Part shown: piece after piece, positions 1 to 64,000 of the stretch
Numbering within the stretch: the first letter of the stretch is position 1
How the letters are laid out: every line of letters begins with the position of its first letter
Origin: Cyanidioschyzon merolae
Taxonomy: Eukaryota
Assembly (NCBI GenBank): GCA_000091205.1
Contig: AP006501.2
DNA length: 64,000 nt
Reading direction: 5' to 3' (one strand)
Translations under genes and position numbers: made by a program
The notes under the pieces: generated by a model
Seen by the model: the letters and a program-made list of their open reading frames with translations, nothing else
What the model was told of the DNA's origin: nothing
Databases searched by the model: none

Positions 1-557
1 GGTTCGGGCGACTCGCCAGTTTCAATACCATGTCGCTGAGGTGCCCATTGTTTTCGTCGATCGAATGTGGTACGGCCAGAGCAAACTCGGCTACCGGGAA
101 ATCGTCGAGTACCTTCTGACGTTGTGGCAACTCGTGTGGCTCGCGTGAACGTCGCCTCTCTGCACTCGAACGTGATGCAGTTGCCGCATGCTGCCCTGGA
201 ATCGAAGCACTGCGAGGCATGCTGGGATACCACATACAGCAGCGCGACGCCTATTCGTGGATTCGTGGACCGTACGGTCATCACTGACGCACCCATGAAG
301 ACTGTACGATTCGGAGTCGGAGCGAGGCCTGGACGTCGCGTTCGTGGACTGCGCTTCGAACGTGACCGATGTAAGCGCGCGCCACCCGGACCGCCACTGC
401 TTGCTGATGAGTTCCCAAGCGGCTCGTGTTCGGCCTTGGTTACGCAAGAGGCAGCCGGCAAGCGATCCTACAGACACGTCGCAGAGGTGAGAGGCTCGCC
501 ACAGCGCTCTCGAGCGTGCACGCCGCCGCCTCCGCCGCCGCCGCGGCCTCCGGAGTT

Positions 558-2123
558 TCAAAGATGCAGCGTATCGTCTTGATCGATACGCTCACGTCCG
601 TATCTTGTGCGCTGCAGCGCCTGGATGAGTGCTGAAAACGTGCTTCCTTGAGAGAGCACCAGTTTCTGCGCTCTTGAACAGGTCGCGAGATCGAAGAGCG
701 TCGATCCCAAGTCGAAAGGCAAATTTCGTAACGTAGCCGGAATCGCCTGCTTCTCGAACAGCTCCGAAGATAGGATCACTTTTGAGGCCAGCTTGGCTGT
801 TACGAGCGCTCGTTGAATAGACCTCGCCTCTGAGCGCGGCATATCTGTGACGAGCATCACCGGTAGACGATTTGTACGCAACGATTCACGCAGTCCAAGC
901 GCGTCCAGAGCCGCTTCCACATCGTGCTGCTTCTTTGCGTTCTGGAATGCCTCGCGGAGGCGCGTGCGAAAAGCACCATCGCCACCGCGGAGGTGCACAC
1001 ATACAAACGCCGGGGATAGATGCCTCCACGAGTGCAACGTACGCCGCAGCAGTGCTTCTGCGATTTGCTCCGCCAGGTAGCCGTAGCGACCCCCGAGTCG
1101 CGGTGACATAAAGTCCAGGCGTCCACCGAAAGCACGCGAAGCAAGCGGCAGCTGCCATCCGCCGGTCCACGGTGCAAGCGTTCCAGCGTAATTCACGAAA
1201 TGAAACACCGAACCGAGGGCAATGACGGGTTCGTCACGGAGTCGTCGTTCGCCGTCGACACCGTTATGTAGCATCTCACAGACGCCATGAATCTGGGGTA
1301 CAGGGGCCTCTACGTGCTGGCGGCTCCGCAGCATCATTCGCCATGTCGCTGCAAAGGCACTGGGTGGTATCCAGTCGGGGGCTCCGGCCTGCTCGGCATC
1401 TGCACAGGTTAGCAGGCCGTGCGGCACATCGATGACAATGCGTACCTCGTGGCAACTGAAAGGCCACGCCCAGGTGCTGCGCTCCGCTTGTTTCATCCAG
1501 TCTCTGGCTTCTACTGCGCCCGCAAGGCTGCACCGCCTACGTTCCCATGCCACTGCCCGAGCGAGTGTTTGCGCTCCATCGACGCGACACGATGGAGACG
1601 CCGGGCCCGCGAACAGGTCCGACAAGTCGAAAATATCCCCGAATGCAATGTAGGTTCCCTTGCGATCCAGGTCCTCCCAGATCCTTCTATTCTGCTTGCG
1701 AAGAAAGGCGGCGCTGGCAACCGGCGCTACTTGCTCGCAAGACCCTAATTTGAGGGCAAAATGAGGCAGCACAGGTGGCACCACCAGTGTCCTATTCAGC
1801 ACCCGAGCAACATCAAACGCCGACACCAACTCCATAAACTGGTTTGCTAGTCCCGAGTGCGGAGCGTACGTCAGGAAACGCGTCGGAACGAAGGGCAGCG
1901 TAGGTTGACTTTGCGGCGCTGGAGTTGGCCCCTTGAGGTGCAGCAGGCCAGCGAGCACGTTTCCCTTCCTCGGTGCCTCCAGTCGAGGTTGCTGCTTCAA
2001 TACCAGAACTAGGCATAGAAAGCAGCCGACGATCGCCCCGAGGCTGTGGAGCAGCCGAGATCGTCGACCGAGACGCTCCCACAGGAGTCGTCGGAAACGC
2101 AGCTGCGTCCGCACTCGAGCCAT
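558..2123 (-). CDS. Type II membrane O-fucosyltransferase-family glycosyltransferase (plant O-FucT / GT65-like)
   Basis: N-terminal TM anchor (AIVGCFLCLVLVL). The motif SGLANQFMELVSAFDVARVLNRTLVVPPV matches the O-FucT family GGLNQQR...ARLLNATLVIP signature. The ORF-maximal start at 2162 is GTG; the first ATG is at 2123. Confidence 0.55.
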   Translation of the reverse strand: MARVRTQLRFRRLLWERLGRRSRLLHSLGAIVGCFLCLVLVLKQQPRLEAPRKGNVLAGLLHLKGPTPAPQSQPTLPFVPTRFLTYAPHSGLANQFMELVSAFDVARVLNRTLVVPPVLPHFALKLGSCEQVAPVASAAFLRKQNRRIWEDLDRKGTYIAFGDIFDLSDLFAGPASPSCRVDGAQTLARAVAWERRRCSLAGAVEARDWMKQAERSTWAWPFSCHEVRIVIDVPHGLLTCADAEQAGAPDWIPPSAFAATWRMMLRSRQHVEAPVPQIHGVCEMLHNGVDGERRLRDEPVIALGSVFHFVNYAGTLAPWTGGWQLPLASRAFGGRLDFMSPRLGGRYGYLAEQIAEALLRRTLHSWRHLSPAFVCVHLRGGDGAFRTRLREAFQNAKKQHDVEAALDALGLRESLRTNRLPVMLVTDMPRSEARSIQRALVTAKLASKVILSSELFEKQAIPATLRNLPFDLGSTLFDLATCSRAQKLVLSQGSTFSALIQALQRTRYGRERIDQDDTLHL

Positions 2124-3401
2124 GTGCAGGAGAAAACAAATGCTAGGCTCAACGACTTGCACGGCGGCGACTCGTCCAGTTTCGTGAGCGGTTAACCAGT
2201 TGCTGTTGCTGTTGTTGCTGTTGGCTCGGGGACTGCAAGTCGACGCTTTTATGGATATTTCAGAGTTGACCTGGGTATGATGGGCACAAAAGCGCTTGCC
2301 CGTGCAAGACCTGGCATCGGTGGAAGGCTCGATACCTGTCGCCTCGCACAGCGGAGCCGCTGCTCCTCGGGCGACGATCGCTTGGTGGCCTTTCCCGCTT
2401 TGGTGACAGCTGCAGAACGTTATGGAGAGAGGTTACATGGGAATCGCGGGCGACGGCGGTGGCGGCTTGTTGTTGTTGCTGCTGCTGCTGCTGCTGTTCA
2501 CGAGCAGTGCATACACGCCTGGCACCAGCGCGTTGGCGTTACAGTTGTCATCGCCCGCGGAGCTGCGTTCACTTTGAAGTAACCGCTGGTCCTGTTGTTG
2601 CTGTTCTCGAGGCACATCATCGGCTGGTGACCTGCCCAATCCGACCGGTGCCGTCGCTGGAAGGGTAAGAGTCAGCGACGTGGAGCGCTGATGGTGCCTC
2701 GCGAAACGCTAGCCAGCAGCGCACGTGCTGCGTTTGTGCCTGGCAGGATCGTTTTCATGACGTATGATGAAGCAGTTGTCGCTGCTTCTAGGAAGGTGGA
2801 TGCCTGCGTGCAGCTTCGCAGCTCGAGCACACTTGTTCGCCACAGACGACAAGCCGTTCGCACCAGGGATGACGCGTTGTCGCTGGTGCCTGTTGCAAAG
2901 CGTCGGTACACGTGCAACTGCTGATCGTGCTTTCGAAACTCGTTTGATGAAGGTTCTGGGTATTGCGGTGAAAAAAACACCCGAGTTCGATGCTACATCT
3001 TGAAACGACTGCATACTTGTTGTCGTCGACATGAAGCTGATGCGTGAATACAAGTACGCGACCCAAGCAGTTGCCAAAGCCGGAGCACCTGATCGAAAGC
3101 ATTCGCTTCCGCGTTGCAAGTCTGCAAGATGGACACGCGAATGGGTCTTGTTGGACTCGAAGCTCGCGTCGTCCATGACGGTGCGTAAACAGCGGGAGCT
3201 CAGGGCGCTTGTCAAGCTCGTCGATGGACGCACTTAGAGACTGCTGCACTCCGAGCAGCGTGCAAGCAGGATGTATGGAGCCTTGCGTCTTGGTTATATA
3301 GAGACGGGTGTGTGTGTGTGTGTGACGCCTTGCATGCAACAGGCAGGTAGCGAGCTGGTGTATAGCAGGTTCTCGCGGTCCAGTTACGCGTTCGAGTCGC
3401 T

Positions 3402-6400
3402 TTACAGATACAGACGAATTCGCGATGTGATGGTCACTCGACACATGGGACACTCCGAGAGTTGCTCTGCGCATGGTTGACAAGTACAGTGTCCACAATT
3501 GTAAACAGTCCATTGAACGCATGGACCAGAATCAGCACACACGGCACATTCAGGTTCCATGTGTGCTCGAGTGTTATCGGCTTCGATGCTATGCGTCGAA
3601 CGCATGATGTCGGACTCGTCTAGCACCAGAACGCTGTCTGCCGCGGAGCGTGAACTATCAAACGGTGCCGAAGGGGCAGCAGATATCTCGGAATAAATGT
3701 CGCTACTGCTGCTTGCCCTCGAGTGGTGGAGGAGGCGGGAATCCTCGTCCTGGTCGGCACCTTCGGTATCCAGCGGTGGTGCACTTGCAGTTGCAGTAGA
3801 GCGCACCGGCCACCAGTCTCTGCTCAAGAGCCGGGGTAAAAACGCTGAACGTCGGTAGCTGGACGGCTGCGCACCGCTCTGGCGAAGCGACGTCGGCAAA
3901 AGCGTATCACCGTCGTCACCAGATAGCGCCGTCAGCTGGTTATCGAGCGATACCTCATTCGCGGCGGCAGGAGCGCAAATCGATGATGACGATGACGACG
4001 TCGACGGCGACAAGTGCTGGTGCGCAGCGCTTGCGGTTCTCGTGCTCGCCGAGGTGAGCACAGTCGCGGTGATACCATAACCATCAACACCACCACCAGT
4101 TACTTCCACATGAGATGATGTTTCCATCGAGTCGCCACCGCTCTGTGACGTGCTCGCGTTGGTGATTTGGGAGAACAGCGCACTGTTGTTGCTCGGCGGC
4201 GCAGGTGCGTCATCAGCAAGTTGTTGTTGCATCACAAGCGGATCGCTCTCAGCAGACCTGTTGTACCTGAATTCCACCATTGAGTCCCGATAAATCGGTG
4301 CTGTACTGAGCGAGGTCATGCTGGACCCTGTCGAGCTGGTGCCCCGCGCAGCCGACGGGGTGCGTTTGCGCAACAGCGGCGGCTGTGTGCTCGACGAGGT
4401 GCCTGCGTTAGCCTCGAACACGCCTTCGAACGTCCGATCCCCAAGATGAATGCTCCGCTCGTAGGCAAACGAGTTGCCGGTTTTCGTATCGGGCGTCGTC
4501 GCGTCCATGTTCTTGTACACATGAGAAGCCGATGCCGTCGGCTTCGACGTTTCTCCCGCTGAAACACCGTCGACGACGCCCATGCGAGCGCTGTATGCCG
4601 CGGCAAGTCGATGATTAGGTTCCCCAGCCAGCGCTGGAAATGCATTCTCGCAACCCGCTTGCCGGGCCTGACGCGTCCCCAACAACGAGGTCAGCACAAG
4701 GTGCGCCTGCGTCTGGCCGGTTTCGCGGGCGATATCCAGCGGGGTCGCCCCGCGGCTGTCGCGAGCGTATACCAGATCGCCTCGGGGAGCACCGAGCTCC
4801 ACAAGCGCCCGTAGCACGCTTTCCTGGGCGCCAGCTGCCGCTGCGACATGAAGTGGCGTCCGTCGGCGTCGATCACGAGCCCAGGGGTTGCTGCCTGCTC
4901 GTAGCAGCGCGAGGACAGTTGCGGCACCTGCATCCTGCTGCGCCAGCGCACAAGCGTAGTGCAGCGGCGTCTCGCCTCGGGTACCAAGGCCAATGGTGGC
5001 CGTTTCGAGCGCGAGCGCCCCTTGTTGACCGCCCCCAACAGCTTGTACAAACGCCTCGACGCCCTCGGCGTTTGCAAGCGCTGCAGCGGTATGCAGCGGC
5101 GTTCCGCCGTCAAGCTTGCGCCGGATATTCACATCAATACCCAGTGACACCAGACGACGAATGCAGACAACTGTGGCAAGGAAGTGACGATCCGGGCTCT
5201 CGTCGAGAACGCCGCTCAGCACTGCAAGTGAGCGGAGCTGCGCCTCGACAAGCGCCGCTCCAGGCGGCCGCACAAGGGCCGTGTTATTGGTGCTGGTATT
5301 GGTATTGGGATTGTTCGCGATGCTAGACTCCCACCAGCGCGTCGCCAGATGATGCATCAGTTTCCGCCCGATCACGAGGCGGCGCTGATCTTGAGGCAAG
5401 CGGGCTCCAAGCTGGAGAAGCCACAAGGCGAGGTCATAACGCTTTGCTGAAAACGCGATGGTTAGCGCAGTTTCACCGCTGTGGCTCGCCTGATCGATGA
5501 GCTTCGTTGGTGACAATGAAACCAGCAGGTTGCAGATGTCGGCGCGATTGCAGGTCGCTGCTGTATGCAGAGCGGTACGACCGGCACAGTCTTGCTGGAA
5601 CGGTGAGACGCCCGCCTCGGTCACGAGCCATAAAACGATGTCCGAATGCCCATACCGAGCAGCAACGTGCAGCACAGACGTGCCGTCGTGACGCGCGATG
5701 CTAGGCTTCGTCTTGCCCTCTTCGACCAGGAGACGCAACGCGACGAGGTGGCCAAACTTTGCCGCTGCATGCAGGGGCGTCCATCCTTCACCATTTGCGG
5801 CGCTTGGATCAGCACCATGCTGTAAAAGAAGTCGAATCATCTCGATGGAACCCTGCTCAGCAGCAATGTGCAACGGCGTCCATCCGCGGCGGGCACGAAC
5901 GTGTTGTGGACGGATTTTGCCCACTTCCAGAAGCAACCCGACAATCCCCAGCTGGTTTCCAGACACCGCAACCATGAGCGGCGTCCAGTCGTTGTGGTCA
6001 CGAGCGCGCGGGTCCGCGCCCGCTGCAAGCAGCATCCGACAGACCGCTTCGTGCCCGTTCCACGCCGCGATAAACAGCGGCGTCCAGCCGATGCTCGTGC
6101 GGCAGTTCACATCGGGCGGCGGTGCCGACTGATTGCGCTGCTCTGGGGAACGATATCGCAGCATCGCACGCAAGGTCGCAATGTGATCATTTTGCGCTGC
6201 TAAATAGAGTGCCGACGGGATGGCTCTTTCGCTTTCATCGAGCGTTGTGCTGGGTACGTCTCCTCTGCGCACTAGGCTAGGAATCATGCCAGACCTTCGC
6301 GAATTGTCGGTCGGCCCCGTCGTCACAGCGAGCTCTTTCCAAGCACCGAACTCGAGCAGCAGCTCCACAGCAAGCGTGTTACCGAAATATGCTGCCTGCT

Positions 6401-6911
6401 TGAGCGCGGTCCAGCCCGTCCTGGCTTTGTCTGCGCCCGGTTCGTTTCGATCCCATTCTCTGGTGAACGCTTCTAGGTTATCTCGAATCCAGCTGCGCAG
6501 CTCGGCGGCATCGGCAGGGCTGCTCGCTCGCTGCAATAAACCAGTCCAGCGGGGCGGTGCTTTGAGGGCGCTGCCCTCACCAGATGAAGGTTTGCGCAAG
6601 TCGTCACATGTCGAGGAGTGTTCCGCATCAGCAGCGTCATTCCTGCCATTTGAAGAGGCTCTATGCACGCCCTCGACCCGCAGACGTTGATCTTCACGTG
6701 TCTGGCGCCAGTTCGAAGGCTGCTGCGTCCGATCTGGTTGGGTTCGGTGCCACCAACGGAGACCCTGCGTGCGAAGAGGCTCCGCCCGCGAGTCCCGTCT
6801 CAGCGTTCCAGCACGCGGTCTTCGCGAGAGACCCTGCTCGGTGCGAGGCACCTCGGAGTCCGCTTCGTCTGTTGGCGCAAGAAGCTCGCGCCAGCGCAAA
6901 CAACGAAACAT
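3402..6911 (-). CDS. Ankyrin-repeat protein with C-terminal C3HC4 RING finger (putative E3 ubiquitin ligase)
   Basis: Multiple ANK repeats (GWTPLHIAA, GADPSAANGEGWTPLHAAAKFGH, TALHTAATCNRADICNLLV and others). A long Ser/Thr-rich linker follows. The C-terminal RING is CAVCADS...CGHCTCQPCAEQLSECPMCR. The first ATG is at 6911; the ORF-maximal start at 6935 is TTG. Confidence 0.75.
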   Translation of the reverse strand: MFRCLRWRELLAPTDEADSEVPRTEQGLSRRPRAGTLRRDSRAEPLRTQGLRWWHRTQPDRTQQPSNWRQTREDQRLRVEGVHRASSNGRNDAADAEHSSTCDDLRKPSSGEGSALKAPPRWTGLLQRASSPADAAELRSWIRDNLEAFTREWDRNEPGADKARTGWTALKQAAYFGNTLAVELLLEFGAWKELAVTTGPTDNSRRSGMIPSLVRRGDVPSTTLDESERAIPSALYLAAQNDHIATLRAMLRYRSPEQRNQSAPPPDVNCRTSIGWTPLFIAAWNGHEAVCRMLLAAGADPRARDHNDWTPLMVAVSGNQLGIVGLLLEVGKIRPQHVRARRGWTPLHIAAEQGSIEMIRLLLQHGADPSAANGEGWTPLHAAAKFGHLVALRLLVEEGKTKPSIARHDGTSVLHVAARYGHSDIVLWLVTEAGVSPFQQDCAGRTALHTAATCNRADICNLLVSLSPTKLIDQASHSGETALTIAFSAKRYDLALWLLQLGARLPQDQRRLVIGRKLMHHLATRWWESSIANNPNTNTSTNNTALVRPPGAALVEAQLRSLAVLSGVLDESPDRHFLATVVCIRRLVSLGIDVNIRRKLDGGTPLHTAAALANAEGVEAFVQAVGGGQQGALALETATIGLGTRGETPLHYACALAQQDAGAATVLALLRAGSNPWARDRRRRTPLHVAAAAGAQESVLRALVELGAPRGDLVYARDSRGATPLDIARETGQTQAHLVLTSLLGTRQARQAGCENAFPALAGEPNHRLAAAYSARMGVVDGVSAGETSKPTASASHVYKNMDATTPDTKTGNSFAYERSIHLGDRTFEGVFEANAGTSSSTQPPLLRKRTPSAARGTSSTGSSMTSLSTAPIYRDSMVEFRYNRSAESDPLVMQQQLADDAPAPPSNNSALFSQITNASTSQSGGDSMETSSHVEVTGGGVDGYGITATVLTSASTRTASAAHQHLSPSTSSSSSSICAPAAANEVSLDNQLTALSGDDGDTLLPTSLRQSGAQPSSYRRSAFLPRLLSRDWWPVRSTATASAPPLDTEGADQDEDSRLLHHSRASSSSDIYSEISAAPSAPFDSSRSAADSVLVLDESDIMRSTHSIEADNTRAHMEPECAVCADSGPCVQWTVYNCGHCTCQPCAEQLSECPMCRVTITSRIRLYL

Positions 6912-7511
6912 GGCCGGCGACGTGTCAAAGGTCAAGCCTCTGGGGTCAGATGCAGTTCCCCTGTGCAGCTGGACGGAACGTACGCCCTAAAGCACGATTT
7001 TGACGCGTTCAAGCGGTTGCTTTCGACGCTGTGGATACTGGCAACAGCCACGGCAACGCTCGCGCACCGCAAGAGGCAGCCTCCAGCGCCGTCACGCTCC
7101 AGCTCTGAGTCGTGATAGCTCGGTGATGATTACTCGACCGTACTCAACGTGCACAGCGGCCTCCAACTTTGATCGAATCAAACGCCAGGTAGCAATCAGC
7201 GACAACGTCTGGAGGCAACGCACAAACCTGTCGATAACTGCGCTCACCTTTGTGGACTCGACTGAACACCTGAATAACAAACACCAGCTATCAGTCAACG
7301 GCACTTCCCGGACACAAGGTACAAAGTACTCGATAAGCGGCGCCACCGGGTGCCAAGTCCGATTCGAACCTGGATCAATAAATACCAGATAAGAGAGGCA
7401 AAGTTTTTGCAAGCACAACGATCAAAGTGCTCGATAATAATAATGATAACGATGAGAATGATGGGAATGATGGGAATGGACCTCACTGATTGCCTCGGAT
7501 TCGAAACTGGA

Positions 7512-7579
7512 CGCCCGCGGCCGCGCCGCGGGCGGATGACACGCAGCGCGCGCCGCGAGCGTTCCCCCGCGGGGGGAAC
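7512..7579. other. Two adjacent perfect GC hairpins (9-bp stem/5-nt loop at 7512-7534; 8-bp stem/3-nt loop at 7561-7579)
   Basis: cgcccgcgg-ccgcg-ccgcgggcg and gttccccc-gcg-gggggaac, read directly. They lie in an AT-rich intergenic stretch about 130 bp upstream of the 5' end of element copy A. Confidence 0.6.
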
Positions 7580-8228
7580 CCCGGGTGCCGTGCGACGCCC
7601 ACGAAGTGATCTTTTTCGATAACAAGACGTTTATATGGACCATGGATCCTTTGTTGCTGGATCGGTAATGATATTCGAAAGAGCATCGATCGTAGTGATG
7701 CAGATCATTTCCAAGTTCCATTACTTTTACTTCCTTTCCGATATAATGGTCGTTTGTGCGTTTTCGCGTACCGCGAGTACCTGCAGTATGCATCCGCTTT
7801 AGCGCTTATAGCGCAGGTCAGGATACAGCACGGAGACAGAAGGGCTTTTCCGTACCACGAAGGGCGTCGGCTGGAGGTCTAGTTTGCCCGACACGGTGTT
7901 GGAGTCCATGATCATGCTGGGAGCCTGCAAGCTGCGCAGACGGACGCACTGCATGCGGCAGCGTGAATGGATATCGTAGGGGTCCACTACGACCAGGGCG
8001 AAACCTAAACGCAGATTACCTGCTCCTAGTCGCTGAAAGAACAGCGTTGCGAATGAGTTGCGCACATCTCTCCACAGCACCTGCCACTGGTCGGGAGCAC
8101 GAAGCACAAGCTCGGCTGACTCGTCCGGCTCGCGAGACCTTCGGCCTAGAGGGTAAACATTCGACAATATGGTAATCGTTTCCCCCGTTTAACGTATATC
8201 GTAACTGGGGAAATAAATTGGTATTGGA

Positions 8229-10167
8229 TTGCCAGATAGTAGTGAGTTTCGGTTCTTTGTTCGATACAGTGCGGTCGACAGGCGCACCTGGGAGATCTGG
8301 CAGTCACGAGGGAACGAAAGCCACGCAGATTACCGCCTCAACGGTACTCGATACAGAGATAACGGGGATATTTATGCCTGCGGGGCGATTGAGTGCGTCA
8401 CGTACCTGAAGAAACATTTGACCATGAACCCCGAACGTTTCATGATACGCTCCATCTTTGCACTCTACCCAGGTCTCGTTCGCAAAGGGATATGGATTAT
8501 CGTCGATGGCATCTTTAACGATAGTAAGAATGAAGAGAAGATCGAATTCGTCGACGAGAAGGCATCAAGCAGGCGAAGGAATGAGGCTTCTGTAATCTGT
8601 GCGGCTGTTCAAGAGCATCGTGAAGTCTTGGGGCTGGCCAATCCAACAGAAGAGATATCAGAGTTGAAAAACGATGAAGAAAGATACCATCCCCTCATCC
8701 TGTGCTATTTCGTGTTTTTGGACGGAGAACTCGAACGCGAGTCCGAAACGGAGCTGGGCGTGCGGAAAAATGAACTGTCGGAGAGACGAAAGGCTCCGCT
8801 TCTGGGGAACCACGTCAGTGTCGTTCCGTTATACAGCATCAACTCGCACGTTGTGTCTATCAGTTCCAGAGTCCTTCATGGCATTATCAGGGAGATCTGT
8901 TCGGAATTCAGCGTAAGCAGGGAGGAGTTCACCGGCGAAAATCGGGAGACGTACTGGAAGAACATCTTCGATTCCAGACGTCAGAAAGTTAGCAAGCAAA
9001 AGGTATTTACTGGGATGATCGAAACCGATGGGGTAGCCATTTGTGTACACCATCGACACTTGAAGGTGGATCGTTCTATTATGTCTTCGGCTTCGCCCGT
9101 GACGACGAATGAAGATGAGAAGGGGGCGGGTCCTGCGACGCAGAAAGTGCATAAAAACGACTTTGTCGTTGGTGCGGCGAAGCATGAAGATGAGAAGGAG
9201 GCGGCTCCTGCGACGCAGAAAGTGCATAAAAACGAGTTTGTCGTTGGCGTGGACCCTGGGACTACGAATATCATAACCATCGCAGAATCCAAGCGTGCAG
9301 AAGATGGTATTTACGGCAACCTACGTCAGAAAGACATGCGTCTGTTGAGGTTCTCGAGAGCGAGATAGTATCGAGAATCGGGAAACATGAATGCGAGGAA
9401 GAAAATTGCTGCATGGAATGCAGGAATGAAGGAGCACCTGGAAGCTATGAGCAAGGTGACGAGCCGCGGAGCGGACTTTGACGCTTTTCGGGAGTTCATG
9501 GAAGTTCGCATTGCGCATTGGGATGCGCTGTGGGAGGAGTATACAAAGCCCCGGTGGGCTCGTTTGCGTATGAACCTGTACTGCGGGAGGCAGCGTGCAT
9601 TTGCGAATTTTTTCAATGCGTTGAGCGCCTTGAAGGAGGACGAAAGTCAGAGGCTCGTAGTAGCGTACGGAGCAGGGCGCTGGAAGACCCAAAAAGGGAC
9701 TAGGCCAGCTCCAACGACAAGAACGTACAAGGAATGTGCACGGCGTTTTGCTACGATACCGATCGATGAGTTCCGAACATGGTATACACACCATGAACTG
9801 GGGCGTACAATTCAGAGGGTCAAGATGGAAACGTGTCAGCGGAGCCCTGAGGATATAGCAAAGTACGGACCGCTGACGGAGGAGCAAATGGAAAGGCGAG
9901 CGAAAGTGCGAGGGCTACTTACATCAGTAAGTACAACCAACGACGGCAAGAAACGTATGGAGTTTGGGAATCGTGAATTTTAACTCCGCTATCAATATAA
10001 AGAGATGTGCGGTGATGGAAACAAGACCTCCGGCGTTGACACGAAGGAGTTTTGTGGGACAACCTCTCAAAGTGGAACTATATGAGAAAAAATTGAAGCC
10101 AATTGTAGGTAGCCAATCCAAAAAAGCGGGGAGGCGTCTGCACCTCAGTTGGAGACGTTTTATCTGA
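8229..10167 (+). pseudogene. TnpB/Fanzor-like RuvC nuclease gene, disrupted (in-frame TAG at 9366-9368, frameshift near 9975)
   Basis: RuvC-I-like motif [15 protein letters not shown] in ORF 8229-9368. RuvC-III-like motif NREFNSAINIKRCAVME spans the 9387-9983 and 9964-10167 ORFs. A degenerate zinc-finger region lies between them. The overall order matches TnpB. Confidence 0.65.
9111..9260 (+). repeat. Tandem 75-bp duplication (2 units) immediately preceding and including the RuvC-I strand
   Basis: The units are gaagatgagaagg(g/a)ggcgg..cctgcgacgcagaaagtgcataaaaacga(c/g)tttgtcgttgg.. repeated. Translated, they are [25 protein letters not shown] and [25 protein letters not shown]. The same duplication is present in copy B at about 42583-42732. 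Confidence 0.7.
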
Positions 10168-10255
10168 AGCGCGTTTGCCGCCACTACCGCATACCGCTGC
10201 GGCCAGTGTTTTTCTTTTGAGAGACGTTTGTTTTCAGGGGTGCTGTCCCTAGCAT
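10168..10255 (+). ncRNA. Conserved non-coding tail 3' of the Fanzor-like ORF; candidate omegaRNA scaffold / right-end sequence
   Basis: About 75 nt directly after the stop are conserved between copy A (gcgcgtttgccgccactaccgcataccgctgcggccagtgtttttcttttgagagacgtttgttttcagg) and copy B (43629-43695, gcgccggtcaccactactttgcactaccgaccacagcgtttttctttagaaaggcgttttttgtcgg). The similarity ends abruptly afterwards. Confidence 0.3.
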
Positions 10256-10292
10256 TCCGTTTCGGGAGCCGTTCGTAAGATAGGTACGTTCT

Positions 10293-11306
10293 ATGGACGA
10301 GGAGGTTGGTTCTGCTCGCGATGGCGACGTTACGGCACTGCTCCGTGAGAGCTATGCGCTCCTACATCAGGCGACGCTCGTGACCGCGGACGAGCGGCGG
10401 AAGTGCGCAGAGGCATTCACAGAGTGGGCATTGTCAACACATCGGTCAACGCCCGCAGGCACTGGGACACCAGCCTCAGGGGGTCACAGCCGTCTGGAAC
10501 CAACCCGCTCAGTCGAGGGGTTAGTTCCCGTGCTCAGGCGTCAAAATTCTTTACCGAGAAACGTAGGACTTGGGCGCGGCGTACGCCCACAGCAGAGCAG
10601 CAGACGTGTCCGGCTCCGAGGTCGTGGCAACGGTGACGGCTCGCCGCTTCAGGAACGCTCGGCACACGGGGCGCAACCGCCGCGAGCCTTGGAGCAAGCT
10701 TCAGAGTCTGATAGCTTCATCAGCGACACTGGGGCCCAGAGCGACCATGACACTTCCAGCTACGAGAGCGACTCGAGCGCGGTTTCCGCGGGCGTGCGCA
10801 TACCTAGAAGGAACGACCCCGGTTTCACTGCAACGCGCCCCTGCAGGGCGGAGACAGTGCACCAGCGACGTCTCCCGCACGCACCAGCATTGCGTACTAC
10901 GAGCGCTGTCGCAGCACAGCGTGGGTACAGCACACCTGACCAGCGGCAAGTGCCGTCGGATCGAGGACGAGCCTACAACGCCGCCCGCGAACTGCGTCCA
11001 GCAACGTTGCTTGAGGATTTCGCAGCCGCAGGTGACTCTCTGGGGACGACGCAAGCGGAGAATGCTCGCGCAGCAGCCGCAGCAGTGCAAGCGCCGGCAG
11101 CACTGGCGGCAAATCCCTCCATAGAATGTCTCGCACGAAGGCGCCAGTTGCCTGGACTTGACGTCGGATCAAGCGCGCTGGATGAGTCTGCGCCGCCAGC
11201 AACCAGAACAGTTTCTCTCGGTGCTGACTGGCTCCTGGCGAGTTTTACGGGCGCTAGCTCCAGCTCGTATGTGGACAAGAGCCCAAGTCGTCACTTGCCG
11301 CGATAG
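10293..11306 (+). CDS. Hypothetical protein, largely low-complexity/disordered
   Basis: ATG-initiated 337-aa ORF whose N-terminus looks plausibly protein-like (MDEEVGSARDGDVTALLRESYALLHQATLV...). No recognisable domain. A chance ORF in GC-rich DNA is possible. Confidence 0.25.
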   Translation: MDEEVGSARDGDVTALLRESYALLHQATLVTADERRKCAEAFTEWALSTHRSTPAGTGTPASGGHSRLEPTRSVEGLVPVLRRQNSLPRNVGLGRGVRPQQSSRRVRLRGRGNGDGSPLQERSAHGAQPPRALEQASESDSFISDTGAQSDHDTSSYESDSSAVSAGVRIPRRNDPGFTATRPCRAETVHQRRLPHAPALRTTSAVAAQRGYSTPDQRQVPSDRGRAYNAARELRPATLLEDFAAAGDSLGTTQAENARAAAAAVQAPAALAANPSIECLARRRQLPGLDVGSSALDESAPPATRTVSLGADWLLASFTGASSSSYVDKSPSRHLPR

Positions 11307-13164
11307 AGGTGCGCACGCCTGAGCATCGCACCGGTGCAACCTAGGCCTGGTCCGAGAACACGAGCTTACCTCTGCGTCGGAGTTGAGCGCTTGCCCACAT
11401 ACGACTGCGGTGCTCTACATGGGCATAATATGCCGCAGACAGGGACCAAAATCGTTCCAAACATCAATGTAGCTTGTTCGGTTGCTGTGGTGCCGCGCGA
11501 CAAGGCGACGTCGCTATCCGGCTCCTTCGAGGCCCTGGCAGTCTGGGCGTTTACGCAGACGCAGCATTTTCTTCGATGGATGGGAACAGATGTGAAACGC
11601 CTTTGCGATCGCGGTGTGGACTCTCGTCGAGCGCCTGTGTGATGTCGAAATCGTGCATGCTGGAGCGCATGCATTGGCTCGTGCTGCTGAACGCATAGGA
11701 GCGCCTTTGGCGTAAAACACTTTGGAAAAGGAGTCGATGACGCTTTCTTTTCTTCGAATCAGTCGTCTAGATGAGCGTGGCGGCATCGGCTGCGACCTGC
11801 AACCGGTTCAGGCTCGTGGTCGCTGCAGTGCGACCGGCTGGAATGCCAGACACCCTTCGAGCGTGCTCAGCGCTGAACTTTTCAGCGCCGGTGCTGCCAA
11901 CATCGCGTGTACCTCTGTCAGAAACGACAAATACCAACGCGCCCAAACATCTGCAAAGCTCCTATCCTGAGGCGGGACTATTACAGAGGAGTTGCTCAAT
12001 GAGGTCCGGAGAGGGCGGCTCCAGCGGTGGTAGCTGCAAGTGCGCTGCGCGCAGGCTGATCCAATGGCAACAGGTTTCGTGTCCGACAGCGTCGCTACAG
12101 TCGCGCAGGCAAACCAGGTGCTGGTCCCGACACACGTCGTACTCGCGAACGTAGACCGCCTGCCAAACCCGCAGCCGTGCCAGCCAGAGATGCAGATGCT
12201 GTCCAGTGAGCGACTGGCGCTCCAGCGGACGTACCACCTCCGGGCCCGATGCGGCCTGCCTCGAACCTGGAGGAGTAGCGACGACCGCTGATCCGTTCGA
12301 GGGCGCCAGGGGCACCGGCGCGCACCCTGCGGCGCGTCCACCAGGCGCGCAGTGCGCTGCTGCTGATGAAGCGTCCGCGTTCGACATGCGTACGCGGTTC
12401 TTGCGGCAGAAAACGCGTTTGGGTCGGCAGTGCCCCAGGGCATGCTCGGCGTGGAGCAACTCGTCACGGGATACGTGCCCCCATTTTACGAGCGCGCTAG
12501 CCCGATGGCTGCATGAGCGCGAGCAGTACCGGCCCGCGCCGAACGTGCCTGCATGCATCGTTCCGCAGACAACACATGCACGGCTACCTGGCCCAAGACG
12601 CGGAAGCCTGCGTCCACGCGCTGCTGCTGGGGCGCGTGCTGTACGCTTCCGCTGCTTTTCGCGATGTTTCCGCGGCTGCTTGCGCCGGTTCTCCATGGGT
12701 GCTGGTGCAGAGCTCTGCTGAGAGTGCGTCGGAGAGGCCCCGGCGACGAACCAGATGTCGCGTTCAACAGCATCGCACAAGCTTTCATCCTGATAAGCAT
12801 CCAACCATTGTTCCACTGGAGTCTGATCTGTAATGGGCGTTGCACGTGACATATGTGAATCCTATAGAAGACAAAACACAGGAAGAGATACGCGCGCGCG
12901 CTCGGAACCTGCATGTCGTCCGCAGGGGTGCACGCATGTTGTGCGCGTCACGGATCGTGCTGTGATGGCGCCATCTGCGTGTAGATTGCGAACGTGACAT
13001 ACGGATGATACGCTTTCAGCTCAATTGTATTCCGCATACGTGTGTGTGTGTGTCATGAAATGCTTTTTCATTGTGTACGGCAGATGCCATGAAACTGGGA
13101 TCATTTGGTGAAATAAAGTCTTAGGGAGGGGTACGGACATCAAAGTCGGGGATCCTGGAGAACC

Positions 13165-13615
13165 CGGCGTTGCCGGCTGCCAGAAAAACAAGGGAAGAAT
13201 CGTCATTTTGTCGAGTATCGAGCGAAGAAGAGCAAGTGAAGGAAAAGACGCAGAGGGGAAATATGCGAGAAAAAGTGTTTGCCCGACATGACGGTGACGA
13301 GACTCCAAAGGTACAGAGAGCGCGAATTCTAGCAATCCTTGCACTGGTTTGTTGAAATAGAAGCATGAAACGCAAGAAGTTGGTGAAGCTAGACGTCAAC
13401 GCCACAATCAATACAAGACAGTGTGCTTTGCTGAAGACGAGATCCGCGGAGCTGAGGCGGTCCAGCTTCGTGGGACATCCTCTGATACTCGAAGCGGGCC
13501 TGGAGAGAAAGTGAAGCGGATACCACGCGGCAATTCAAAAGAGGCTGAGAGGCGTCTGCGCCTCGGTATTCATTTATCCTCCATGTTCGTGATCTATTCT
13601 TTGTTTCATTGACAT
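13165..13615 (+). mobile_element. Internally deleted (MITE-like) derivative of the Fanzor-like element
   Basis: The 5' part matches copy B at 41240-41340 (gccggctgccagaaaaa...). The 3' part matches the C-terminal end of the gene and the tail: DVNATINTRQCALLKTRSAELRRSSFVGHPL corresponds to NREFNSAINIKRCAVMETRPPALTRRSFVGQPL, and ggaggcgtctgcgcctc matches. About 2 kb of internal sequence is missing. Confidence 0.55.
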
Positions 13616-15210
13616 GTCTATAGGATAGAACACGCAGACGTTCGCTGTATTTCTCCCCGTCAATATATCCGGAACTTTTCTTAGGTATTCCGCCCTGACA
13701 TTCAAAATATAGCAGCGAAGGCTCACGGGTGCATACGTAGCTTTTAGGGCTTCTAGCTCGGTCGTCATTTCGGAGCGGTACCTTCGACGCTTTGCCGATG
13801 ATCCTGATGACGTCCCGCGAACCAAGATGCTTCGCGACACTACGCAACAACGGATCCTAAAATAACCGATATCATGATGCGGTGCATACGTAGAGGCCTT
13901 CACTCGTCTCTTGTCCCTAGGCCGAGCGTCCTCAAATCACGCCTGCTGCACGTGTTCGATCTTTCCGGTTCAAGGCTACTCGACAGCGAAGCGATTCGCG
14001 ACGCTGGAACGACGATGAAACAACAGAAAACCCGATACCACCCTATGACAGTGCGTAGAGAAGCTCATGCCGAAAGTGCACGCAACGCGTCTCCTCAAGT
14101 AATCGATTTGCTTCGATAGAGGCATGTTCCGCTCTTTCTGGTTGACGTCGAAGGCGCGTTCCGCAGTCGCATCGTACCTGTCACAGGATTTGCGCCCAGA
14201 GGATGCCGTCTCTTCTGTATGTATGGGAATGAGGCTTGGAGTCGGACTCGAGTCACCACACAGAGATCACCTCCGGAATACATCCGTTCATTTACCGCTT
14301 CGCACCGGCGGAGCGTCGATGGATTGCGCACGCGCGACTTGTTCTCGAGCCCGAGTCTTCCTTCCGGAACCTATTTTATCATGGCCATGATCGCGTTCTA
14401 CAAACGCGCTTTCGAATGGAATAGCGTTCGCTTGCGTGTGCAACAGAGAAGAACCGCTCGCCGTGGGATTCCGCTGAAGATGCCCGTCATCGTTGCGTGC
14501 GTCACCGGATATGGAACCCGAGCACGACATGGAGTCGCGCGCTACGTACCCACCATGTGCACGTAACGAGCAGTGAAGCGAGCGCTCTTGTGCAACAGAG
14601 CGGCCCTTGGTGAAGCATGTGCGTCGGACACAGGAGCGCACTTGATCGCAGGCAAGGATCATGGCCGCAAAGGGTGCATCGACTCGATCGACAGAGAAGA
14701 TGAATTTGGCAGGCGACGTGTGCATGGCAACTTTCACCTGTGCATGAAATGCGTGAATAGCAGCCCATAGCTGCGAAAATGGGAATTTCATGTGGGCATC
14801 ACCATGCTTCGCCTGTTGACAATAGAGTTGAGGTAGCGGCAGCACTCGGCATGAGGAAAGATGGAGCACAGAGCGCGCAAAACGCACAAGCTGCAGAGAT
14901 AGCCGGCGGAAGCAGGTATCGATCATACTGAAAAGGTACCCAGACTTGACCGTCTGCTCTCGAGCGACTTCCCTGGATCCTTGCTTTCGTGGACTGGCAT
15001 AGGTGTGTGAAAATCGTGTCATTGCTTTGCGAGCCCGCTGGGTGCGCGCAATAGAAGTCGCACCCGCACTTGCTGCAGCGCTGAAGTTTGCAGCACAGTC
15101 GAGCTTGCAGGACGGAAACTAGACCAGAGTTGCCTCCAAGTGAGTCGCGCCCTACTGGCCGGGCTGCAACTGCTTGTCCGCCGTTCACAGCTCGCAGGTT
15201 CGCTGCGGCT

Positions 15211-16905
15211 ATGAACGCAGAGGACGGACCCAGAAGAGCGCCGTTGCCCGGGACTCCAGGTGGCGTCGCTCGAGAGCCCAGCGGGTCAGCTGCACTGTCG
15301 TTCCAACTGGCGTCGCTGCCGATGGGGTCACGAGGCGCCGGAGTAGCTCCTCCGCAGCCGCCACCACAGCAGCCCTGGGCCGTGCCCAAGCATCAGGAGA
15401 GCTTTGTGCCGTCTGGGGAGTACGTGTCGGCGGGGGTACCGTTTTGGGCGGCGATACCGCCGGAGCCCCCAATGGCGGGCTCCCTCACCTGGTGGGCTCC
15501 GGACGCATCAACCGCCACAGCGCCTCCCTTCGCGTTAAGAACTGGAGCCTACGCGAACTTGCAGGGCTATCCGGTGCCGTCAGTTGCCGTCGAACCGGCG
15601 GGGTGGTACTGGCCACCGCCACCGCCCCCGCCACCGCCACCGCCACCGCCTCTGTCTGAGGCTGGCTTTCCGGGCGGAGCGCCAGACTGGGAAGAAGAAG
15701 AACGCCGAGTCGTCGCGTTTGCTTTGCTCGGTCTGCGTGACGGCGCAGCAGTGAGCACGGAGCTAGCATGGACGGCTGCTGCACTTTTGCCTCGCAGCGC
15801 CTACTCGTCGACCAGGATGCAGCACCGCCAGAGTCGCCGGCGCCTTCGCGAAGCGCAGCGCCTTTATCGCGGCGATGCCCCGCTTTTTGGTGTACCTTAT
15901 GGCCTACCTGGTGTCTTCTGGCATGCATCAGCTCCAGACGCGTCCGACACGGCTGCGGATGACCACGGCATCGACGACGCGGATGGCAACGCAGCAGCTA
16001 CGGAAACACGCAAATGCCCCGCACCCGCCGAAACTGCACAGCTCAAAATACTCTGGCGGGAGGAGGCCAATCGACGAACGATGCCAGGCCGTGGCTTTCT
16101 CACGGTATTTCGGATCCTCGGCGGACAGGGAGAGTTTCTGCGGCTCTTTGAAGATATCCCCGATTGGGCCGTAACCGACGAGGCGCCTGGATCACGAGAT
16201 GTGAGCGAACCTCCCGAACCCGACGAACGCGATACGTACCCGGTACCCGAGGCGGGTGTGCCGCCACCGCCAGTGCCCAAGTCTGGCGCTGGCGGGCGGC
16301 GTCGGGTGCCAAACCCGGCACCCTCGGGAACAGCGCCAGCGGCCGTCCGCGGCCGTGGCGGCAACCTAGAGCGACTCCTGGGGCCTGGCACCGATGTTGC
16401 TTTCCGAGTCAAAGACGAAGAAGGCGAGTGGAACTGGATCCTAGGCACTGTTTGCAGTTATCTGCCAGAGGAACGGAAGTACCGCATTGCGGACCGAGGC
16501 GAAGAGATGGTCGAGGCATTCGAGCAGCGCGGTGAGGAGCTGAGCCAGCCAAAGCACCGCCTGGACAGCGGCAAGTATCGGCTTTATCAGGTTGCCCGTT
16601 CTCGCGTTCGTCCGCTACCATCTGCGGCAGCCGCCAATCTCCGCCTTCGCCCATCGATGAAAGTGCTGGCCCTGTATCCAGGGACAAGTGCGCTCTATCC
16701 AGCAACGGTCGTGGAGTCAGCAGAAACGGTTATGCAGGAAACAGATGCTCCCCACGGCATGGCATACAAGCTTATTTTCGAAAATGAGGACGAAGAAGAG
16801 GGATCTGAGAGCGAGCATTCTGGCGAAGAGCTGGGATCTAGGGATCTCATGGAGGCTGTTCCCTACAAGTACGTGCATGCGCGTTTTGTTCTACCACTGC
16901 TTTGA
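15211..16905 (+). CDS. SGF29-like protein (C-terminal tandem tudor domain); proline-rich N-terminal region
   Basis: The C-terminus WNWILGTVCSYLPEERKYRIADRGEE...RLYQVARSRVRPLPS...MKVLALYPGTSALYPATVVESAETV...YKLIFENED fits the SGF29 tandem-tudor pattern. The first ATG is at 15211. Confidence 0.45.
   Translation: MNAEDGPRRAPLPGTPGGVAREPSGSAALSFQLASLPMGSRGAGVAPPQPPPQQPWAVPKHQESFVPSGEYVSAGVPFWAAIPPEPPMAGSLTWWAPDASTATAPPFALRTGAYANLQGYPVPSVAVEPAGWYWPPPPPPPPPPPPPLSEAGFPGGAPDWEEEERRVVAFALLGLRDGAAVSTELAWTAAALLPRSAYSSTRMQHRQSRRRLREAQRLYRGDAPLFGVPYGLPGVFWHASAPDASDTAADDHGIDDADGNAAATETRKCPAPAETAQLKILWREEANRRTMPGRGFLTVFRILGGQGEFLRLFEDIPDWAVTDEAPGSRDVSEPPEPDERDTYPVPEAGVPPPPVPKSGAGGRRRVPNPAPSGTAPAAVRGRGGNLERLLGPGTDVAFRVKDEEGEWNWILGTVCSYLPEERKYRIADRGEEMVEAFEQRGEELSQPKHRLDSGKYRLYQVARSRVRPLPSAAAANLRLRPSMKVLALYPGTSALYPATVVESAETVMQETDAPHGMAYKLIFENEDEEEGSESEHSGEELGSRDLMEAVPYKYVHARFVLPLL
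15613..15650. repeat. (CCACCG)n microsatellite inside the SGF29-like CDS (encodes poly-Pro)
   Basis: ccaccgccaccgcccccgccaccgccaccgccaccgcc. Confidence 0.8.
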
Positions 16906-17494
16906 TCTGCCTTGCTTTTCCCGCTCATGGACTGGGCATCTAAACGCCGTACGAGCCTGCCAGATTTTGTTGTTGTTGTTTTTGGTTCTGGGTACGGGCT
17001 CCACCGCTGTATACAAGACAAACTCGATCACGTGCATCAGGGGCATGCATGCAGTGCCCCGAACTGCGTCCATTCCCTAATCGGGTAAAATTACTATTTT
17101 TGGCGAGAGAACGTTTTCAGTAGAAGCGAAGATGATTTCCGACCGAGGAAGCACGCGGAACTGCGACGCTTTCCGCCGGACTACTGAGCGGCGCGCAAAG
17201 CAGCTGGCGACGCCCGCTTGGCGCCTTTGGGACGCACGAAGCAATGCGTGTAGACGCGAGTGCATGCACGGATGTATGTACGAACGAATCTATGCATATC
17301 TGCTCTTTTCGGACAGACAAATGCATGGATGCATGATCAATGCTTCTCTGCACGGATCTATGTACGAACGAATTTATATGTTTTTCGTCTTTCGGGACAT
17401 CGGAATACAATTACGTTCGAATATACGCACGAACGCATGCATTTCTGTATGTATCTATGCACGAATGTATCTATGCCGCGGACGCCATCAACGG

Positions 17495-18400
17495 TCACGC
17501 TCCGGTGTCGATATCCAGCCAGTCGCCGTACTTGTCACGCATAGCCGTCCAGGCGGCAATAGCCGATGCTCGAAGGCGCTGTCTATCCACGTCGACTGCA
17601 ACCGAGGATGCATCGGGACCGTCCACAATCATATTGAGGATGATGTTATCATCGGCATCTAGCCACCGGATGCTGAAAACTGTGGCGTCTTCGGCACCTC
17701 CATTGGGGTCAGCGGTCTCGCCAGCGCCGCGGGCGTGATGTGCGCGCTCCGTCGTTCCTCTGGGTCGTGTTTCTCGAACAAACTGCACCGACTTAACCCG
17801 AGAACTGTCTAGGTGTAGCTCGAAGTTTCGGTCTGGAGTGAGCACGCTCACCACTTGACTTGTCGTGGGATCGCCGCCAGCGTCTCGGTTGATAACCGTT
17901 TCGAACGTACGCACGTGGGCGCCCTCCGCCAAGAGTGGAAATGTGGTCTCCAGGACAGCTGCCCCGGTTTTGCCTGTTGCTGATACGATACGCACCTGGT
18001 CGAAAGAGAGCACTATCTCGGTGACGAGGTCTGTGATGGCCACTCGTTGACGGCGCGTCCCGACCTGAGCGACAACGTTGCAATATCGTGTGTTGGGTGT
18101 ACGCGCACGCCGCCTACAACGAGCAGCTCTGAACCCTGTATTCGTGCTGTATAGTGTTTGAGGAGCAAACGAAACGAACAGCATCAGGTTCGACGAACCC
18201 GGTCTGAGCACGGAGCCCCAAGCCTCGCAGCAAGCGTGTCGACACCTGCGAGATACGCGGAAGCATTCTGACGAACGCAATCGAAGCGTCGCCCTGTCGG
18301 TCCATCGAGGCGCCGTGGAGCGCGACGTTCGTGTACGGGGCGCGCCTGCGATCCCGCCGTCTGGGCGTTCTCGTGTCGAGACGGGATGCACGCGATGCAT
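17495..18400 (-). CDS. Hypothetical protein (301-aa ATG-initiated ORF)
   Basis: The C-terminal 180 aa look protein-like (FETVINRDAGGDPTTSQVVSVLTPDRNFELHLDSSRVKSVQFVRE...NMIVDGPDASSVAVDVD). The N-terminal part is Arg-rich and may not be coding. Confidence 0.25.
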   Translation of the reverse strand: MHRVHPVSTRERPDGGIAGAPRTRTSRSTAPRWTDRATLRLRSSECFRVSRRCRHACCEAWGSVLRPGSSNLMLFVSFAPQTLYSTNTGFRAARCRRRARTPNTRYCNVVAQVGTRRQRVAITDLVTEIVLSFDQVRIVSATGKTGAAVLETTFPLLAEGAHVRTFETVINRDAGGDPTTSQVVSVLTPDRNFELHLDSSRVKSVQFVRETRPRGTTERAHHARGAGETADPNGGAEDATVFSIRWLDADDNIILNMIVDGPDASSVAVDVDRQRLRASAIAAWTAMRDKYGDWLDIDTGA

Positions 18401-19214
18401 CGATGCATATTACTACGGGTGCTCGATACGTGATGGTTTTACGGGGACTATTGACGGCTCTTCTCTTGACATGCCTCAATTCCGTAAAGCACAGACGAAA
18501 CGTATTGGCGGGAATGGGGATCTGCATACTGAGCAATGCCGTGTGTGTGTATGCGTGTTTGTGTATGCAGAGCCTCCCGTGAGCGCCGTCCATGGCGGCT
18601 GGATGCGCCGCGTTCATCGACGCGGTTCCTGCGTCATCGCCAGTGGATGTGCAGTAGAGCGGAAAAACACCCCCAATGGAGCTGTGTTGCTTCGTGTGGT
18701 TAGCGGTAGCAATCGTGTGGGTGGCGAGTGGCGAGTGGCGGATCGTCATCCAAAGGAACTCGTTGCTTGTATGAAATGGAATGGATAGCATCAGTGACTC
18801 AGCCCGAGCCAAACCGGCCGAGTCGCGCTCTGGATAACAGAGACGTCATGTTGACGGAGGCGGCGGTGGCGGCGTATCTGACGTGCTTTCGTCATCGCCA
18901 TAATGGAAGGCAACGGATAAAGACGCGCACCATGGGGCGCTGGCACCGCTGAGGTGCAGCTTTACAGGCCGCGGCGCCACGCATACGCATGCACGGCTGT
19001 AGATGCGCAGTAGATGCTGCATATTGTGGTGCGTTGCTCCATTCATGGGATCGTTTCTGGCGGAACGGTCGCTTGGTAGTGGACCCCATCGCATGCACTG
19101 GATGCGACGGATGCCGGTCCATGGGCGTGCCATTGCCCCAGCGGGAGCTTGGCGGATGTAGCGGGTGCTGAAGTGAAACAGCGCCGTTTTCTGGCTTGTA
19201 GCGTGTTCCCGCTT

Positions 19215-19236
19215 CACACACACACACACACACACA
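19215..19236. repeat. (CA)n microsatellite
   Basis: cacacacacacacacacacaca. Confidence 0.8.
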
Positions 19237-20759
19237 CGAACAGAACACTGTACGCAATTGGGTGGATACAGCTCCTGGACACCGGCGAAGAACCTGACGA
19301 GAAACGTGCACAACGATTTGGATGCGGGGCAGCGCATTTGCAGCTCGCTGCATCTGTGCGAGCGCTGCAGTGCGCTTGGATTCGAGAAGCGGTGCGGCGC
19401 TCTGCGATATCAGGTACGGTACACCGGGGTCTTGGTGTCTCCCAGCGTCAAGTGAATGGTGAAAGATTCATATCCCGAGTGTCGCACGTACCTGCGTTGA
19501 GACAGGATCGCTCAGCAGCAGTGGGAGCACCGAGCATCGACATCGTGCAAGTTGTCTTCGGCGCCCGTGTTGCCAGATACAAGTGTACTCTGACGTGTGC
19601 TCCGCATGGACCATGCACAAATGTTTGGAGTGGTATAGCGTACATGGAGTCAAGGGAACGACGCTGCCCGCATTCATATGGAAAGCGTGTTTTAGAGGAG
19701 TGCAGCTGAAAAGGCACCGAGGCATACGCAGTTCTGTGTGTTGCTTACTGGGATGCGTCGCAGGGCTCCGTACCGCATGGCGTATTCTTGGAGATATTCG
19801 GACAAGTATATTTTTTCTCAGCATGTCATGCAGAGATCGTGACGTCACAACATACGCTGAGATATTCTCTATATCAGCATTTGCACAGTAGATAGGTTAA
19901 GAGAGATCTGCGTGATGAAAAGCAGCTCTACGTATTCTTGTCGTCAGCATTTGCGCAGTAGGGTATTCTAGGTGTATAAAAAAAGAACAGAAAATAACCT
20001 CTAACTGGCAATGCGACAACAGTGTCGCTCGACCTCTGTGGTAAGCGTTGAAAGAGGGAAAGGTTTCTATATCTTCGAAAGTTTACCCTCCAGGCAGAAT
20101 GTCCCGCGAGTCGGACGAGTCTGCCAGACCAGTGCTTCATGCTCTCCCTCAGTTGCGGGCGCTGTTGTGAGATCTACGCAGCTTGTCCGCAGCGCAGTTT
20201 ATTCTGGGACTTGGAGCGGGTAGCGTGCTTTTAGGCTTCGCCCTGGTCGCAGTGGACTCCTAGTGGATCGCTTCGCGCTGCCGCAGGCAGGGCGTCTATC
20301 TGCGAAGCTTGCAGGCTCCCAAAATGATTCTGTACTCAGACACCGTGTCGCGCAAACTACGCCTCGGGCCGATGTCGTCAGTGGTACGGGAAAGCCGTTC
20401 TCTCTCGGTGAAGCATCCGCAACAGCGGTTTGTGCAGCGATCGCGGACGATCACAGCAGGCACTCGGCACACAAGAGAACATACGAAACGACCAGTATAT
20501 CCGAGAATAACTATAAGTAATGGAAGTCCGAGGTAGGTGCAGCTTCATAGAAACTTTCCCGAAAGCCAGTATCCATCGATCCTGCAATCTGGGGTCTACG
20601 GTCAATGGATACCATGTTGTTGATTGAGAAAAACGGCGACCTCCTGGTCGCCACCAATACATTCAGAGCGTTCTCGTGGACTACACTTTACAGTGGACTC
20701 AGCGTTTCTATAAACACCAGGCTTGATCCGATTTGGTTCCACATTTGCATGGGTCTCTC

Positions 20760-23700
20760 ATGACAGGACCACTCGAGACGACAGACCTCAGTTCAGAGTC
20801 TTGGTTAGCGACTCGCGAGCAAGAGCTCTTAGCGGTACTGGAACAGCTCCAAAAGAAACTTGATGCTTTGCGGCGATCGCAGCACTTTGGGCGTCACCCT
20901 CGGTTATGGAAAGAACGCGTCGCGTCGATGCTGGCATCGCCAGAGCGGAATACTTTGTTCCGCTCCAGCTCCGAGGGAATAGAGAACACCACCGAGGGCG
21001 GCCTCGAAACAAAGCTGTACCCGATCCAACGAATCATTTTCGTGTCGCTGCACCTGCCTTCAAAAGCTGAAGTCGACCTCAATCGAGCACTATCCGTCAC
21101 AGCGCGGGTTACAAGCGCCATTTTGACGGTGCTGGCGAGCGATCCAGAGGTGCCAGTCGTCTGGGTGGGTCTCGAGCCGCCCACCGGGGACGCACCACCC
21201 GAGACGCCGGGCGCCGGCACACTCACGAGCTATGCTTTGACAGATGCTTTGCAATTGACCGGAAGAGTGACGCATTCGCCACAACTCGCTCGAACGTTTG
21301 TATGCGTGCCCATGGAGCCCGCACTAGCCAGTGCCTTTGTAGCTTTTGCCGAAGAGCAGCTATGGTCACTTCTACACTATGATTTTGCGGGCCTCTTCTG
21401 CGGAGATCTCTCTATTCAAGATGGGTGGCGAGCGTACTGTACGGCAAACGCGCTCTTTGCCGATACCATCAGGGGCCTCGATATCGGTCCGGGTGATCTT
21501 CTCTGGATACACGACTATCCACTGATGATGCTGCCGGGGCTGGTGCGCCGTCACCTCCCCCATGCACGTATCGGTTTCTATCTGCATACCTGTTTCCCGT
21601 CGACGGAGATCTTTCGTATTTTCCCGTATCGGCGTGAGATGCTTGAGTCGCTGCTCCAGAGCAACCTGATTGGCTTCCAGGCGTTTGGGTATGCGCGGCA
21701 CCTGGTGACCGCCTCGACGCGATTGCTTGGAGTCGAAGGCACCTACGAAAAAATCGTCATCGAACAGCGACCTGCGCATGCCTGTTTTCTGAGCATCTAT
21801 CCTTTGGGAGCTGGAGTCCGTATGGTGAACACCATCCTCGAGAGTCGTGCAGCTCGCCGTCGCATTGCCGAGTTAAAGGAACGTTTCCAGGGTCGGCGAA
21901 TTATTGTGGGTCTGGAGCGGCTTGATGATCGTTTCGGGGGCATCGACTTGAAGCTTGCCGCATTTGAAGAATTCCTAGCACGGAATCCTCTCATGCGTAA
22001 CCAGTGCGTTCTCGTGCAGGTTGCCGTGCTCGAGGCGCACGGTCATCGTGGTAAGGGGCGCTCGGCCTTGCCCGCTGAACGCAACAGCATCGACCCCAGT
22101 GTGTTTGCCACGAGTGTTTCGACGTCGAAGCGTCTTCGACATGGAGCGCAGGCCCCGAGCACCCGCTCTGGGTTCGGTGCTGGTGGCGATCATCATCGAC
22201 CAATTCTGTCGCAGGGGAACGGACAATTCAAAGCGAACCGCTCCCGCACAAGCACGGGCCTTGTTGCCGACGAGGACGGCCGCCGGCAACTCATCCGCAC
22301 GGTTTGCTCCCTGGTTGGGCGCATCAACGCAGTGTACGGCTCTCTGGACGCATCGCCAGTGCATTTCGTGAACTACGAGCCGAGTTATGAGGAGCTTCTC
22401 GCACTGTTCGCAGTCGCCGATGTATGTCTGGTATCCTCAGTGCGTTCGGTGATGACCCCAGTCGCCTACGAGTGGACACTGTGCCAACACGGGCGCGGCG
22501 AGGGTCCGCTCGTTCTTAGCGAGTTCAGCGGTGCGAATCGAACCTTTCCCTCGGCGATGCTGGTCAATCCGTATGACATTGAGGGCGTGGCGTTCGCACT
22601 CCAAGAGGCACTTAGCCTGGACGCCCGCGAACGCAAAGTCCGGCATGAGATCGCGTACCAGTATGTGATGCAGAATACCGTCAAGACGTGGTTCGATAAC
22701 TTTGTGGAGGATCTGCAAGTTGCCGCCGCCACGGATCACCAGCATGCGAACGACCCAGTGCCGCTATCTGTGTCCGAGTCGCAGGTTGCCGGGTCGCTGG
22801 CGGCAGCCCGCCTGCCGTCTCCGGAAGCTTCCTCAGCGGACATGCACCCGGAGGCTGTGCTGTGCTCGGGTGCGGCAGGAGAGCGTGCAGAGATTGCGGT
22901 GGTCGCACGGCTCCTTGAGCTGAGCCAAAAGAAAAGGCTTTTTATCCTCCAGCACGACGGAGCGTTGATGCCGTTCCAGGCTATCGCGGAGCTGGCGGGG
23001 CCGCATCCGAACGTGCTTCGCATCGTCAGTGTCTTGGCAACGGACCCGCGCAATGTCGTGTATCTGTGTAGTGGCCGTACGCGAAGGATTGTAACCGAAT
23101 GGTATCAGCCGTATGCCCACAAATTTGGTTTCATTTGTGAGTTTGGATTGTTTCTGCGTGCGCCTGGAGCAAACAACATCTGGACGGTGAATGCCGAAGG
23201 CGAACTGTCCGATCCCGACGAATGGAAACCGCTGATGCTGCCGCTGATGCGGACGTTTGCGGATCGAACACCTGGAGCGATTGTCGAGGAAGCTGAACAC
23301 ACACTCGTTTGGCACTATCGGGACGCGGATCCGGATTTCGGCAAGTGGCAAGCGCTCGAGCTCATGGAGGAATTGGGACGTATTCTGCGCTCGCCCCAGA
23401 ACAATGGACTCTCTCTGGAGGTCGTCCACTATGAAGCTGTCCATGCAACGGGCGGCAAATGGGTCCGGGTTGGACCACGGGGGGTGCGCAAGGCCCGCAC
23501 AGTCGAGCGGCTTCTCTCGGAGCTATCCCTGCGTGAGTTCGATTTTGTGCTGGCGTGCGGCGAGGATCGCCACGACGACGAGATGTTCGAGACGCTCCAG
23601 CACCGCACGAGCATGTCGAGCGTTCTGGTACGTATCGGCCGCTCATCCAGTGGACGTTCGCGAGCTGCGAACCTGCAGCTAGACTCGTGCCGCGAGTGGC

Positions 23701-24056
23701 TCGATGCACTCCAGCAGATCGTTCTCGGAACGCCAGGTAACGCGCCGCTGGTGTCGACTGCAGCGCTTTCGCCACGTCGCCAGGAGTCACTACCGCAGTT
23801 TGCGAGCGCTGAGCCAGTCCAGTCAGGCGAAGCGACGGATCCGAACGTCGCATCATCCGCGGATACCCTGGTGTACCGGAGGAGTGTTTCGGAACCGCGA
23901 ATCGGGTCTGCGGAATCAGAGCCGTCTACGAGCACCGCAGTCACAGCATTGCTGGCCGTAGCGTCGAGCGCGAGCGGAGCTGCCGGGCCGAAGCGACCGC
24001 CGTCGCTGCCCCGGATTCAGGAATACGAGACCCAGAGCGAAACCGAGTCATCCTGA
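20760..24056 (+). CDS. Trehalose-6-phosphate synthase (GT20) fused to a C-terminal TPP-like (HAD) domain
   Basis: LWIHDYPLMMLPGLVRRHLPHARIGFYLHTCFPSTEIFRIFPYRREMLESLLQSNLIGFQAFGYARHL matches the canonical TPS core. VLSEFSGA and VNPYDIEGVAFAL are also present. The C-terminal domain is HAD-like. The first ATG is at 20760. Confidence 0.85.
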   Translation: MTGPLETTDLSSESWLATREQELLAVLEQLQKKLDALRRSQHFGRHPRLWKERVASMLASPERNTLFRSSSEGIENTTEGGLETKLYPIQRIIFVSLHLPSKAEVDLNRALSVTARVTSAILTVLASDPEVPVVWVGLEPPTGDAPPETPGAGTLTSYALTDALQLTGRVTHSPQLARTFVCVPMEPALASAFVAFAEEQLWSLLHYDFAGLFCGDLSIQDGWRAYCTANALFADTIRGLDIGPGDLLWIHDYPLMMLPGLVRRHLPHARIGFYLHTCFPSTEIFRIFPYRREMLESLLQSNLIGFQAFGYARHLVTASTRLLGVEGTYEKIVIEQRPAHACFLSIYPLGAGVRMVNTILESRAARRRIAELKERFQGRRIIVGLERLDDRFGGIDLKLAAFEEFLARNPLMRNQCVLVQVAVLEAHGHRGKGRSALPAERNSIDPSVFATSVSTSKRLRHGAQAPSTRSGFGAGGDHHRPILSQGNGQFKANRSRTSTGLVADEDGRRQLIRTVCSLVGRINAVYGSLDASPVHFVNYEPSYEELLALFAVADVCLVSSVRSVMTPVAYEWTLCQHGRGEGPLVLSEFSGANRTFPSAMLVNPYDIEGVAFALQEALSLDARERKVRHEIAYQYVMQNTVKTWFDNFVEDLQVAAATDHQHANDPVPLSVSESQVAGSLAAARLPSPEASSADMHPEAVLCSGAAGERAEIAVVARLLELSQKKRLFILQHDGALMPFQAIAELAGPHPNVLRIVSVLATDPRNVVYLCSGRTRRIVTEWYQPYAHKFGFICEFGLFLRAPGANNIWTVNAEGELSDPDEWKPLMLPLMRTFADRTPGAIVEEAEHTLVWHYRDADPDFGKWQALELMEELGRILRSPQNNGLSLEVVHYEAVHATGGKWVRVGPRGVRKARTVERLLSELSLREFDFVLACGEDRHDDEMFETLQHRTSMSSVLVRIGRSSSGRSRAANLQLDSCREWLDALQQIVLGTPGNAPLVSTAALSPRRQESLPQFASAEPVQSGEATDPNVASSADTLVYRRSVSEPRIGSAESEPSTSTAVTALLAVASSASGAAGPKRPPSLPRIQEYETQSETESS

Positions 24057-24421
24057 GGGCTCGTCGGCGTCTCTGTTGGGTCTGTGTATGCGCTGCGTAC
24101 CTGGCCCTGCATCGAATACGGTACTTGGACTGTGTGGACGCACCAGCGCTTTCTCGTGTTATTCGCCGACGAGCGCATCCATGGATCGCTGTTTCGCGTT
24201 GCGGTATCGGGAAAGGCGGCCACGATCCGCATCACGACCTGTTCGAATGGACGCCTGAGACGAGTCTCGGCTATAGCCAGCATAGAGGCATCTCGAACGA
24301 AGCATCTCTGGAGCAGCAGCGGAGTGGCATCGCAGCACACCAGCATCTGTCTCATCCTTAAGCAGACGTGCCGCGAGACGACACGAAACGACACGATGCT
24401 TGCAAGTGCATGGGAGCATAA

Positions 24422-25480
24422 TTAGTCGAGTTTTACCACAAGGCAGGATACGTTATCGGTGGAGCCGTCTTCGAGGGCCCGCCGAACGAGGCGCTCTGCA
24501 GCATACTGAGCGTTTTCGCGCATCCGCGTGTCGCTCAGAATCATTTGCGCAACCTGTTCGTCACTTAGGACGTCGAAGAGCCCGTCGCACGCCAAAACGA
24601 CATGCGTATCGACGCCCTCTTCGATGACATGCGTACTGGTAAAGGGTTCGGAGATCACCACGTGTTTCATCGCAAAATCACCAAACGCCCGACTCACAGC
24701 CAGAACACCTAGCACCCGATGGCAGACCACGAAACCACCCGAGTCACTCACCCGGCGCGCCTCGTTCTCGTCGCTCGCCTTGTGGTCGTAGGAGAGCCGC
24801 AGCGCGTTTCCGTCACGGCGAACGAGGATGGCTCGCGAGTCGCCGGCGTTCGCCGTGTGCAGGTACCGTCGTCCATCCTCGTCGCGCCGCAGCAAACAAG
24901 TGATGGACGTTGAACCAACGTAGAGACAGCGTTGCGTTTCTAGCTCACTATCCATTCGCGCGTATGCTCTCTGAAAGCAACGCTCGGGATAGCGCGTACG
25001 TTCCAGAGACAACGGCGGCGACGCTGCGCTCGAGCCGCTCGCTCCCTCCACCGCTTGCCGTTCCCTGGAGAGCTCCTCGGCGAAAACCTCGTGAAACCTG
25101 CGCTCTACTTCGGAGACGGCTTCCCGTCCGCCGTGGCCGTCGTAGATAGCGAAGAACATATCGTCGGCTCGACCAGCGAACCCGAAAATGAACTTGTGTC
25201 CGTCTTCGTTGGTTCGCCTGTATCGCTCGTTGGTGTCCTCGGCGAACCCGTAACTCAGGGTGCCCAGCGTCATGGCTGGCGTCAGGCCGTCGCCACTGCT
25301 CGTGGCGGGTGTCACCGGCACCGGTGCCGCAGCTGCAGTGCGCTCGACCTGGACGGTGTCGCCCGCACGCCTTGGCAGGCTGCTGGGCGGGCGACTTCGA
25401 CCACCCACACCGACCTGCGTTTCCTTGTACTCGACGCCGTCAAACTCGACGGCCTGCTTCCGATCCTCCACCGCATCCAT
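24422..25480 (-). CDS. PP2C-family Ser/Thr protein phosphatase
   Basis: FFAIYDGHGG, LACDGLFDVLSDEQVAQ and EDGSTDNVSCLVVKL motifs. The first ATG is at 25480; the ORF-maximal start is TTG. Confidence 0.85.
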   Translation of the reverse strand: MDAVEDRKQAVEFDGVEYKETQVGVGGRSRPPSSLPRRAGDTVQVERTAAAAPVPVTPATSSGDGLTPAMTLGTLSYGFAEDTNERYRRTNEDGHKFIFGFAGRADDMFFAIYDGHGGREAVSEVERRFHEVFAEELSRERQAVEGASGSSAASPPLSLERTRYPERCFQRAYARMDSELETQRCLYVGSTSITCLLRRDEDGRRYLHTANAGDSRAILVRRDGNALRLSYDHKASDENEARRVSDSGGFVVCHRVLGVLAVSRAFGDFAMKHVVISEPFTSTHVIEEGVDTHVVLACDGLFDVLSDEQVAQMILSDTRMRENAQYAAERLVRRALEDGSTDNVSCLVVKLD

Positions 25481-25680
25481 ACCAGCTTCAGCTTGGGTTC
25501 CAAAACCCTTCACCAACAAGCCAATAGCTTGGTGCAGCGGCCTATTCGCCCAGAAAGGAAACGTGGCTTTTCACGCTACGTTATGATTCAAGCGCTGCTG
25601 CTGCTGCTGCTGCTGCCCCTACTGCCCCTGCTGTGAATGGATCGCCTGGTACAGCCTTCGCGACAGCGGCCGTCTGAGAT

Positions 25681-25824
25681 GCGTGCGCGCGCGCGCGCAC
25701 GCACACGCGTACCACACCGCCCGGATGGCCGCGGCAGCGCACAGCGTGATGCGCCCGCGCTCGAGACAGCGCATTGCGTGCATGGATACGTGCAATGCGT
25801 GCGTGCGTGCGTGCGTGCGTGCGC
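25681..25824. repeat. Cluster of alternating purine-pyrimidine GC/GT-type simple repeats immediately upstream of the PP2C gene; (GCT)7 at 25593-25616 nearby
   Basis: gcgtgcgcgcgcgcgcgcacgcacacgcgtac (25681-25712) and (gcgt)7 (25796-25824). Confidence 0.75.
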
Positions 25825-26352
25825 ATCTCAGGCGCTTCAGCCGCGATGATGATTGTCTTCTTTTCCGATGACACAACACATTCACAGTGACCACGGATTC
25901 CAGACTTCGAACTGGATATTGACATTCGGGAAAGCGTCCATCATGTTGCCACACCTTACCTCCAAGTTCTATGATGCATACTTTCTTTCGGACGTGCTGG
26001 TCGTTTTTGTGCGTCCTATCGCGCGCCTAACCCTCTTTGAGCACCCGCCCCAGCACCTAATCCGCCAGAGCAGATACATCATGGAGACAGAACCGCTTTG
26101 CCATACCACGGACGATATCGTCTCGATGGTGCGGAAACCGAGGCGGTTTCCATTGGCCCGCACCCAGGTTGCAGCGGGTGCTGTTCTTCAATAAAATTGG
26201 ACCCAAGGCAACGCGTTCACTTGCAGATGAAAATTAAGTTTAGATCGCGCATAGGGATCCGAGACCTCGACCCATGCCTCGGAATCGTCCAGATCAAACA
26301 GAGTGAGCGGTGCATGGGCCCGCGGTGGTGCCAGCGCGTTCTTACCGCCGCG

Positions 26353-28512
26353 CTACATGAGTTCGGCGATACTGCAACGCACACCGCCGCCGCCAACTAC
26401 TTCAATCGTGCGAATATCGGCGTGAACCAAATCATCTAGATGTTCACGAAGAACCTGGCGCTGCTCTGGTGTGAATGCGTGGTAAGCACCTGTGCTCATC
26501 GCCATCACCGGTCGTCCGTAGCGCGACTCGATCTCCAGCACATTGCCGCAAAAGTGACACATCTGTTCACGGGTTATGGTGACGACCTCATGACCGGTGG
26601 AACGGAGCCGGTCCAGAATGAGTGCCCGCTCCCGTGAATCCTCCACCGATTCCGCACAGAAGACGGCGACGTGCGTTCCGATACACATCATCACGTTGGT
26701 GTGGTAAATTGGGCGCCCGTGGCCGTCCGTTGCGTGGAATGGAATCACTTCGTAGCCCATGACCCTGGCCCAGGTACGGGCAAGTTTCTGGTCGGATCGC
26801 TCACTGATCGCCATGTATGCAGTTCGATGGGGTCGGTCGAGGACCAGCGAGCCGGTGCCCTCGAGGTAGCGCGGCGTCTTGCTGACTTCCTCTCTCGTCA
26901 GGTCGTAGACATGCGTATACCGCCGGAAAGAGTGTAAGCGCGAAAGAAACTCTGGTCGACGCTCACGGCGACGATTCGGGGATTTCATGGGATAGAGCAC
27001 GAGGGTGCACTCGCCGACCTCTAGATCCGTGTGCGTGCTGAACCAGTTATTCGGAAACACCGAGTCCGGTGCATCGTGGTATTTGTCGTGGGTGAAAAGG
27101 TGAACTCGGGCCCCGATTTTCTGCACGATTTGGTAATAGAGCTGCGCGAATTCATTCAATACCTGACGACGGATCGAGACGAGTTTGTCCTGTGCACCAG
27201 TGGTGCTGGTGGTCTGCTCTGCATCATCAGGCTGGTGTTTCAATCCAGCGACCACGGCGCTCGGATCATGCATGAAGTAATTATCATGTGCTGCGTATAG
27301 ATTCGGCTCAAAGGCAGTTGGCGCAACCATAAGCAGATGATTGGTCGACTGCTGAATGGGAATCGTTGCTGGCTCCATCTGGTCCAGCTCCGTCTTGTTC
27401 TCCACGGGCACAATCCTGATGCCCAACTCGTGAAGATATTCCACGAAATCTACATCATGTCGGCCGAGAATAAACTCTCCCATGTGCGGAGTATTTAGCG
27501 GCCCGCTCTGATCCGAGAGAAAGCGCGCGGCATCCGTCATTAAGTCTGCATCGTTCGGCGTTTGTTCTGCAACAGTCGGCGCCGCGTTTTCTTGCCCCGC
27601 TGCGTCTAGCGAAGAAGATGCCGAATGCTGTCGCGATGGCAGCGGCGTCAGGTTCGCTGGAAGCATGTAATCGTTCACTAGCCGCGCTTGCGGAGGTTCC
27701 TGTATGGAGGTCAGCATCGCAGCAACGTCATCGGTGACGATTTTGAACACGTCCTGCAGCGTGGCGCGGTCTTTCGTGTTGCGGTCGAAGATGTCCCGCA
27801 CTGCAGCAACTCGTCGAGCTCGGTAGAGGCGGCGCGACATGGCATACCGGAAACCGGCAAAGTTTGTCAAGAGTCCGACACCAACGAAGCAGAGGTCGTC
27901 CGAGACCCACACGACATCGCGTGCCTCGAGCCGACAATGAGGTGGCAGTTCTTCGTGCATGATACGGCGGATTTGATTTTCTATTCGAGCCTGCTCCTGA
28001 CGCCGCCGGGCCTCACCCGTGGTGCCCCCCGCGAGCGACAGCGCCTCGGTTTCAAACTGCGCCCGCTGCAGAATCGCATCAACGACTGCAGCGGACGTTG
28101 GAGAGCCGCCCCCTGGTTCCCGATCCCAGAGCGTCCCGATGCGCGACGTCTCCGAAGCGTTCTGAGGCACCGGGCCCGAGCTCTCGACGGAGGATGCGCT
28201 TTGATCAGAGCCCTCTGGGGTTGACGTCGAAAACGCCGCCCTGCAGAGCCCACGTGGCGGCGAAAACACGCGCCTCCACACTGCACCGCGTAGCCCAAAG
28301 ACCGACCCCTCGAGCACACCACCAAAGCGGCAACCGAGCATAGTGCTCATGACACGCCACGCTGCCGCGGACTCGCTGCGATGAGGGTGCGGGTCAGAAC
28401 CCGACGCCAGCAGCTTGCGGGCGCTCCTCCTAGGCAGTGGTGGCGGGGTAGCTCGAGAATGAGACGTCTGCGCCCGGCTCGCGAAATGGACCGCTCCTAG
28501 AAAGCGGTCCAT
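26353..28512 (-). CDS. Amidinotransferase / arginine-deiminase superfamily (guanidino-group-modifying enzyme) protein with a long N-terminal extension
   Basis: The C-terminal ~300 aa carry HTDLEVGEC...GRPIYHTNVMMCIG...EVVGGGGVRCSIAELM, which is the GGGG-x-RC terminal signature of this fold. The N-terminal ~400 aa are low-complexity with a presequence-like start. Confidence 0.5.
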   Translation of the reverse strand: MDRFLGAVHFASRAQTSHSRATPPPLPRRSARKLLASGSDPHPHRSESAAAWRVMSTMLGCRFGGVLEGSVFGLRGAVWRRVFSPPRGLCRAAFSTSTPEGSDQSASSVESSGPVPQNASETSRIGTLWDREPGGGSPTSAAVVDAILQRAQFETEALSLAGGTTGEARRRQEQARIENQIRRIMHEELPPHCRLEARDVVWVSDDLCFVGVGLLTNFAGFRYAMSRRLYRARRVAAVRDIFDRNTKDRATLQDVFKIVTDDVAAMLTSIQEPPQARLVNDYMLPANLTPLPSRQHSASSSLDAAGQENAAPTVAEQTPNDADLMTDAARFLSDQSGPLNTPHMGEFILGRHDVDFVEYLHELGIRIVPVENKTELDQMEPATIPIQQSTNHLLMVAPTAFEPNLYAAHDNYFMHDPSAVVAGLKHQPDDAEQTTSTTGAQDKLVSIRRQVLNEFAQLYYQIVQKIGARVHLFTHDKYHDAPDSVFPNNWFSTHTDLEVGECTLVLYPMKSPNRRRERRPEFLSRLHSFRRYTHVYDLTREEVSKTPRYLEGTGSLVLDRPHRTAYMAISERSDQKLARTWARVMGYEVIPFHATDGHGRPIYHTNVMMCIGTHVAVFCAESVEDSRERALILDRLRSTGHEVVTITREQMCHFCGNVLEIESRYGRPVMAMSTGAYHAFTPEQRQVLREHLDDLVHADIRTIEVVGGGGVRCSIAELM

Positions 28513-28745
28513 TTCGTCTGTCCGTTATGTCAAGAAACGACTGGTTGATACTCGCGCACTCATGGAGCCGCCCGCCAGCGTCCGATCCGCATGCTGCCGC
28601 TGGCGCTGCGCACACGTATGCAACGCCAGGATGCGATCCTCGCAATCAATTTACGCAAAAGCGCATTGCCTTGCGCTTGCCAGCGCGCTCGCTCTCCAGT
28701 AGCGTCTTGTAAGGGACCAGGGTGATCGCTCGAGAGCCTGCTCTG

Positions 28746-29408
28746 ATGTCGACAGACGGAGAAACGCGCAAGCTAGCGTTTATCCTAGCGCCTCTGTTGC
28801 GAACAGGCCAGTGGCAACTTGCGCTGAGAACTGCTCCGCGTTGCCGGCTGCGCGCTGGCGGCTGGAAGCGTTCGGCGGGACGGGGTGCACTCCGTGCGAG
28901 TCTCAGTCCTGAGTCTAGCGCATCCGAAAGCGGAGGCTCAACGCGTAATGGTTCGCAGGGAACCGAGGGTCTGCTGCAAGACAAATCAACGGACGGGACG
29001 GGGGCGCAGCCGGCCACCGACCTGAGCCCCGCAGAGGCTGAACAGCTGCGCAAGAAGCAGGAAGCGGACGCGCTGCGTGCAGCAGAACGCTTCATGGAAC
29101 GAGACGAGGGCAACTTTGCGTGCACCTCTTGCGGCTATGTCTATACGCCCCAGACTGGGGAGACGTTTCTAGGTATACCGCCGGGCACGCAGTTTGAGGA
29201 TATCGATGCGGGAACGTTCCGTTGTCCCGTGTGCCGCTCGCCAAAGAGCGCGTTCCAGCCGGCACGAACAGTGGTCGCAGGTTTTGCGGTCAATCAGAAA
29301 TATGGAATCGGTGCGAATGCGCTGACGCCGGCGCAGAAAAATGCGCTCATATTCGGGGGACTTTTCGCCGCCTTTCTCTTGTTGCTTTCGGGCTATCTGA
29401 TGAGCTGA
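28746..29408 (+). CDS. Rubredoxin with presequence and C-terminal membrane anchor (thylakoid RubA/RBD1 type)
   Basis: CTSCGYVYTPQ...FRCPVCRSPK is the CxxC...CxxC rubredoxin fold. The C-terminal TM is LIFGGLFAAFLLLLSGYLMS. The N-terminal ~100 aa are transit-peptide-like. The first ATG is at 28746. Confidence 0.8.
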   Translation: MSTDGETRKLAFILAPLLRTGQWQLALRTAPRCRLRAGGWKRSAGRGALRASLSPESSASESGGSTRNGSQGTEGLLQDKSTDGTGAQPATDLSPAEAEQLRKKQEADALRAAERFMERDEGNFACTSCGYVYTPQTGETFLGIPPGTQFEDIDAGTFRCPVCRSPKSAFQPARTVVAGFAVNQKYGIGANALTPAQKNALIFGGLFAAFLLLLSGYLMS

Positions 29409-32400
29409 ATCGGCATGAGCGCGAGTGCAGGCCTCATCATCGAATTCTTGTCGTTTTCAGACGTGCGATGCGTATCTCAGCGATCGACGGGATGAAGCGA
29501 ACGCATCGCAGCCGGGTAGCAAGGCAGTGCTCGAAGCGTCGCAGATACTATGTGATCCAGAACTGATTGTGGACGTTGGATTGGCGTCGAGCACACGCGA
29601 AGGTGGCGGTCGCAAAACGCACCTTCATCGGAGATGGCGGTTTGTTGGGTTTTCATCAGAATATGTAAAGCGAAATACGACTGGTCGTGCGGGATGAGAT
29701 GCTTCACCATTGCTGCGGAGCGTTGGATGACACGCCGACTTTGGACGTGCGCAAACTCTAAAAGGAGTACTTGCGCTGGTGCGCGGCAGCAGCGCGAGTT
29801 TTGTTTGCATATGATTAGGGTAGCGCTGGCAATAGTATAGGGTAGCACCCAGATGCTGGAACGTGTTAGAATGGAGCGCCTCTGCCATAAATTGACCAAC
29901 TTGTATGCGCAGACAGTCTCCATTGTGAATCACGCCACCTGCTGCAGGCGCTGCAATTCAGCAGCTCGTTGGTGCCGAGGCACTGTCGCCTGATCGACCC
30001 CGCCGGGCGGTTCCCGACTGCGTGCCCCGCTGTGCACCACTCGGATTTGTCCAGCGGCACGTACCGTGCGGTCAACGTCCAAGACGACCACCAGGGTCCA
30101 GACGGATCGCAACCTCACATATAGGGTGTTTCCGTGCCGTGGACATGATGCAGAACGGCTGCCACTGGCGATGCCACATAAGCGAGACCTCATGAGAACG
30201 CAGTGTGCGATGCGATTACAGAAGGCGGCGAGTGCCTTGTCTGATTTTGATTGATGCACGCACGAAAACTGCTTTGCCGAAGAGACGCTGGTCACCAGAT
30301 ATATCTCCGGGAGCGATAACACGGAGAAAGAGTTCCGCCAGGATATCGATATGCCGTGGACACGACGGAAAGCATGCCGATCACCTGAACGTGCATCGGC
30401 CGATTCCTCGTCTTTTGTGTTTCCCAGGATTTCCAGCTGCTTCACAGTGCTTGCGTCTGAGACGATACCATGATCGCATGATTGAGCAGGTCTTGTCGAC
30501 GGGACGAGCATCGTCCCATGCGTTTACGTTGAATCACGCCAGCTCGACCATCGCCGCTGGCAGACGTCCGTAAACAGGAAACCGCAGCATCAACAATACG
30601 CGTGAACCCATAGGACAGATACGAAATCGACCAAGGCGCTGCGTTCTGACGATGGAGAGCGCCCGACCGGCGCCCGTTCCAGAGGCGTCCAGCGGTTGGA
30701 CCGATTATTGGAGCCGCGCGCTGCGGATCCGCAGCGCATCCAGCGCCGAGCAGCGCGTTCCCCCAAGCCAGTGCAGCATCAGCTGCAACAGGTCACAAGG
30801 CAAGCGATCTTCCAACAAGAACGCGCGTAAAACAACCTCAACGCGCGTGCTCTCTGTTTGAAGGCTTTGATGGCGTCCGTCGCGAAGAAGCGTCGACGCG
30901 CGGTGCTTCGTTTCCAACAACGCAGAGTTTTCCTTAGGGAGAGGTTGTGTAAGAAACCTTCGCCGCAGGCGGCACAGCGTGCTGGACGCCGCGCAGCTGA
31001 TGAAAAAGCGCATGAGAATTCGACCAAGCCCCGCAGTTCTGCACTTACAACAACGTTCGATGCAATCAACGATGCATTGAACTTGATCCAGGAAGCGCAG
31101 CGTGCGACACAGGTCACGTTGGACGGTGCCGCTTCGGCTGCGCGGGCAGCGAGTCGCGGGTCCGAGCTAGGGTGGCGCGTAGGCACGCGCGGGACAGTGC
31201 CTGTGCGTTCGTCTGAGCACGATGCGCGGGCCAGTTTGGACCCTATCCAAGCTCTTATGAATTCGGAACGCTTTCGTGTGGACCCATTCAGAGCGTTGAC
31301 TGAAACGCTACAAACGCGGGACTGAGCAAGGACGACGTGCTCTCTTTTCCTCCGAGTTCCGCCACTGCGCACGACTGGAAGAGCGCCGCTCGGCACGCTT
31401 CGCGGATATCAGCGTTTCCGCGCACCGACTTTGAAGCGCAACGGTATGATATCGACTGAGCGTGCCCAGCGCGCGACGATTCTTGCGTCGCCAGGTGTCG
31501 ACCATGGACGAAAGTGAAACACCTTGTTCGAATCAACCATGGGACAAACGAGAACGATTCTGTGGCCTGTTTCGCAGAGCATCCTTGGATTATGGGTCTT
31601 AGGTGGCATGAGAGCGATAACAACGCCGCAACCGGCATGTCGTATCGAACGGACGCTGCACTGGGCGCTTTGGACGATAGCAGCGGTGTCGAATGCAGGC
31701 GTGTCGTTCAGATGCTGGCTGGCTGGCTGGCTGGCGCGACACGCATGCTCCGGATGCTTCGCGCGTGCGTGCAAATGCCGCTGGCCGGCCGATGCGTGCA
31801 CGCGTTCGTGGCGAACACACGAGATTTATGATCCTCTCGTGGAGTGCGCGAAAGACTCGAGGCAAAGGATGCGAGCGAGTGTTCGCGCCTGGGTATTGCT
31901 TGCTGCTTTCCGCGAAGCGCTGTTTCGGGCGAGACATGACAAACTCGCTCTAAGCCTGGGGCGAGATACCTTCCATCTATGAACATGGTTTTCTGCACGG
32001 GTGAAGAGAATGCGTAGGTGCGTGGGATGTGCTGCACGCAACTTGCGCTCATGGAGTACGCATGGATCAGTGGAGATGCACGTCTGTCGGCGCTCTTGTC
32101 TCAGGGTTCCGCCTCCAGAGCGCGATGATCGAACGGGATCCCGACGTTTCGACGAATGCGAGCGCCCAGGAGCTGCTATCCAACACGGCCTCGGTAACCG
32201 AAATCGCTGCGGTTGTTGTGGAGCAGTCGCTCGGTTCCAAATTGGGAGCAGATGCCGCACGCACTGCAGATCGAAAAGGCTGGTGCCTGCATGATGCATG
32301 AACGCCTTCAGCTGTGGCTGGAGAGCGTGGTTGCGTCCCAGTGCACACGAGCGACTCGAGGGGTCGCGTGTATCGACCATCATGAAAACGGGACACATTC

Positions 32401-33805
32401 GCGAGCGCGCTCTGATGCGCATGGATGGACGTCCGAATTGGTGACTTGCATCGCCTGGTGTCATGCAGTGCACCTCATATGCTGACCCTGTGCTCATGCC
32501 GGGATCACGCACATCAATTTCTGGCTTGATAGGAGACCCCGTCGTCGTACGATCTGGCGGCCAAACGGTAAGCGCCGGGCAGCATCATCGGTGGTGCTCG
32601 GGTGCACGAGCGGAGATGCTCGGAATCTCTGCACCCGCCAGAACAAACGCCGTGTTGAGGTTCTCGCGGGCGCCATTCCGCCTGTCGCGTGCGTTCGCCA
32701 AGAAATCCCACCTCTAAAGTGCTCCCACATTCGACGTTTGTATCCGCGTTGGAGATGCGCTGGCTGCCGAGCGTTCGCGAGTCATCTCGACTGCAAAGGC
32801 TCGCATGCACGCTGCCTGATTCCTTAGTTTTTTTGCCCGGTGCCTCCGAGGTGTGGCCGTTCTGCACGGCCTTCGTTCTGGTCTGGCCGCATTCTTTGCA
32901 TATTCGCATAGCTGGGCCACCTGGGGGCGCGTCGCGAACTGACCTGCAGGATTTTTCGCAAACGGCAGCAGGCGTAGGCAAAGTCAAACACATGTTTTGT
33001 GAGCTGCAAACGCGCTGTTTCTGTCCTTGAATGCTGGACAACTCAAGAGCGCACTTGAAACTTGTCCCTGAAAACCCGTTCCAGACTGTGATGTGTCAAC
33101 CTCGTATCGATATTTCTTGGAGCTAGAGCGTGTCATACACGATAGAAAGGCGTCCTGTAGAGCCAGAAACGGCTCCAAGGGTTCCGCACCAGCAACCGCC
33201 CAATCCAACGCACCGCGAGCAACCCATTATATGCCGCGCGAGGAGGTGCACGCCTTGTCCGCGTCCGTTTTGAGCTTGCAACGTCTGCGAGGCGGCAGCG
33301 TTCAGATTCGAGACAGGGCACAAGTGCGAGAAGCACGCAGCGCATTCCAATGCAAAAAATTTCCGTTCCGTCGGCACGCCCGCCGGTGTACACGACGGCT
33401 CAACGCGCTCGCCAGGACGGATCTGTTGCCACCAGCGTTCCCGTCACGGGGTCCATGAACTCGAACGGGACCCTGTTGGCACACGCTGGTGTGGATCGAG
33501 TACAAGCGTACCGCTTCGTCAACGAACGAGCGCACGCACTGCACTGCATCGGTCGGAATTTCGCCCCTGGTGCAACGCGCTGTGCAGTGGAGATAATGAG
33601 TGCTCACTGGATGCTTGGAGGCTTGGATGCTTGGCAGGCAGCCAGCGCGCGTCCAGCGCTGGCATCACGCCGGGTTCCGCCGCTCTGGACATGCAGCGGC
33701 TCGAGGCGCACCACCGAAAATTGGCGCGTACCTCGCACGCGCTATCGTGCATCTGGCAGCGAGCGTCAACATCCTGGTAGTCTGCGCCACACACCAGTGA
33801 AGATA

Positions 33806-34243
33806 ATGGTATTCGTTTCGATACCCTCACAACCTGTTACATCAAAAAAGTCGAGGATGTCTCGGCTGGCTTCCGAAAGACCGGTGCTGCGGTGTTCCAA
33901 GGGAACGCGACTGGAGAACAGCGGTGAACCGGCACTGCTTACGCGTCGAGCGTTTCTGGGAGCTGCAGCTGCAGCTGTGTTCGGGCTGGGCAGCGTAGTT
34001 GCACCTTCAGCGTCTGTGGCAGCACCTCTAACGCTGAACCCTTTTGCGCGGAAGAAGGAGGCAAAGTCTTCAAAGGGTAGCAAAACACAAAGTTCGACGG
34101 AAAAGGGTTCGGACACGCAGGCCACTCCGCGGCGGAAGAAAGACGCCCTGGAGACGCTCTCGCCTGAGGACCAGGAGGACATTGATGAGCTCACGAAGCG
34201 CTTAATGTCACGTAAGTCGAGCTCAGAGGAGGCATCGCAGTAA
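33806..34243 (+). CDS. Small Lys/Ser-rich protein with twin-arginine (Tat) signal, putative thylakoid-lumen protein
   Basis: LTRRAFLGAAAAAVFGLGSVVAPSASVAAP is an RR motif plus hydrophobic core plus AxA. The mature part is about 65 aa and highly charged. The start is uncertain; the ORF-maximal start is 33350. Confidence 0.35.
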   Translation: MVFVSIPSQPVTSKKSRMSRLASERPVLRCSKGTRLENSGEPALLTRRAFLGAAAAAVFGLGSVVAPSASVAAPLTLNPFARKKEAKSSKGSKTQSSTEKGSDTQATPRRKKDALETLSPEDQEDIDELTKRLMSRKSSSEEASQ

Positions 34244-34413
34244 CGCATTTGGTGCGTATTTGTAACAGCTGAGTTCGGATATAGCGTGCTTTGCTGGATC
34301 CTTCGAGAGCGCAGCGTATCGCGCCCAGCACGGAATCCAGCGGGTGCGCACTGCGCGACCACTGCAGTCCTGCGCGTCGACACACGTGCAAGCGTTGTCG
34401 ACGAGATGCCTTG

Positions 34414-34445
34414 GCTGCGGCTGCGGCTGCGGCTGCGGCTGCGGC
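34414..34445. repeat. (GCTGCG)n hexanucleotide microsatellite
   Basis: gctgcggctgcggctgcggctgcggctgcggc. Confidence 0.8.
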
Positions 34446-34588
34446 CCGGGTACCGCATTCGTCAAGGGAAACGCGAGCGTTACCGATGAGCGGCGCGCAC
34501 CATTGGGCAAGGTGCGGTTCGAGGTGCCGCACCGCAACGCGCCGCAGAAACGCTGCACTTGGAGCGCTAGGGGACCTAAGATACTCGT

Positions 34589-35395
34589 TTAAACAGGGCA
34601 TAGGGGGATTGATGGATCGACACCGGCCAGGAACGAGTCGCGACAGGCTAGAAATCGGGCGGCATGCCATGCCTCGGCCCGGGATTGAAGCGTAAACGTA
34701 TACAACCGGTTTTCGTGAACGATGACCGAACATGCATTTTGCCGGTGCCAGCCCATGCGTCCGAAAACTTCAATTTCAAAGTCAGCGTAGACGCGTTGAT
34801 CGACGTGCCGGGTATTGCGAGCAGACCGTACGCGAGCCGAGGCGACAGCGGGTCGGCTGCGCAGCGTGTTCACGAACTTGTTCGCGAGGATATCGGCGCT
34901 TTCCAGGCCGGCCCCCGAATCCAACCCGGCGGATATAACTGAGAGATGATCAGACTCTGGAAACAACGGGGACTGGAACGCTGCCAAGACCAACATACCC
35001 TGGTTTGGGTGTCCTTTCGCGGTTGTCGTGATGGCCTCCCTCCGTAGCAACGTGTTCCGCACGGCTTGCTGTCGGCGCAGACGGTCCTCTGTCCAGTCTT
35101 TCGGGCGCCAGAACTGTATGCTGTCGTCACGATAGCAGACCAGGCTATCGTTTGCGGTGCGGGGCAGCGTTTCCGCGCGTGCGTTTGTGCCGCGTCCGCC
35201 GTCGATTGAGAGCAGCAGCAGTAGCGCGGTGCAGAGCTCGCGGCGGGTGTAGAAAACAGCGTTGGTGCTCGTGTTTGGCGTATGTGTACACCGGATGTGG
35301 CTCGTGCCAGTTTGCTTCGTGTGCCGCCCGCGTACTTGTTGATGGTGCAGGGCTGGTGGTGTCAAAAAGGTATACCTCGAGACGATTGTCCGCAT
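34589..35395 (-). CDS. PsbP-domain-like protein with bipartite presequence (transit peptide plus twin-arginine signal)
   Basis: YTRRELCTALLLLLSI is an RR signal. VCYRDDSIQFWRPKDW and ENRLYTFTLQSRAEAWHAARFLACRDSFLA fit the PsbP-family N- and C-terminal patterns. Confidence 0.45.
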   Translation of the reverse strand: MRTIVSRYTFLTPPALHHQQVRGRHTKQTGTSHIRCTHTPNTSTNAVFYTRRELCTALLLLLSIDGGRGTNARAETLPRTANDSLVCYRDDSIQFWRPKDWTEDRLRRQQAVRNTLLRREAITTTAKGHPNQGMLVLAAFQSPLFPESDHLSVISAGLDSGAGLESADILANKFVNTLRSRPAVASARVRSARNTRHVDQRVYADFEIEVFGRMGWHRQNACSVIVHENRLYTFTLQSRAEAWHAARFLACRDSFLAGVDPSIPLCPV

Positions 35396-35658
35396 ACTTG
35401 CGCAGTGCGGAAGCTGATCATCTCAGTTTGTTATCCATGGAATGGACGGCGCGTACCCCTACCGACGATTCGGGCAAATCGCCGATAAAGGCGCACCGCG
35501 TTTACGGCCACAAAAATCCATATATAAAGACTTTGGGATCTCGTATCGGAACTTGTTCCGCTGCGCGCGCACGCCACGCCGGTGGTTATATCTTCTGGGG
35601 CAGCTACGCGAGACGGGGTACAGGGTGTCGCGTCCGCTCCGTTTGACGATTTTTGGGT

Positions 35659-38448
35659 ATGCTCTCGAGCCTGGAAGGTGGCCATTCCCGGGAAGGTGTT
35701 GATGGAGATTACGACGCGATCTTTTTGCGGCTTTTGGAGGACGAGGAGTCCTACACTGGGCGTCAACAGCACCGAGGCACAGTGCTACAGGCACCGCCGG
35801 CGCTCAGAGCGCGCCTTTCACAGGAGGCGCGCACTGGTGCTGCGCCTCAAACCGAGACCGCTAGGGAACGTTCGGCCTTCGACGTCGACCGCTGGGAAAG
35901 TGCATACGCGGACACGAACAGGGGTCTTTCCTGTACGGAGCAGCGCAAGCCTCCCGAGAACGCGTTGGCGCCACGTGAAGTCGCAGCGAGTGCCGGTATC
36001 TCGACCAAGAGTTCAGAAGCAGACCTTCCCGAGTGGATCCGACGTGAAATTTACGTCAGAGATGGGGAGCTTGTTATTCTCCGTGACCGACTGGAACGTC
36101 AGCAGCGGGAACTGATTGCCTTAAGAAACGCGCAGGCCGCAACTACAACAGGTTCGCAGCAGCTTGGGCGAGCGCGCGCCCCCAGCTGGACCGCTGACGC
36201 CCAAAGGCACACCAGACCGAGCCAGGGTCTGCCCAGTGGAAGCGAGCAGGAATTTACGAGTGCTGTCGTCCAAAGACTCGCCACGGAAACTGATCGTTTG
36301 AGAGCGCGATTGGCGTTCCGAGAGCGCGAAATCTCCCAGTTGCGAGAGTTGCTCGCAAAGGTGGTATCCTCGCCAGCACAGGGCGTGGCGGATGGACCAG
36401 TGCATTCGTCGTCGTCGTCGTCGCCGTCGCAAGGGCCACCGCCACCGCCACCGCCACCGTATACATGCAAGAGCGCTGTAAAGCGAACCGCGAACGTATC
36501 CGTGGCCCCAACAACGCATCCGAGTCGGAGTAAGCGGGCTGGTGTCTTTTTCGACGAGAGCCTGCTGTTACTGAACCAACAGTGTGGCGATTCGCTCGCT
36601 TCGCAGCCGCCGAGCCCCAATGCAGCAGCGTCACAGGCCAGGGTCACCGTCGACTGGCGCCAACACGAACCTGGAGAACCCTCTTCCGCTCCTGCATTGC
36701 AGCATTCGCGGCCATGTTCTAGGACAACAAACCTCCAGTACAGTGATCGTACCCAGATCTTCACGATCTTGACGGCTTGCGAGGATTCATGGCGCGAACT
36801 GCTACGCCATGCAGCGCCAACAAATCGCGAGAATCCCCAGGTGAAGCTCGATAACTTTTTCGCTCAGCAGATGCTCGCATTGCTTCGTACCGAAGCAGAC
36901 CTCCGGGAATGTGTGCGGCCGATTCAACAAGCCATGCTCATGAGCTACGCGGCCTGGAAACGCACAGCAGAGCCGTCTCAGGCACTGGACAAGGAAGCAC
37001 GCTTCGCTGCTGCGCTCACTGTTCTGGATGCACTCCTGGAGCACAGCACCGCATTCCGGGATTACTTTATGGATGCGACCAGTCAGGAGCGTGCGGACGG
37101 AGCCTACTCTGCCTCGAATACGAACGGTCTTATGCTCGAGCATCTCATAGAGCTCGTTGTCGATGATTCCTCCTGGGTATTTTGGCAAAATCACCCAGGT
37201 CTGCTGATCGCATGCTTCCGCATCGTGCATAACCTCCTGCGCGGCTGGTGCGTGCGTGTGCGTGAGCGTACCTCACCGCGGGCGCCATCTGCAACATTTC
37301 AGGTTCAAATACGGGTACTCATCGAATCCCCCGTTCTTCGACATATTTTCGCGGAGCTAACCCCTGATCATGCATCGTTACGCGAAACAGCGTGTGCAGC
37401 CTTGGGCTCCGCATTTGCCGTAGAGAATGCGCTGCGCATCTACACCGGAACTGGTTCCGCGGAAGCTCAATGTTGCGGTTGGCAAGCGGCAGCCGTCCAA
37501 AGCGGTAGCATCTGTCGGGTGCTGCGACTCGTCCAGGACGCGCCGCTGCCGCTCACCCTTGACATGCTTGGCCTGGTGGAAGCCGTCTTCCTTGGTCCGT
37601 GTGCCGATACCGCACTCGACGAGTGGATCACACATGTTCGCCCCGAGGATCGATTCGAAGCCCTAGAGGATTTGGTGATCGCCTTGGAGCGGCTCTGGAT
37701 GCCGCTTCAGGAACTGCAGATGTTGTTCCATGAACCATCGGTTGCCGTCCTTGACGAGCGGTATCAAGCGTCGCCTAAACGCAGTGGATCCGCTTTACGA
37801 GGAACGCTTAGAAGCGCGCTGGAACGCTGGCAATGCGTTGCTGCTATGTCCATGCCTCGGAGCGACTCTGGAACAGCAACAACAGCAGTGACAAAGAATA
37901 TGCCGCTGCCAGAGCCATTTCAGTCTGCAACAGTGCAGCAGCTTCAACATGGCATCGTTGGCGTTCTGGCGCTGCTTTATCGCTGGACGCAACCTCTAAC
38001 CGAACGACCATCTGAACCGGATATCCAGCGCCAGTGGACCATTTCGGCAGACAAGGAGAACCGAGAGCGCTCCGAGGGCACCTCAGTGAACGCTTCCCAA
38101 GTCGGAGATCGTCCAGCACACGACTGGCCACATCGACCGGAGCATCTGCGAGCGTCGGTCAGGGCTCGTCTACGCGATCTGCTCCGTAGTTTGCGCCTTG
38201 CCGCTGCTGATCAGCAACGCCAGCGTACACCCGCGGCCGACAACAACTCGTCCGCTGACGCAGCAGACGAGATGGTCGTCCCTTGGATCCACTGGAGCGA
38301 GGCGGCGGACGCCCTCGAGCCCCTGCTCCGGGCGATATGGTGTTGGCTGCACCCCGCAGACGCCAGTTCGGCGACGGTTCACGCAAACGCCAAACCTGCA
38401 GCCGCGATGCCTGCATTGGAATCGACGTCTCTTGCGCCGTTCCGCTGA
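35659..38448 (+). CDS. Hypothetical large protein (about 930 aa) with a coiled-coil-like region and poly-Pro/Ser tract
   Basis: Long ATG-initiated ORF with protein-like composition across most of its length (REIYVRDGELVILRDRLERQQRELIALRNAQAA...). No domain recognised. Confidence 0.4.
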   Translation: MLSSLEGGHSREGVDGDYDAIFLRLLEDEESYTGRQQHRGTVLQAPPALRARLSQEARTGAAPQTETARERSAFDVDRWESAYADTNRGLSCTEQRKPPENALAPREVAASAGISTKSSEADLPEWIRREIYVRDGELVILRDRLERQQRELIALRNAQAATTTGSQQLGRARAPSWTADAQRHTRPSQGLPSGSEQEFTSAVVQRLATETDRLRARLAFREREISQLRELLAKVVSSPAQGVADGPVHSSSSSSPSQGPPPPPPPPYTCKSAVKRTANVSVAPTTHPSRSKRAGVFFDESLLLLNQQCGDSLASQPPSPNAAASQARVTVDWRQHEPGEPSSAPALQHSRPCSRTTNLQYSDRTQIFTILTACEDSWRELLRHAAPTNRENPQVKLDNFFAQQMLALLRTEADLRECVRPIQQAMLMSYAAWKRTAEPSQALDKEARFAAALTVLDALLEHSTAFRDYFMDATSQERADGAYSASNTNGLMLEHLIELVVDDSSWVFWQNHPGLLIACFRIVHNLLRGWCVRVRERTSPRAPSATFQVQIRVLIESPVLRHIFAELTPDHASLRETACAALGSAFAVENALRIYTGTGSAEAQCCGWQAAAVQSGSICRVLRLVQDAPLPLTLDMLGLVEAVFLGPCADTALDEWITHVRPEDRFEALEDLVIALERLWMPLQELQMLFHEPSVAVLDERYQASPKRSGSALRGTLRSALERWQCVAAMSMPRSDSGTATTAVTKNMPLPEPFQSATVQQLQHGIVGVLALLYRWTQPLTERPSEPDIQRQWTISADKENRERSEGTSVNASQVGDRPAHDWPHRPEHLRASVRARLRDLLRSLRLAAADQQRQRTPAADNNSSADAADEMVVPWIHWSEAADALEPLLRAIWCWLHPADASSATVHANAKPAAAMPALESTSLAPFR

Positions 38449-38555
38449 GTCATCTGTCGGCACCTCGGGTATCACCGGAATGCATCTAGTGACGATGCTC
38501 CATCATTGAGAAATACCCTCTCATTCCTACTTTGAGCGCATCATCCATCAGCGCC

Positions 38556-39965
38556 TCAGCTAGCACCGAAATGCATGCCGAGTTGGAGCTCCATCATGGC
38601 CGAAAGACCGTTTCGTTCAAAAGAGTCGCGTGTAAGCCAAAATCGGTGCGCTGCATGATCAGGAATGTTTCGTACGAGGGTCTGTAGACCAAACCAGCCA
38701 GTGTGCAGGGGATCTGGTGTGTCAGCGTCAGCCTCTGACGTCATCGCATCGATTCGGCGTTCGCCGATCCAAACCTGAACTGGAGTCCAGGCTGGTAAAA
38801 GGCTCCGCAACTCTTGCTGAAAACGCGCCGCAAAGCCCCTGAGACGCACGTTACCTCCGATGAGAACCACATGTTGGAGCAAGGCAGGCCAGAGCGCTTT
38901 GGGTATGCGCTCTAGGCTCTGGAGAACAACCTCTGGAATGCCAGCCTGTGGGATCTGAATGGTGTCTTGTGGTGCGAAGAGCGACTCGGGTGCGAGGAAA
39001 TGCTCGTTGGTCAACGTTAACACCGAACCCAAAGTCGCTGTCTCGTCAGCTCCGTCAGCATCTGCGTCTTCTTTGTCGATTGCGGCTGTCGTGGTGATGC
39101 TGGTATGCTCCGGAGCCAGCACTCGGCCGTAGCGAAACTCGCCGCGGTCCGTCTCGTTTGGTAGCAGGTACCGTATCCGAGTCTCTTCTGAATGCAGGCG
39201 ACTCCGCTGCAGTTCCCGCTCAAGGTCCGCACACACGTAGCACACGCGCTCCTTGAGCCGCTGTACCAGGAAGCTCTCCTTCATCAGGTTCCAGGAACGG
39301 TAACTGATCAGTTCCTTAAGATAGTTATTCAGGAGCCGTCCGCCTACATCGAGGCGACGCACCGCGTAGTTCAGGAGCTGTCCACCAAAGACCGGTACAA
39401 CATGCGTAAAACTATGACCGGAGTCTATGACAAGACCAGTGGCGCGACTCCATGGGCTCGGTGAGGCTGCTGTGCCCGTCACGAGCGTCTCGTGGTGCAT
39501 GAGCGCTGCGTAGGCGGTGCAGGTGACGTAGACCGCGGATACGTCGAAGTAAAAGAATGCGGTTTTCAGCATCCGTTCTAGCGCTGGTAGCGGACAAAGC
39601 GGGGGCACCGTCAATACGAGGCGTTTCCTGGTCAATGATAGTTTCTCCTGGGCGAGCACATCGCTCCAGATCTTGGCTTGCAGCGCCAAGTCGGTAACAA
39701 GTCCGCGATCGATAGGTCGTCGAACCCGCAGACCCAGTGGAGAACACTGCTCCAGTGCTGCCCCGCAAAGCGTCTTGCGCTCTGCAGGCGAGTGCGTTAC
39801 CCCAGAGCGCTTTGCACCAGCGTCAGTGTCAGCACCAGTTGAATGTTTCACACGAGCGAGGCCGTTCACGTGGACTCGCGGTGCGGCGTCGCCAAGCAGA
39901 CCGATTTTCACAGTGTCTGCACCGTTATCCAACAAGATTATGGACGCGTCAATAAAATCGCTCAT
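38556..39965 (-). CDS. Actin-related protein (ARP; ARP6-like)
   Basis: The N-terminal actin fold is ILLDNGADTVKIGLLGD. VIDSGHSFTHVVPVFGGQLLNYAVRRLDVGGRLLNNYLKELIS and HVVLIGGNVRLRGFAARFQQEL correspond to actin subdomain motifs. The first ATG is at 39965. Confidence 0.8.
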   Translation of the reverse strand: MSDFIDASIILLDNGADTVKIGLLGDAAPRVHVNGLARVKHSTGADTDAGAKRSGVTHSPAERKTLCGAALEQCSPLGLRVRRPIDRGLVTDLALQAKIWSDVLAQEKLSLTRKRLVLTVPPLCPLPALERMLKTAFFYFDVSAVYVTCTAYAALMHHETLVTGTAASPSPWSRATGLVIDSGHSFTHVVPVFGGQLLNYAVRRLDVGGRLLNNYLKELISYRSWNLMKESFLVQRLKERVCYVCADLERELQRSRLHSEETRIRYLLPNETDRGEFRYGRVLAPEHTSITTTAAIDKEDADADGADETATLGSVLTLTNEHFLAPESLFAPQDTIQIPQAGIPEVVLQSLERIPKALWPALLQHVVLIGGNVRLRGFAARFQQELRSLLPAWTPVQVWIGERRIDAMTSEADADTPDPLHTGWFGLQTLVRNIPDHAAHRFWLTRDSFERNGLSAMMELQLGMHFGAS

Positions 39966-40382
39966 AAGAAGTGCCTTTCTGCGGAACACTGCGAACTGTT
40001 ATGGGTCCATGCGTCCACGCTGCACACGACCGTCGGTAGGACACGTGGCTGCACCGCGTTCCCCGTTCCAGTCCGGTCGATGCGGTACCGTCAACAACCG
40101 CACTGGAGACGTGCTCTTCCAGAGTTCTACCTACGCGTAAACTAAGACCGCGGCGGGTACGTGCGCTTCTTATGGACCCTCTGTGGGTACCCGGCAGAAC
40201 TCGCTAGCGGTCGGGTAACGAGCGCACCACTGCTACGGCTCCTGTACAGGGGCTTCGGCGACGGTGCCTGCGCACTCTCTTTTCTTTTCGCTCACCAAAC
40301 GTTTATGTTGTACCTGGATCCCTTATCGCGGGACGAGAACTGGCTATCGGGAAAACGCCCATCGTGATACGCCTCACCCTCA

Positions 40383-43300
40383 AGTTCCATTCCTTACAAT
40401 TCCTTTCGGATGTACTGGTCGTTTCATAGGTTGTAGCGAGCATCGAGTGCCCGTCGTGCTGCATCCACCTTGGCGCCTAGACAGCTGGTGCAGATGCACC
40501 TTAGAGACAGAACGGCTTTGCCGTACCACTGGGGGCTTCGGCTCGAGATGTGGTGCACCTGACACGGATTCGGAGTCCATCATCATGCTGGGGGCCTGGA
40601 AACTGCGCTGAAAGAGCTACCGTCTGCGGCAGCTCGAAGCGACATGCCGGGAGTCCACTGCGACCAGGGCGACGCCCAGACGCAGCCTAACTGCTGCTCC
40701 TAGTCCCAGAGTCGACTGCGTTGCGGACGAGGTGTTCAGGTCGCACCACTGCACTAGGCACAGGTAAGGGCGTGAAGCACTAGTCTTGCAGACTCGTTCG
40801 GATTGCGGGACGTTTCGCCCTGAAGGCAAACTTTCGAAAGTATGGAAACCTTTTCGCCCTTTTAACGGCTACCGTGGAATGGGACAGGAATCGTTACATC
40901 GTTTCTCGTGAATCGTTCGTCTCTTTCCTTTTTTTCTCCGAATAGCGCGGTCGATAAGCACACCTGCGAGATCACGCAGTCACGAGAGACGACGCGCATG
41001 TCGCCGATGAAGGGAAACGCGTTTCTAACTATGCTCTGACCTATTGCCCTACCGTACATGTTGTATTCGAATTACAGGCGTAGCGGAGTACAGTTTTTTG
41101 AGTTCAATCGCGTTTGAAACGTCAAGTAAGCATATTCAAGTGATGCTGTGCGGTGTATAGGAGAAGCGTTCAATGTGCGTTCTTTCGCAGAAAAAATTCT
41201 AAAAAAGGAAAGTTATGAGAAAGCAAGTCGACGATCGCGGAGGCGCAGTGTCGCCGGCTGCCAGAAAAAGAACGAAAAACGGTGCCGAGCCCAGGAGCAC
41301 AGGCAAAGACGATGAAGCAGAAGCGGGAGGCCCTACGTCAAAGGCCGCGGGAAAGACAACAGTACGACGAGACGGTGGTGAAAGCGTACCTTCGTAAACA
41401 TATCAAGGATGCCTACAAGGAAAAGTTGCGAGAGGCCATCAGAAACCGTGTCGAGTCGTACTCCACGAGTACGAAGAAGGCTTCGTCAGGACTGATGCAT
41501 ATGATGAACGAGATGCACGACAACGCGACGGACACCAGAACAGTCGAGGTTCCGGGGGAATTTTTCAACAAGACCTTTGCTCGTCACCTGATGGTCGGCA
41601 CAGGGGAGCCGTCGACAAACAATGAGCGAGTGCACGCCTTCCACGAAAACTTCGCGGGATTCGGCTTCGAAGGTGCATCGATACAAGGGTTACGGGGATA
41701 TTCACATCTACGGGCCGATCGAGTACCTCGCGAACCTGAGGAACCATTTGACCATGAACCTCGAAGGTTTCATGATAAGCGCCGTGTTTGCGCTCTACCG
41801 GGGCCTCTCTCGCGGGGAAGAGATGGGCCATCTTCGCTGCCATCACCAACGATCGTCAGCATGAACAGGCAATAGAATTTGTCGACAAGATGACATCACG
41901 CAGGAGCATGAATGAAGCATATGTGATCGGTGCAGCTATTCAAGAGCGTCGTGGTGACACGGAGGTAGGGGGTTGGATAGATACTTCACCTCGCACTGAA
42001 AAAATATCACAAAAAGTAAGGAAAGTAAAATGCGCATAATCGGAGAACGCTGGCCCAAGTAAACGTTTTGTCCATGGAAAAAAAGAGCATCGTGAAGTCT
42101 TGGGGCTGGCCAACCCGACAGAAGACGTGTCAGATATGAAAAAAGTGAGAAAAGATGGTACCCCCGCATCCTGCGCTACTTCGTGTGTCTGGACCGAGAA
42201 CTCGAACGCAAGGCGGAGATGGTGCTGGGTGTGTGGAAAAATGAAGAGTCGCGGAGACGGAACGCTTTCCCAATGGGGAAGTGCTTCAACGTGGTTCCAA
42301 TGAGCAACATCAAGTCACATTTTGTGACTATCGACCAAGGCGTCCACTACGGCAACATGAGTGAGATCAGTCCGGTGTTCGGTGTCAGCAGGGAGGAGTT
42401 CACCGGTGAAAATCGGGAGACGTACCGGAAGAGTCTCTTCGGTTTCAAACGTCTCAAAGTGAGCAAGCAGAAGGTATTCACGGGGATGATCGGAACCGAT
42501 GGCGTAGCCACGTGTGTACGCTATCGGAGGTTTGAAGGCGGATTGTCCAGTTCGGCCTTCGATATCGCCCGTGACGAAGCATGAAGAAAACAGGGAGGAG
42601 GATCCTGCCACACAGAAAGTGCAGGATAACGACTTTGTCGTTGACGCGACGAAGCGTGAAGATGAGATGGAGGCGGGTCCTGCTACGCAGAAAGTGCAGG
42701 ATAACGACTTTGTCGTTAGTGCGGATCCCGGGAACACAAATATCATAACCATCGCAGTACCCAAGCGTGCGGAAGATGGTATCAACGGCAACCTACGTCA
42801 GACGGCCCTGCGAGTTTTAAGGTTCTCGTGAGCGGGATGCTATCGAGAATCCGGTATGATCAATGCGAGGAAGAAAATTGAGACACGGAATGCAGGAATG
42901 AAGGATCACCTGGAAGCTTTGCGCGGAGTAACGAGCAGAGGAGCAGGCTTTGAAGCTTTTCCGATATTCATGGAAGGTCGCGTTGCTCATTGGGATGCGC
43001 TGCTGGAGGAGTATACAAAGCCCCGGTGGGCTCGTCTGCGTATGAATCTGTACGGTGGTAAGCAGCGGGCATTCGCCAAATTTTTCAGTCAGTTGAGTGC
43101 CTTGAAGGAGGACGAGAGCCAGAGGCTGGTAGTGGCATACGGAGCAGGGCGTCCACAAAAGGGTGCACACCAGCTCCGTCGACGAGAACGTACAAAGCGT
43201 GTGCACGGCGCTTTGTAATGATACCGATTGATGAGCTCCGAACGTCCTATACACACCACGAACTGGGGTGCACACTTGAGACGGTCGACATGGAAAAGTG

Positions 43301-43695
43301 CCAGCGGAGTCCTGAAGATATGAAAAAGTATGGAGCGCTAACGGAGGAGCAAATGGACAGGAGGGCGAAAGTTCGTGGACTACTCGCATTAGTAAGTACA
43401 ATCAATGGCAAGAAACGCATGGAAATTGTTAACCGCGACTTTAACGCGGCTACCAATATAAGGAGGTGCGCGGTGATGGAGAGAAGACCTCCGTACTTGA
43501 CAAGAGGGAATTTTGTAGGGAAACCTCTCGAGGTGGAATTATACGAGAAAAAGTTGAAACCGGTAGTAGGTGGCCGGTCCAAAAACACTGGGATGCGTCG
43601 ACAAGTCTGTAGAAGACTTTTCGTCTAGGGCGCCGGTCACCACTACTTTGCACTACCGACCACAGCGTTTTTCTTTAGAAAGGCGTTTTTTGTCG
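40383..43695 (+). mobile_element. Fanzor-like element, copy B: 5' module plus full-length but frameshifted nuclease gene plus conserved 3' tail
   Basis: Homologous to copy A along its whole length. It has an extra ~630-bp N-terminal coding segment (41010-41640) that is absent from copy A. Confidence 0.6.
41215..43628 (+). pseudogene. TnpB/Fanzor-like RuvC nuclease gene, disrupted (at least 5 frame changes and an in-frame TGA at 42829-42831)
   Basis: The N-terminus is basic and NLS-like (KQKREALRQRPRERQ...). The RuvC-I motif is [15 protein letters not shown] (42514-42831) and the RuvC-III motif is NRDFNAATNIRRCAVMERR (43218-43628). The coding sequence is split over ORFs 41282-41875, 41622-41864, 41788-42039, 42183-42584, 42514-42831, 42856-43218 and 43218-43628. 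Confidence 0.65.
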
Positions 43696-44118
43696 GCGAT
43701 GTGAGGATTCTTTTACATGCTTAAAGTACTGCGTCAACCAGATCGAGTCCGTGTCTCGAGCTGAGCACTTCCGGTAGCGTCTGGTCGTCGGCCATTTGGG
43801 AGCACGCGCCCTAGACGAGCATCGTGTGTGTGGCATTACCTGTGTGGACCAGGTTTGTCAAGGGAAACAATTTCACGCTGAGTTCCAAAAGTTCGGTCCT
43901 TGTGTATTTTTGCTTGCCAGGAGCACAGGTCACCAGCAAGGAAGTTCGTGATCAGATACTGCCAAGATCCGACGAGTCGTGTAGCATCGTCCCGGAGATG
44001 TTAGGGCAGGCCCCCGAGCTACCACTCGCAAGCCACGCATTCGCCTCGCAGGTACGTGAATCATCGACAAGAAGCCGGATTCAATGGCACATCCTGAACA
44101 TCTCAGCAAATCGTGATC

Positions 44119-45435
44119 TCATTCCTGATCGTCGACGGGCTCGGTCTCAGAGGAATCGTGCAGGCGCTCATCCTGATCTGGTGAATGTGCCCTTTCGTGG
44201 CGATCCGTCCATCGACTCCGAGGCGAGGCAGCTCGTCGTGATGCCAAATCAACGCGCTGTCGAGTTGTAGCGTTGCTGTTCTCTGGGCGAGGTCTCAGTG
44301 CTGCCTGGGTGCCTTCCCCGGGGCGTCCTTCGGGCGAGCGGAAGCGCCGCCAATCCTCTTGCTGGAAACGGCCTTCTCGTCCAGCGGACTTGTCCAGGAA
44401 CGGTCGACGGGGGTCTGCTGCATCGCGTTGGACAGTTCCACGAGCGTAACCGATACTGATTTCCTGCCCCATGATGCAGGTGCCTTGGAGTTGATTAAGC
44501 GCTACCCGAGCATCTGCCTTGGAGGTAAAGCGAACGAAACCGTAGCCCAAGGAGTGGCCCCGTTGCCGATCACGTATAATGCGACAGCTCAACAGATCTC
44601 CATAGGGTGAAAACGCCGCAATGAGGTCGCTTTCCGTTACCATCGGAGCGAGATTCCCCACGTACAACATGACATCGATGTACGCATTGCCTGCGGAAAA
44701 GGTATCCGCGTCAGCTTTCGTCGCCCTCGCTGCCTCCGCGGCAAGTGCATCCGCGATCACTTTGCGAACAGGCTTTAGTCGTGCTTCAGCGCGTGCAGTC
44801 GCTTCAATGCGGGGAAGCGGTCTCACTCCCATGGTCGGCCGATCCGATACCAAAGTGTCTGCGGAAATGAGATCCATTGCGGATGCTACGAACTCGTGCA
44901 GGCACTGGGTGCACCGGCAGATGCGTGCGGTCTCAAAGAGAGACGCCTCAACCTGATAGCACATCGCGCACTCTGGGCACTGGAGATACACTGCATCCGG
45001 ATCGAGAAGCGGGCCTACATACTCATCCGCATCTTCGGTCTTAGACTCGGGCGAATCCAGTGACGGATCCGTATTCGATGTAGCAGCAGAAGCAGAAGCA
45101 GAAACCGGCGGCTGTATCGGATCTGTTTCTTGAGCGGGGACCTCTTCGTAAACCGGCTGAGATGCAGATTCGGGCGTACTGCTTTGCTCGGCGTAATGGG
45201 GCGCATCCGGTGGACTGTCCGTAAGCGCTTGGCTCGAATTTGCAGCGGTGGTGGGGAAAGACGCATGCGGCCCAGCAGATCCATGTATAGTTGCGGATTC
45301 GTCTTGCGGAGGGGCATTCGGGTACCGCGCTGGTGCTGCCGAAGGCCTCCATAACTGGTCGAGTTCGCTTCCAATCCATTCGCCGTCATCCTCATCATAA
45401 AAGGCGCGATTTTTGGTGCCTTTCATTCGCATCAT
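44119..45435 (-). CDS. RNA-binding protein with RRM domain and an upstream CxxC...CxxC zinc-ribbon
   Basis: The RRM is LYVGNLAPMVTESDLIAAFSPYGDLLSCRIIRDRQRGHSLGYGFVRFTSKADARVAL (RNP2/RNP1). The zinc ribbon is YLQCPECAMCYQV...CRCTQCLHEF. The first convincing ATG (MMRMKGTK) is at 45435; upstream ORF sequence looks non-coding. Confidence 0.65.
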   Translation of the reverse strand: MMRMKGTKNRAFYDEDDGEWIGSELDQLWRPSAAPARYPNAPPQDESATIHGSAGPHASFPTTAANSSQALTDSPPDAPHYAEQSSTPESASQPVYEEVPAQETDPIQPPVSASASAATSNTDPSLDSPESKTEDADEYVGPLLDPDAVYLQCPECAMCYQVEASLFETARICRCTQCLHEFVASAMDLISADTLVSDRPTMGVRPLPRIEATARAEARLKPVRKVIADALAAEAARATKADADTFSAGNAYIDVMLYVGNLAPMVTESDLIAAFSPYGDLLSCRIIRDRQRGHSLGYGFVRFTSKADARVALNQLQGTCIMGQEISIGYARGTVQRDAADPRRPFLDKSAGREGRFQQEDWRRFRSPEGRPGEGTQAALRPRPENSNATTRQRVDLASRRAASPRSRWTDRHERAHSPDQDERLHDSSETEPVDDQE

Positions 45436-46323
45436 CGGCTCAAGAGGAGTGATCCGCGGGAGCGATTTTCGCGCAGCACTCGTCGATCGGTGGCAGTGTA
45501 CAGTTCTGTGGAGCGCTCGCCAGTTAGCGGCTTGTGCGCTCGGTTTCAGAGCGTGCTGCTGCTGCTGCTGCCGCACGAGCAGCGGAAACCCAAAGCCAAG
45601 CATGCGCGAGCTGGCGGCTCCGTGCGAGAACCATACGGGCGTTGGGGCCATGCATTTCACGCGACCCATGGTATATGCTGAAGAGGCAGTACGAAAAGAT
45701 GCTCCTTGCTCTCGCAAAGAATGCTGCTGACGTCGCTGAATACGCTTCCCCACGCTACGGTAACGGCCGTGAAGAGCTCCGGCCGGTGATCGGTCCCGCC
45801 GTCCAAGGAAATGGAGAGACGACGACCTGCAACAACAGGCTCTGTTGAACAGCGTCAGTGTTTGTGTTTGCGGAGGCTCCACTGCGGCCCAAGAGGGGGT
45901 CGTCGTCTCTCTCGCTCGTCGCTCGGAACTACGCCGTCGACTCGCTTGGGTCAGGCAACGGCACCAAACTGTGATTTCGGCACCAGATCCTTACGGGTGC
46001 AAAGTCTCCGTCGACGCCCACGACACCGTTCCACAGCCTGAAGCGTTTGAAACGCTTTGGAGTCCGCCCAACACCAGCTGCGCTAGGAACTGGTGAGACT
46101 CGGCTTCGCGCCCAGTGCAGCGACGCCCTTCGCCCCTCGGTGACACCGTTTGCGCTCAGTAGCGACGGCACAGAGCACCGACTGTTGTTCCAAGCAAGAG
46201 CAGAGCGATACTCGTTGACAGCGGAGACTCCTAGTAGCGCCGGTCGCCTATCGCTCCAAAGTTTCCTCAGGGGCTACCCGAGCAAGGCAACGGGACGGCG
46301 TGCTGACAAAACGCAGATGTTGT

Positions 46324-47680
46324 CCGCGTAGAATGAAACTGGAACAATGTTCCGCTCGCTCTGCACTCGTCTTGCGATTTGATTCGCAAAAGTTCTTGGA
46401 TGCACAGCATCGATACGCCAAGTGCAGCAACAACGGCTTACGGACTCAAACGTAGTTTTCGGGATTCTCGGTCGGGCGTTTTTCTCTCGGAGTGACCTGT
46501 TCGTCGTCCATTCACCGCTGGAATGCGTTCCGTCGCCAGATTCATGTTGAGTCGCGCCACCCTCGAACCAGCGTCCCTGGCATAACCTATTTTATGATCG
46601 AATGCATTGGGGCAAGCATCCATTCTTCTGATTTTTTCAAGTATGGGATGCTCAAATCGCGCATTCCTCAATATGTCGTATCTCTATGTTTCGGGGCCAT
46701 TGGTGGATGCAGCGATTCGCGGCCCCGGATTCACGACGGCTCAAGAGACGCGATGTCGTCTCCTGGACGCTTGTGCACCAGCTGATGCCCAGAGTTCGCC
46801 GCAATGGTCTCAGGTCAAACGATCGCTTCCGTTCGAAGCACGAGTCCGCCGCTCTGCACGGCTATCGACGAAACATCGTCCGGCAGCAACACGAGCCTCT
46901 CACGGGATATGCATTCGAAGGCTCCCATCGCTTTCATTTGCATGAACAGCGGTCTTGGACTCGGAGTCGAGACGTCGCAGGAATCGCGGCCAGTGGAGCG
47001 CTCGGTACCGTACGGCACGAGCGGGACGTTGACGGATCCAAGGCGTTTTGGCCTGCTTGCCGGCCTGGACTTGACGCTTACGGTACTTGTTGCACGGTGG
47101 ACGGCATCGCGTTCCCTAAACCCTCCTTCGGATGGAACGCGCTGCACTTGCGCGTGCAGCGCACACCGTACTCGCCGATGCGATCTGCCCTGACTAGCGC
47201 CCGTGATCGTAGCGTACGGCACCGGGCGCGGAAACGGCGGAGCGCATACAGGGGATCCCGCGGTACCCGTCAAGACCGTGTATCGAGCGATGAAGCGCGC
47301 CTTCAGATGACGCAGTGCAGGGTGTGGCGGAGAACGTGCCGCGCGCACACAGGAACTCGTGATACGAGTCAGGAGTCACGGCTGCACCCCAGGAAGGCTC
47401 GTGAATCGCAACTTGCGCCTGTACATGAAGTGCGTCGACGATACCGGGGAGCTGCGAAATCGGGACGTGCACGTTGGCCTCAACATCGTTCAACAGCTGA
47501 CGTCGGAGCTGGATGTGCGGGAGGTACCGGCGTTTATCACTCTGCAGGGAATTCGGAGAAAAGAAAGAGGCAGGCACAGAAAGCGCACGACGACGACGCA
47601 TGGATACGTAGCAATCGGAAGAATCGGGAAAGATAGGTTGTGGGCGCGAGATTCACCTCGTGGACCTGTCAAGATACATA
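46324..47680. repeat. Left arm of a 1.35-kb, ~99% identical inverted repeat
   Basis: Reverse-complement identity with 51523-52880 was checked directly on several stretches. Identical 316-aa ORFs (46686-47636 on plus, 51566-52516 on minus) differ at 2 residues. Confidence 0.85.
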
Positions 47681-47954
47681 CTAGATTGGGTACTCTTGCA
47701 TGATCCTGAACGCGACAGCGCGGGTGGCGTCGCCGGTGATTGCCCACATCTGGAGGTCGCCGCGGCCGCTGCGGCGGCGTGCAGCCTTCCGCCCGCTTCC
47801 GGGCGAAGCGCGACGACGCCCCGACGTCCAAGAATGATGACGGAACGAGGCATCGCCGCAGTTTCGTGCATAGCGGACAAAAGTTTTCGCCATTGTGCAC
47901 TATTTCGGAACGGGCTGGAGCGCTTACGATAAAAGTATCGATCAGGTGATATCC

Positions 47955-48776
47955 ATGTTCGTTCAGGGTAGCATTCTGCGACACAGTTGCACGCTCGGAA
48001 AACGGAACTCGAGCTTCGCTGGTGGTGTTGCGGTAAGCACGGCGGCGCCAACCGCAGGGCTCGCCGCTGCCCGGACGCTGCGGTTGCGGACGCGTGGCTT
48101 CCGGTCGCTTGTTGCCGTGCATCAAGCAACGAGTGGCACGCACTCTATCAATTCATATACGACGGGCGGCCCAGTCCAGGCGCTCGGGCGATATGTACTT
48201 GTTCGACTGGACCGCAAGGAGACACAAACCGTTGGTGGTATCGTGCTGGCGGAGAGCGCACAGGAGAAGCCTTCTCGGGGCACAGTGGTGTCTGTTGGCG
48301 GTGGTGCTTGGCACCCGAACGCACCAGTCAAAATGCCTATGGCTGTCAAGCCGGGTGATGTTGTGCTCTTTGGAAAATATGGAGGAACCGAGGTAAAAAT
48401 GGACGACGAGGATCACGTCTTTGTCTCGATGGATGACATCCTCGGTGTATATGATGGAGGCAAAGTCGACGACCCGCAGGCTTTGAAACCTGTGTTCGAT
48501 CGCGTGCTCGTTCAAATGGAGAAGAAAACCGAGAGGCGGAGTGCAAGTGGTATTATCGTTGCACCCACAGCGAGCGTTGATGAGGACGCCAAGGCCGGCC
48601 GAGTCGTCGCTGTTGGCCCGGGTCGTTTTATGGTGAACGGCGAGTATGAGCCAGTGCCCGTCCAAGTCGGTGAGTGGGTCATGTTTCGCAAGTACAGCGG
48701 CTCGGAGGTGAAGTTTGGCGACCAGGAATACAACGTTGTGCGGATTGCAGATCTGCTGGCCAAATGGAAAGCGTAG
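47955..48776 (+). CDS. Cpn20-type co-chaperonin (two tandem GroES/Cpn10 domains) with transit-peptide-like N-terminus
   Basis: Domain 1 is YVLVRLDRKETQTVGGIVLAESAQEKPSRGTVVSVGGG and domain 2 is FDRVLVQMEKKTERRSASGIIVAPTASVDEDAKAGRVVAVGPG. A tandem Cpn10 arrangement is characteristic of plastid Cpn20. The first ATG is at 47955. Confidence 0.8.
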   Translation: MFVQGSILRHSCTLGKRNSSFAGGVAVSTAAPTAGLAAARTLRLRTRGFRSLVAVHQATSGTHSINSYTTGGPVQALGRYVLVRLDRKETQTVGGIVLAESAQEKPSRGTVVSVGGGAWHPNAPVKMPMAVKPGDVVLFGKYGGTEVKMDDEDHVFVSMDDILGVYDGGKVDDPQALKPVFDRVLVQMEKKTERRSASGIIVAPTASVDEDAKAGRVVAVGPGRFMVNGEYEPVPVQVGEWVMFRKYSGSEVKFGDQEYNVVRIADLLAKWKA

Positions 48777-49304
48777 AGCAGGTATTGACTTGCCGATGAA
48801 GAATGCGCCCTTAGGAAATTGAGTGCACGCCCACCTATCCAAGAACTTAGCCGTGACCGATGCGGCCTTTGGAAAATCTCACGTAAAGCTGGATGTCCGG
48901 TTCAGGCTCTACGCAGGAGCGAGCTGCGCATTCCTGTGAGGTGCTGCACGCCCGTACGGAGACTCCGGTCGGCGGACTTGCCGTCGCTGGTGCATACAGG
49001 GAGCCGCTTTATCTGTTTTAAAAATGCGGTGCAGCATGGTCTGGTCCGGTCTAGAGCAGGGCGCTCCTCGGTTAGAAGCGTCTCCTCGTCCGCGCACAGG
49101 ACGGCGCTGGCGAACCGTTACCGTAGCAGCAAGTCGGCCGCAGTGCCTCACCAGACCAGTGTCCCCCACGACTGACCGAGACGCAGTCGGTGCTTTCGTC
49201 AAAAAAGCTGCGGACAGGCATTGCCTATCAAGCAGATAATCCAAAGGTTTCCGCAGCTGCATCGGATGCGCAACTGAATCAGCATACTTTCTCTATCTTA
49301 TGAT

Positions 49305-50114
49305 TCAGATTCCAACAACCGGTGCATCTGCCTGCGCAGTCTCCGCCTGGAGTGAGGCGGCCCCGCTGATCGCCGCGCCCTGCTCGAGACGAACGCCAGT
49401 ATCTTCGGGAGCATCGCCATGCACTTCCATGAGCTTGGTCAGGTCAAACTTCGGAGCTCGAATCAGTTTGCATTTGCGAATGTATACGTTTTGTAAGGGA
49501 TAAATGTTTTTGCATGCCTTTTCGATCTCCTTCCCAATAGCCTCTGGAATGATATTGGCAACGAAATCTCGTAGAGTGCCCTTCGATGTCTCTTGGACCA
49601 TGATATCCACCATCTTCTTCCGGATGGCGCGCTCCTGTGACTTTTTGCAGTAGCTTGTTTTTCGAATCTGCCCCTGCCGCCGCTTTGTGAAACCAATACA
49701 GAACAGACGCAAAACGTAGTCATCCAAGGTCTTCACATCGACATGAGCTTCGATGGTGGTCTGCCACTTTCGCATCATCGAAGACAGCTTATCGCGCGTA
49801 AAGTCGAAACCATAGAACTGTGTCAAGCAGTTCCGTCCCTGAACATCCTCGCAACGAAGCTTGATCTTGCGATATGCGAGGTCTTCATCTTTCTGCAGGT
49901 CCGCCAGTGAGATCTCGAAGACACGTCCTTTGAGTGACTCCGATGCTATTCGAGTGCCAGAGGTTTTCGACACGATTGTCTTTCCCGCCTGTCGGACAGA
50001 AAAGTAGGAGGGCGCCTTCACGTCATACCACTCCTTGCGGGAGTAGGGATCCAATATCTTTTTCTTGCTTCCCTTCTTTCCCTTGGAGAGACGCTTGTTC
50101 TTGCCCTGGGCCAT
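49305..50114 (-). CDS. RPS3A: 40S ribosomal protein S3a (eS1)
   Basis: [38 protein letters not shown]... is colinear with eukaryotic eS1 over 269 aa. ATG start, no interruption. Confidence 0.9.
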
Positions 50115-50639
50115 GGTGTTCGCTTATTGCCTCTGAGCGAGTAGTGATTCGTTCCGTTAACAACACAGCGTTGCCGCGGACACAACGCTCGATCGTTGGT
50201 CTATCCAGAAAGAGGAGATCCGCCAGCCTGCAGCGAAGCGATGTTTCCTCCTGTCGTGTGCAAACACTCTGAAGCGCAACTCGTGGACGATTGGAGACCG
50301 GCGCGAATGCGACGCTGCGGACGGCACGACGAGGCGGTGTGTCCATTTATTACCATCTCGTACCATCTTTTCCTTTTATGGACTTATTTGGATCAGATGG
50401 AATCGTCCTGCACGACGAGGTGTCGTGTCCTTTGATTGCAAGTTTATCTGATTTGTTTCGTTCATTACAAAGATGTAAAAGATATCTTTCGTAGTCCCTG
50501 CATGTGCGTTCCGCTTATGCGTGTGTGACACCAAATTCATGCCGACCTGTGAGCTCAGATCGCGCACTCGATACCCGTGGTTGGGAAGGTGTCCATGATT
50601 CTAAGCCCCGCCTCCATGTTCGATGACCTACACTTCTCC

Positions 50640-50800
50640 TCGGCGACACTAACTGTTTCGTATGCTCCATTGTACGCCGGGCCTTCACGAAGCGGTCTCA
50701 TGAGCGCCTAACAGCGCCTGTGCGGAGGTTGCTCGGAGACAGAACGGCTCTGCCGCACGACCGGGGAGGCCGGCTCGAGCATACATGTTTCATGAATGGC
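50640..50800 (+). mobile_element. Solo fragment of the Fanzor-like element 5' module
   Basis: agcgcctaacagcgcctgtgcggaggttgctcggagacagaacggctctgccgcacgaccggggaggccggctcgag is homologous to copy B 40470-40545 and copy A 7800-7875. Confidence 0.5.
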
Positions 50801-51522
50801 TCATTCGGATCCGCATTCGTCGCTGCGATTGCCCATGAAGAGCTGCGCTGCGCTTGGTGACTGATTTCTATGCACTCTCTCCGCAAACTGAAGAAAACAC
50901 GCCTGCAAGGTTGCAGTGACGGTGTCGCATTGATAAATAGCATACATTCTACTTTGCACCCGTCAAGCCGTCACAACGCAGATGATGCCGTACCGGACAC
51001 CTGAGGTCACTGGCATCAGGACGCATAAGGAGCGTGTAGCTAATCTCAGCGCGCTATGCGCAACCGCGCGGCTCGCCAAGAGAGCACCAACGCTGCACGA
51101 ATCGGGAAGATGCGGCACGCGGGTACACATGCACGTGGCATCGCGATGACTCTGTCCGCGAGTGGACAGATCGAGTATGGGGAGACATGCCCCGCCATCG
51201 CACCTAATGCAAGGCCTGTATTAGGGATCAATACCCATTTCTGCGCCCGTGGAAGCATGTGCATATTGTCCAGGGCGTTTCTGTAAAAGCTCTGAGAGCG
51301 CACAATTGTGCAACCATCCTGTACATGAAGTCACCAGTCAATAAGTCCCAGTACGAAGTATCGACCGAGACTCGAACTGTGCAGGATCGTACATGCTATT
51401 GGCGTGTTCGTCCTCGTTTTTCGTGCGGCAGAGCCGTGGAACTTGCCTCACGAGTATTCACGCTGCCAGGTACATCATATCTGCGAGGGTTCCAGTCAAG
51501 CCCAGCCTACATCTATGCCGGG

Positions 51523-52880
51523 ATCAATCTTGACAGGTCCACGAGGTGAATCTCGCGCCCACAACCTATCTTTCCCGATTCTTCCGATTGCTACGTATCC
51601 ATGCGTCGTCGTCGTGCGCTTTCTGTGCCTGCCTCTTTCTTTTCTCCGAATTCCCTGCAGAGTGATAAACGCCGGTACCTCCCGCACATCCAGCTCCGAC
51701 GTCAGCTGTTGAACGATGTTGAGGCCAACGTGCACGTCCCGATTTCGCAGCTCCCCGGTATCGTCGACGCACTTCATGTGCAGGCGCAAGTTGCGATTCA
51801 CGAGCCTTCCTGGGGTGCAGCCGTGACTCCTGACTCGTATCACGAGTTCCTGTGTGCGCGCGGCACGTTCTCCGCCACACCCTGCACTGCGTCATCTGAA
51901 GGCGCGCTTCATCGCTCGATACACGGTCTTGACGGGTACCGCGGGATCCCCTGTATGCGCTCCGCCGTTTCCGCGCCCGGTGCCGTACGCTACGATCACG
52001 GGCGCTAGTCAGGGCAGATCGCATCGGCGAGTACGGTGTGCGCTGCACGCGCAAGTGCAGCGCGTTCCATCCGAAGGAGGGTTTAGGGAACGCGATGCCG
52101 TCCACCGTGCAACAAGTACCGTAAGCGTCAAGTCCAGGCCGGCAAGCAGGCCAAAACGCCTTGGATCCGTCAACGTCCCGCTCGTGCCGTACGGTACCGA
52201 GCGCTCCACTGGCCGCGATTCCTGCGACGTCTCGACTCCGAGTCCAAGACCGCTGTTCATGCAAATGAAAGCGATGGGAGCCTTCGAATGCATATCCCGT
52301 GAGAGGCTCGTGTTGCTGCCGGACGATGTTTCGTCGATAGCCGTGCAGAGCGGCGGACTCGTGCTTCGAACGGAAGCGATCGTTTGACCTGAGACCATTG
52401 CGGCGAACTCTGGGCATCAGCTGGTGCACAAGCGTCCAGGAGACGACATCGCGTCTCTTGAGCCGTCGTGAATCCGGGGGCGCGAATCGCTGCATCCACC
52501 AATGGCCCCGAAACATAGAGATCCGACATATTGAGGAATGCGCGATTTGAGCATCCCATACTTGAAAAAATCAGAAGAATGGATGCTTGCCCCAATGCAT
52601 TCGATCATAAAATAGGTTATGCCAGGGACGCTGGTTCGAGGGTGGCGCGACTCAACATGAATCTGGCGACGGAACGCATTCCAGCGGTGAATGGACGACG
52701 AACAGGTCACTCCGAGAGAAAAACGCCCGACCGAGAATCCCGAAAACTACGTTTGAGTCCGTAAGTTGTTGTTGCTGCACTTGGCGTATCGATGCTGTGC
52801 ATCCAAGAACTTTTGCGAATCAAATCGCAAGACGAGTGCAGAGCGAGCGGAACATTGTTCCAGTTTCATTCTACGCGGGT
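51523..52880. repeat. Right arm of the 1.35-kb inverted repeat (reverse complement of 46324-47680)
   Basis: See left arm. The inner boundary is ...ctcgtggacctgtcaagat on both arms. The outer boundary is ccgcgtagaatgaaactgg. Confidence 0.85.
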
Positions 52881-54039
52881 GTAGACTCTTGATAATGCAA
52901 GGATCGGATTGCGCGCAGATGTGCAACGCGATACAGCTCGAAAGGCGCCGCATGGATACGATGAAGACGAATCATAGCGCAATCCGCTGTTTCATGTAAG
53001 CAGCACTCTGCTTCGACTCCCTCATGACGTCGGGAGGCAGCATTCTGTGCAGAGATGACAGCGGCCTCTGAATCGCATCAATTCCATACGAACGCAGAGC
53101 ACGATTCGCTGTGCAGACAAATGTTATGAAGGGTGTTGAGATGCTTGGAGGCGTGCTGGGCTGCCTTTGCTAGAGTGCTTACTTCCGTGCTGGTATCGAA
53201 AACATCATACACATTGTGTGGTGAAACGCAGTCTTGCAGCACCACTCCCTAGGCGAATACACATTCTGTAAGCGCGAGGCATCGAGTCCGTCTGGTGCAC
53301 CCGTGGATGCACCCGCTCATCACCATAGCGCATCTTGTGTAGGGACACGGTATAGGGGCGGGGGTTCCGAACGCGGTGCTTTTGCTCGATTGCCACCGTT
53401 TCGCGGATACGTGAACGTAAACTGGTCAGATCGACGAATTCGATGTGCCTTGGCGGTCCGGTTCAAAACCAATATTTGCTGATGCACAGCGGAAAGACCT
53501 GTCCACAAGAACCAATCCTAGAAGGTGTTTGAATGAACCCCGAGGCAGACATCCAAGACAGCTCGCAAAAGCCACCACCAAACATCACTAGGCATCTTAT
53601 TTGCAATCTTCATCGCATCTTGCATTCTACATTTGACGCAATTCAGTACCGACGCGCATGTCATCCCGAGAGACATGCAATCGAAGGAGCTGGACCCAGG
53701 TCGTATAGAGACGAGCCACTTCGCCTTTGCCCCATGGGAAGGACTAACGGATGCTTCCGTTTGTTTTCCCGAACTCATGGTTGGACTTCCGATACGCTCG
53801 ATGCCTCCGCATGACACTATAAAAACCAGATCATGACGTCTCCGAGCGCGCACCTCGTACGCAGGGCTCCATACCGACCTCCGGCGCCAAGAGAGAAGCT
53901 CACATCTTCCAGGTCGCTCGACTTGGATCCGATCGTCCTGCTCCAGCCTCCATAGTTTGCATGGCGACACATGGGTGTATCACGATTTTCGTGAGCATTT
54001 GTGGTAAGCTGCGGATCCGCATCCAGATGTCTCTGCTTG

Positions 54040-55413
54040 TCAGACGTTTCGCAGATACTCCATGGCCGCTTCCTGTGAGAGAAACACCGGAATCGATCGA
54101 CTTGCCGAGACGCAGCCAGGCGGTGGTTCTGCTGGGCCTTGAGCCGGCATCCATGACCATTCGACCGTCCATCGGAACGGGACAGCTTCCTCGCGGGTAA
54201 CGCTCGGCTTTACCCAGAGACAGAGAAAACGCACACCACAGCAGGCAGCGTGTCGCATCGCTACCGCAAATGCCGGATCGATCGACTCTGCCGGGCAGAG
54301 CGCTCGCGGCGGATCACTGCGCTGAACCACAAAGATGACCAGAGCCTGCACCGGCATCTCAGGTCGTGCTCTGGGATATTTCGCTGACCCACGGGCAATG
54401 CTCGCAAGTTCCTGCAAATGGCGACTCGCTCTGTCCGATACAGCATCTGGAAAAAGCACTAAACCCTCTGCGGAACCACGCATGGTAACCGATTTGACCT
54501 CGATGAAAATGCGATGATCGAGGCAAAAGTCGCAACGACTTGTTTTCCTTGTTTTCGTTGTGGAAGCTTGCCATGCTCCAGTGTCTGGAGGAGCGTTTTC
54601 GCGTCGTCTGCGTTCAGTATCCGGATCCTGGCGTGGGAGGCTCGTCTCGCGTTCGACCTCATGGAAATGGAAACGTGGAACGGCACGCGGCTCCATGGCG
54701 TTATCTCCCGCCTCAACATCGGACAGCGCTTCACCGATGGCCTCCATGAGGCATGGAGCACGACTTTCGAGCGCCTCCCCAATGAGTCGGTTCGCCGCCA
54801 ATGTGTGGACACAGACCAAGGCCCCTGTGCTCGGCTCGGTGGCGATAATCCAGCGAAATGGATGCTTGGCTTTCGCTCCGCGATCAACTGCCGCCAGATA
54901 GACAGCAGACTCGTTCGGAACAGCGTACCCCTTGGCTGGAGCGCCTTCGTCGCCACCGGTCATGCGACCTGGGTTCAGCACGCTGGCAGTGACCTCCGTC
55001 CCGTCATCGAGGCGCACTCGTGCGAGGAAACGTTTGTAACGTTCGAGAAGAACGCCCCGAAGAAGCGCTGACATTCGCGTGGTCTGCATATTGGAATCAC
55101 TGGAGACTACCGGCGAGAGAGCAGCTGGGCACGAAGCCCCGGCACGCTTGAAACTCGTTTTGGTCAAACGAGGTGGCCCAGTCGAGTTTCGTTCAGGAAT
55201 AGGGTGTTTTCGTATTCCACGACATCTCTGCATATAGTTGGTGGTGTTTTCAAGCGACCCTTCTCCTTCACAGGCACGATTTGTGCACTTGTTTGGCTCA
55301 GGTGTTTCAGCGTGCCGCGGCGCCAGCGCCCCGTGGGCACCCAAACAGTGACGCTTGGGTTCTCTGTTTAAACGTTGCCCCGGGTACCAGTCCTGTTTGG
55401 GATATTGTTCCAC
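54040..55413 (-). CDS. SfsA-family (sugar fermentation stimulation protein A-like) nuclease-fold protein with N-terminal extension
   Basis: RGVLLERYKRFLARVRLDDGTEVTASVLNPGRM, CDFCLDHRIFIEVKSVTM and LFPDAVSDRASRHLQELA correspond to SfsA motifs (YKRF..., EVKsvTL, FPDA.tsRG.KHL.EL). The ORF-maximal start is GTG; the SfsA domain begins near MSALLRG. Confidence 0.55.
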   Translation of the reverse strand: MEQYPKQDWYPGQRLNREPKRHCLGAHGALAPRHAETPEPNKCTNRACEGEGSLENTTNYMQRCRGIRKHPIPERNSTGPPRLTKTSFKRAGASCPAALSPVVSSDSNMQTTRMSALLRGVLLERYKRFLARVRLDDGTEVTASVLNPGRMTGGDEGAPAKGYAVPNESAVYLAAVDRGAKAKHPFRWIIATEPSTGALVCVHTLAANRLIGEALESRAPCLMEAIGEALSDVEAGDNAMEPRAVPRFHFHEVERETSLPRQDPDTERRRRENAPPDTGAWQASTTKTRKTSRCDFCLDHRIFIEVKSVTMRGSAEGLVLFPDAVSDRASRHLQELASIARGSAKYPRARPEMPVQALVIFVVQRSDPPRALCPAESIDPAFAVAMRHAACCGVRFLCLWVKPSVTREEAVPFRWTVEWSWMPAQGPAEPPPGCVSASRSIPVFLSQEAAMEYLRNV

Positions 55414-56708
55414 TCTGCGGAGGCGTTTCCTTCCCAGCCGTTCGGTGTTGCTCCCGAAAAGATTCCCTTGTCAGCGACGTACACCGACTGCATACTCTAA
55501 ACTGCGGCAGCAACAGTCGACTGTACAGAAGTCGCATCAGAGCCGCTGTTCGGTCGTCCCGCGCCAGCCATGAAGTCCGTAATGGTGACAAGAACCCCAT
55601 GGCGCGGCGATATGCCTTTTCATCGTGGAGCATTGATCGTTCGATGGATCTTATCGTCTTTTGCCGAACACGCGACTGCTACCCCAGACCAGTAGGTAAC
55701 CTCGGTTCTTCAACTGACGATTGGGCGTCTTTTCCAGCAGCTATTTCGACTTGAGAGCTGCAGTTTCAACCAACGCTGCTCTAGGCAGCGCAGCATGGGT
55801 CGCGTTTCGCCACTGTAGTCAAGGGCGCCATCGCTAACGTGCTCATATTCGGATGCCACACTTGCTGCGGGGATGCGCCTTGATTCACAGGGTGCGCAAA
55901 ACGACACAGAAACGTTTCGCATCACTGGATGGGCTTCACTTCAGAGATACCGTACGATACTTTCTGGTAGATTCACACAATTCATTCATAGAAACGCACT
56001 GTGCCTAGCAAGTGAGTCATCGTGGGCTTTCAAAGTTTTCATCACGCTGAGGCATGAGGAATCTGAGCATGCCCCTATCCCATTGGCGCTGATACAATCG
56101 AGCACGGCGATGAAGAATCAGCCCTCTGTATTCATGGCGACGGGCATTTAGCGTAGGATTGCCGCCTAGTTCGTGACTTGTTGTTTCACGACTACCTGCG
56201 AATGCAAGCGCAGGACACGGTACCCAAGGATGCGAGCTGCCAGGGCACCAACTCGCACGAGCATCCTCGAGCAGCTACCATTCCTGGTATTGCAAGTGGC
56301 CCTGCGCCTGAAATGCATTCGCTGTAGGCTCAGCAACCGTGCTTCTGCTGGATCGATCAACTCTCTGTTTCTGAGACGAAGACGGTCTCACACTAAACAA
56401 CAAAAATGTACAAGAATCGGGCGACGCAGTTGAGTGCACCTCCCCGTTGACTTGTGGCATGTGCTCATCCGCAGGGGTGCTCAGTTTCCGGATCAATCGT
56501 ACTCCAGAGGAAATGTCGCGTCCACGCGCGCGCCGCATCGACGGTCGACGCCTTCCAGAAGGCGACTCTGGATGAACGTTGCATCACGACCCGCGATATT
56601 GACGGCTTTCGTCCGTTCTATTCTAGGAGTCATTGTTTACTTTCTAAGGTTTGTTCGCTTATTGAGGAACTTAAAAAAGTATTCACTCGTGTGTACCTCG
56701 ACTTGAAA

Positions 56709-57365
56709 ATGACCTGCCGTGACAATAGCGACCTGTCACCTGATCAACCGGTATACTGGCGTGACCGCTGGGAGAAGGGCGTAACACCGTGGGACTGCGG
56801 CTGTGCGCACCCGTTACTCGTTCACTTGGCACCACGCTTGCCGTCCGGACGCGCTCTTGTTCCGGGGTGTGGCTCTGGATACGATGTGATTGCGCTGGCT
56901 AAGCAGGACCCGGCGCGTCAGGTAACCGGCTTGGATCTTTCGGAACTCGCGTGCAAACGTGGTGAGTCGATGCGCGACGAGGCAGGCCTCTCTAGCAAGC
57001 AGGTACAGTTCATCGAAGGTGATTTTTTCAAATTCGATTATGAAGAGCCCTTTGATCTCGTGTACGACTATACCTTCTTCTGCGCGCTGCCTCCGCATCT
57101 GCGCAAGCAATGGGCAGCTCGCATGGCGGAGCTCGTGAAGCCAAGCGGCATCCTGTTCACGCTCATGTTTCCTGTACGGGATTCGGGGACGGGCGCGGAA
57201 GGAGGACCCCCTTTCTCGGTTTCTCATGAGGCGTATGCCTCTGTGCTGGAACCAGCCGGTTTCAAGTTGCTCGAATGTGGCGACGTTCCATCTGCGTATA
57301 GACGTCCGAAGACACCCTCACCGGGTGCTGAGCTCTACGGTCTCTGGCAGCGCGTTGGTGCGTAG
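56709..57365 (+). CDS. Thiopurine/thiol S-methyltransferase (TPMT/HOL family) SAM-dependent methyltransferase
   Basis: WRDRWEKGVTPWD is the TPMT N-terminal signature. LVPGCGSGYDVIALA is SAM motif I. The first ATG is at 56709; the ORF-maximal start at 56454 is GTG. Confidence 0.7.
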   Translation: MTCRDNSDLSPDQPVYWRDRWEKGVTPWDCGCAHPLLVHLAPRLPSGRALVPGCGSGYDVIALAKQDPARQVTGLDLSELACKRGESMRDEAGLSSKQVQFIEGDFFKFDYEEPFDLVYDYTFFCALPPHLRKQWAARMAELVKPSGILFTLMFPVRDSGTGAEGGPPFSVSHEAYASVLEPAGFKLLECGDVPSAYRRPKTPSPGAELYGLWQRVGA

Positions 57366-59869
57366 GCGACGTCTACGTACCTCGCCGGGGAACCAGCAGC
57401 AAGCATCGTTGTGGTGTGCGTCGGACCGAACGCTTCTCGATAGACGGGCTAGATTGGGTCCGCAGCGACGCCTTGCGAGCACCTTCACCAGCGGTATCTG
57501 GACATTAAAGGTTTGTATTCGGGAACGGAATGTTTGGATTGTACAGCATGCGGAGAAACTGCTGCGGCACGTATAGGGCTTTGGGGATAAGCGCAAAGGC
57601 GGGACCTTTGGTGCCGTTGCATTAAGAATGATAGTTTATTTTCTTATTTGCCGCGAAGGATTTGTTCTCCGTGGCCTAGGATGAGATCATACGATCTGTA
57701 AAGCTTCACACATGTTGTGCATGTTTCCAGGGCGACCGTGCTCGAGCGCCGAAGAAGGGTTTCGCAGGGTACTTGCACCGCAGCATGCATGGTCCGCGCT
57801 TGCTGCTCACCAATATTAAAAACCTCATCCATTGCCCATAGTGGCGTTGAAGGATCCAGAAAAAGCAAGTCCTGCTGTGTGCGTCTTGTGCCGATATGCT
57901 GCGGACGCGAACCTCCATGAGGAACGCGCTCAGGGAACGGAGAAAATTGCCCTTGCTCCGCAGTCATTCTAGGAAGGATTTATGGTTTTGGTCTTTCTGG
58001 CCTCTAGGTTGACACCTTTTGAGGATGAAAGACCTCGTACGCACGGGTCGTTCTCGCGGTGGTCCATGTGATTACCATGTCCATAGGTGGGATCGTTCCA
58101 AATCCAGCATCCCTTTCGGATGCGAAACGCTGCGGTTCGGAGCACTGATCTGGTGGTATGCATGTGGATACCGCGTTACCCGGTGACAACCAGGCTGTGA
58201 ATTTTCACTTTATGAAATCTGGCTCAGCATAGCACGCGAGTCGCTCATTGGTGCAGACGCTCACCCACATAGGTTCAAGCCACGTCAGGCAGCAGTGACG
58301 AGAGCGTTGCAGGCTATCGCGGCGGGACGCAGAAGCTGATGTGGCATAAACGTCCGGGAACGGCCTTGATGCACCGATCAAGGCTCCGTAGGTCACGCGT
58401 GGTAGATATGTATATGAAGTTGTAAAAGTTGCGAGTCTGGCGTCCGTGATCCATCTACAGCAGCGCCAGATTTGCATAGAAGACTGCACCGCTAGCGCTT
58501 CTTCTGCTTTTCGATTTTTCCGAACTGATGTTAGATGCAAAGCCTCGATATTTGAAGTGTAGCAATGAGGGCGTACGTTTTCGTGCGTAGTGCTAGAGAT
58601 CTCTGACCCATTCACGGAGAAGCGCGTTCGACGCTTTGCTGGCGGGATTCGTCACGTCACCGCTATCACGAAGATTCGCGATGTTCTCGAGCAAAACATT
58701 CATATCTATGTGGTGCAATTATTCAATGCATACGCACAAGTGTCCACTTGTCTCCCTTGAGTACGTCTAACATGCTCAAAACATGCATTGTTCAAGATTT
58801 GACCTTCTGTTTCAGGGAAACTTGAGGGCGCAACAGTTCGCACCGTTGGATTATCATGGAAAAAATACTCGACGTCGTTTTTTGAGGAATTCCTAAAAAG
58901 CTCATCCCGAAAGCTCACTGAACCCGTCACGTAAACTGCTCGATTCCGTTCGAAAAATGATTCTCTTCCCTTGGTAGTCATCAATGAAACGGCACTCGAC
59001 AGCCGTATGATACCCCTCGCAGGGCATGTTCTCAGAGACTATCTTCTCGACTGTTTCCATGGAAACCAGTCTTGGCACCAGACTTTGATCGCAACGATCG
59101 CTACCAGTGGAGCTATCGTTACTGCATGGCACGAGGAAAGGGTATACGGATCGACACTTTTCGACCTGTTCTCTAGACTGGATTTTGCCTCCGGTACTTG
59201 TTCCATCATGGACAACACCGCGTTCCGAAAAATCCGTCATCGAATGGAACGGCATGCGCTTCCATGTGCAGCGAAGCGTATACTTGTTAGGTGAATCGTC
59301 CAGAAGAAGGCCACGATCGCAGGGCACGGCACCGGATAAGAAAACAGATCAGAGCAATGAGAGCAGCTTTCTGTAACCGTGAACTGTGCGTATCGAGCAA
59401 TGGAGCAAGCGTTCACGCGCTACATTTGGGCCGGTTTGGAGGAAGTTTGACGGATATACTGTAGAGCTTGTCCACATTCAACTGTCACCGCTGTGAACGG
59501 CGCACCGAGGCTATGCATAAAGGAGATCGACCTGACGAACGAAGCATAGACCACAACTACCGCCTATCCGTGGTATGCATCAACAACCTCCGGAATCAGC
59601 GTCATTGAAACCTGAGCGCTACCGTCAACTTCCCTCGACTGCGGGCAACAGATCTGTAGTGGAAGAGGCGACCGGCTGATTGAATGCCGAAGATAGTAGG
59701 GTTGAAGCGCAGGCATTCTTAGAATAAAGCTCTTAAATTCTTATGTTGATGATAGTGGGAAGATAACCACACATTCGTGTGTTCGTCTGGGGAAGAGCCT
59801 ATGTCCTAGTTTAGAGTAACATGGCAGTGAAGCGAAAAATGTACCATGACGATATGGGGTAAATTAATA

Positions 59870-60090
59870 TCCACTCACAGGCACCCCGCAGCCTTTTTCG
59901 ACCAGCCCCCTGTTATCGGCTTCAGCTTCTCTCCGTACACTTCGAGCCCGAGAGGCTACCCCACGGAGTTGGATGGCGCCAGCTCCTCGGATCTCGTCTT
60001 CAGCACTAGACATCATCTCATCTTGATGGCGGCGTTGAAGTCTCGGTTCACAAACTCCTTGCATCCATTGCCGCTGGTGGAACACATTCA
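59870..60090 (-). mobile_element. Solo 3'-terminal fragment of the Fanzor-like element (minus strand)
   Basis: The reverse complement encodes STSGNGCKEFVNRDFNAAIKMR, a RuvC-III motif. It continues with homology to the copy A/B C-terminal coding and tail sequence (gctgaagccgataacagggggctggtcgaaaaaggctgcggggtgcctgtgagtgga). Confidence 0.5.
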
Positions 60091-60786
60091 TGCAAGGATT
60101 CCTTGAACTCGCGCCCTCTATGCCATTACAGTCTCGTAATCCTTCTATTGGGCAAACATATTTTTGTTTGCCTATCTCCCCTCCCCCTCTTCCTTTTCGA
60201 TATATGCTCTTCTTCACTCGTTAGTCGGCAAGAACAGAAACGTTTATGTGTTTTTCCTGCAGCCCGTAATGAAGGCCCTCCACCATCCCCGACTTCCATG
60301 TCCATACCTCTCCCTTGTATTTTTCATTTCTTCAAATGAACGTACTTCGAACACATCTGCTATAAACAGCGAATAAGCGTTTGATGATACGCTTCTTGAG
60401 ATGGAACCTAAATGAATCGAAAGAGTAGAGGAGCCAGACGGGTATGAGGTCGAAACTAATCTGAAACAATTTAGTATAAAATTTGCAACTGCGGTACGCT
60501 GGACCCCCGCGATCGCTATGAAGCGTTCCCCGAAATCATTTTCATACCAGTAATTCTCTTACTTTAACCAGAGGCCAGACTTGGCGCGGTACGAGATTCT
60601 CAGGCTCTTCCTCTAAGTTTCTCAGTGGAACAGGGACCGACGGCGTCACTGTTGCTGTTGCGGAAGAGTCCGAGCTCGTGCTTCGTCTGTGGCTTTCGGA
60701 CGCGAAACACTTGTTGCTAACAGGCAGCTCACACACACGCACAGGAGCGTACCAGTGCTCCGCGACGTACGGTGATACTCGACTGC

Positions 60787-63078
60787 ATGGAGCAGCGTGC
60801 AAGGGGACTGGCGGCGCAGCAGCCGTGCATATCGGGCTTTGTTTTGGTAGCACAAAGTCGAATGCCCTTTTTGCGAAGTCTGACGGGTCCGCTGCAGCCC
60901 CGAGGGGCGTTGTTCGCCCGCACTGGGTCGCCAATCGCACGGAGCGTAGCACCACAGGCGGCGCTTCGCTTCGAATCCCTCCGTGGTACTGGTACTCGAG
61001 CAGTAATGGGGTTTGCCCCTGTCTCAAGTGTTGAAGCGGCTCTCCCTAGACCACCTTCAAGGTACGCAGGCAGTATCGCTGGGAGCCGATCATCGTTTAC
61101 AAGTTGCGAAGAGCTTTGCAGGAAACCCGTCTGGACTAGGCTTCCGTCGCCCGCTACTTTAGGCAGGATGCCGCGATATGCATCGATAATAGTGCGTTCC
61201 CGCTCCAGCAATACCAACCGAGCCCTCCGATTCTTGGACATGCATCGCGGCGGTACCGCTAAGGCCAGCCAGGAAGTGACCCCGTGGTATCAGTATGATG
61301 CTCGCTGGTCCCAGGTTTTATCGAACCCTACGAATGTTCTTGAACTTCCGCCGCTGCCGCCGCATCTGGTGCGGGTGCGCTTTGCGCCATCCCCAACAGG
61401 GAACCTGCACGTCGGCGGAGCCCGCACCGCGCTCTTCAATTGGCTCTATGCACGCAATCAAGGAGGTTATTTCATCATACGGATCGAGGACACTGATCAA
61501 GCTCGTTCGAGTCGTGCCTCTGAACTCGCCGTTCTGCGGGACTTGCGATGGCTTGGCCTCGACTGGGACGAGGGTCCAGCTTATCCCGATGAGCCGACCA
61601 CCGAGCCGTACCGCGGGGAACGCGGCCCCTACCGCCAGTCCGAGCGATCTGCCATCTATGAGGCTGCAGCAGCGAAACTCATCGAATCGGGAGCAGTCTA
61701 TCCCTGCTTCTGTACCGAGGAACAACTGGAACGGAAACGTCGTTTGGCTGAGGCAGAACATCGTGCGCCCCAGTACGATGGTACCTGTCGCGATGCAGAT
61801 CCAGCCCTTATCCGCAAACGGCTGCAACGCGGGGACCCGTACACCTTACGGTTCCGAGTACCTGCTGGGACTCGTGTGGAAATCAGGGACGTTATTCGTG
61901 GCGATATTGCCTGGGACGCGAACGCAACGATTGGTGATTTTATTATCGTGCGTTCTTCAGGTCTACCGGTCTATAATTTTTGCGTCGCAGTAGATGATGC
62001 GCTTATGGGTATCACCACGGTCATCCGTGCAGAAGAGCATCTGACGAATACGCTGCGACAGGCTCTTATTCTGGATGCGCTTGGCTATGACCGACCCCAG
62101 TATGCGCATGTTTCGCTGATTCTCGGAGCGGACCGCCAAAAGCTCAGCAAACGGCACGGGGCCACGTCAATCGATCAGTACGCACGTGAAGGATTTCTTC
62201 CAGAAGCCATGATGAATTACTTGGCGCTCCTTGGATGGAATGACGGTACGGAAAGGGAAATCTATTCGGTGGAGGAGCTCATCAAGGCGTTCTCCCTTGA
62301 CCGCATCACCAAGTCGGCGGCTGTTTTTGACGCAAACAAACTTCGATGGATGAATGGACTTCATTTGAGATCCATGCCTCCGGAGAAATTATGCGGTGTC
62401 CTCATTAGATTCTGGTTGGATGCGAACGTCATTCAGCGACCTGCAGAGGAGATTGACGTTGATGTGCCAACACGAGCTGCCGCAGGTGTTGCCCAGTCTG
62501 CGTCTGCGTTGCGGTTCTGGGTTTTCACGAGCAGGGCAACGGAGCTGTTACGTGGTTCCATAGAATTAGCTAAGGATTGTGTGCCCTTGCTACAAGATAT
62601 CCTGGAATATCCACTGGAAGAAACAATTGAAAGTGGCGATTCGGATGAATTGCTCACTCCACAGGGCGGATTCCTTGACATTGCCACCGCGGTGCTGGAG
62701 CGTTACAGAAAGGGCGAAATTCCTTTTGGAGATGAAATTGAGCCTGACCCTGAAATGATGGTTCCAAACGCGCCGTCCCTGACCTCGGAGGATCCCTTTA
62801 TCGAAGACTGGAAAGCGTGGGTCAAAGGTATTGGTACGCAGCTTGGGCGCAAGAGTAAGCGCCTGTTTCATCCTATTCGCTTGGTCATGACGGGCCGCAT
62901 GACTGGCCCGGACGTTGGTGAGATCATGCGCATATTAGGACTTGCGAAAGGGGTTGTCCAAGTGCCATATGTACCACTGTCAGAGCGAATGCGTATTCTG
63001 GAGCGCGTCGTGAAGAAGCTACGGACTGAACGTGAAGCGACTACGTCAAGCCCAAGTTCACCGAACGCCGCGAGGTAG
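60787..63078 (+). CDS. Glutamyl-tRNA synthetase, bacterial/organellar type, with ~185-aa N-terminal and ~150-aa C-terminal extensions
   Basis: HIGH motif VRVRFAPSPTGNLHVGGARTALFNWLYARNQGGYFIIRIEDTD and KMSKS motif KLSKRHG. The sequence is colinear with bacterial GluRS. The N-terminus is presequence-like. The first ATG is at 60787; the ORF-maximal start is GTG at 60772. Confidence 0.9.
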   Translation: MEQRARGLAAQQPCISGFVLVAQSRMPFLRSLTGPLQPRGALFARTGSPIARSVAPQAALRFESLRGTGTRAVMGFAPVSSVEAALPRPPSRYAGSIAGSRSSFTSCEELCRKPVWTRLPSPATLGRMPRYASIIVRSRSSNTNRALRFLDMHRGGTAKASQEVTPWYQYDARWSQVLSNPTNVLELPPLPPHLVRVRFAPSPTGNLHVGGARTALFNWLYARNQGGYFIIRIEDTDQARSSRASELAVLRDLRWLGLDWDEGPAYPDEPTTEPYRGERGPYRQSERSAIYEAAAAKLIESGAVYPCFCTEEQLERKRRLAEAEHRAPQYDGTCRDADPALIRKRLQRGDPYTLRFRVPAGTRVEIRDVIRGDIAWDANATIGDFIIVRSSGLPVYNFCVAVDDALMGITTVIRAEEHLTNTLRQALILDALGYDRPQYAHVSLILGADRQKLSKRHGATSIDQYAREGFLPEAMMNYLALLGWNDGTEREIYSVEELIKAFSLDRITKSAAVFDANKLRWMNGLHLRSMPPEKLCGVLIRFWLDANVIQRPAEEIDVDVPTRAAAGVAQSASALRFWVFTSRATELLRGSIELAKDCVPLLQDILEYPLEETIESGDSDELLTPQGGFLDIATAVLERYRKGEIPFGDEIEPDPEMMVPNAPSLTSEDPFIEDWKAWVKGIGTQLGRKSKRLFHPIRLVMTGRMTGPDVGEIMRILGLAKGVVQVPYVPLSERMRILERVVKKLRTEREATTSSPSSPNAAR

Positions 63079-64000
63079 GCAGGCAACTTGGCCGTATGCT
63101 TGATCATATAAACGAGTCTCATGGTACCGAATAGCTCATTGTTTGACTCGGAATAATGAATTCTGAAACACCTGCATCAGCACGCCCTGTTTGTTTTTTC
63201 TACGGGTATTCAAGAGGAGTGTATCTTGCACACCGGAGAAAGGTCGCCGAACGACCTTATGTCGTCACTGCTTCCTCATGAGAAAGCCCGCTTTACTAGT
63301 GCACGGCAGACATTCTCCGGACAGCCTCGCTTCACACACGAACAAGGCTCTCTGCAAAAAGAAGCCCTTTACAGCAATACAGACCCGTCCCGGACTCCGA
63401 GCGCCCTCGCGCCCCCATCACTGGCATCGGGGTACGACGGGCACCAGGCGGCACACCGGCATGTAGAGTGACGGTGCAAGGACCGTTCTCACCGGCCTGC
63501 GTAGCGTATCCAGCAGAGGCGCACGCCTTCTCGGCTTTATTCAGAGGTCGTCCGTGAGCGTCCAGACGTCTCATGCGGACGCTCTTCGGCATGTATGCAT
63601 GAGACTGCGCTGGGCGGTCGCCAATGGTTTCGGTTGTACGCAGACAAGACGGGTGCGTTCCCCAAACGGCTCAGTGACGTGGGAAAGGAAACGACTGAGC
63701 AGTCGCGTCGTCCGGTGGGGAGCCCCATCGAGCGGCACCCGACGCGGCGCACGAGGCCTGTGATCCCGCTTCATCGACCGGAGCTTCCCGCGGGAGCAAG
63801 CATCGACGCTGCACTGTGCCCATCGATGCGTTCAGGGCGTTATGCAAGCGGCACCAGCACGGGCACACGCTGAGGCGGGCACAGAAGAAGAGCGCGAAAC
63901 ATGCGCGCTCGGATGCACCGGATGGTAAGCGATAAGCAGCGTGCACGTCAGACGCAGAGCCAATCGCAAGTGAGCGGCTCGATATCGCGTGATCCAGCAA

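Follow-up and report, generated by a model that had tools for sequence, protein, structure and literature searches.

What kind of gene once occupied the unannotated interval that lies between an ankyrin-RING gene and CMS174C on chromosome 19 of Cyanidioschyzon merolae 10D, and is anything of its activity likely to persist there? Fanzors were shown in 2023 to be RNA-guided nucleases, and an initial annotation of the 64-kb stretch of DNA that was analysed (hereafter, the window) had proposed that positions 8229 to 10167, termed copy A, encode a Fanzor-type homologue rather than a bacterial IS element. The analyses described below lead us, with a probability of roughly 94%, to regard the region from approximately 7612 to 10228 as one decayed insertion of the non-autonomous CMe-1A family, in which 8229-10167 is the coding remnant and the encoded protein is of the Fanzor1 type. 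The eukaryotic character ascribed to the surroundings was upheld: the neighbouring genes carry eukaryotic domains, four open reading frames of the window correspond exactly to C. merolae 10D proteins (CMS174C, CMS518C, CMS509C and eS1), and the location of the element in a eukaryotic nuclear chromosome is established.

A single gene remnant with multiple lesions

Copy A was found to be the remnant of a single gene, interrupted, as had been described, by one in-frame TAG and one +1 frameshift (Table 1). Two open reading frames that share a frame (8229-9368 and 9387-9983) are divided by the stop codon, and reading then resumes in the +1 frame (ORF 9964-10167). The proposed 5' boundary of the gene required correction, in that its first ~85-100 nucleotides (8229-8313) belong to the non-coding 5' module of the element and not to Fanzor coding sequence, and homology to Fanzor begins only at approximately 8314-8331. 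That late start results from the deletion of about 650 bp that are kept in a second long copy within the window (copy B, at 40990-41642), and that contain the start codon and the sequence for the N-terminal ~125 amino acids; profile positions 5-122, which fall within the missing region, are retained in copy B at 41303-41653. The RuvC-I motif is encoded at 9240-9284, and the RuvC-III motif (N-R-E-F/N-S-A-I-N-I-K-R-C-A-V-M-E, straddling the frameshift) at 9969-10022, both in agreement with the original reading.

Table 1. Features of copy A and of related sequences, in positions of the 64-kb window
Feature	Position	Strand	Basis
5' non-coding module of the copy A element, TE-N2_CMe-like; 5' terminus approximate	7612..8313	+	70% identity to copy B 40381-40989; 73% to solo copy 20525-19979
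First part of Fanzor1 coding remnant (helical/REC-like and WED-like regions, extending through RuvC-I)	8314..9365	+	Profile match from nt 8331 at profile position 125
Tandem duplication of 75 nt (25 aa) just upstream of RuvC-I	9109..9247	+	Tandem Repeats Finder: period 75, 1.9 copies, 95% matches
Intact codon (GAC) for the RuvC-I catalytic Asp, within VVGVDPG	9252..9254	+	Read from sequence; aligns with DP(N/G) of SpuFz1 and PpFz1
In-frame TAG; Tyr codon in family consensus RARYYRESG	9366..9368	+	ORF reading
Second part of Fanzor1 coding remnant (helical insertion of RuvC, RuvC-II region, degenerate Zn-finger segment)	9369..9977	+	One continuous profile domain, 8331-9977
Canonical RuvC-II position (VVAYGAG), without glutamate	9657..9677	+	Family columns: Y/F followed by an invariant G, with E in no member
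Intact codon for the alternative (rearranged) RuvC-II Glu, within IDEFRT	9768..9770	+	Aligned with DEYKTS in SpuFz1 and DEFRTS in PpFz1
Disrupted RuvC-III Asp codon and 1-nt insertion, giving +1 frameshift	9975..9981	+	Comparison with strain locus L001
C-terminal coding remnant in +1 frame; stop codon 10165-10167	9979..10167	+	Profile positions 574-604 at 9979-10074; ORF 9964-10167
3' non-coding tail to element terminus; terminal hairpin 10208-10225	10168..10228	+	Homology among 55 copies stops at ...GAA(A/C)GGCGTT, window ~10228
Short divergent C-terminal Fanzor fragment (RuvC-III region)	13338..13466	+	Profile positions 560-597, E=6e-6; tblastn and blastn matches
Solo 5' module (TE-N2_CMe-like), without Fanzor part	19979..20525	-	blastn: 73% identity to A 7716-8261, 72% to B 40385-40873
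Copy B, full-length element (~3.4 kb) of the same family; several frameshifts; ~123-bp foreign insert 41961-42083	40280..43690	+	tblastn, blastn
Short divergent C-terminal Fanzor fragment (RuvC-III region)	59968..60127	-	Profile positions 551-597, E=9e-9; tblastn and blastn matches

Comparison with the orthologous locus of a second strain (L001; 99.26% DNA identity over 5.4 kb) placed the frameshift in and beside the codon for the RuvC-III aspartate: copy A reads AAT CGT GAA TTTT AAC, and the second strain AAT CGT GAC TTT AAC (NRDFN). Both strains carry the same TAG at the orthologous site, and that stop is therefore older than the strain split; one of the two strains has an additional frameshift. 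The suggestion that copy A is probably inactive was thus right and yet understated, as neither the N-terminal deletion nor the destruction of the RuvC-III Asp codon had been recognized. Because the N-terminus (about 125 residues) is gone along with the start codon, the frame is broken by the TAG, and the RuvC-III Asp codon has been destroyed together with the frameshift, copy A is unable to encode an active enzyme; it is a pseudogene and a molecular fossil.

That open reading frames of 379 and 198 amino acids nevertheless persist, and that the former is 97% conserved in another strain, might be taken to mean that copy A has been domesticated by the host or is still functional, perhaps as a shortened DNA-binding protein of Fanzor descent whose translation starts at 8229 or at 9387. 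The identity between strains, however, is uniform over coding and non-coding sequence throughout those 5.4 kb, and the conservation therefore reflects recent common ancestry and not selection; the reading frame from 8229 opens with a TTG that itself belongs to the non-coding 5' module; catalytic positions are hit by the lesions, and one strain carries an extra frameshift; and NCBI annotates no protein at the locus, all matches to it being JGI or ENA metagenome calls. A function in the host is accordingly very improbable, and copy A is treated below as a decayed insertion.

Homology to Fanzor1 in sequence and in fold

The translation of copy A, repaired across the stop and the frameshift, was compared with a profile of distant relatives from which all Cyanidiales sequences had been left out, and was matched with E=2.9e-121 over positions 125-604 of the 634 in the profile, and no other frameshift was encountered; the similarity lies far beyond chance. 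A widened family profile (A2) in turn retrieved three solved Fanzor1 proteins from the PDB sequences, namely those of Parasitella (PpFz1, 9cf0; 8.6e-22), Spizellomyces (SpuFz1, 8gkh; 1.5e-14) and Guillardia (GtFz1, 9cer; 9e-8), and the DPG, DE(F/Y)RTS and NRD motifs were aligned in these matches. The expectation that profile searches would identify the protein was in this way borne out at the level of the family profile, whereas searches with single sequences were not significant: the repaired protein found nothing significant in Pfam or (by phmmer) in the PDB, and its only match in NCBIfam was guided_TnpB (NF040570), at 12.5 bits against a cutoff of 100 (E=0.067). An earlier profile of Cyanidiales homologues only (A1) also recovered no Fanzor from the PDB, because the family so defined was too narrow, and it was widened with a representative search. 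Relatives reached E=0.002-0.011 against Pfam Cas12f1-like_TNB (16-19 bits, cutoff 26.3). Homologues bear the precomputed tag PF26935/DUF8286, for which a search found no paper that mentions it.

The fold was examined on a homologue (P0002, 61% identical) rather than on copy A. Its AlphaFold (AF2) model (pLDDT 81.9, pTM 0.81) was compared with the PDB using Foldseek, and the top seven matches were all Fanzor1 structures (E 1e-16 to 2e-13), with target-normalised TM scores of 0.70-0.72 against SpuFz; these were the sole significant matches, the next being Cas12i and Cas12f at E>0.01. A prior AlphaFold run from a shallow alignment (pLDDT 44) was excluded from the fold search. The structural check that had been proposed thus gave a significant match to Fanzor1 structures alone, and homology to Fanzor1 in both sequence and fold is demonstrated; in light of the misses by single-sequence searches and by the A1 profile, the assignment of copy A to Fanzor1 therefore rests on a transitive profile comparison and on the model of a homologue, not of copy A.

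The sub-threshold similarities to guided_TnpB and, among relatives, to Cas12f1-like_TNB are what might be expected if the locus were instead a prokaryotic IS200/IS605 or IS607 TnpB gene, acquired through bacterial contamination or recent horizontal transfer. The best profile and structural matches, however, are to Fanzor1 and not to TnpB, and the protein (~800 amino acids, with a large N-terminal region) is typical of Fanzor1, as compared with ~400 amino acids for TnpB. Copy A furthermore lies in a chromosome contig of 1.28 Mb, where nuclear genes of C. merolae surround it, the second strain has the orthologous insertion with the same stop codon, and the element contains no TnpA. A prokaryotic origin of this sort is in effect already refuted, and the initial proposal of a Fanzor-type homologue in a nuclear chromosome is supported by the profile and fold matches to Fanzor1.

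The catalytic site and the missing zinc finger

It had been noted that the RuvC-II glutamate is not obvious in copy A, and that the catalytic site might be rearranged. Both points hold: the canonical position reads VVAYGAG, without a glutamate (A-Y/F-G across the family, again with no Glu), and an invariant glutamate is found in IDEFRT. Loss of the canonical RuvC-II glutamate, with an alternative glutamate downstream, is a signature of Fanzors (PMC10530073), and the catalytic residues of SpuFz1 are D383, E541 and D606 (PMC10432273). Conservation of the corresponding triad across the family is complete or nearly so, with aspartate at the RuvC-I column (D484) in 86/86 members, glutamate at the alternative column (E656) in 86/86, and aspartate at the RuvC-III column (D725) in 83/86. 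Copy A retains intact codons for the RuvC-I Asp and the alternative Glu, and its RuvC-III Asp codon is destroyed.

The Fanzor1 sequence pattern (RegEx) of Yoon et al. 2023 requires CxxC...CxxC between the alternative glutamate and the RuvC-III aspartate, as well as a spacing of 120-160 residues from DPG to that glutamate (PMC10711439). Two CxxC motifs were present at that position in none of the 86 clade members (most of which have 0-2 cysteines in the segment), the corresponding segment of copy A reads HHELGR...C, and the DPG-to-Glu spacing in P0002 is 172 residues. Because homology and fold both identify these proteins as Fanzor1, the clade belongs within Fanzor1, as a lineage that lacks the zinc finger. 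A further peculiarity is a 25-residue repeat that precedes RuvC-I, present in 2-5 copies in homologues P0001-P0009; in P0002 this region (residues 374-469) has a pLDDT below 50 and is predicted to be disordered.

Across the RuvC region, an alignment of 52 copies shows conservation to be higher at the first two codon positions than at the third (for example, 0.93/0.93/0.68), which is evidence that the Fanzor1 protein was under purifying selection while the family diversified.

Element anatomy and additional copies

The element to which copy A belongs is a multi-copy repeat. The five copies or fragments that had been counted in the window correspond to two long copies (A and B), two C-terminal fragments and one solo 5' module, to which two weak scraps of the 5' module can be added. 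Copy B allows profile positions 5-602 to be recovered across four frame segments. Copies A and B are 78% identical in DNA sequence, and copy A is 75-83% identical to copies from metagenomes, where 75 related loci were found in hot-spring samples; at least one near-intact gene survives there, in environmental hot-spring Cyanidiales (L006 2709-5042 / L002 5800-8256).

Alignment of 17 element 5' ends placed the start of homology near 7612, and the approximate termini are 5' ~TTTTTC...GACAAAACGTTTA and 3' ...GAA(A/C)GGCGTT. Comparison of the two ends revealed no terminal inverted repeats between them, and inspection of copies A and B by eye showed no target-site duplications; both ends carry T-rich/A-rich hairpins on the same strand. 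Neither a transposase ORF nor a TnpA was present inside the element in the list of open reading frames. A minus-strand reading frame in the 5' module (7799-8167; 255 amino acids in L002) was weighed as a possible second gene of the element, and was rejected because the copies do not conserve it. By eye, the L002 version resembles a fragment of a different retroelement.

Fanzors have been reported in giant viruses (PMC10432273), and six distant relatives (partial matches with 23-56% identity) come from giant-virus metagenome bins and further IMG/VR contigs, so that copy A could conceivably be what is left of a giant-virus (NCLDV) segment that had integrated. The repeat unit, by comparison, is a single-gene element of ~3.4 kb whose immediate neighbours are host genes and not viral ones, it is dispersed in dozens of copies in Cyanidiales contigs, and the viral matches are far more distant than are algal relatives such as that of Tetrabaena socialis (PNH08370.1). 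A viral insertion is for these reasons hardly to be expected, and a decayed copy of a mobile element remains the preferred reading.

A possible guide RNA at the 3' end

By homology to characterised Fanzor1 proteins, the single gene of an intact element would encode a Fanzor1 enzyme, from the eukaryotic branch of the TnpB/Cas12 superfamily, that would bind an omegaRNA transcribed from the region of the transposon end. The guide portion of that RNA would direct the protein to complementary DNA adjoining a short target-adjacent motif, and the DNA would be cut by a single RuvC site formed by the RuvC-I aspartate, the relocated glutamate of DE[F/Y]RTS and the RuvC-III aspartate. RNA guidance, DNA cleavage and the identity of an omegaRNA are accordingly putative for this family, and the 3' tail of copy A is a candidate part of either an omegaRNA scaffold or a transposon end.

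Copy A, while dead as a protein gene, might then still act through RNA: the final stretch of its reading frame and the 61-nucleotide tail with the terminal hairpin could be transcribed as an omegaRNA-like scaffold, with a guide taken from the flank beyond ~10228, for use in trans by the Fanzor1 of an intact copy. The omegaRNAs of TnpB and Fanzor systems arise at the transposon end and may overlap the 3' end of the reading frame (PMC10432273), and some CMe-1A copies are reported to remain intact (Bao & Jurka; PMC3627910). Consistent with such a function are the sharp 3' terminus shared by 55 copies, the loss of the codon-position pattern in the last coding window (0.80/0.83/0.78), and a recurrent terminal hairpin of 7-11 bp, of which two sequence types stay paired by way of a double change (G-C to T-A) and of G-U wobbles. 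Other measures argue against it. The RNAalifold consensus for the last 220 nucleotides of 33 3' ends has an energy of -3.1 kcal/mol and only 5 pairs; the mean folding z-score of the terminal 110 nucleotides is -0.69; roughly two thirds of copies are predicted to form the terminal hairpin, with 8/33 beating shuffles at p<0.05; conservation of the 3' tail (0.73, then 0.63) is below that of the coding region and shows no peak; and the element 3' end has no match in Rfam. An RNA-level function for copy A is hence improbable, and the terminal hairpin is a weak lead toward an omegaRNA, the sole survivor of this search.

Relationship to known elements and nucleases

A Fanzor1 element of C. merolae, CMe-1A, was described as comprising ~150 copies of ~3 kb without terminal inverted repeats (Bao & Jurka 2013, Mobile DNA 4:12; PMC3627910). 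Its 5' 635 bp equal TE-N2_CMe, and its copies are ~80% identical to the consensus, some of them reported as intact (PMC3627910). The family in the window is this known element, an identification that rests on organism, size, architecture and protein type. The two share the C. merolae host, a Fanzor1 protein, the absence of terminal inverted repeats and a similar length (~3 kb as published, ~3.4 kb for copy B); in both, a 5' module of ~600 bp also exists as a separate repeat (TE-N2_CMe and the solo copy in the window); and in both the copies are old and diverged, the identity between copies A and B being comparable to that published relative to the consensus. Nothing substantive differs, copy A being an internally deleted, stop-containing and frameshifted member.

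The interval should be annotated as a CMe-1A Fanzor1 pseudogene with a 5' TE-N2-like module. The discovery value of this locus is small, in that a 2013 publication already described the family, the Fanzor1 protein that it encodes and how abundant it is in C. merolae. What is added to that picture are the approximate termini, the absence of the zinc finger across the clade, the variable 25-residue repeat, the codon-position evidence for purifying selection, and the near-intact hot-spring metagenome copy, which is a possible thermotolerant editor.

The solved Fanzor1 structures used for comparison were those of SpuFz1 (8GKH, 9CEU-9CEZ), PpFz (9CF0-3) and GtFz1 (9CER-T). The family resembles them in overall fold, in the order of DPG, the relocated glutamate of DE[F/Y]RTS and NRD, and in the loss of the canonical RuvC-II glutamate. 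It differs from them in sequence (with identities of only 12-15%), in lacking the canonical CxxC...CxxC zinc finger of TnpB, which all three solved proteins retain, and in the variable tandem-repeat insertion before RuvC-I; and while the elements of SpuFz1 possess 30-nucleotide inverted repeats (PMC10432273), the element in the window has none. These features raise the idea that the Fanzor1 proteins of the Cyanidiales and green-algal clade may form a sub-lineage with a mechanism of its own, without a zinc finger, with a disordered 25-residue repeat of variable copy number, and carried by elements whose lack of inverted repeats and same-strand end hairpins would suggest single-strand mobilisation of an IS200/IS605- or HUH-like kind, and that the L006/L002 gene could encode an RNA-guided nuclease adapted to hot and acidic habitats. 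We consider this proposal improbable.

In relation to prokaryotic TnpB (from the OMEGA systems of IS200/IS605 and IS607) and Cas12f, the family differs in that no direct sequence match is significant (of the curated TnpB models, NF040570 stayed below its cutoff and Pfam OrfB_IS605 / Cas12f1-like_TNB gave no match to copy A, and relatives stayed below the Pfam cutoff), in a protein about twice the size, in the relocated glutamate that replaces the canonical RuvC-II glutamate, in the lack of a TnpA partner, and in its residence in a eukaryotic nucleus. It nonetheless has in common with those systems a RuvC-fold core that places it in the same superfamily, and an arrangement in which the gene occupies the 3' side of the element and a guide RNA is presumed to lie at its right end.

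Homology of copy A to Fanzor1 nucleases

The repaired translation of copy A, in which the in-frame TAG and the frameshift are mended, gave no relevant match in a single-sequence Pfam search, a sub-threshold NCBIfam match (guided_TnpB, E=0.067; score 12.5 bits, cutoff 100) and no match by phmmer in the PDB. A word-indexed search recovered 63 close homologues; every one came from a JGI or ENA metagenome, and many bore the tag DUF8286. A profile of these homologues alone missed every solved structure. When 1.84 billion representatives were searched exhaustively with a profile, 1,792 relatives came up at E<=1e-3, among them many proteins of 600-750 residues. The green alga Tetrabaena socialis provides a named relative, PNH08370.1, and relatives in giant-virus bins are distant only. 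The profile of an 86-sequence family alignment (A2) matched the solved Fanzor1 proteins of Parasitella parasitica (9cf0, E=8.6e-22), Spizellomyces punctatus (8gkh, E=1.5e-14) and Guillardia theta (9cer, E=9e-8), aligning DPG with DPN, DEFRT with DEYKT and NRD with NRD. Repaired copy A itself matched a profile without any Cyanidiales sequence at E=2.9e-121 (profile positions 125-604), with no extra frameshift along that span.

The structure was predicted for P0002, a homologue 61% identical to copy A; AlphaFold returned a pLDDT of 81.9 and a pTM of 0.81 with A2, and a pLDDT of 44 with a shallow alignment. All seven significant Foldseek matches of the P0002 model in the PDB were Fanzor1 proteins, including SpuFz (E~1e-16, target-normalised TM 0.70-0.72) and PpFz and GtFz (E 8e-15 to 2e-13), with Cas12i and Cas12f next, at E>0.01 only. 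Because the profile matches are significant and the fold matches are to Fanzor1, the proposal in the initial annotation that copy A is a Fanzor-like gene stands, supported by sequence profiles and by the predicted fold of this homologue.

The sole long disordered stretch in the model is a tandem-repeat insertion (residues 374-469). Directly before the RuvC-I strand, at 9109-9247 in the window, lies a 25-residue unit found in 2 to about 5 tandem copies among family members (for example P0002, P0006 and P0009), and this repeat region is predicted to be disordered.

Catalytic motifs and lesions

Both of the RuvC peptides initially reported are present: RuvC-I is encoded from 9240 (Asp codon 9252-9254), and RuvC-III, N-R-E-F / N-S-A-I-N-I-K-R-C-A-V-M-E, is split by a frameshift at ~9975-9981. 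Across A2, D484, G623 and E656 (P0002 numbering) are invariant and D725 is near-invariant. At the canonical RuvC-II position the clade has A-(Y/F)-G and never Glu, and an invariant Glu sits 33 residues past it. This bears out the suspected rearrangement of the catalytic site and is the 'rearranged' site that all Fanzors are described as having (PMC10530073). No clade member (0 of 86) keeps the zinc finger's two CxxC pairs, and on this feature the clade falls outside the RegEx-based definition given by Yoon et al. (PMC10711439); the loss leaves the homology call unaffected.

The coding remnant (8229-10167) holds three ORFs, all on the plus strand, and the claimed stop and frameshift were both found. 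The three-block alignment with copy B, the second long copy, indicates that copy A is without B 40990-41642, where the start codon and some 125 N-terminal residues are encoded. One metagenome contig of 6 kb (L001), 99.26% identical to the copy A region over 5.4 kb, has the identical insertion carrying the identical TAG; its RuvC-III codon is intact (CGT GAC TTT AAC, NRDFN) and the frameshift is absent. The deletion and stop, common to both, thus predate the strain split, and the Asp-codon lesion and 1-nt insertion are specific to the 10D lineage. These lesions bear out the suspected inactivity: copy A cannot encode the nuclease and is a fossil.

Coordinates of features in the window
Feature	Position	Strand	Remark
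ORF 1	8229-9368	+	same frame as ORF 2
In-frame TAG	9366-9368	+	separates ORF 1 and ORF 2
ORF 2	9387-9983	+	same frame as ORF 1
ORF 3	9964-10167	+	+1 frame
Canonical RuvC-II position	9657-9677	+	VVAYGAG
Alternative RuvC-II Glu codon	9768-9770	+	invariant Glu in (V/I)DEFRT
A/B block 1	A 7712-8313 = B 40381-40989		70% identity
A/B block 2	A 8314-8622 = B 41643-41953		
A/B block 3	A 8611-10235 = B 42083-43694		78% identity
Solo 5' block	19979-20525	-	similarity to A/B 5' block
Short Fanzor C-terminal fragment	13143-13466	+	only 65-71% identity to A and B
Short Fanzor C-terminal fragment	59968-60373	-	only 65-71% identity to A and B
Weak TE-N2-like 5'-module fragment	25926-26109	+	69% identity to copy B 5' region
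Weak TE-N2-like 5'-module fragment	50736-50779	+	82% identity to copy B 5' region
CMS174C	10293-11306		exact match to C. merolae 10D protein
1.28-kb inverted duplication	46400-47675 and 51527-52802	+ and -	99.6% identity

The element family and its copies

The Fanzor1 family of copy A is already described: for C. merolae, Bao & Jurka 2013 (PMC3627910) list one family, CMe-1A, of about 150 copies, each with roughly 80% identity to a consensus of about 3 kb. In their account some copies are still intact, TIRs are absent and TSDs undetermined, and the 5' 635 bp show 95% identity to TE-N2_CMe, a repeat in its own right with about 70 copies. Among 78 related loci, just one element (L006, the same as L002) has a near-full ORF (profile positions 4-597). 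In the RuvC region, conservation is clearly higher at the first two codon positions than at the third (for example 0.93/0.93/0.68 in 52 copies), a pattern which implies that much divergence arose in lineages with the protein under purifying selection, and which thereby supports the argument of Bao & Jurka for a protein that serves a function for the element.

In many-copy alignments the 5' terminus falls near 7612 (copy A) and 40280 (copy B), and the 3' terminus (...GAA(A/C)GGCGTT) at ~10228 in A; no inverted repeats joining the element's two ends were found. The GC content of the element is 0.50, versus 0.57-0.61 in its flanks. Copy B (~40280-43690) is full-length and frameshifted, covering profile positions 5-602 in four frame segments. 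The two C-terminal fragments have a common, different 3' tail, TATT(C/A)ATTTA(T/C)CC...CAT(G/A)T..., which suggests that there is a second Fanzor1 subfamily, older and with a 3' end of its own.

Inside copy B lies an insert of ~123 bp (41961-42083), absent from other copies, that corresponds in reverse complement to the first ~120 bp at the 5' end of a TE-N2-like variant (L002 4401-4518); this piece also occurs at 11 further metagenome loci, and may be a miniature derivative of the 5' end that moves independently. In one metagenome contig (L048, ~3654-3800), a Fanzor element 3' terminus is followed ~55 nt on by the 5' terminus of another TE-N2-like element in the same orientation; the elements may have inserted in tandem or one inside the other, or targets close to element ends may be preferred. 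Adjoining the related element in L002, a 255-residue ORF (4832-5599, minus strand) has the motif H..C.C....ET..H....CP.W, reminiscent of the zinc-binding tails that reverse transcriptases of non-LTR retrotransposons carry, and is probably an unrelated retroelement fragment.

Search for a guide RNA, and candidate terminal hairpins

In characterised Fanzors the omegaRNA comes from the element end region (PMC10432273), and by analogy the same should be expected here. Evidence for an omegaRNA at the element end is weak: RNAalifold found only a 5-pair hairpin in the last 220 nt, immediately past the stop codon, the terminal 110 nt fold slightly better than shuffles (mean z -0.69 versus +0.34 for an upstream control), the 3' tail shows no extra conservation over coding sequence, and an Rfam search found nothing. 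The single recurrent feature, a terminal hairpin of 7-11 bp ending 1-3 nt short of the terminus (10208-10225 in A), occurs in two types, CGTCGTTCGA-CTT-TCGAACGGCG and AACGTTTTTC-TTTC-GAAAGGCGTT, which are set apart by a double change from G-C to T-A and in which G-U wobbles occur; better than shuffles at p<0.05 in only 8 of 33 copies, it is a lead rather than a finding.

The TE-N2-like 5' terminus (~7612-7640, ~40280-40305, and the metagenome loci L030, L048 and L066) reads TTTTTTC-NNNN-GA(C/A)AAAAC-GTTTA, and in several copies a T-rich/A-rich hairpin is possible there (for example GTTTTTTTC...GAAAAAAC). The 3'-terminal hairpin lies on that strand too and likewise reads TTTTTC...GAAAG.

Genomic neighbourhood

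The eukaryotic surroundings initially described were confirmed: four ATG-initiated ORFs in the window are exact C. merolae 10D proteins (CMS174C, CMS518C, CMS509C and ribosomal protein eS1), and neighbouring ORFs have eukaryotic domains (ankyrin with RING, SGF29 tudor, TPS-TPP fusion, PP2C and eukaryotic DDAH). All four proteins map to one contig of 1,282,939 bp, and their CMS prefix points to chromosome 19. Each arm of the inverted duplication holds one 316-residue gene (CMS509C or its twin), with the eS1 gene (49305-50114) between them, and the near-identity of the arms suggests recent duplication or ongoing gene conversion.

Comparison with known systems

The anatomy of the window element agrees with the published description of CMe-1A, and what may be new lies in clade-level details that are at most suggestive (zinc-finger absence, variable repeat, termini and hairpin). 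The rearranged catalytic site of the family has its counterpart in the SpuFz1 catalytic residues D383/E541/D606 (PMC10432273). The three solved Fanzor1s keep the zinc-finger CxxC pairs, whereas the copy A clade is without them, and the putative same-strand hairpins at both element ends are reminiscent of the ends of IS200/IS605.

Follow-up and report, generated by a model that had tools for sequence, protein, structure and literature searches.

Conserved tail after two Fanzor1 pseudogenes as a probable ancestral omegaRNA scaffold and transposon right end

The noncoding tail that follows the stop codon of two Fanzor1 pseudogenes (copies A and B) in the window, i.e., the whole 64,000-nucleotide stretch of DNA analysed here, is probably the ancestral omegaRNA scaffold and right end of a Fanzor1 transposon, and is now a relic. 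It was read in this way because it matches the omegaRNA of SpuFz1 in position, size and layout. As judged by comparing the family copies, the tail is the right end (RE) of a non-autonomous Fanzor1 transposon of about 2.75 kb, in which a conserved noncoding region runs up to the end of the element. The preliminary description of this DNA had suggested the scaffold and right end for the tail. In favor of that proposal are the Fanzor1 gene, the presence of the right end in all family copies and the SpuFz1-like layout; against it are the lack of covariation on a sequence-only alignment, conservation at the level of synonymous sites, and a fold in copy A no better than shuffled sequence.

Tails of copies A and B and their boundary

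The features of the two tails, and of the copy A sequence adjoining its tail on each side, are as follows.

10129..10164, + strand: copy A, coding-region stem S1 (GAGGCGUCU...AGACGUUUU), overlapping the last 12 codons; 84% of cells paired
10165..10186, + strand: copy A, remnant of hairpin S2, 5' arm mutated (TGAAGCG); from folds and the family consensus
10168..10242, + strand: copy A, noncoding tail (RE), 75 nt, ending ...CAGGGGTG; match to covariance model R1 at 10129-10234, 57.5 bits
10192..10242, + strand: copy A, terminal stem-loop S3, core 10205-10214 with 10219-10228, loop 10215-10218; from the MFE structure
10243..10258, + strand: copy A, flank directly past the RE, unrelated in sequence among copies
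43629..43701, + strand: copy B, noncoding tail (RE), 73 nt; R1 match of 49.1 bits; terminal hairpin core 43664-43673 with 43678-43687

The tails follow a TGA stop codon at 10165-10167 in copy A and a TAG stop codon at 43626-43628 in copy B. Global alignment of 10168-10242 with 43629-43701 gave 52 identities in 78 columns (67%), compared to 48 ± 3% for 1000 shuffles, of which the highest reached 59%. Identity between the two copies was 76% within the last 200 nt of the ORF and fell to 49%, the random level, within the 75 nt beyond the tail; by blastn, 8611-10235 of copy A aligned with 42083-43694 of copy B at 78% identity. The similarity of the tails is therefore real and its end is sharp. The conservation noted in the preliminary description thus stands, at an identity lower than the 75-80% given there, as does the sharp end of homology, which had been placed at 10255 and 43695 but lies at 10242 in copy A (...CAGGGGTG followed by CTGTCC) and near 43701 in copy B; exact element ends are uncertain by 2-3 nt. 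A chance likeness of A and B after the stop codon, for which only the short length of the tail could be argued, is refuted by the excess over every shuffle and by the occurrence of the same sequence in more than 50 other copies, and its likelihood is negligible.

Eighty related loci were obtained from one metagenome scan, which reported 202 confirmed stretches, and three more by exact look-up (L001-L083); 81 of these were scanned for ORFs. The same tail, following the stop codon and stopping at the same end point, was present in more than 50 distinct metagenome copies. The family consensus of the tail reads TAG GGCGNG..CNCGCC ACTAC TGTACACCG.. CGTCGTTCGA CTT TCGAACGGCG TT..GGTG, with unrelated sequence directly after it, and the mean pairwise identity among copies dropped from 0.68 within the tail to 0.26 in the flank. 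Measured so as to include the stop codon and the final GGTG, the span was 62-78 nt, mostly 68 nt; the 78 nt of copy A correspond to 75 nt after its stop codon. Homology in other copies past the boundary, which the preliminary description had named as counter-evidence, was sought and no blastn match from 81 related loci extended beyond 10244. The end of the tail is the boundary of the element and not the edge of a segmental duplication. A scan of the window with R1 detected no tail copies besides A and B, and the tails of two closer relatives of the A/B subfamily (L082 and L083) were decayed and added little.

Within the RuvC region, identity at codon positions 1 and 2 was 0.87-0.90, compared to 0.72-0.75 at position 3; since positions 1 and 2 are the more conserved, the family diversified under selection at the protein level. 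The tail, with a mean pairwise identity of 0.70, is at the level of the third codon positions, and therefore no extra constraint on its primary sequence was detectable; any constraint on the tail acts on pairing.

Nuclease identity and decay of the copies

The conceptual proteins of copies A and B contain the motifs GxDPGxTNI, IDEFRTS and NRDFNAAxNI, and all three RuvC motifs, DPG (I), DEFRT (II) and NRDxNAAxNI (III), are found in the family consensus and in copy B. The protein had no match in Pfam, including the Pfam TnpB models, none by phmmer against the PDB, and none with a narrow family profile; an AlphaFold2 model prepared from a shallow alignment had a mean pLDDT of 37 and was unusable. 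The 71 relatives returned by a word-indexed search were metagenomic throughout (JGI or ENA), and an exhaustive HMMER search returned 1469 representative clusters at E ≤ 0.001. The sole search that matched a known protein employed the broad profile A8, comprising P0005 (a close relative of A and B) and 49 distant relatives that are 25-43% identical to P0005. This profile matched the PDB Fanzor1 chains PpFz1 (E = 7.9e-19), SpuFz1 (E = 7.3e-12) and GtFz1 (E = 2.2e-5), and the DPG, DEFRT and NRDxNA motifs were aligned with the same motifs in PpFz1 and SpuFz1. Because solved Fanzor1 proteins were matched with their catalytic motifs aligned, the family is assigned as a branch of Fanzor1, in agreement with the earlier view that the gene preceding the tail encodes a nuclease.

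The coding parts of the two copies, and the region of their conceptual proteins that corresponds to the zinc finger, are located as follows.

8270..10167, + strand: copy A, Fanzor1 pseudogene including the left end (TGCGGTCGAC...) and ending with the stop codon, with one in-frame stop and one frameshift
40946..43628, + strand: copy B, Fanzor1 pseudogene preceded by its 5' UTR and the left end; start codon (ATG) at 41215, stop codon at 43626-43628
about 9770-9990 (copy A) and about 43230-43450 (copy B), + strand: zinc-finger region of the conceptual protein

The zinc-finger cysteines of PpFz1 and TnpB are mostly missing here between DEFRT and NRDFNAA (HHELGC...EKCQ...RGLLALVST). A 25-residue repeat in tandem lies directly upstream of the first RuvC motif, at 9103-9172 and 9178-9247 in copy A and at 42570-42642 and 42645-42717 in copy B; the repeat number is two in both copies and reaches five among the relatives P0001, P0005 and P0006.

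An intact expressible ORF was present neither in copies A and B of the window nor in any of the 81 related loci L001-L081. Compared to copy B, copy A has a deletion of about 650 bp that covers the 5' UTR and N-terminus, and its frameshift falls just ahead of the last catalytic motif, motif III reading NREF and then shifting frame. Copy B has several frameshifts and stops, together with a 118-bp insertion. A and B are two old insertions that decayed independently. The insertion in copy B (about 118 bp, 41965-42082), which has no counterpart in A and carries the 12-nt direct repeat AAGAGCRTCGTG on both sides, looks like a small insertion with target duplication, or it could represent a slippage event. 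The least-decayed locus, L081, has one nonsense codon, 35 codons ahead of the natural stop. Within the window the tail is a relic, the proteins being broken and the tail of copy A being without excess stability.

Two further fragments in the window preserve part of the coding sequence.

13050..13617, + strand: ghost-like derivative that belongs to a diverged subfamily and has lost internal sequence; the start of the ORF is retained, as is the 3' coding end, and the tail is different
59819..60390, - strand: second ghost-like derivative, 68% identical to 13050-13617

These solo fragments had been described as keeping the upstream part of the tail region. Both do retain the 3' coding end, to about GGCGTCTGCRCCTCGGTA, but it is then followed by a different, AT-rich tail that could not be aligned with that of A and B. 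The ghost-like derivatives constitute a multi-copy subfamily of their own, also found in L009 (5387-5698), L043 (3198-3428), and L017 and L021 (3604-3923); the tail of this subfamily is AT-rich and is without the S2 and S3 hairpins.

The setting is eukaryotic: the neighboring ORFs encode ankyrin/RING, SGF29, PP2C, actin-family, DDAH_eukar and GluRS proteins, the other ORFs of the window are ordinary eukaryotic genes without introns, and the neighbor at L081 is GRAM/VASt. Elsewhere in the window there is a near-perfect inverted repeat of 1352 nt (46324-47675 and 51527-52878), whose ORFs differ by two residues; the 3.9 kb between its arms contains ORFs resembling cpn10 and ribosomal protein S3a.

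The family, from the pattern of substitutions and of disrupted ORFs, was active while it diversified and appears to be now extinct in the sampled populations. At the level of the genome, two repeats and two deletion derivatives are explained as relics of one extinct transposon family. A large uncharacterised branch is added to Fanzor1 (the 1469 representative clusters), the close relatives from the first search being solely metagenomic, and for this branch both the guide-RNA scaffold and the element boundary are now concretely predicted, which provides a basis for rebuilding a consensus nuclease and guide. No new mechanism is revealed.

Fold of the tail

Single-sequence folds recurrently gave, in order, S1, S2, a linker and S3. 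S1 lies within the last 12 codons (GAGGCGUCU / AGACGUUUC) and is tentatively proposed, from the structural model, as a possible 5' part of the RNA; no useful covariation in S1 was obtained with either the model-fitted or the MAFFT alignment. S2 is a hairpin with the stop codon at its base, paired to CUA, and its family consensus, with the stop codon included, is UAG-GGCGNG...CNCGCC-A-CUA. S3, the terminal hairpin, has 10 bp, and outer pairs often lengthen it as far as the last bases of the element. An exact CACC/GGTG closing helix was present in just 16 of the 54 copies, and this helix is therefore proposed tentatively.

The family mean of the MFE z-score was -1.85 for the tail, with 43% of copies below -2, compared to -0.05 for the adjacent flank. 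S3 had at least 7 bp in 50 of the 54 copies, with a mean z of -2.8. The sense strand was more stable than the antisense by 6.7 kcal/mol in 51/54 copies, the excess arising because of the many G-U pairs, and no asymmetry was seen in the flanks; the p-value for this strand effect is inflated by kinship, i.e., it overstates independence because the copies are related. Two subfamily versions of S3 were found, CGTCGTTCGA-CTT-TCGAACGGCG and AACGTTTTTC-TTTT-GAAAGGCGTT, that differ at 7 of 27 positions and in their pairing registers. Both fold, at -13.8 and -9.9 kcal/mol respectively, energies that seven random substitutions attained in 0.05% and 3.1% of trials; mixed intermediates between the two versions were mostly much weaker.

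The least-decayed copy (L081) folded into S1, S2 and S3 with a z of -2.1 to -2.5. Within the window, the tail of copy A was no better than its shuffles (z of +0.1 to +0.3); its S3 has a 7-bp core (-6.4 kcal/mol) with outer pairs that close on the last base of the RE. The tail of copy B gave a z of -0.8 to -1.9, and its terminal hairpin of 10 bp a z of -3.1.

The preliminary description had proposed a structured RNA scaffold to be checked by fold and covariation, and the outcome was divided: the excess stability supports it, as does one of the two alignments employed, but the other does not. RNAalifold applied to the MAFFT alignment returned a 3-bp stem only, with no covariation; the two S3 variants pair in different registers, beyond the reach of a sequence alignment. 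In the covariance-model alignment as well, A and B were matched on sequence and not on pairing. A hand-drawn structure placed on the MAFFT alignment was 76% paired, compared to 37-59% when slid along it, and its covariation was within that of shuffles (77/500 and 230/500). The alignment fitted with R1 comprises 92 matches (74 distinct) of related sequences and by construction leans toward the structure; on it, two-sided changes occurred in 16 of 28 pairs, compared to 10.0 ± 1.7 for shuffles, and in 47 cells, compared to 20.6 ± 3.4. Neither value was attained by any of 500 shuffles, and every slid control was lower. Covariation was thus significant solely on the model-fitted alignment and not on the sequence-only one. 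Rfam gave no family match, the lone hit being to RAGATH-8 at 12 bits (E = 1; gathering score, 86.7).

These data bear upon a simpler explanation, namely that the tail is the remnant of a 3' UTR plus the terminus of an old repeat, A and B being alike by common descent and the hairpins incidental. Identity at the level of the third codon position, the lack of significant covariation on the sequence-only alignment, the pseudogene state of every copy and the shuffle-level fold of copy A would all be expected from it. The family-wide excess of stability over neutral flanks would not, nor would the sense strand being favored in nearly all copies, nor two S3 versions that both fold despite being seven substitutions apart, an outcome seldom reached by random change, nor two-sided changes that exceed every shuffle and slid control on the fitted alignment; on balance, we consider a 3' UTR remnant quite unlikely.

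The preferred reading, a former omegaRNA scaffold and right end, would entail the following in active ancestors of the family. The Fanzor mRNA most likely continued past its stop codon, across the right end and into the DNA beyond; the final codons together with the tail of 60-75 nt would then fold to form S2 with the stop codon, the linker, and S3 with its 10-bp terminal hairpin and closing helix. S2, linker and S3 would be the omegaRNA scaffold bound by the nuclease, and about 15 nt of flank past ...GGTG would serve as guide. We infer by analogy with the studied systems that a tail RNA was transcribed and processed, was bound by the nuclease and functioned with a guide. For copy A, 10243..10258 would represent the guide segment if such a read-through omegaRNA were made, given that the SpuFz1 guide is 14-15 nt (PMC10432273).

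Element ends and comparison with known systems

The left end begins at 8270 in copy A and at 40946 in copy B (CGCG[C/G]TCG...). It includes two GC-rich hairpins (8270-8330 and 40946-41000), which are also present in L012, L053, L078 and L081; the stems differ between copies with the pairing kept (GCGCTC/GAGCGC versus GCTCG/CGAGC; GCGCGT/ACGCGC; CCTGG..CCAGG versus CCTCC..GGAGG). No significant terminal inverted repeat was found between the ends, the best being 6-8 nt (CGCACC/GGTGCG) and generally within shuffles; a suspected repeat, GCGCACC...GGTGCGC, was dropped since it was not above shuffles. By eye, no target-site duplication was seen in the few loci with unique flanks. The independent left flanks, which are few, mostly end in ...AT; the endings at most independent loci are ...CAT, ...AAT or ...ATAG. 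The element contains the Fanzor ORF only, with no transposase gene within it.

A repeat of 560-660 bp, "module a", adjoins the Fanzor left end in A, in B and in at least 10 metagenome loci, the right flanks of which are unrelated.

7712-8269 and 40285-40945: module a, adjoining the left ends of copies A and B; also in L078, L052, L015, L030, L051, L003 and others

A solo module a at 20525-19979 (- strand) ends exactly at the junction, and another set of loci has a different left-hand module in common. Module a may reflect a composite element, preferential targeting or insertion in tandem.

The tail might instead have acted as a transposon end at the level of DNA only, its hairpins and GGTG being signals for a transposase (e.g., subterminal hairpins recognized in single-stranded DNA, as in IS200/IS605) with no guide RNA. 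This would be compatible with the GC-rich hairpins at the left end, whose stems vary in sequence between copies, with the lack of a convincing terminal inverted repeat and of a target-site duplication in loci with unique flanks, and with the strand-specific stability, which fits a top-strand DNA hairpin, or one in a single-stranded transposition intermediate, as well as an RNA. It is at odds with the placement of S2, a hairpin that has the stop codon in it and is set back 50-70 nt from the end, as is typical of an RNA scaffold, and with an element that has no transposase gene. A purely DNA-level end is in our view unlikely; nor is it exclusive of the scaffold, since the right end doubles as transposon end and omegaRNA template in every TnpB and Fanzor system studied (PMC10432273, PMC11423790, 10.1101/2023.08.09.552727).

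A more speculative proposal, and a doubtful one to which we give little credence, is that this family moves or moved within a eukaryotic nuclear genome by a sequence-directed mechanism like that of IS200/IS605 or IS607, and not as cut-and-paste cargo. It was suggested because the ends are asymmetric and bear hairpins, without a detectable inverted repeat or target-site duplication, and because the left end abuts one unrelated 600-bp repeat in many loci. If true, the right-end hairpin would have two roles, in the omegaRNA as its scaffold and in transposition as a signal. Yoon et al. (10.1101/2023.08.09.552727) state that eukaryotes have no reported IS200/IS605 elements.

The omegaRNA (reRNA) of TnpB from ISDra2 and other IS200/IS605 and IS607 elements has as its template the final part of the nuclease gene together with the right end, and its guide starts from the element boundary, as is proposed here; the ends of those elements are likewise asymmetric and bear hairpins. 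In contrast, those systems are prokaryotic, are accompanied by TnpA and have longer scaffolds (about 130-150 nt) with a pseudoknot, and the protein here had no match to Pfam TnpB. Among the Fanzor1 proteins, GtFz1 of Guillardia theta is the weakest of the three matches; its omegaRNA scaffold overlaps the end of the ORF, by 17 codons (PMC10432273, PMC11423790). A comparable overlap is proposed here, where S2 holds the stop codon and S1 may occupy the last 12 codons. Among relatives with a solved structure, PpFz1 of Parasitella parasitica (PDB 9cf0; PMC11423790) gave the best match. It has a 5'-ATN TAM, and most of the independent left flanks here, only a handful, end in ...AT; the zinc-finger cysteines of PpFz1 are mostly missing from the present family. 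The first stem-loop is a conserved seven base pairs in three Fanzor1 structures (Xu et al., PMC11423790).

The closest comparison is with the Spu-1 element of Spizellomyces punctatus, which encodes SpuFz1. The two systems differ in several respects: the ends of Spu-1 are inverted repeats that are well conserved, whereas none is significant here; no alignment of the two sequences is obtained; transcription and RNA-guided cleavage have been demonstrated for SpuFz1, whereas in the present family they would have belonged to the active ancestors; and, unlike SpuFz1, every copy here is a pseudogene and the ghost-like copies have a different tail. The SpuFz1 omegaRNA derives from 75 conserved nucleotides that lie directly 3' of the ORF within the right end and comprise two stems and a linker; according to Saito et al. 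(2023, PMC10432273), its transcript has a variable guide extension of 14-15 nt and binds to the nuclease. The family described here has a protein related to SpuFz1 by profile (the A8 match given above) and, like Spu-1, is a single-ORF element of about 2-2.8 kb with many partial copies and ORF-less "ghost" derivatives, in which a conserved region of about 75 nt, predicted to form two stems and a linker, extends from the ORF to the right end.

Follow-up and report, generated by a model that had tools for sequence, protein, structure and literature searches.

The described system closest to the short element considered here is CMe-1A of Cyanidioschyzon merolae, whose ~150 copies are each ~80% identical to their consensus of 3169 bp (Bao & Jurka 2013, PMC3627910). 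CMe-1A encodes a 734-aa Fanzor1 protein, and CMe-1 was classed as Fanzor1, while the transposon class of the element was unknown, terminal inverted repeats (TIRs) were absent and target-site duplications (TSDs) were undetermined; its 5′ 635 bp correspond to a separate repeat, TE-N2_CMe (PMC3627910). Other described carriers of Fanzor1 include CRe-1/2/3 of Chlamydomonas reinhardtii (Helitron2 group), which are internally deleted, 5′-truncated and non-autonomous, and the Mariner-Fanzor1 elements of Pythium, with PUl-1 and PGv-1 as examples of Mariner/Tc1 carriers (PMC3627910). The guide RNAs of TnpB and Fanzor stem from the ORF 3′ end together with the right end of the element, the guide itself falling outside the element (PMC10530073; bioRxiv 10.1101/2023.08.09.552727), and in Fz1 scaffolds one or two stem-loops before the guide can suffice (PMC11423790).

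The stretch of DNA analysed here (64,000 nucleotides, hereafter the window) is part of C. merolae 10D chromosome 19 (1,282,939 bp). Three of its ORFs exactly match the C. merolae 10D proteins BAM82807 (eS1), CMS518C and CMS174C, and its gene content, with few introns, is eukaryotic (an ankyrin/RING protein, TPS-TPP, GluRS, DDAH, Cpn20 and eS1). Scans of the window with Rfam and for tRNAs gave no matches. Two long copies of CMe-1A, A and B, and two short repeats, S1 and S2, are found in this window and are compared below.

The Fanzor1 parent copies

Copies A and B, both on the + strand, match the published CMe-1A consensus and CMe-1 protein (Bao & Jurka 2013, PMC3627910), are 78% identical to one another over 1.6 kb in a self-comparison of the window, and are both disrupted by frameshifts and stops. 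The Fanzor1 pseudogene of copy B (40381–43694), identified by its match to the published consensus (PMC3627910 supplement), comprises a TE-N2_CMe-like 5′ part (40381–40941) followed by the core (40942–43694), and the pseudogene of copy A (7712–10235) is missing ~650 bp of the 5′ part of the core. The repeat with which the CMe-1A consensus starts, U, which corresponds to TE-N2_CMe, is found at 7712–8313 and 40381–40941, alone at 20525–19978 (− strand) and in part at 25963–26153. The limits of the full-length core are sharp across many independent loci (L001 9671 and 12416–12431, equivalent to B 40942–43694). Upstream of the core, at least three different modules occur in related loci, all joining at L001 9671. 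A foreign 130-bp insertion in copy B (41954–42083) belongs to a third small repeat family, which occupies 20 places in the metagenome loci described below and also lies directly upstream of some full-length Fanzor cores (e.g., L041 and L053).

Within the Fanzor ORF, a ~75-bp tandem repeat is located at 9098–9249 and 42570–42724, and the number of units varies among copies and proteins, P0006 and P0014 being examples with more units. One contig that is 96% identical to the window (L081) carries a different CMe-1A 5′ part with a longer ORF upstream of 9098, at this tandem-repeat region; the comparison over 8314–9098 suggests recombination between CMe-1A copies.

Intact relatives of the parent gene were found in hot-spring metagenomes, for example the 752-aa protein P0001. 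A profile of the full-length Fanzor proteins had a sole match in the PDB, SpuFz1 (8GKH, E 0.0024), which was reached by the profile search only, phmmer of P0001 against the PDB giving no match; neither P0001 nor the stitched Fanzor protein matched a family in Pfam. The RuvC triad is invariant in the protein alignment of the parent gene (A5), with D484 (DPGNTN), E656 (VDEFRTS) and D725 (NRDFNAA). By this D…E…D triad and by its similarity to a known Fanzor1, the parent gene represented by A, B and their relatives is a Fanzor1/TnpB gene.

S1 and the dispersed short family

A first-pass annotation described, from 13165 onwards, a short derivative of this element in which a 5′ coding stretch of the Fanzor gene is joined to its last codons. 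That architecture is borne out by two blocks, collinear and in the same orientation, which meet at one junction, but the unit begins ~150 nt further upstream, at ~13013, as seen from its match to S2 and from an alignment of 19 copies. S1 as a whole occupies 13013–13615 (+ strand, ends to about ±5 nt). In the 19-copy alignment the limits of the unit are CTTTCAnCTCAATTG on the 5′ side and GTTTCACTGAC on the 3′ side, where similarity stops, and nhmmer matches S1 over 13094–13611 (E 8e-130).

All parts of S1 lie on the + strand. The 5′ leader (13013–13132) is homologous to the sequence preceding the Fanzor start codon in CMe-1A (B ~41095–41215). It contains a (GT)7 microsatellite at 13041–13054, which is absent from the other short copies. 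The leader is followed by a remnant of the first ~56 Fanzor codons (13133–13310), recognised by alignments that include the CMe-1 N-terminus (PMC3627910 supplement) and containing a 17-mer common to S1 and B, gccggctgccagaaaaa; its start codon is mutated from ATG to ACG (13133–13135). The deletion junction at 13311–13316, placed by comparing the consensus of the short family with the full-length 5′ and 3′ consensuses, sits between …DEMVV (codon ~55) and …RRAKVRG, ~82 codons before the end of the gene, and about 585 codons are missing there, including RuvC-I, RuvC-II and the zinc ribbon. A remnant of the last ~82 codons (13317–13559) then carries the RuvC-III motif DVNATIN (13392–13412), one in-frame stop and one frameshift. 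The peptide DVNATINTRQCALLKTRSAELRRSSFVGHPL, already noted in the first-pass annotation, is encoded at 13392–13484 and aligns with the RuvC-III end of A and B, NRDFNAATNIRRCAVMERRPPYLTRGNFVGKPL. Homology to A and B ends at GGCGTCTGC (13551–13559), so the tail is not shared with the gene as had been proposed: the last ~55 nt, at 13560–13615, form a tail specific to the short family, without homology to the CMe-1A tail. In the consensus of the family this tail forms two stem-loops, GGGTA…TACCC and GTGAAAC…GTTTCAC.

The 3′ block of S1 (13292–13567) aligns with A 9871–10149 (62% identity, E 4e-18) and with B 43350–43599 (60%, E 6e-13), and a profile of the short family run against a 1-Mb database recovers B 43361–43638 (E 1e-42) and A 9898–10149 (E 2e-37). 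The 5′ block (13073–13196) aligns with B 41153–41277 (66%, E 1e-8), and the same profile and database give B 41174–41323 (E 4e-13); this block has no counterpart in A because A lacks ~650 bp of the 5′ part of the core. S1 is not a functional Fanzor1/TnpB gene and encodes no nuclease, since only the RuvC-III motif remains, the ATG is lost and the reading frame is broken by a stop and a frameshift.

The second short copy, S2 (59819–60400, − strand), carries five in-frame stops and is matched by nhmmer over 60347–59825 (E 1e-144); S1 13050–13617 and S2 60390–59819 are 68% identical across the junction. Further copies were sought in hot-spring metagenomes, where a scan with the C-terminal peptide gave 78 loci (L002–L079; 0.94 Mb of contigs), whose flanks were searched with BLAST and nhmmer for matches spanning the junction. 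The 23 such matches found by nhmmer represent 19 distinct places, namely S1, S2 and 17 sites flanking loci L002–L079, the 21 matches outside the window having been reduced to 17 by merging the same locus seen in two samples. The samples holding the additional copies also hold 99% identical copies of the window, and the contigs probably come from C. merolae-like genomes.

All 19 copies have the same junction, the same tail and the same specific residues, for example LKTR(P/S)EEL where CMe-1A has MERRPP. Their flanks are unrelated beyond the ends of the repeat, and conservation falls at both ends of the alignment. Because the junction and the specific changes are common while the flanks are unrelated, copying took place after the deletion. 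The short repeats, hereafter S, are thus a real dispersed family, copied to many loci, and with their collinear 5′ and 3′ blocks and their one common junction they are an internal-deletion derivative of a Fanzor1 element. In this respect the first-pass annotation passes the test that it had set itself, namely that further short derivatives should exist and that the two blocks should not be unrelated fragments with an arbitrary junction.

The first-pass annotation placed S1 in copy B's family. Alignment between the consensus of S and that of CMe-1A is confined to two stretches, one of 190 nt (~74% identity) whose first letters, TATAGnTTTTCA, lie ~160 nt into the core, and one of 245 nt (~76%) ending at GGCGTCTGC. 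Because the two consensuses are 74–76% identical in these blocks while CMe-1A copies lie only 8–19% from their own (3′) consensus, S is attributed to a sister lineage. S lacks the first ~790 bp of CMe-1A, i.e., the 635-bp TE-N2_CMe-like part (U) and ~160 nt of the core, and its tail of ~55–65 nt is unrelated in sequence to the ~95-nt tail of CMe-1A. With different termini and this level of identity, S does not derive from CMe-1A specifically, and the proposal that both termini of the element were kept must be abandoned. S resembles CMe-1A in residing in the same genome, in sharing the leader and the first ~56 and last ~82 Fanzor1 codons in the same order, in being without TIRs or a recognisable TSD and in being old (~20% or more from the consensus), and differs from it in its tail, in its missing parts and in its length of ~600 bp against 3169 bp.

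Longer pieces of the S-lineage gene survive, as L031 covers FL 11497 to the end at 69% identity; at L031 5234–6136, the first 45 nt of a CMe-1A-type left end are joined to S-type sequence running from FL 11497 to the end. S is a new short deletion derivative, belonging to a sister lineage within the known C. merolae Fanzor1 element group, and no short deletion derivative of CMe-1A is mentioned in Bao & Jurka 2013 (PMC3627910).

The S copies are heavily decayed. In-frame stops interrupt the C-terminal block in 17 of the 19 copies, with frameshifts in the other two, and substitutions relative to the consensus amount to 0.229 at the first, 0.210 at the second and 0.238 at the third codon position, showing no bias among positions. 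The copies lie ~22–25% from the consensus, with changes spread fairly evenly over the element and most frequent in the tail (0.37; mean 0.25). S1 is present, at 99.2–99.5% identity, in each of the 15 orthologous metagenome contigs that extend to it; no empty site, and hence no insertion-site polymorphism, was found among these contigs, in which the exact ends of S1 were not obtainable. The copies have decayed neutrally, and there is no sign that the family is active today or that selection acts on a protein or RNA. A possible in-frame mini-protein was also considered, as the consensus of one group of copies (group 1), translated by hand, reads as a ~150-aa fusion that hinges on the length of a poly-A run. 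This candidate was rejected, the consensus of all copies being frameshifted at the poly-A run, the copies showing stops and no codon bias, and Pfam giving no match.

Ends, linked transposases and the copying of S

No inverted repeats were found at the boundaries of S1 and S2, and the left end of the S consensus shows none when compared with the reverse complement of the right end (z = −1.3). Likewise, no flanking direct repeat was found at S1, at S2 or in the 19-copy alignment, whose members are ~25% decayed, and a target-site duplication, which the first-pass annotation suggested looking for, is not recognisable. Two impressions gained by eye were discarded after alignment against shuffles: a likeness between the ends of S and the inverted repeats of the neighbouring R family described below (z about 0), and a pairing of the S left end with the right-end hairpin (z −1.3). 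The label "MITE-like" is therefore apt only loosely. S is short (~600 bp, below 800 bp), non-coding (with stops or frameshifts in all copies) and multicopy (19 copies in ~1 Mb), but, lacking TIRs, it falls outside the strict definition of a MITE.

The S lineage has a linked transposase remnant. In seven or eight S copies, all of them outside the window, ~870 additional bp lie between S positions ~80 and ~190, with unchanged ends, and the consensus of this segment encodes a helix-turn-helix and a DDE_3 domain (DETSF…LLLDN…NPIE; PF13358, 50.7 bits against a cut-off of 28.6). In L017 and in L007/L027, another deletion connects the same transposase to the Fanzor 3′ end. The positions of these other derivatives are L017 3589–4993 (− strand) and L027 6318–6866, with the breakpoint between transposase and Fanzor at FL 11993. 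From the transposase in the longer S copies and in L017 and L007/L027, it follows as a lead that a form with a left end, a transposase, a full Fanzor gene and a right end may once have existed, comparable to the Mariner-Fanzor1 elements of Pythium. However, both CMe-1A and the short S are uninterrupted exactly where the transposase segment sits in the longer copies, and the transposase-bearing form could be a secondary chimera. All transposase-bearing copies of the S lineage are degenerate.

DDE_3 elements would be expected to have TIRs and TA duplications, which their transposase needs and makes. As regards membership of the Tc1/mariner/IS630 group, the DDE_3 domain is present in the related longer copies of S, while TIRs and TA, both of which R shows, were not found. 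The longer S relatives resemble PUl-1 and PGv-1 in holding a DDE_3 remnant upstream of a Fanzor remnant within one repeat unit, but PUl-type elements have 24–33-bp TIRs and TA duplications, and S and its longer relatives show neither. A DDE_3 (Tc1/mariner/IS630-type) enzyme is the most concrete candidate for the partner of S.

The 3′ end of these elements is more constant in its presence than the 5′ end. Full-length copies are often 5′-truncated, at varied points (11919, 11993, 11760, 11373, 10437 and 10363), with the 3′ end intact, and no clear 3′-truncated copy was found among those aligned. Because the 3′ end is always kept while the 5′ ends are often truncated, the copying of S most likely depended on a 3′ hairpin end recognised by an enzyme acting in trans. 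A subterminal 3′ hairpin, which is a Helitron-like feature, is present in both the S consensus and CMe-1A. The CMe-1 copies studied here show the same 3′-anchored pattern and terminal hairpins as CRe-1/2/3, with the difference that the transposase remnant linked to S is DDE_3 and not RepHel.

Among the 47 full-length 3′ ends, the terminal hairpin of CMe-1A occurs in at least three versions that are unrelated in sequence and occupy one position, CGTCGTTCGA/TCGAACGGCG, AACGTTTTTC/GAAAAGCGTT and a long GC palindrome in L032 (sites at L001 12330–12431 and at 10180–10235 and 43640–43694 of the window). At this terminus it seems to be the structure, rather than the sequence, that was kept.

Short derivatives are also reported from bacteria: PATEs and tnpB-only IS200/IS605 derivatives, familiar from Meers et al. 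2023 and earlier IS605 work, are said to be without TIRs and TSDs. Like S, they reportedly are short and non-autonomous and retain hairpin-bearing ends, together with some of the ωRNA region, of an element that carries TnpB. We know of no Y1 TnpA partner in C. merolae.

The element adjoining the 3′ end of S1 (13612–15006, + strand) is not part of S1 and belongs to the Tc1/mariner-type family R, of which other copies in the window are located at 46324–47675 (+), 51527–52885 (−) and 58454–~59818. R is ~1.4 kb long and was found at 46 places in ~1 Mb of loci. Its consensus has 25–29-bp inverted repeats, CACCC(G/A)TGTCAGA(T/A)TAAAATGGAAC, with TA flanks, and encodes a fusion of a DDE_3 remnant (33 bits) with the C-terminal part of a TnpB/Fanzor protein, in which a zinc ribbon (PF07282, 31 bits) and the motif NRDLNAAINI are recognised. 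The R transposase and the S-linked transposase are 26% identical (E 4e-14). R is another deletion derivative of a transposase-plus-Fanzor element, and its TnpB-like part is unrelated to that of CMe-1A. A 316-aa ORF in R (46686–47636) was dismissed as a spurious frame, the real coding remnants being visible in the consensus only.

In S1, S2 and L045a, the S 3′ end and the outer end of an R inverted repeat are 0–10 nt apart, R occurring in both orientations, and the S copy of L043 is followed by a truncated R (window 13607–13635 and 59800–59830; L045 ~5340–5400; L043 ~2705–2720). At 46 R places per Mb, ~0.2 of 19 S copies would be expected to abut R by chance, and abutment is observed far more often. 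Two of the R copies, 46324–47675 and 52878–51527, are 99.6% identical and inverted, and bracket ~3.9 kb containing Cpn20 (double Cpn10) and eS1; the remaining R pairs show ~58–62% identity, and the near-identity of these two suggests recent gene conversion or an inverted duplication. A strain difference was also seen at R, where the L087 and L097 contigs are 99.3–99.4% identical up to 14975 and then diverge inside the right end of R.

We regard it as likely that S1 is a dead copy of a non-autonomous ~600-bp family whose founder arose by internal deletion in the sister lineage, spread, and left copies to neutral decay. The founder would have come from a Fanzor1-carrying element of that lineage, in which an internal deletion would have fused codon ~56 to the last ~82 Fanzor codons. 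About 160 nt would additionally have been lost at the 5′ end, and the gene leader and the lineage's own hairpin-bearing 3′ end would have been retained. The founder would then have been copied to many loci, through the 3′ hairpin end and an enzyme supplied in trans, and the copies would afterwards have decayed neutrally. That S never moved, S1 and S2 being two full-length copies deleted in place or the products of segmental duplication, is extremely unlikely. Both do lie in a repeat-rich part of the chromosome, beside R elements, but 19 copies share junction, specific residues and tail, their flanks are unrelated beyond the S ends, and the adjacent R copies are oppositely oriented at S1 and S2. 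It is also unlikely that S is a classical Tc1/mariner MITE, cut and pasted by the DDE_3 transposase, whose TIRs and TA have decayed from view. The DDE_3 remnant between the same ends in the longer S copies would agree with such an origin, Fanzor1 genes are known inside Mariner elements (PMC3627910), and the neighbouring R family demonstrates that such elements, with clear 25–29-bp inverted repeats and TA, live in this genome. However, the S consensus, which should restore decayed ends, reveals neither an inverted repeat between left and right ends nor any R-end likeness, R copies at comparable pairwise divergence still show their inverted repeats plainly, and in CMe-1A too no TIRs or TSDs were found (PMC3627910).

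A different account starts from the retained 3′ end. S would have been kept and spread as a guide-RNA satellite, a carrier of an ωRNA-like 3′ module made of the ORF end and the stem-loop tail; a full-length CMe-1 Fanzor would load the S RNA and cut sites matching the sequence by the S 3′ end, and homology-directed repair would copy or retain S. S retains exactly the ORF 3′ end and right end in which Fanzor and TnpB guides are encoded, the block GGCCGGTC…GGGAGGCGTCTGC is common to S and CMe-1A, the S 3′ end adjoins the same sequence, an R inverted-repeat end, in 3–4 of 19 copies, and the tail of the S consensus folds into stem-loops (z −2.45), as does that of S1 (z −2.23), the CMe-1A consensus tail giving about −2.4. 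On the other hand, the S2 tail does not fold more stably than shuffled sequences (z 0.27), S contains no strongly conserved region and is most diverged in its tail, and RNAalifold, applied to the 47 full-length 3′ ends, yielded −2.6 kcal/mol, few compensatory changes and no convincing common structure. Moreover, the S tail is unrelated to that of CMe-1A, so that present-day CMe-1A proteins need not bind it. Taken together, such a satellite appears quite improbable. In its specific form, in which S would be, or would have been, a guide-RNA-only hitch-hiker of the Fanzor nuclease spread, with the flank as guide, by RNA-directed cutting at the many R ends and repair from an S template, the proposal is very improbable on our analysis.

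Meaning of S for the Fanzor elements of C. merolae

The first-pass annotation also implied that an active transposase or partner had acted at some point. The present data do not point to one: every S copy is decayed, S1 is fixed in all orthologous contigs and the linked transposase remnants are degenerate. S1 is a dead, old and ordinary transposon fossil, and S itself, as the routine fossil of a transposon family already described in C. merolae, is of modest value to specialists. Its interest lies in the parent system, as CMe-1A has been without a transposon class since 2013 and the short family and its longer relatives bear on that assignment. They reveal a sister Fanzor1 lineage of C. merolae that was physically linked to a DDE_3 transposase and that spread with its 3′ hairpin end always retained, and C. 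merolae holds in addition a second, unrelated mariner-plus-TnpB-like relic, R. These findings also define a set of right ends on which the question of guide-RNA production can be asked. Together, they supply concrete candidates for the way in which Fanzor elements travelled within a eukaryotic genome that is very small and well finished.

Follow-up and report, generated by a model that had tools for sequence, protein, structure and literature searches.

Within the 64,000-nucleotide stretch of DNA from the red alga Cyanidioschyzon merolae analysed here (the window), two copies of the same repeated gene, copy A and copy B, differ at their 5' ends, where copy B carries a segment that copy A does not have. 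Is this segment the ancestral N-terminus of the protein, including a nuclear localization signal (NLS), or foreign DNA acquired by copy B alone? The question bears on Fanzor1 proteins, eukaryotic relatives of the bacterial RNA-guided RuvC nuclease TnpB. Our analysis makes us highly confident that both copies are old, dead copies of CMe-1A, a ~3.2-kb interspersed repeat with one intron-less Fanzor1 gene, and it demonstrates that the segment is ancestral.

The identity of the element was demonstrated by host, DNA and protein. The product of the open reading frame at 60772-63078 is XP_005538846.1 of C. merolae 10D (763 of 763 residues identical), which places the window in the known host of CMe-1A. 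Metagenome sample names had likewise pointed to a red alga of hot springs, and a kinetoplastid origin was discarded. Over nucleotides 1-629, the portion of the published consensus that was compared, copy B (40289-40924) is 79.6% and copy A (7617-8250) 78.3% identical to CMe-1A, as expected for a 5' module of ~635 bp (TE-N2_CMe) with about 80% DNA identity to the consensus. Frame-corrected copy B (757 aa) is collinear with the published CMe-1 protein, with 72% identity along its full 734 residues, Met1 included, and a consensus built from 32 copies is 83.3% identical to copy B and 84.1% to copy A.

This finding is correct but ordinary, as CMe-1A and its protein have been known since 2013. Bao and Jurka (2013, Mobile DNA 4:12; PMC3627910) described CMe-1A as a Fanzor1-carrying Repbase family with a 3169-bp consensus, about 150 copies that are ~80% identical to it, a 734-aa protein and some intact genomic copies, and TE-N2_CMe as the 5' 635 bp of CMe-1A; their list also includes one Fanzor1 from the white spot syndrome virus (WSSV) genome. 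A 2007 paper (PMC1955436) had already reported 253 copies of a 3.2-kb C. merolae repeat, dispersed across all chromosomes, with truncated ORFs related to WSSV wsv486, and from size, host and ORF state we infer that these are the same elements. The ancestral protein was previously estimated at ~800 aa, which is too long: it has 734 aa in the published consensus and 757 aa in the copy B version, and its reconstruction dates from 2013. The supplementary text of Saito et al. 2023 does not name C. merolae. Since none of 71 related metagenome loci holds a fully open gene, the activity of the family rests on the 2013 statement of intact genomic copies.

Profile matches, the fold search and the published CMe-1 protein all bear out the earlier Fanzor assignment and define the gene as Fanzor1; homology and fold are thereby demonstrated. 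A family profile searched against the PDB with hmmsearch retrieved 9cf0 (E 1.4e-20), 8gkh (1.9e-16) and 9cer (1.1e-8), all Fanzor1, and nothing else below E 1. A Foldseek search of the PDB with the AlphaFold2 model (pLDDT 79.5, pTM 0.76) likewise placed Fanzor1 structures in all of the first seven ranks (E 1e-16 to 1e-13, TM up to 0.71), and Cas12 matches were weak (E 1e-2 or weaker). This homology to known structures surfaced only with profiles; neither Pfam nor NCBIfam matched the ORF fragments or the reconstruction above noise, a single-sequence phmmer search of the PDB found nothing, and the only precomputed family match, to DUF8286, was weak.

Among 30 diverse family members (26-40% identity), the catalytic residues D484, E656 and D725 are invariant and follow the order RuvC-I, II, III; R724 and N727 are invariant as well. 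Copy B retains all three catalytic codons, and RuvC-III of copy A is altered. The C4 zinc finger that is part of the original Fanzor/TnpB motif was not found between the TS and RD motifs: no Cys is conserved from E656 to D725 in the family alignment, the corresponding region of CMe-1 (THHELGC...KC) offers two His and two Cys at most, and the proteins P0038 and P0039 do not have such a set. Bao and Jurka nonetheless filed CMe-1 under Fanzor1 (PMC3627910). Their motif D-X(125,275)-[TS][TS]-...-RD is present in the family protein P0001, where 175 residues separate D484 from T659-S660 (DEFRTS) and NRD occupies residues 723-725. The CMe-1A nuclease would presumably be guided by RNA.

Table 1. Features of the two CMe-1A copies (positions in the window).
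Feature	Position	Strand	Basis
Copy A: CMe-1A with internal 5' deletion, dead	7617..10228	+	blastn; alignment to the compared part of the published consensus
Copy A, deletion junction, placed within ~20 bp	8313..8314	+	blastn
Copy A, in-frame TAG, consensus Tyr (RFSRAR*Y)	9366..9368	+	
Copy A, +1 frameshift inside RuvC-III motif	9976..9976	+	
Copy B: full-length, dead CMe-1A, 3399 bp including 141-bp insertion block	40289..43687	+	left end, alignment to published consensus nt 1-629; right end, point after ...GAAAGGCGTT where ~45 copies cease to be alike
5' module, TE-N2_CMe-like	40289..40945	+	nhmmer profile match 40292-40937; alignment to the compared part of the published consensus
Non-coding leader, 5' module to start codon, conserved among copies	40946..41214	+	
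B-only segment, deleted in A: 225 bp of leader and first ~143 codons	40990..41642	+	blastn breakpoints
Ancestral start codon ATG	41215..41217	+	45-copy consensus; Met1 of published CMe-1 protein aligns here
Basic NLS-like N-terminal tail, ~50 codons, split by the +1 frameshift at ~41270	41215..41368	+	ends just before conserved ETVVK strand
Frameshift 1, +1 nt	41270..41270	+	alignment to 32-copy consensus
Frameshift 2, indels, net +1, frame switch at ~41675	41646..41677	+	frame switch; 32-copy consensus alignment
Frameshift 3, +1	about 41817-41820	+	frame switch; 32-copy consensus alignment
12-bp target-site duplication, left, AAGAGCGTCGTG	41942..41953	+	sequence inspection
129-bp foreign insert, A-rich 3' end, carries stop codon	41954..42082	+	end fragment of TE-N2-type repeat variant
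12-bp target-site duplication, right, AAGAGCATCGTG	42083-42094	+	sequence inspection
Frameshift 4, -1	about 42146-42155	+	frame switch; 32-copy consensus alignment
Frameshift 5, +1	about 42531-42534	+	frame switch; 32-copy consensus alignment
Two tandem 75-bp units (25-aa repeat)	42570..42717	+	self-match 86%
RuvC-I Asp codon (DPGNTNI)	42724..42726	+	invariant D484; coordinates read from sequence
In-frame stop TGA, consensus Arg (RFSRARYY)	42829..42831	+	
Frameshift 6, 7-nt deletion vs consensus, frame switch at ~43155	43151..43157	+	frame switch; 32-copy consensus alignment
RuvC-II Glu codon (IDELRTS)	43233..43235	+	invariant E656
RuvC-III Asp codon (VNRDFNAA)	43437..43439	+	invariant D725
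Gene stop codon TAG	43626..43628	+	
Non-coding 3' tail, right end of element, hairpin ~43664-43687	43629..43687	+	

The extent of the B-only segment follows from blastn of the region against the window, which aligns B 40381-40989 to A 7712-8313 and B 41643-41953 to A 8314-8622 and therefore leaves 653 bp of copy B without a counterpart in copy A; the ~630 bp at 41010-41640 given in the preliminary description were thus placed correctly to within ~20 bp. That these 653 bp could be foreign, for example a different transposable element within an originally shorter gene whose structure copy A preserves, would accord with the one genuine foreign insert that copy B does hold (41954-42082) and with the mosaic of other repeats upstream of the element. 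However, 45 other copies carry the segment at the same place with 71-86% DNA identity, its product corresponds to residues 1-143 of the 734-aa protein in the published consensus, and proteins that are only 27-28% identical align along it (residues 3-114 of P0039 correspond to 41321-41662). The segment moreover is not bordered by duplicated flanks, it accounts for a part of the AlphaFold model that is folded with confidence (pLDDT 87-96), and copy A has no start codon in its absence. Insertion, which the preliminary description had named as the scenario that would overturn its reading, is ruled out for 40990-41642 as close to certainly as such comparisons permit, and the internal deletion that it proposed for copy A is upheld by the 45 copies, the distant relatives and the published protein.

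The deletion did not, as had been supposed, fuse the 5' module of copy A straight to the middle of the gene, since ~48 bp of leader are still present (8266-8313). It removed the remaining leader together with the ATG and ~120-143 codons, and a tblastn alignment of P0001 with copy A begins at residue 121. The RuvC-III motif of copy A shows an Asp-to-Glu change (NREF, not NRDF) beside its +1 frameshift. A single deletion stripped copy A of this sequence; the stop codon, the frameshift and the catalytic Asp-to-Glu change came later.

Copy B decayed by smaller lesions, which we demonstrate individually (Table 1). In the 45-copy consensus, the gene opens with MKKQVDDPGGP... in frame, and a stop codon closely precedes the ATG. 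The peptide quoted in the preliminary description does exist, in an ORF at 41282-41875, but this ORF begins at a GTG, and the true ATG lies 23 codons upstream in another frame. Between the two sits the +1 frameshift at 41270, previously missed, which raises the frame corrections needed by this full-length copy to six, where at least five had rightly been claimed. A programmed frameshift or an intron joining the ATG to the main frame was considered and rejected: the shifts required in copy B and in the related copy L001 have opposite signs, and the consensus is plainly in frame.

Neither copy A nor P0001 nor the published protein has the 129-bp insert, and the same 125-130 bp occur at 13 places in related loci with 79-88% identity; the 12-mer target is single in copy A, and the B-only 141-bp block in the 41942-42094 region carries a stop codon. 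The number of 25-aa repeat units ranges from 1 to 6 among copies, with more units in P0001 and P0006, and the repeat region is predicted to be disordered (pLDDT <50, residues 389-470). Copy B retained the whole gene and then acquired six frameshifts, one stop codon and the 129-bp repeat insertion. Neither copy can produce the protein. A dN/dS of ~0.41, for B vs A as well as for B vs L001, fits divergence partly under selection, followed by decay.

What does the ancestral segment encode? The preliminary description called it an N-terminal extension, and it does start Lys/Arg-rich, but the basic part covers only ~50 of ~143 codons; the remainder is a confidently folded strand with helices, so that the segment is not simply an extension. 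The claim that copy B retains a basic, NLS-like N-terminus which copy A does not have stands; classical patterns are present and the tail occurs family-wide. There are 16 K+R vs 6 D+E in 57 residues of the copy B tail. The K+R fraction is 0.32 for the tail and 0.16 for the rest of the protein. We used the monopartite K-K/R-X-K/R and the bipartite (K/R)2-X10-12-(3 of 5 basic) as classical NLS patterns: the corrected copy B tail has a KRTK motif and a bipartite match, the consensus tail KKQK, KKNR and a bipartite match, and such patterns are found in 41 of 82 family members vs 5% and 1% of control windows.

An NLS function of the tail is plausible in view of these patterns and of results on other Fanzors, of which ~60% have a predicted NLS and whose N-terminal 100-aa fragments drove nuclear import in 21 of 22 cases (Jiang et al. 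2023, Sci Adv; PMC10530073). The tail might instead serve mainly as a nucleic-acid-binding or structural helix, contacting for instance guide RNA or DNA, a role we regard as rather improbable but worth considering: the tail is modelled as a helix, not as disordered (residues 4-27 of P0001, pLDDT 68-87), packed right before the first strand, many relatives share a specific K/R-x-RPDR-x-x-K motif beyond mere basic composition, and only half of the family shows a classical pattern. Yet the mono- and bipartite patterns are at least ten-fold enriched over control windows, the import data of Jiang et al. concern this very part of related proteins, and import and nucleic-acid binding are not mutually exclusive. 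The protein begins with ~50 Lys/Arg-rich residues, most likely an NLS by analogy with tested Fanzors, and leads directly into the first strand and helices of its folded body.

The 5' module, noticed earlier, is indeed present, but it is the already known repeat TE-N2_CMe, which Bao and Jurka left unclassified (PMC3627910). Is it intrinsic to the element? Homology common to all flank types starts at ~40945, at least three different upstream flanks of related copies join the core at this same point, and the module can lie there in one orientation or the other or be missing. The end that 25 of 28 module copies retain is always the same one, A-rich on the opposite strand, and truncation affects the other end. 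A 129-bp end fragment moreover entered copy B, where a 12-bp target duplication flanks it. The module could therefore be an independent, retroposon-like repeat in opposite orientation that recurs at the left boundary of the element. We consider this doubtful, though a serious contender, as the Bao and Jurka consensus of ~150 genomic copies has the module as its 5' 635 bp (PMC3627910), its orientation and junction are the same in both copies of the window and in several diverged ones from metagenomes, its A-runs are short (5-8 nt), and no target duplications were found around old copies. A search for target-site duplications flanking whole copies, cores or solo TE-N2 copies yielded nothing beyond chance, which matches the 2013 paper (PMC3627910). 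Slightly more speculative is the specific version in which TE-N2_CMe is a SINE-like retroposon, antisense within CMe-1A, that landed repeatedly, in one orientation or the other, precisely at the left edge of the core. If true, DNA would break or take up insertions preferentially at this edge, the published CMe-1A consensus would be composite, and the real Fanzor element would begin at ~40946.

At the right end, the terminal hairpin folds with at least 7 bp in 43 of 46 distinct copies. A U-A to G-C change distinguishes at least two variants of its stem, and the 13-bp stem of copy L028 is unrelated. From an alignment of 48 3' ends (316 nt), RNAalifold derived no meaningful consensus structure, after which the hairpin was assessed copy by copy; it is only modestly better than shuffled sequence (mean z-score -1.7). 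Rfam and tRNA scans of the window gave no match. The hairpin is a candidate omega-RNA scaffold or end-recognition structure. Taken as published, with the module included, an intact element would comprise, in this order, a ~640-bp 5' module like TE-N2_CMe, a ~270-bp leader, the 734-aa ORF and a ~60-nt tail ending in the hairpin.

Both loci should be annotated as degenerate CMe-1A (Fanzor1) copies and not as genes, with little import beyond annotation; the CMe-1 consensus protein already includes the basic tail, and N-terminal NLSs have been described for Fanzors before. C. merolae lends itself to genetic work, and an intact CMe-1A copy would suit as a natural system for tests of Fanzor import and function. 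A basic tail followed by the ETVVK strand is common to DUF8286, a Fanzor1 clade that is uncharacterised and very large (3280 cluster representatives at E <=1e-3).

The window copies share with CMe-1A the host, the 5' module and the protein over its whole length, with Met1 and basic tail. Their 16-20% divergence from the consensus matches the publication, the 3399 bp of copy B including the 141-bp block are similar in length to the 3169-bp consensus, and two 25-aa repeat units in copy B vs one in the published consensus make no difference in kind. The repeat of the 2007 paper (PMC1955436) agrees in its 3.2-kb average length, truncated ORFs and weak wsv486 similarity, although its relationship to TnpB and Fanzor was not recognised there. 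Like the Fanzors studied by Jiang et al. (2023), CMe-1 has mono- and bipartite patterns and a basic stretch at its extreme N-terminus without equivalent in prokaryotic TnpB, whereas the 64-aa disordered tail of ApmFNuc is longer than that of CMe-1, which is modelled as a helix abutting the fold. With the solved Fanzor1 proteins SpuFz1 (8GKH, 9CEU-9CEZ), PpFz (9CF0-3) and GtFz1 (9CER-T), the CMe-1 clade shares the overall fold and the order of the RuvC D/E/D triad at only 12-15% sequence identity; it differs from them in having no conserved CxxC...CxxC zinc finger and in its disordered tandem-repeat insert before RuvC-I.

Both elements are dead members of one transposon family, which was published in 2013. 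Comparison of the region with the whole window by blastn returned two direct copies, B and A, and its breakpoints delimit 653 bp (40990-41642) in B that are missing from A, close to the extra segment at 41010-41640 of the preliminary description; a second B-only block measures 141 bp. The family was probably reported earlier as a 3.2-kb interspersed repeat of 253 copies, about 5% of the C. merolae genome, whose truncated ORFs are weakly similar to WSSV wsv486 (Nozaki et al. 2007, PMC1955436). It was named CMe-1A by Bao and Jurka (2013, PMC3627910), who described about 150 copies, some of them still intact, at roughly 80% identity to the consensus, a 3169-bp consensus encoding a single-exon protein of 734 aa (supplement), TIRs not found and TSDs undeterminable, and a repeat of about 70 copies, TE-N2_CMe, 95% identical to the 5' 635 bp of CMe-1A. 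The first 629 nt of the published consensus align to B 40289-40924 (79.6%), A 7617-8250 (78.3%) and a minus-strand solo copy at 19988-20620 (80.8%). The genes of the window (ankyrin-RING, SGF29, a trehalose-phosphate synthase/phosphatase fusion, PP2C, eukaryotic DDAH, GluRS) are intron-less, eukaryotic and on alternating strands; in alignment, the GluRS ORF is identical at 763/763 residues to XP_005538846.1 of Cyanidioschyzon merolae 10D, with which its 100% match clusters.

Pfam, NCBIfam and single-sequence PDB searches gave no match for the Fanzor gene products. With the frame-corrected protein of copy B as query, 39 relatives were retrieved, among them P0001 (752 aa, 61% identity across 95% of the query) and the distant full-length proteins P0038 and P0039 (28% identity); the precomputed Pfam family is DUF8286. 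Among 1.84 billion representatives, a search with a profile yielded 3280 relatives at E <=1e-3, typically 600-700 aa long and mostly aligned from the N-terminus on. D484, E656 and R724-D725-N727 are invariant in a 30-member alignment (26-40% identity), whose profile matches no PDB chains other than Fanzor1 (Parasitella 1.4e-20, Spizellomyces 1.9e-16, Guillardia 1.1e-8). The AlphaFold2 model of P0001 (pLDDT 79.5, pTM 0.76) likewise has Fanzor1 structures as its best seven Foldseek matches (E 1e-16 to 1e-13, TM up to 0.71), and Cas12 proteins rank after these, at E 1e-2 or weaker.

Foreign origin of the B-only segment, which the preliminary description had named as the refuting case, is excluded for 40990-41642: a homologue is found in 44 of 71 related loci from a scan of metagenome contigs, plus locus L001, and the segment also aligns with distant relatives, P0039 residues 3-114 corresponding to 41321-41662 (E = 3e-9). 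Consensus building, also proposed there, recovered an in-frame ancestral N-terminus from the metagenome copies. The majority consensus of segment-bearing copies reads in a single frame after a stop codon (MKKQVDDPGGPGSPAARKKQKTVPSPEEKEEKKNRKGEALRRRRQERRLYDEMVVKT...) and matches the published CMe-1 start (MEKEVEDPGGPVSPAAGKKRKTVPSPEEQEKTKKQKREARRQRLQERRQYDEMVVKA...), which places the ancestral start at ATG 41215. The peptide quoted initially is present as ORF 41282-41875 of copy B, with its 'MPSPGAQ' beginning at a GTG 23 codons downstream of that ATG; between the two, alignment to a 32-copy consensus reveals a +1 insertion at about 41270. L001 requires a shift of opposite sign at the same place, so the two are independent lesions, and an intron or recoding signal at this position is rejected. 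The 653 bp divide into a non-coding leader of 225 bp and 428 bp coding for about 143 residues. In the P0001 model, a helix (residues 4-27, pLDDT 68-87) is followed by a strand (28-36) and further helices (pLDDT 87-96); the coding segment thus comprises the basic tail together with the beginning of the folded body and is no detachable extension.

The decay of both copies was read by alignment to a consensus built from 32 near-full-length copies, to which B is 83.3% and A 84.1% identical. Three-frame translation and peptide mapping order the coding frames of B as 2, 0, 1, 1, 0, 1, 1, 0, with five shifts near 41675, 41817, 42155, 42534 and 43155; consensus alignment adds the sixth at about 41270, in keeping with the 'at least five' corrections anticipated. 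The internal deletion proposed for A was borne out; A resumes at about residue 121 of P0001. The initial observation was correct overall and its interpretation largely right, the peptide start and the frameshift count being amended. A dN/dS of about 0.41 for B vs A, and likewise for B vs L001, suggests that the lineages were still protein-coding during part of their divergence. No fully open gene occurs among the 71 metagenome loci; the best copy, L001, is interrupted by a single stop codon besides the N-terminal shift. A 25-aa tandem repeat, predicted disordered (P0001 residues 389-470), immediately precedes the RuvC-I Asp; the published consensus has one unit of it, A and B have two each, and metagenome copies have four to six.

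Coordinates of features in the window
Feature	Position	Strand	Detail
B = A aligned block	40381-40989 = 7712-8313		70%, blastn
B = A aligned block	41643-41953 = 8314-8622		74%, blastn
B = A aligned block	42083-43694 = 8611-10235		78%, blastn
B lesion	41270		+1 vs 32-copy consensus
B lesion	41646-41677		net +1 vs 32-copy consensus
B lesion	41820		+1 vs 32-copy consensus
B lesion	41942-42094 region		141-bp block vs 32-copy consensus
B lesion	42146		-1 vs 32-copy consensus
B lesion	42531		+1 vs 32-copy consensus
B lesion	42829-42831		in-frame TGA
B lesion	43151		-7 vs 32-copy consensus
A lesion	8313/8314 junction		5' deletion; about 48 bp leader kept (8266-8313)
A lesion	9366-9368		TAG
A lesion	9976		+1
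A lesion			NRDF to NREF at RuvC-III
25-aa tandem repeat	B 42570-42717; A 9098-9249
Solo TE-N2_CMe-type module	19976-20621	-	full length
Solo TE-N2_CMe-type module	25866-26154	+	truncated
Solo TE-N2_CMe-type module	50537-50792	+	truncated
Fanzor gene fragment	13317-13567	+	short, diverged; 44-48% aa identity
Fanzor gene fragment	59877-60135	-	short, diverged; 44-48% aa identity
Inverted-repeat arms	46324-47675; 51527-52878		1352 nt, 100% complementary, 3851 nt apart
316-aa ORF	46686-47636	+	in inverted-repeat arm
316-aa ORF	51566-52516	-	in inverted-repeat arm

In the 141-bp block of B, 129 bp (41954-42082) are an insert whose 3' end is A-rich; AAGAGCGTCGTG and AAGAGCATCGTG on either side of it form a 12-bp direct duplication, 11/12 identical (block 41942-42094), of a 12-mer occurring once only in copy A. 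The insert looks like a 5'-truncated retroposition. Its 125-130 bp recur at 13 places in related loci, always in inverted orientation and abutting a TE-N2-type module at the equivalent of 40381, and the insert is the alternative end of a TE-N2 variant. Both truncated solo modules keep the same end, and in related loci 25 of 28 distinct TE-N2 matches retain the end that is 5' in CMe-1A, the other being variably truncated. One-end truncation, A-rich tail and 12-bp duplication together resemble 5'-truncated retroposition on the opposite strand, a lead rather than a result, which suggests that TE-N2_CMe is a retroposon antisense to CMe-1A; target duplications around old copies are not detectable.

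The likeness of about 45 copies stops right after ...CGTTCGACTTTCGAA(A/C)GGCGTT, which sets the right end of B at 43687 and that of A at 10228. In 43 of 46 distinct copies the terminal ~35 nt form a hairpin of at least 7 bp, with G-U pairs and at least two stem variants that differ in a U-A to G-C exchange; the 13-bp stem of one copy is unrelated. Relative to shuffled sequences the mean z-score reaches only -1.7, and RNAalifold found no consensus structure across the whole 3' alignment. On the left, sequence is common to all copies from about 40945 on, and the upstream flank of this core is of at least three recurrent types: a TE-N2 module oriented as in the window, an inverted one that terminates in the A-rich variant end, or an unrelated ~900-bp leader with the perfect palindrome GGACACGTGTCC. 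In some metagenome loci (L057 1517-1975, L072 286-433), this alternative leader of a complete element is preceded closely by ~440 bp copied from the element's 3' end, possibly through tandem or nested insertion beside a right end. The two Fanzor gene fragments of the window match no more of the gene than its final ~55-60 codons (RuvC-III region); they include part of the tail but lack the terminal hairpin, and represent very old truncated copies or else remnants of stand-alone 3' ends. The perfect inverted repeat, whose ORFs have no Pfam match, stems either from a recent inverted duplication or from the assembly.

For the basic tail, we compared 82 family representatives starting with Met, taking the residues before the ETVVK-type strand (median 26.5). 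The K+R fraction is 0.32 in tails vs 0.16 in the rest of the protein, and classical monopartite or bipartite NLS patterns occur in 41 of the 82 tails vs 5% and 1% of equal-length control windows of the same proteins; the CMe-1A consensus tail contains KKQK, KKNR and a bipartite match, the corrected tail of B KRTK and a bipartite match. An NLS has been predicted in about 60% of Fanzors, and 21 of 22 N-terminal 100-aa Fanzor fragments drove nuclear import (Jiang et al. 2023, PMC10530073). This enrichment, together with the import data, makes a predicted NLS role fairly probable. The predicted helicity of the tail and the recurrent RPDR motif in family tails would also allow binding of nucleic acid. 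Many distant DUF8286 Fanzor1 members share the N-terminal motif K/R-x-RPDR-x-x-K-x(6-10)-ETVVK, more specific than basic composition alone; its RPDR core is missing from CMe-1. The segment in question is already included in the published consensus protein of CMe-1A, whose residues 1-734 show 72% identity to the frame-corrected product of copy B (757 aa).

Follow-up and report, generated by a model that had tools for sequence, protein, structure and literature searches.

A near-identical inverted repeat from an old repeat family brackets a derived inversion of the Cpn20–RPS3A block in Cyanidioschyzon merolae 10D

In the human Xq28 inversion, arms of 11 kb enclose 48 kb of DNA. Staggered breaks in Drosophila produce inversions with inverted duplications at their breakpoints, and intramolecular replicative transposition of bacterial IS/Tn elements yields an inverted segment bracketed by inverted copies. 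The Xq28 rearrangement, which involves FLNA and EMD, is one of the human inversions mediated by inverted repeats (PMC3961182; bioRxiv 10.1101/2020.04.20.051185), and chromosomal inversions also arise by ectopic recombination between transposable element (TE) copies in opposite orientation (for example PMC12368964, on TE-associated breakpoints). The Fanzor1 elements CMe-1A and TE-N2_CMe are dispersed in C. merolae and have neither terminal inverted repeats nor target-site duplications (Bao and Jurka 2013, PMC3627910). Strain 10D of C. merolae, a model alga, is prized for its extremely simple, low-redundancy genome and its efficient homologous recombination; it is rare there to find two essential genes enclosed by a 1.35-kb inverted repeat of 99.6% identity. 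We analyzed such a locus in a 64-kb stretch of DNA (the window), with the following features.

46324–47675, plus strand: left arm, one complete unit of repeat family A, with the 5′ end of the element at the outer edge and its 3′ end at the inner edge
51527–52878, minus strand: right arm, a second copy of the family-A unit, inverted; same comparisons as for the left arm
47676–51526, no strand: spacer, 3851 nt, reversed in 10D compared with three outgroup cyanidiophytes (on mapping, Cpn20 and RPS3A of the outgroups align forward and their flanks in reverse)
47955–48776, plus strand: Cpn20/CPN21, the chloroplast co-chaperonin, 273 aa (Pfam Cpn10 twice; identical to BAM82806.1)
49305–50114, minus strand: RPS3A (eS1), 269 aa, identical to BAM82807.1
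about 50560–50780, no strand: weak fragment similar to the TE-N2-like 5′ module of CMe-1A, a Fanzor1 element (blastn 3e-6 and tblastx 4e-6, to 40324–40547 and 20368–20533)
44119–45432, minus strand: RRM-domain gene, the left flank marker; its neighbour is RPS3A in the outgroups and Cpn20 in 10D
54040–55074, minus strand: SfsA-like gene, the right flank marker; its neighbour is Cpn20 in the outgroups and RPS3A in 10D

A repeat search and base-by-base comparison gave two arms of 1352 nt each, which differ by 5 mismatches and 0 indels (99.63% identity; left-arm coordinates 46435, 46436, 46679, 46722, and 47422). The near-identical inverted repeats that had been predicted around Cpn20 and RPS3A are therefore real; the location given for them (46324–47680 and 51523–52880) was right, and their extent was 2–5 nt too long. 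Both arms have sharp edges on both sides, with complementarity gone directly outside them. The 316-aa ORFs that they contain, at 46686–47636 (plus) and 51566–52516 (minus), differ at exactly the predicted number of residues, two (A/P and V/A), and their exact sequences are absent from called-gene records. Chance cannot explain a 1.35-kb match at such identity. When the arm was compared with the window by blastn, the sole match besides the two arms was one of 68% over 188 nt, and near-identical copies were seen in only two flank contexts among the assemblies searched, which speaks against a high-copy dispersed repeat at arm identity. Cruciform formation needs arms with no spacer or a very short one, and the 3851-nt spacer makes the cruciform extrusion proposed earlier implausible.

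All six frames of the arm were without a Pfam match, and neither Rfam at gathering thresholds nor a tRNA scan gave a match anywhere in the window. No recombinase domain was found in the six arm frames or in the neighbouring ORFs. Terminal inverted repeats were sought within the arm, and none were present. Target-site duplications, which the original prediction had suggested looking for outside 46324 and 52880, were sought in direct, swapped, and inverted configurations; none was convincing, and there was none at 46323/52879. A sigma-70 promoter/terminator scan was set aside because the host is eukaryotic.

Old paralogues of the arm lie elsewhere in the window, and one segment of the arm bears a marginal likeness to Fanzor1 proteins.

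13601–14956, plus strand: A1, about 58% identical to the arm and collinear with it
58457–59784, plus strand: A3, about 60% identical to the arm and collinear with it
47200–47307, plus strand: marginal Fanzor1-like remnant of the left arm, reading 'VIVAYGTGRG...VPVKTVYRAMKRAF', with a stop codon and a frameshift in its frame; mirror copy at 51895–52002 (minus)

Within the window, the arm is collinear with A1 and A3 over about 1.2 kb, nearly its whole length; the homology starts at most about 15 nt from the outer edge and continues to within about 35 nt of the inner edge, so that dispersed copies with common ends occur inside these 64 kb. Codon periodicity was tested across the family-A alignment, and none was detected. 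Each arm is thus a complete unit from a dispersed repeat family that is old and non-coding and that we call family A. The earlier view that the arms hold no recognisable gene stands as far as Pfam and Rfam are concerned; it missed that the arm is a complete unit of an old repeat with a marginal Fanzor1-like remnant. No further near-identical family-A copy is known, an observation that fits poorly with two recent independent insertions.

These shared ends also bear on the proposal that a piece of unique intergenic DNA, with no link to mobile elements, was duplicated in inverted orientation and came to flank the two genes by accident. The existence of just two copies at such identity would agree with this, as would the lack of terminal inverted repeats, target-site duplications, and an intact ORF with a known domain. 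However, a random duplication would ignore the ends of a unit that is found twice more in the window at 58–60% identity, whereas both ends of the duplicated segment coincide with them, and the spacer is itself inverted relative to the outgroups. We therefore regard a plain segmental duplication as very improbable.

The arms are transposon-derived, and family A is probably a decayed relative of the C. merolae Fanzor1 elements. A Fanzor1 (TnpB-like) ORF is expected to have the RuvC D-E-D motifs and a zinc-finger region; a six-frame hmmsearch with a 74-sequence Fanzor1 profile matched the remnant with E = 0.002 over a segment of only ~35 residues; the match is a marginal one, to the conserved segment that precedes the RuvC-II glutamate. 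The frameshift-corrected peptide scored 11.3 bits, whereas none of 300 shuffles exceeded 1.2 bits, and BLASTP gave E = 0.005. Neither A1 nor A3 matched the Fanzor1 profile in the remnant region, hhalign of family-A peptides with two CMe-1A Fanzor copies was not significant (1.4% probability), and the arm had no DNA-level similarity to CMe-1A. When a family-A profile built from frameshift-corrected peptides was run against 5.8 billion proteins, only the arm and A1 themselves were returned, and PDB sequences gave no relevant match. Thus, we infer the Fanzor1 ancestry of the arm from a single marginal 35-residue match. Fanzor1 C-terminal fragments adjoin both other family-A copies. The spacer fragment of a Fanzor-like 5′ module that had been pointed out earlier was recovered as the weak match listed above.

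We compared the locus with that of Cyanidiococcus yangmingshanensis (GCA_013995675.1) and of two further cyanidiophyte contigs (loci L032, L033, and L034). The order SfsA(+) Cpn20(+) RPS3A(−) RRM(+) was found at all three loci. Relative to this order, the Cpn20–RPS3A block of 10D is reversed with respect to the SfsA/TPMT/GluRS flank in L032, L033, and L034, and also with respect to the RRM/actin flank in L032 and L033. The order recorded in GenBank for C. merolae 10D, CPN21-RPS3A-Sfs1 (BAM82806, BAM82807, BAM82808), is that of the window. No inverted repeat or family-A match occurs at the three outgroup loci; the gap between SfsA and Cpn20 in Cyanidiococcus is only 580 bp, and outgroup intergenic DNA at the locus does not align with that of C. 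merolae. Since the outgroups keep the flanking genes and carry the block in the opposite orientation without the repeat, the 10D arrangement is a derived inversion with breakpoints at the arms. The predicted inversion of the spacer between the arms has thus taken place. The further idea that the arms are the ends of a mobile composite or foldback element is unsupported, because Cpn20 and RPS3A occupy their ancestral position between SfsA and RRM in all outgroups and target-site duplications are lacking.

Cpn20 and RPS3A remain tail-to-tail in either orientation of the spacer, and each has the same arm sequence upstream whichever way the spacer lies. A flip should therefore be selectively neutral and not act as a regulatory switch. 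Inverted repeats around a short gene-bearing segment do have a superficial resemblance to invertase systems and to the yeast 2-micron FLP system, in which light the locus could be a programmed switch, flipped by a site-specific recombinase or for the regulation of Cpn20/RPS3A expression. However, no recombinase or Pfam domain was found in or beside the arms, the upstream sequence of both genes is unchanged by orientation, the arms are a 1.35-kb decayed repeat rather than short recombination sites, and the structure is missing in related species. A programmed switch is, in our judgment, scarcely credible.

Near-identical repeats carry a general risk of misassembly, and one arm might have been a collapsed or duplicated mis-join in the reference. 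This general risk is all that speaks for an artefact. The 10D genome is a finished sequence, and all four junctions (RRM flank/arm, SfsA flank/arm, arm/Cpn20 end, and arm/RPS3A end), outer and inner alike, recur in many independent JGI, ENA, and Logan assemblies, metagenomes included, from different samples and assemblers. Most of these assemblies end exactly at the arm, as expected of a true two-copy repeat. The locus is therefore no assembly artefact, and we give that explanation, which had been raised at the outset, practically no weight. One contig (L005) with an apparent structural variant upstream of RPS3A proved to be a chimera joined to an unrelated amidohydrolase gene.

Seven metagenome contigs cross an arm, two in the 10D orientation and five in the ancestral one, in short-read assemblies that cannot phase a 1.35-kb repeat. 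Present-day flip-flop is accordingly only a possibility, as the path chosen through a short-read graph may be arbitrary. We also set aside contig SNP haplotypes as proof of spacer orientation, since these are mosaics and the arm is too long for short reads to phase. The polymorphisms themselves are informative about the arms. An A/T polymorphism at arm position 102 occurs on the SfsA-side and RRM-side arms alike, and a C/G polymorphism at position 1260 adjoins both spacer ends; both positions are within k-mer reach of unique DNA. At position 734, both 10D arms have T and every wild arm has C. That wild strains carry the same polymorphisms in their two arms indicates that gene conversion takes place between the two. 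Arm haplotypes in short-read contigs may be consensus mixtures, which weakens arguments from shared polymorphism except for sites near the arm edges.

Taking these observations together, we propose that recombination between oppositely oriented family-A copies inverted, or keeps inverting, the Cpn20–RPS3A block, while gene conversion homogenises the arms; we put the probability of this reading at about 0.7. Two oppositely oriented copies of the ~1.35-kb family-A unit would first have come to flank Cpn20 and RPS3A. Homologous recombination between these arms would then have turned the 3.85-kb block around in the ancestry of 10D, or may still be inverting it, and non-crossover gene conversion would hold the arms at about 99.6% identity. 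The efficient integration of DNA by homologous recombination in C. merolae (PMC3764038) counts for this explanation. Recombination between pre-existing arms would thus be the cause of the inversion, and flipping may continue today. No intermediate with one arm, or with two arms in proven ancestral orientation, was found in the data; that the arms preceded the inversion is accordingly what we infer.

The arms and the inversion could also have arisen in one step, if a resident family-A copy was duplicated in inverted orientation as the segment inverted, so that the second arm and the 10D orientation appeared simultaneously, either by intramolecular replicative transposition or by staggered breaks at the ends of the element that were then filled in and joined. 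A single event would cover the inverted orientation, the near identity, the coincidence of arm edges with unit edges, the inverted spacer, and the lack of other young copies. The remaining family members differ by about 40%, which gives no sign of a recently active master copy, and the 2:5 split of contigs fits random path choice in a population with the 10D orientation only (binomial p about 0.23). On the other hand, contigs in the ancestral orientation with two arms would have to be mis-assemblies, and five independent contigs are of this kind. The target-site duplication was not found in the expected inverted configuration, how these elements transpose is not known (PMC3627910), and the evident gene conversion between the arms means that inversion-capable recombination operates anyway. 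We consider a one-step origin unlikely.

Bolder versions of either account can be imagined. The locus might be a cassette in a eukaryotic nuclear chromosome that still flips to and fro, recurrently in C. merolae populations and perhaps in cultures, and that concerted evolution of its Fanzor-derived arms maintains in this state; or it might have originated in a single step through breakage precisely at the termini of a Fanzor-family element, by an RNA-guided Fanzor nuclease acting in trans, for instance. We hold this pair of possibilities to be doubtful. If true, breakage at Fanzor ends would be the first example of such elements driving chromosomal rearrangement.

The inversion is small and lineage-specific, and whole-genome dot plots would overlook it; a 2026 telomere-to-telomere genome comparison reported rearrangements on chromosomes 3 and 19 only (PMC13353863). 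The locus offers a natural reporter of how often intrachromosomal recombination and gene conversion take place in C. merolae, and it calls for caution in gene targeting or short-read assembly close to it.

How does this locus compare with the systems described above? Its architecture, an inverted segment between inverted copies, is the same as that of the products of staggered breaks and replicative transposition, in which the copied sequence was single-copy before the event, but it carries no diagnostic target duplications, and the ancestral single-copy state is not seen in the data. The arm shares with CMe-1A its dispersal in C. merolae and the lack of terminal inverted repeats and target-site duplications, and differs from it in having no intact ORF, a length of 1.35 kb as against about 3 kb, and marginal profile support. 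As in TE-mediated inversions, the breakpoint repeats belong to a dispersed family; unlike in those, family A is old and degenerate, with its other members about 40% diverged, and yet the arms are 99.6% identical, which implies recent local duplication or strong concerted evolution. A further likeness is to the human inversions, of which Xq28 likewise has highly identical repeats flanking a short two-gene segment, breakpoints within the repeats, homogenisation by gene conversion, and no obvious gene change to be expected. The C. merolae locus is much smaller, with 1.35-kb arms and a 3.85-kb spacer, belongs to a unicellular red alga whose genome is very compact and poor in repeats, and has an orientation polymorphism that is only a candidate. 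In kind, it is probably an ordinary, if clean, inversion by recombination between inverted repeats, a mechanism that is already well known.

An inverted pair of near-identical sequences, which had been predicted to bracket the Cpn20 and RPS3A genes, was confirmed by a repeat search as the sole inverted pair within 44000–55000. The arms are 1352 nt each, with 3851 nt between them. Base-by-base comparison revealed five mismatches (left-arm positions 46435, 46436, 46679, 46722, and 47422) and no indels, blastn gave 99.63% identity, and complementarity stopped at once beyond both arm ends; the coordinates predicted originally were too long by a few bases. As predicted, the 316-aa ORFs of the two arms differ at 2 residues. 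The arms and the genes around them (flanking genes assigned by Pfam) are as follows.

38556–39989, minus strand, actin-family gene (left flank)
44119–45882, minus strand, RRM-domain gene (left flank)
46324–47675, left arm
47955–48776, plus strand, Cpn20/CPN21, identical to BAM82806.1 of Cyanidioschyzon merolae 10D
49305–50114, minus strand, RPS3A, identical to BAM82807.1 of C. merolae 10D
51527–52878, right arm
54040–55413, minus strand, SfsA (right flank)
56454–57365, plus strand, TPMT (right flank)
60772–63078, plus strand, Glu/Gln-tRNA synthetase (right flank)

The SfsA-like neighbour groups with BAM82808.1, and the consecutive accessions of CPN21, RPS3A, and Sfs1 agree with the orientation in the window.

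Searches with RPS3A, SfsA, RRM protein, and Cpn20 queries yielded dozens of contigs from JGI, ENA, and Logan metagenomes, 99.2–99.8% identical to the window, and the arm ORF retrieved further ones. Upon mapping, four junctions (RRM flank–arm, SfsA flank–arm, arm–Cpn20 end, and arm–RPS3A end) each recurred many times with the same sequence in contigs from all three sources, contradicting the suggestion of an assembly artefact. Contigs mostly ended at the edge of an arm or a single k-mer length (127, 141+) inside, and many, of about 5.2 kb, comprised the spacer and a single arm, as expected for a genuine two-copy inverted repeat in a de Bruijn graph. Among the mapped metagenome contigs, the arm occurred in no third flank context, which argues against a high-copy dispersed repeat at arm identity. 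The RRM-side flank (46323–46283) carries a 1-nt deletion polymorphism about 27 nt outside the arm (contigs L019, L022, L023, and L024); the junction itself was unchanged in all strains. Contig L005 (1–2277) fuses DNA from upstream of RPS3A to an amidohydrolase gene that is unrelated and lower in GC; we rejected it as a structural variant, an assembly chimera being the likeliest explanation. Contig L031 (OGCG01023134.1, 1143–1321) tracks the SfsA-side arm at 98% identity to arm base ~920 and then changes to a sequence only ~65% similar to A1 and A3, the older relatives of the arm in the window; it may be a further paralogue, a tract converted by such a paralogue, or a product of chimeric assembly.

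Three outgroup loci were reached through Cpn20 homologues: L032, from Cyanidiococcus yangmingshanensis (GCA_013995675.1; Cpn20 75% identical); L033, an 84.7-kb JGI contig from another cyanidiophyte; and L034, an 83-kb ENA contig from a more distant one. All three have the order GluRS(−) ... SfsA(+) ... Cpn20(+) RPS3A(−), followed in L032 and L033 by RRM(+) and then actin(+). In blastn, the outgroup flanks matched the window reversed, and Cpn20 and RPS3A matched it forward. Neither an inverted repeat of ≥30 nt nor a family-A (see below) or Fanzor match was present at any of the three loci, and in Cyanidiococcus just 580 bp separate SfsA from Cpn20. Thus, the ancestral order is SfsA-Cpn20-RPS3A-RRM, without arms. 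By comparison, C. merolae carries both arms, and strain 10D has the intervening block inverted. Cpn20 and RPS3A still occupy their ancestral location, which rules out the transposed composite element that had also been proposed.

What, then, are the arms? Sensitive blastn within the window showed them to be collinear with A1 and A3 (58–60% identity over ~1.0–1.2 kb). The A1–A3 homology begins at the equivalent of arm base 15 and runs to ~35 nt from the inner edge, so that each arm comprises a single, whole unit of a dispersed repeat family, family A; this, together with the inversion of the spacer relative to the outgroups, contradicts plain segmental duplication. Conservation among the three family-A sequences was much the same in each codon phase (0.58, 0.55, and 0.56), with no three-base periodicity, indicating that the family evolved as non-coding DNA. 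There are no terminal inverted repeats within the arm, and no pairing of ends gave convincing target-site duplications outside the arms. The arms had been said to carry no recognisable gene. This held for Pfam in six frames, Rfam, and a tRNA scan, all negative, but a Fanzor1 profile (74 sequences from an exhaustive HMMER search), scanned over the window in six frames, matched both arms weakly, besides CMe-1A copies and two short fragments, X1 and X3. A programmed switch was rejected on the empty Pfam result. The repeats concerned are listed here.

7712–10235, CMe-1A copy (Fanzor1), degenerate, with stop codons or frameshifts
13344–13463, plus strand, X1, Fanzor1 fragment beside A1
~13601–14956, plus strand, A1
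19979–20525, minus strand, solo 5′ module (TE-N2_CMe-like)
40381–43694, CMe-1A copy (Fanzor1), degenerate, with stop codons or frameshifts
47200–47307, plus strand, weak Fanzor1 match in left arm
51895–52002, minus strand, weak Fanzor1 match in right arm
~58457–59784, plus strand, A3
59974–60117, minus strand, X3, Fanzor1 fragment beside A3

CMe-1A has been described as ~150 copies of ~3 kb lacking TIRs or TSDs, with TE-N2_CMe as its 5′ 635 bp (Bao and Jurka, PMC3627910); the window copies, 70–78% identical to each other with recognisable RuvC motifs, and the solo module agree with this description. Each copy contains a 70–75-nt tandem duplication (9103–9247 and 42570–42717; repeats 86–93% identical) coding for a repeated acidic peptide immediately upstream of the RuvC-I motif. 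In the arm, 'VIVAYGTGRG...VPVKTVYRAMKRAF' aligned to the Fanzor1 consensus 'vvvaYGsAkf...SVPttrafkecskrf', and the frameshift-corrected peptide scored 11.3 bits, as compared with ≤1.2 bits in 300 shuffles. Other collinear likenesses (W.RLR, GGE, and NRDVHVGLNI vs NRDFNAATNI) were seen by eye. Because BLASTP gave only E = 0.005 and hhalign was not significant, we regard Fanzor1 ancestry of the arm as probable but unproven; if true, the degenerate gene would read inward in each arm, outer end to inner end. A further repeat family, X (13050–13632, plus; 59802–60390, minus; 68% identical), has a Fanzor1 C-terminal fragment (profile positions ~568–615; E = 3e-6 and 1e-9). It adjoins A1 upstream in the same orientation and lies downstream of A3, inverted; the side-by-side placement of X and family-A units is thus seen twice.

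We then considered exchange between the arms, using variable sites whose distance from an arm edge allows linkage to unique DNA inside a k-mer or read. At such sites, the same alleles occurred on both arms. Position 102 (A/T) of the SfsA-side arm was T in L003, L007, L009, L016, L029, and L031 and A in L001, L004, L006, L010–L012, L014, L015, and L030; that of the RRM-side arm was T in L017 and L022 and A in L002, L018, and L019. Both alleles of position 1260 (C/G) were found beside the Cpn20 end and beside the RPS3A end. At position 734, the two 10D arms read T and all wild arms C, and four of the five differences between the 10D arms were private to 10D, the fifth (position 1098) being polymorphic in wild arms. 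This pattern indicates that the arms were all but identical at the split between 10D and the wild strains (~0.5% divergence) and that they swap sequence via gene conversion. Since homologous recombination is efficient in C. merolae (PMC3764038), crossovers that invert the spacer are expected.

Seven distinct metagenome contigs crossed a whole arm, two with the 10D orientation (Ga0080006_1153873 and Ga0078972_1005398) and five, with both arms present at least in part, with the ancestral one (Ga0207433_10018996, three Ga05560xx contigs, and ENA k141_837681). The split does not depart from chance (p ~0.23), and the contig paths may be arbitrary, because either orientation gives the same k-mer graph and the arm exceeds short-read inserts. 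Ends of Ga05560xx contigs (L004 5221–6759 and L006 5325–5387) carry a 30-nt deletion and small duplicated or folded-back SfsA-region pieces, suggestive of chimeras from amplification or assembly; the same samples are among those that show the ancestral spacer orientation.

The best-supported explanation is non-allelic homologous recombination between inverted transposon-relic copies, together with conversion. The two copies would serve as substrates, recombination between them would have flipped the block holding the two genes at least once, and gene conversion would keep them homogenised. A one-step origin, whether through intramolecular replicative transposition or through staggered breaks made where the element ends, is economical and would account for the lack of any other young copy, other family members being ~40% diverged; it predicts that no genome combines two arms with the ancestral orientation, and we consider it less likely. 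Cruciform extrusion, another earlier suggestion, is contradicted by the 3851-nt spacer.

A 2026 T2T comparison of 10D with Yellowstone strain MS1 by whole-genome dot plots reported rearrangements only on chromosomes 3 and 19 (PMC13353863), and the 3.85-kb inversion appears not to have been described previously. The locus is of modest interest: it offers a natural reporter of recombination in a model alga whose genome is very simple. Inverted repeat-mediated inversion is an already known class of mechanism, of which this locus is a further case: it works like the human Xq28 FLNA-EMD inversion polymorphism (PMC3961182; bioRxiv 10.1101/2020.04.20.051185) and likewise resembles inversions with transposable elements at their breakpoints (PMC12368964).
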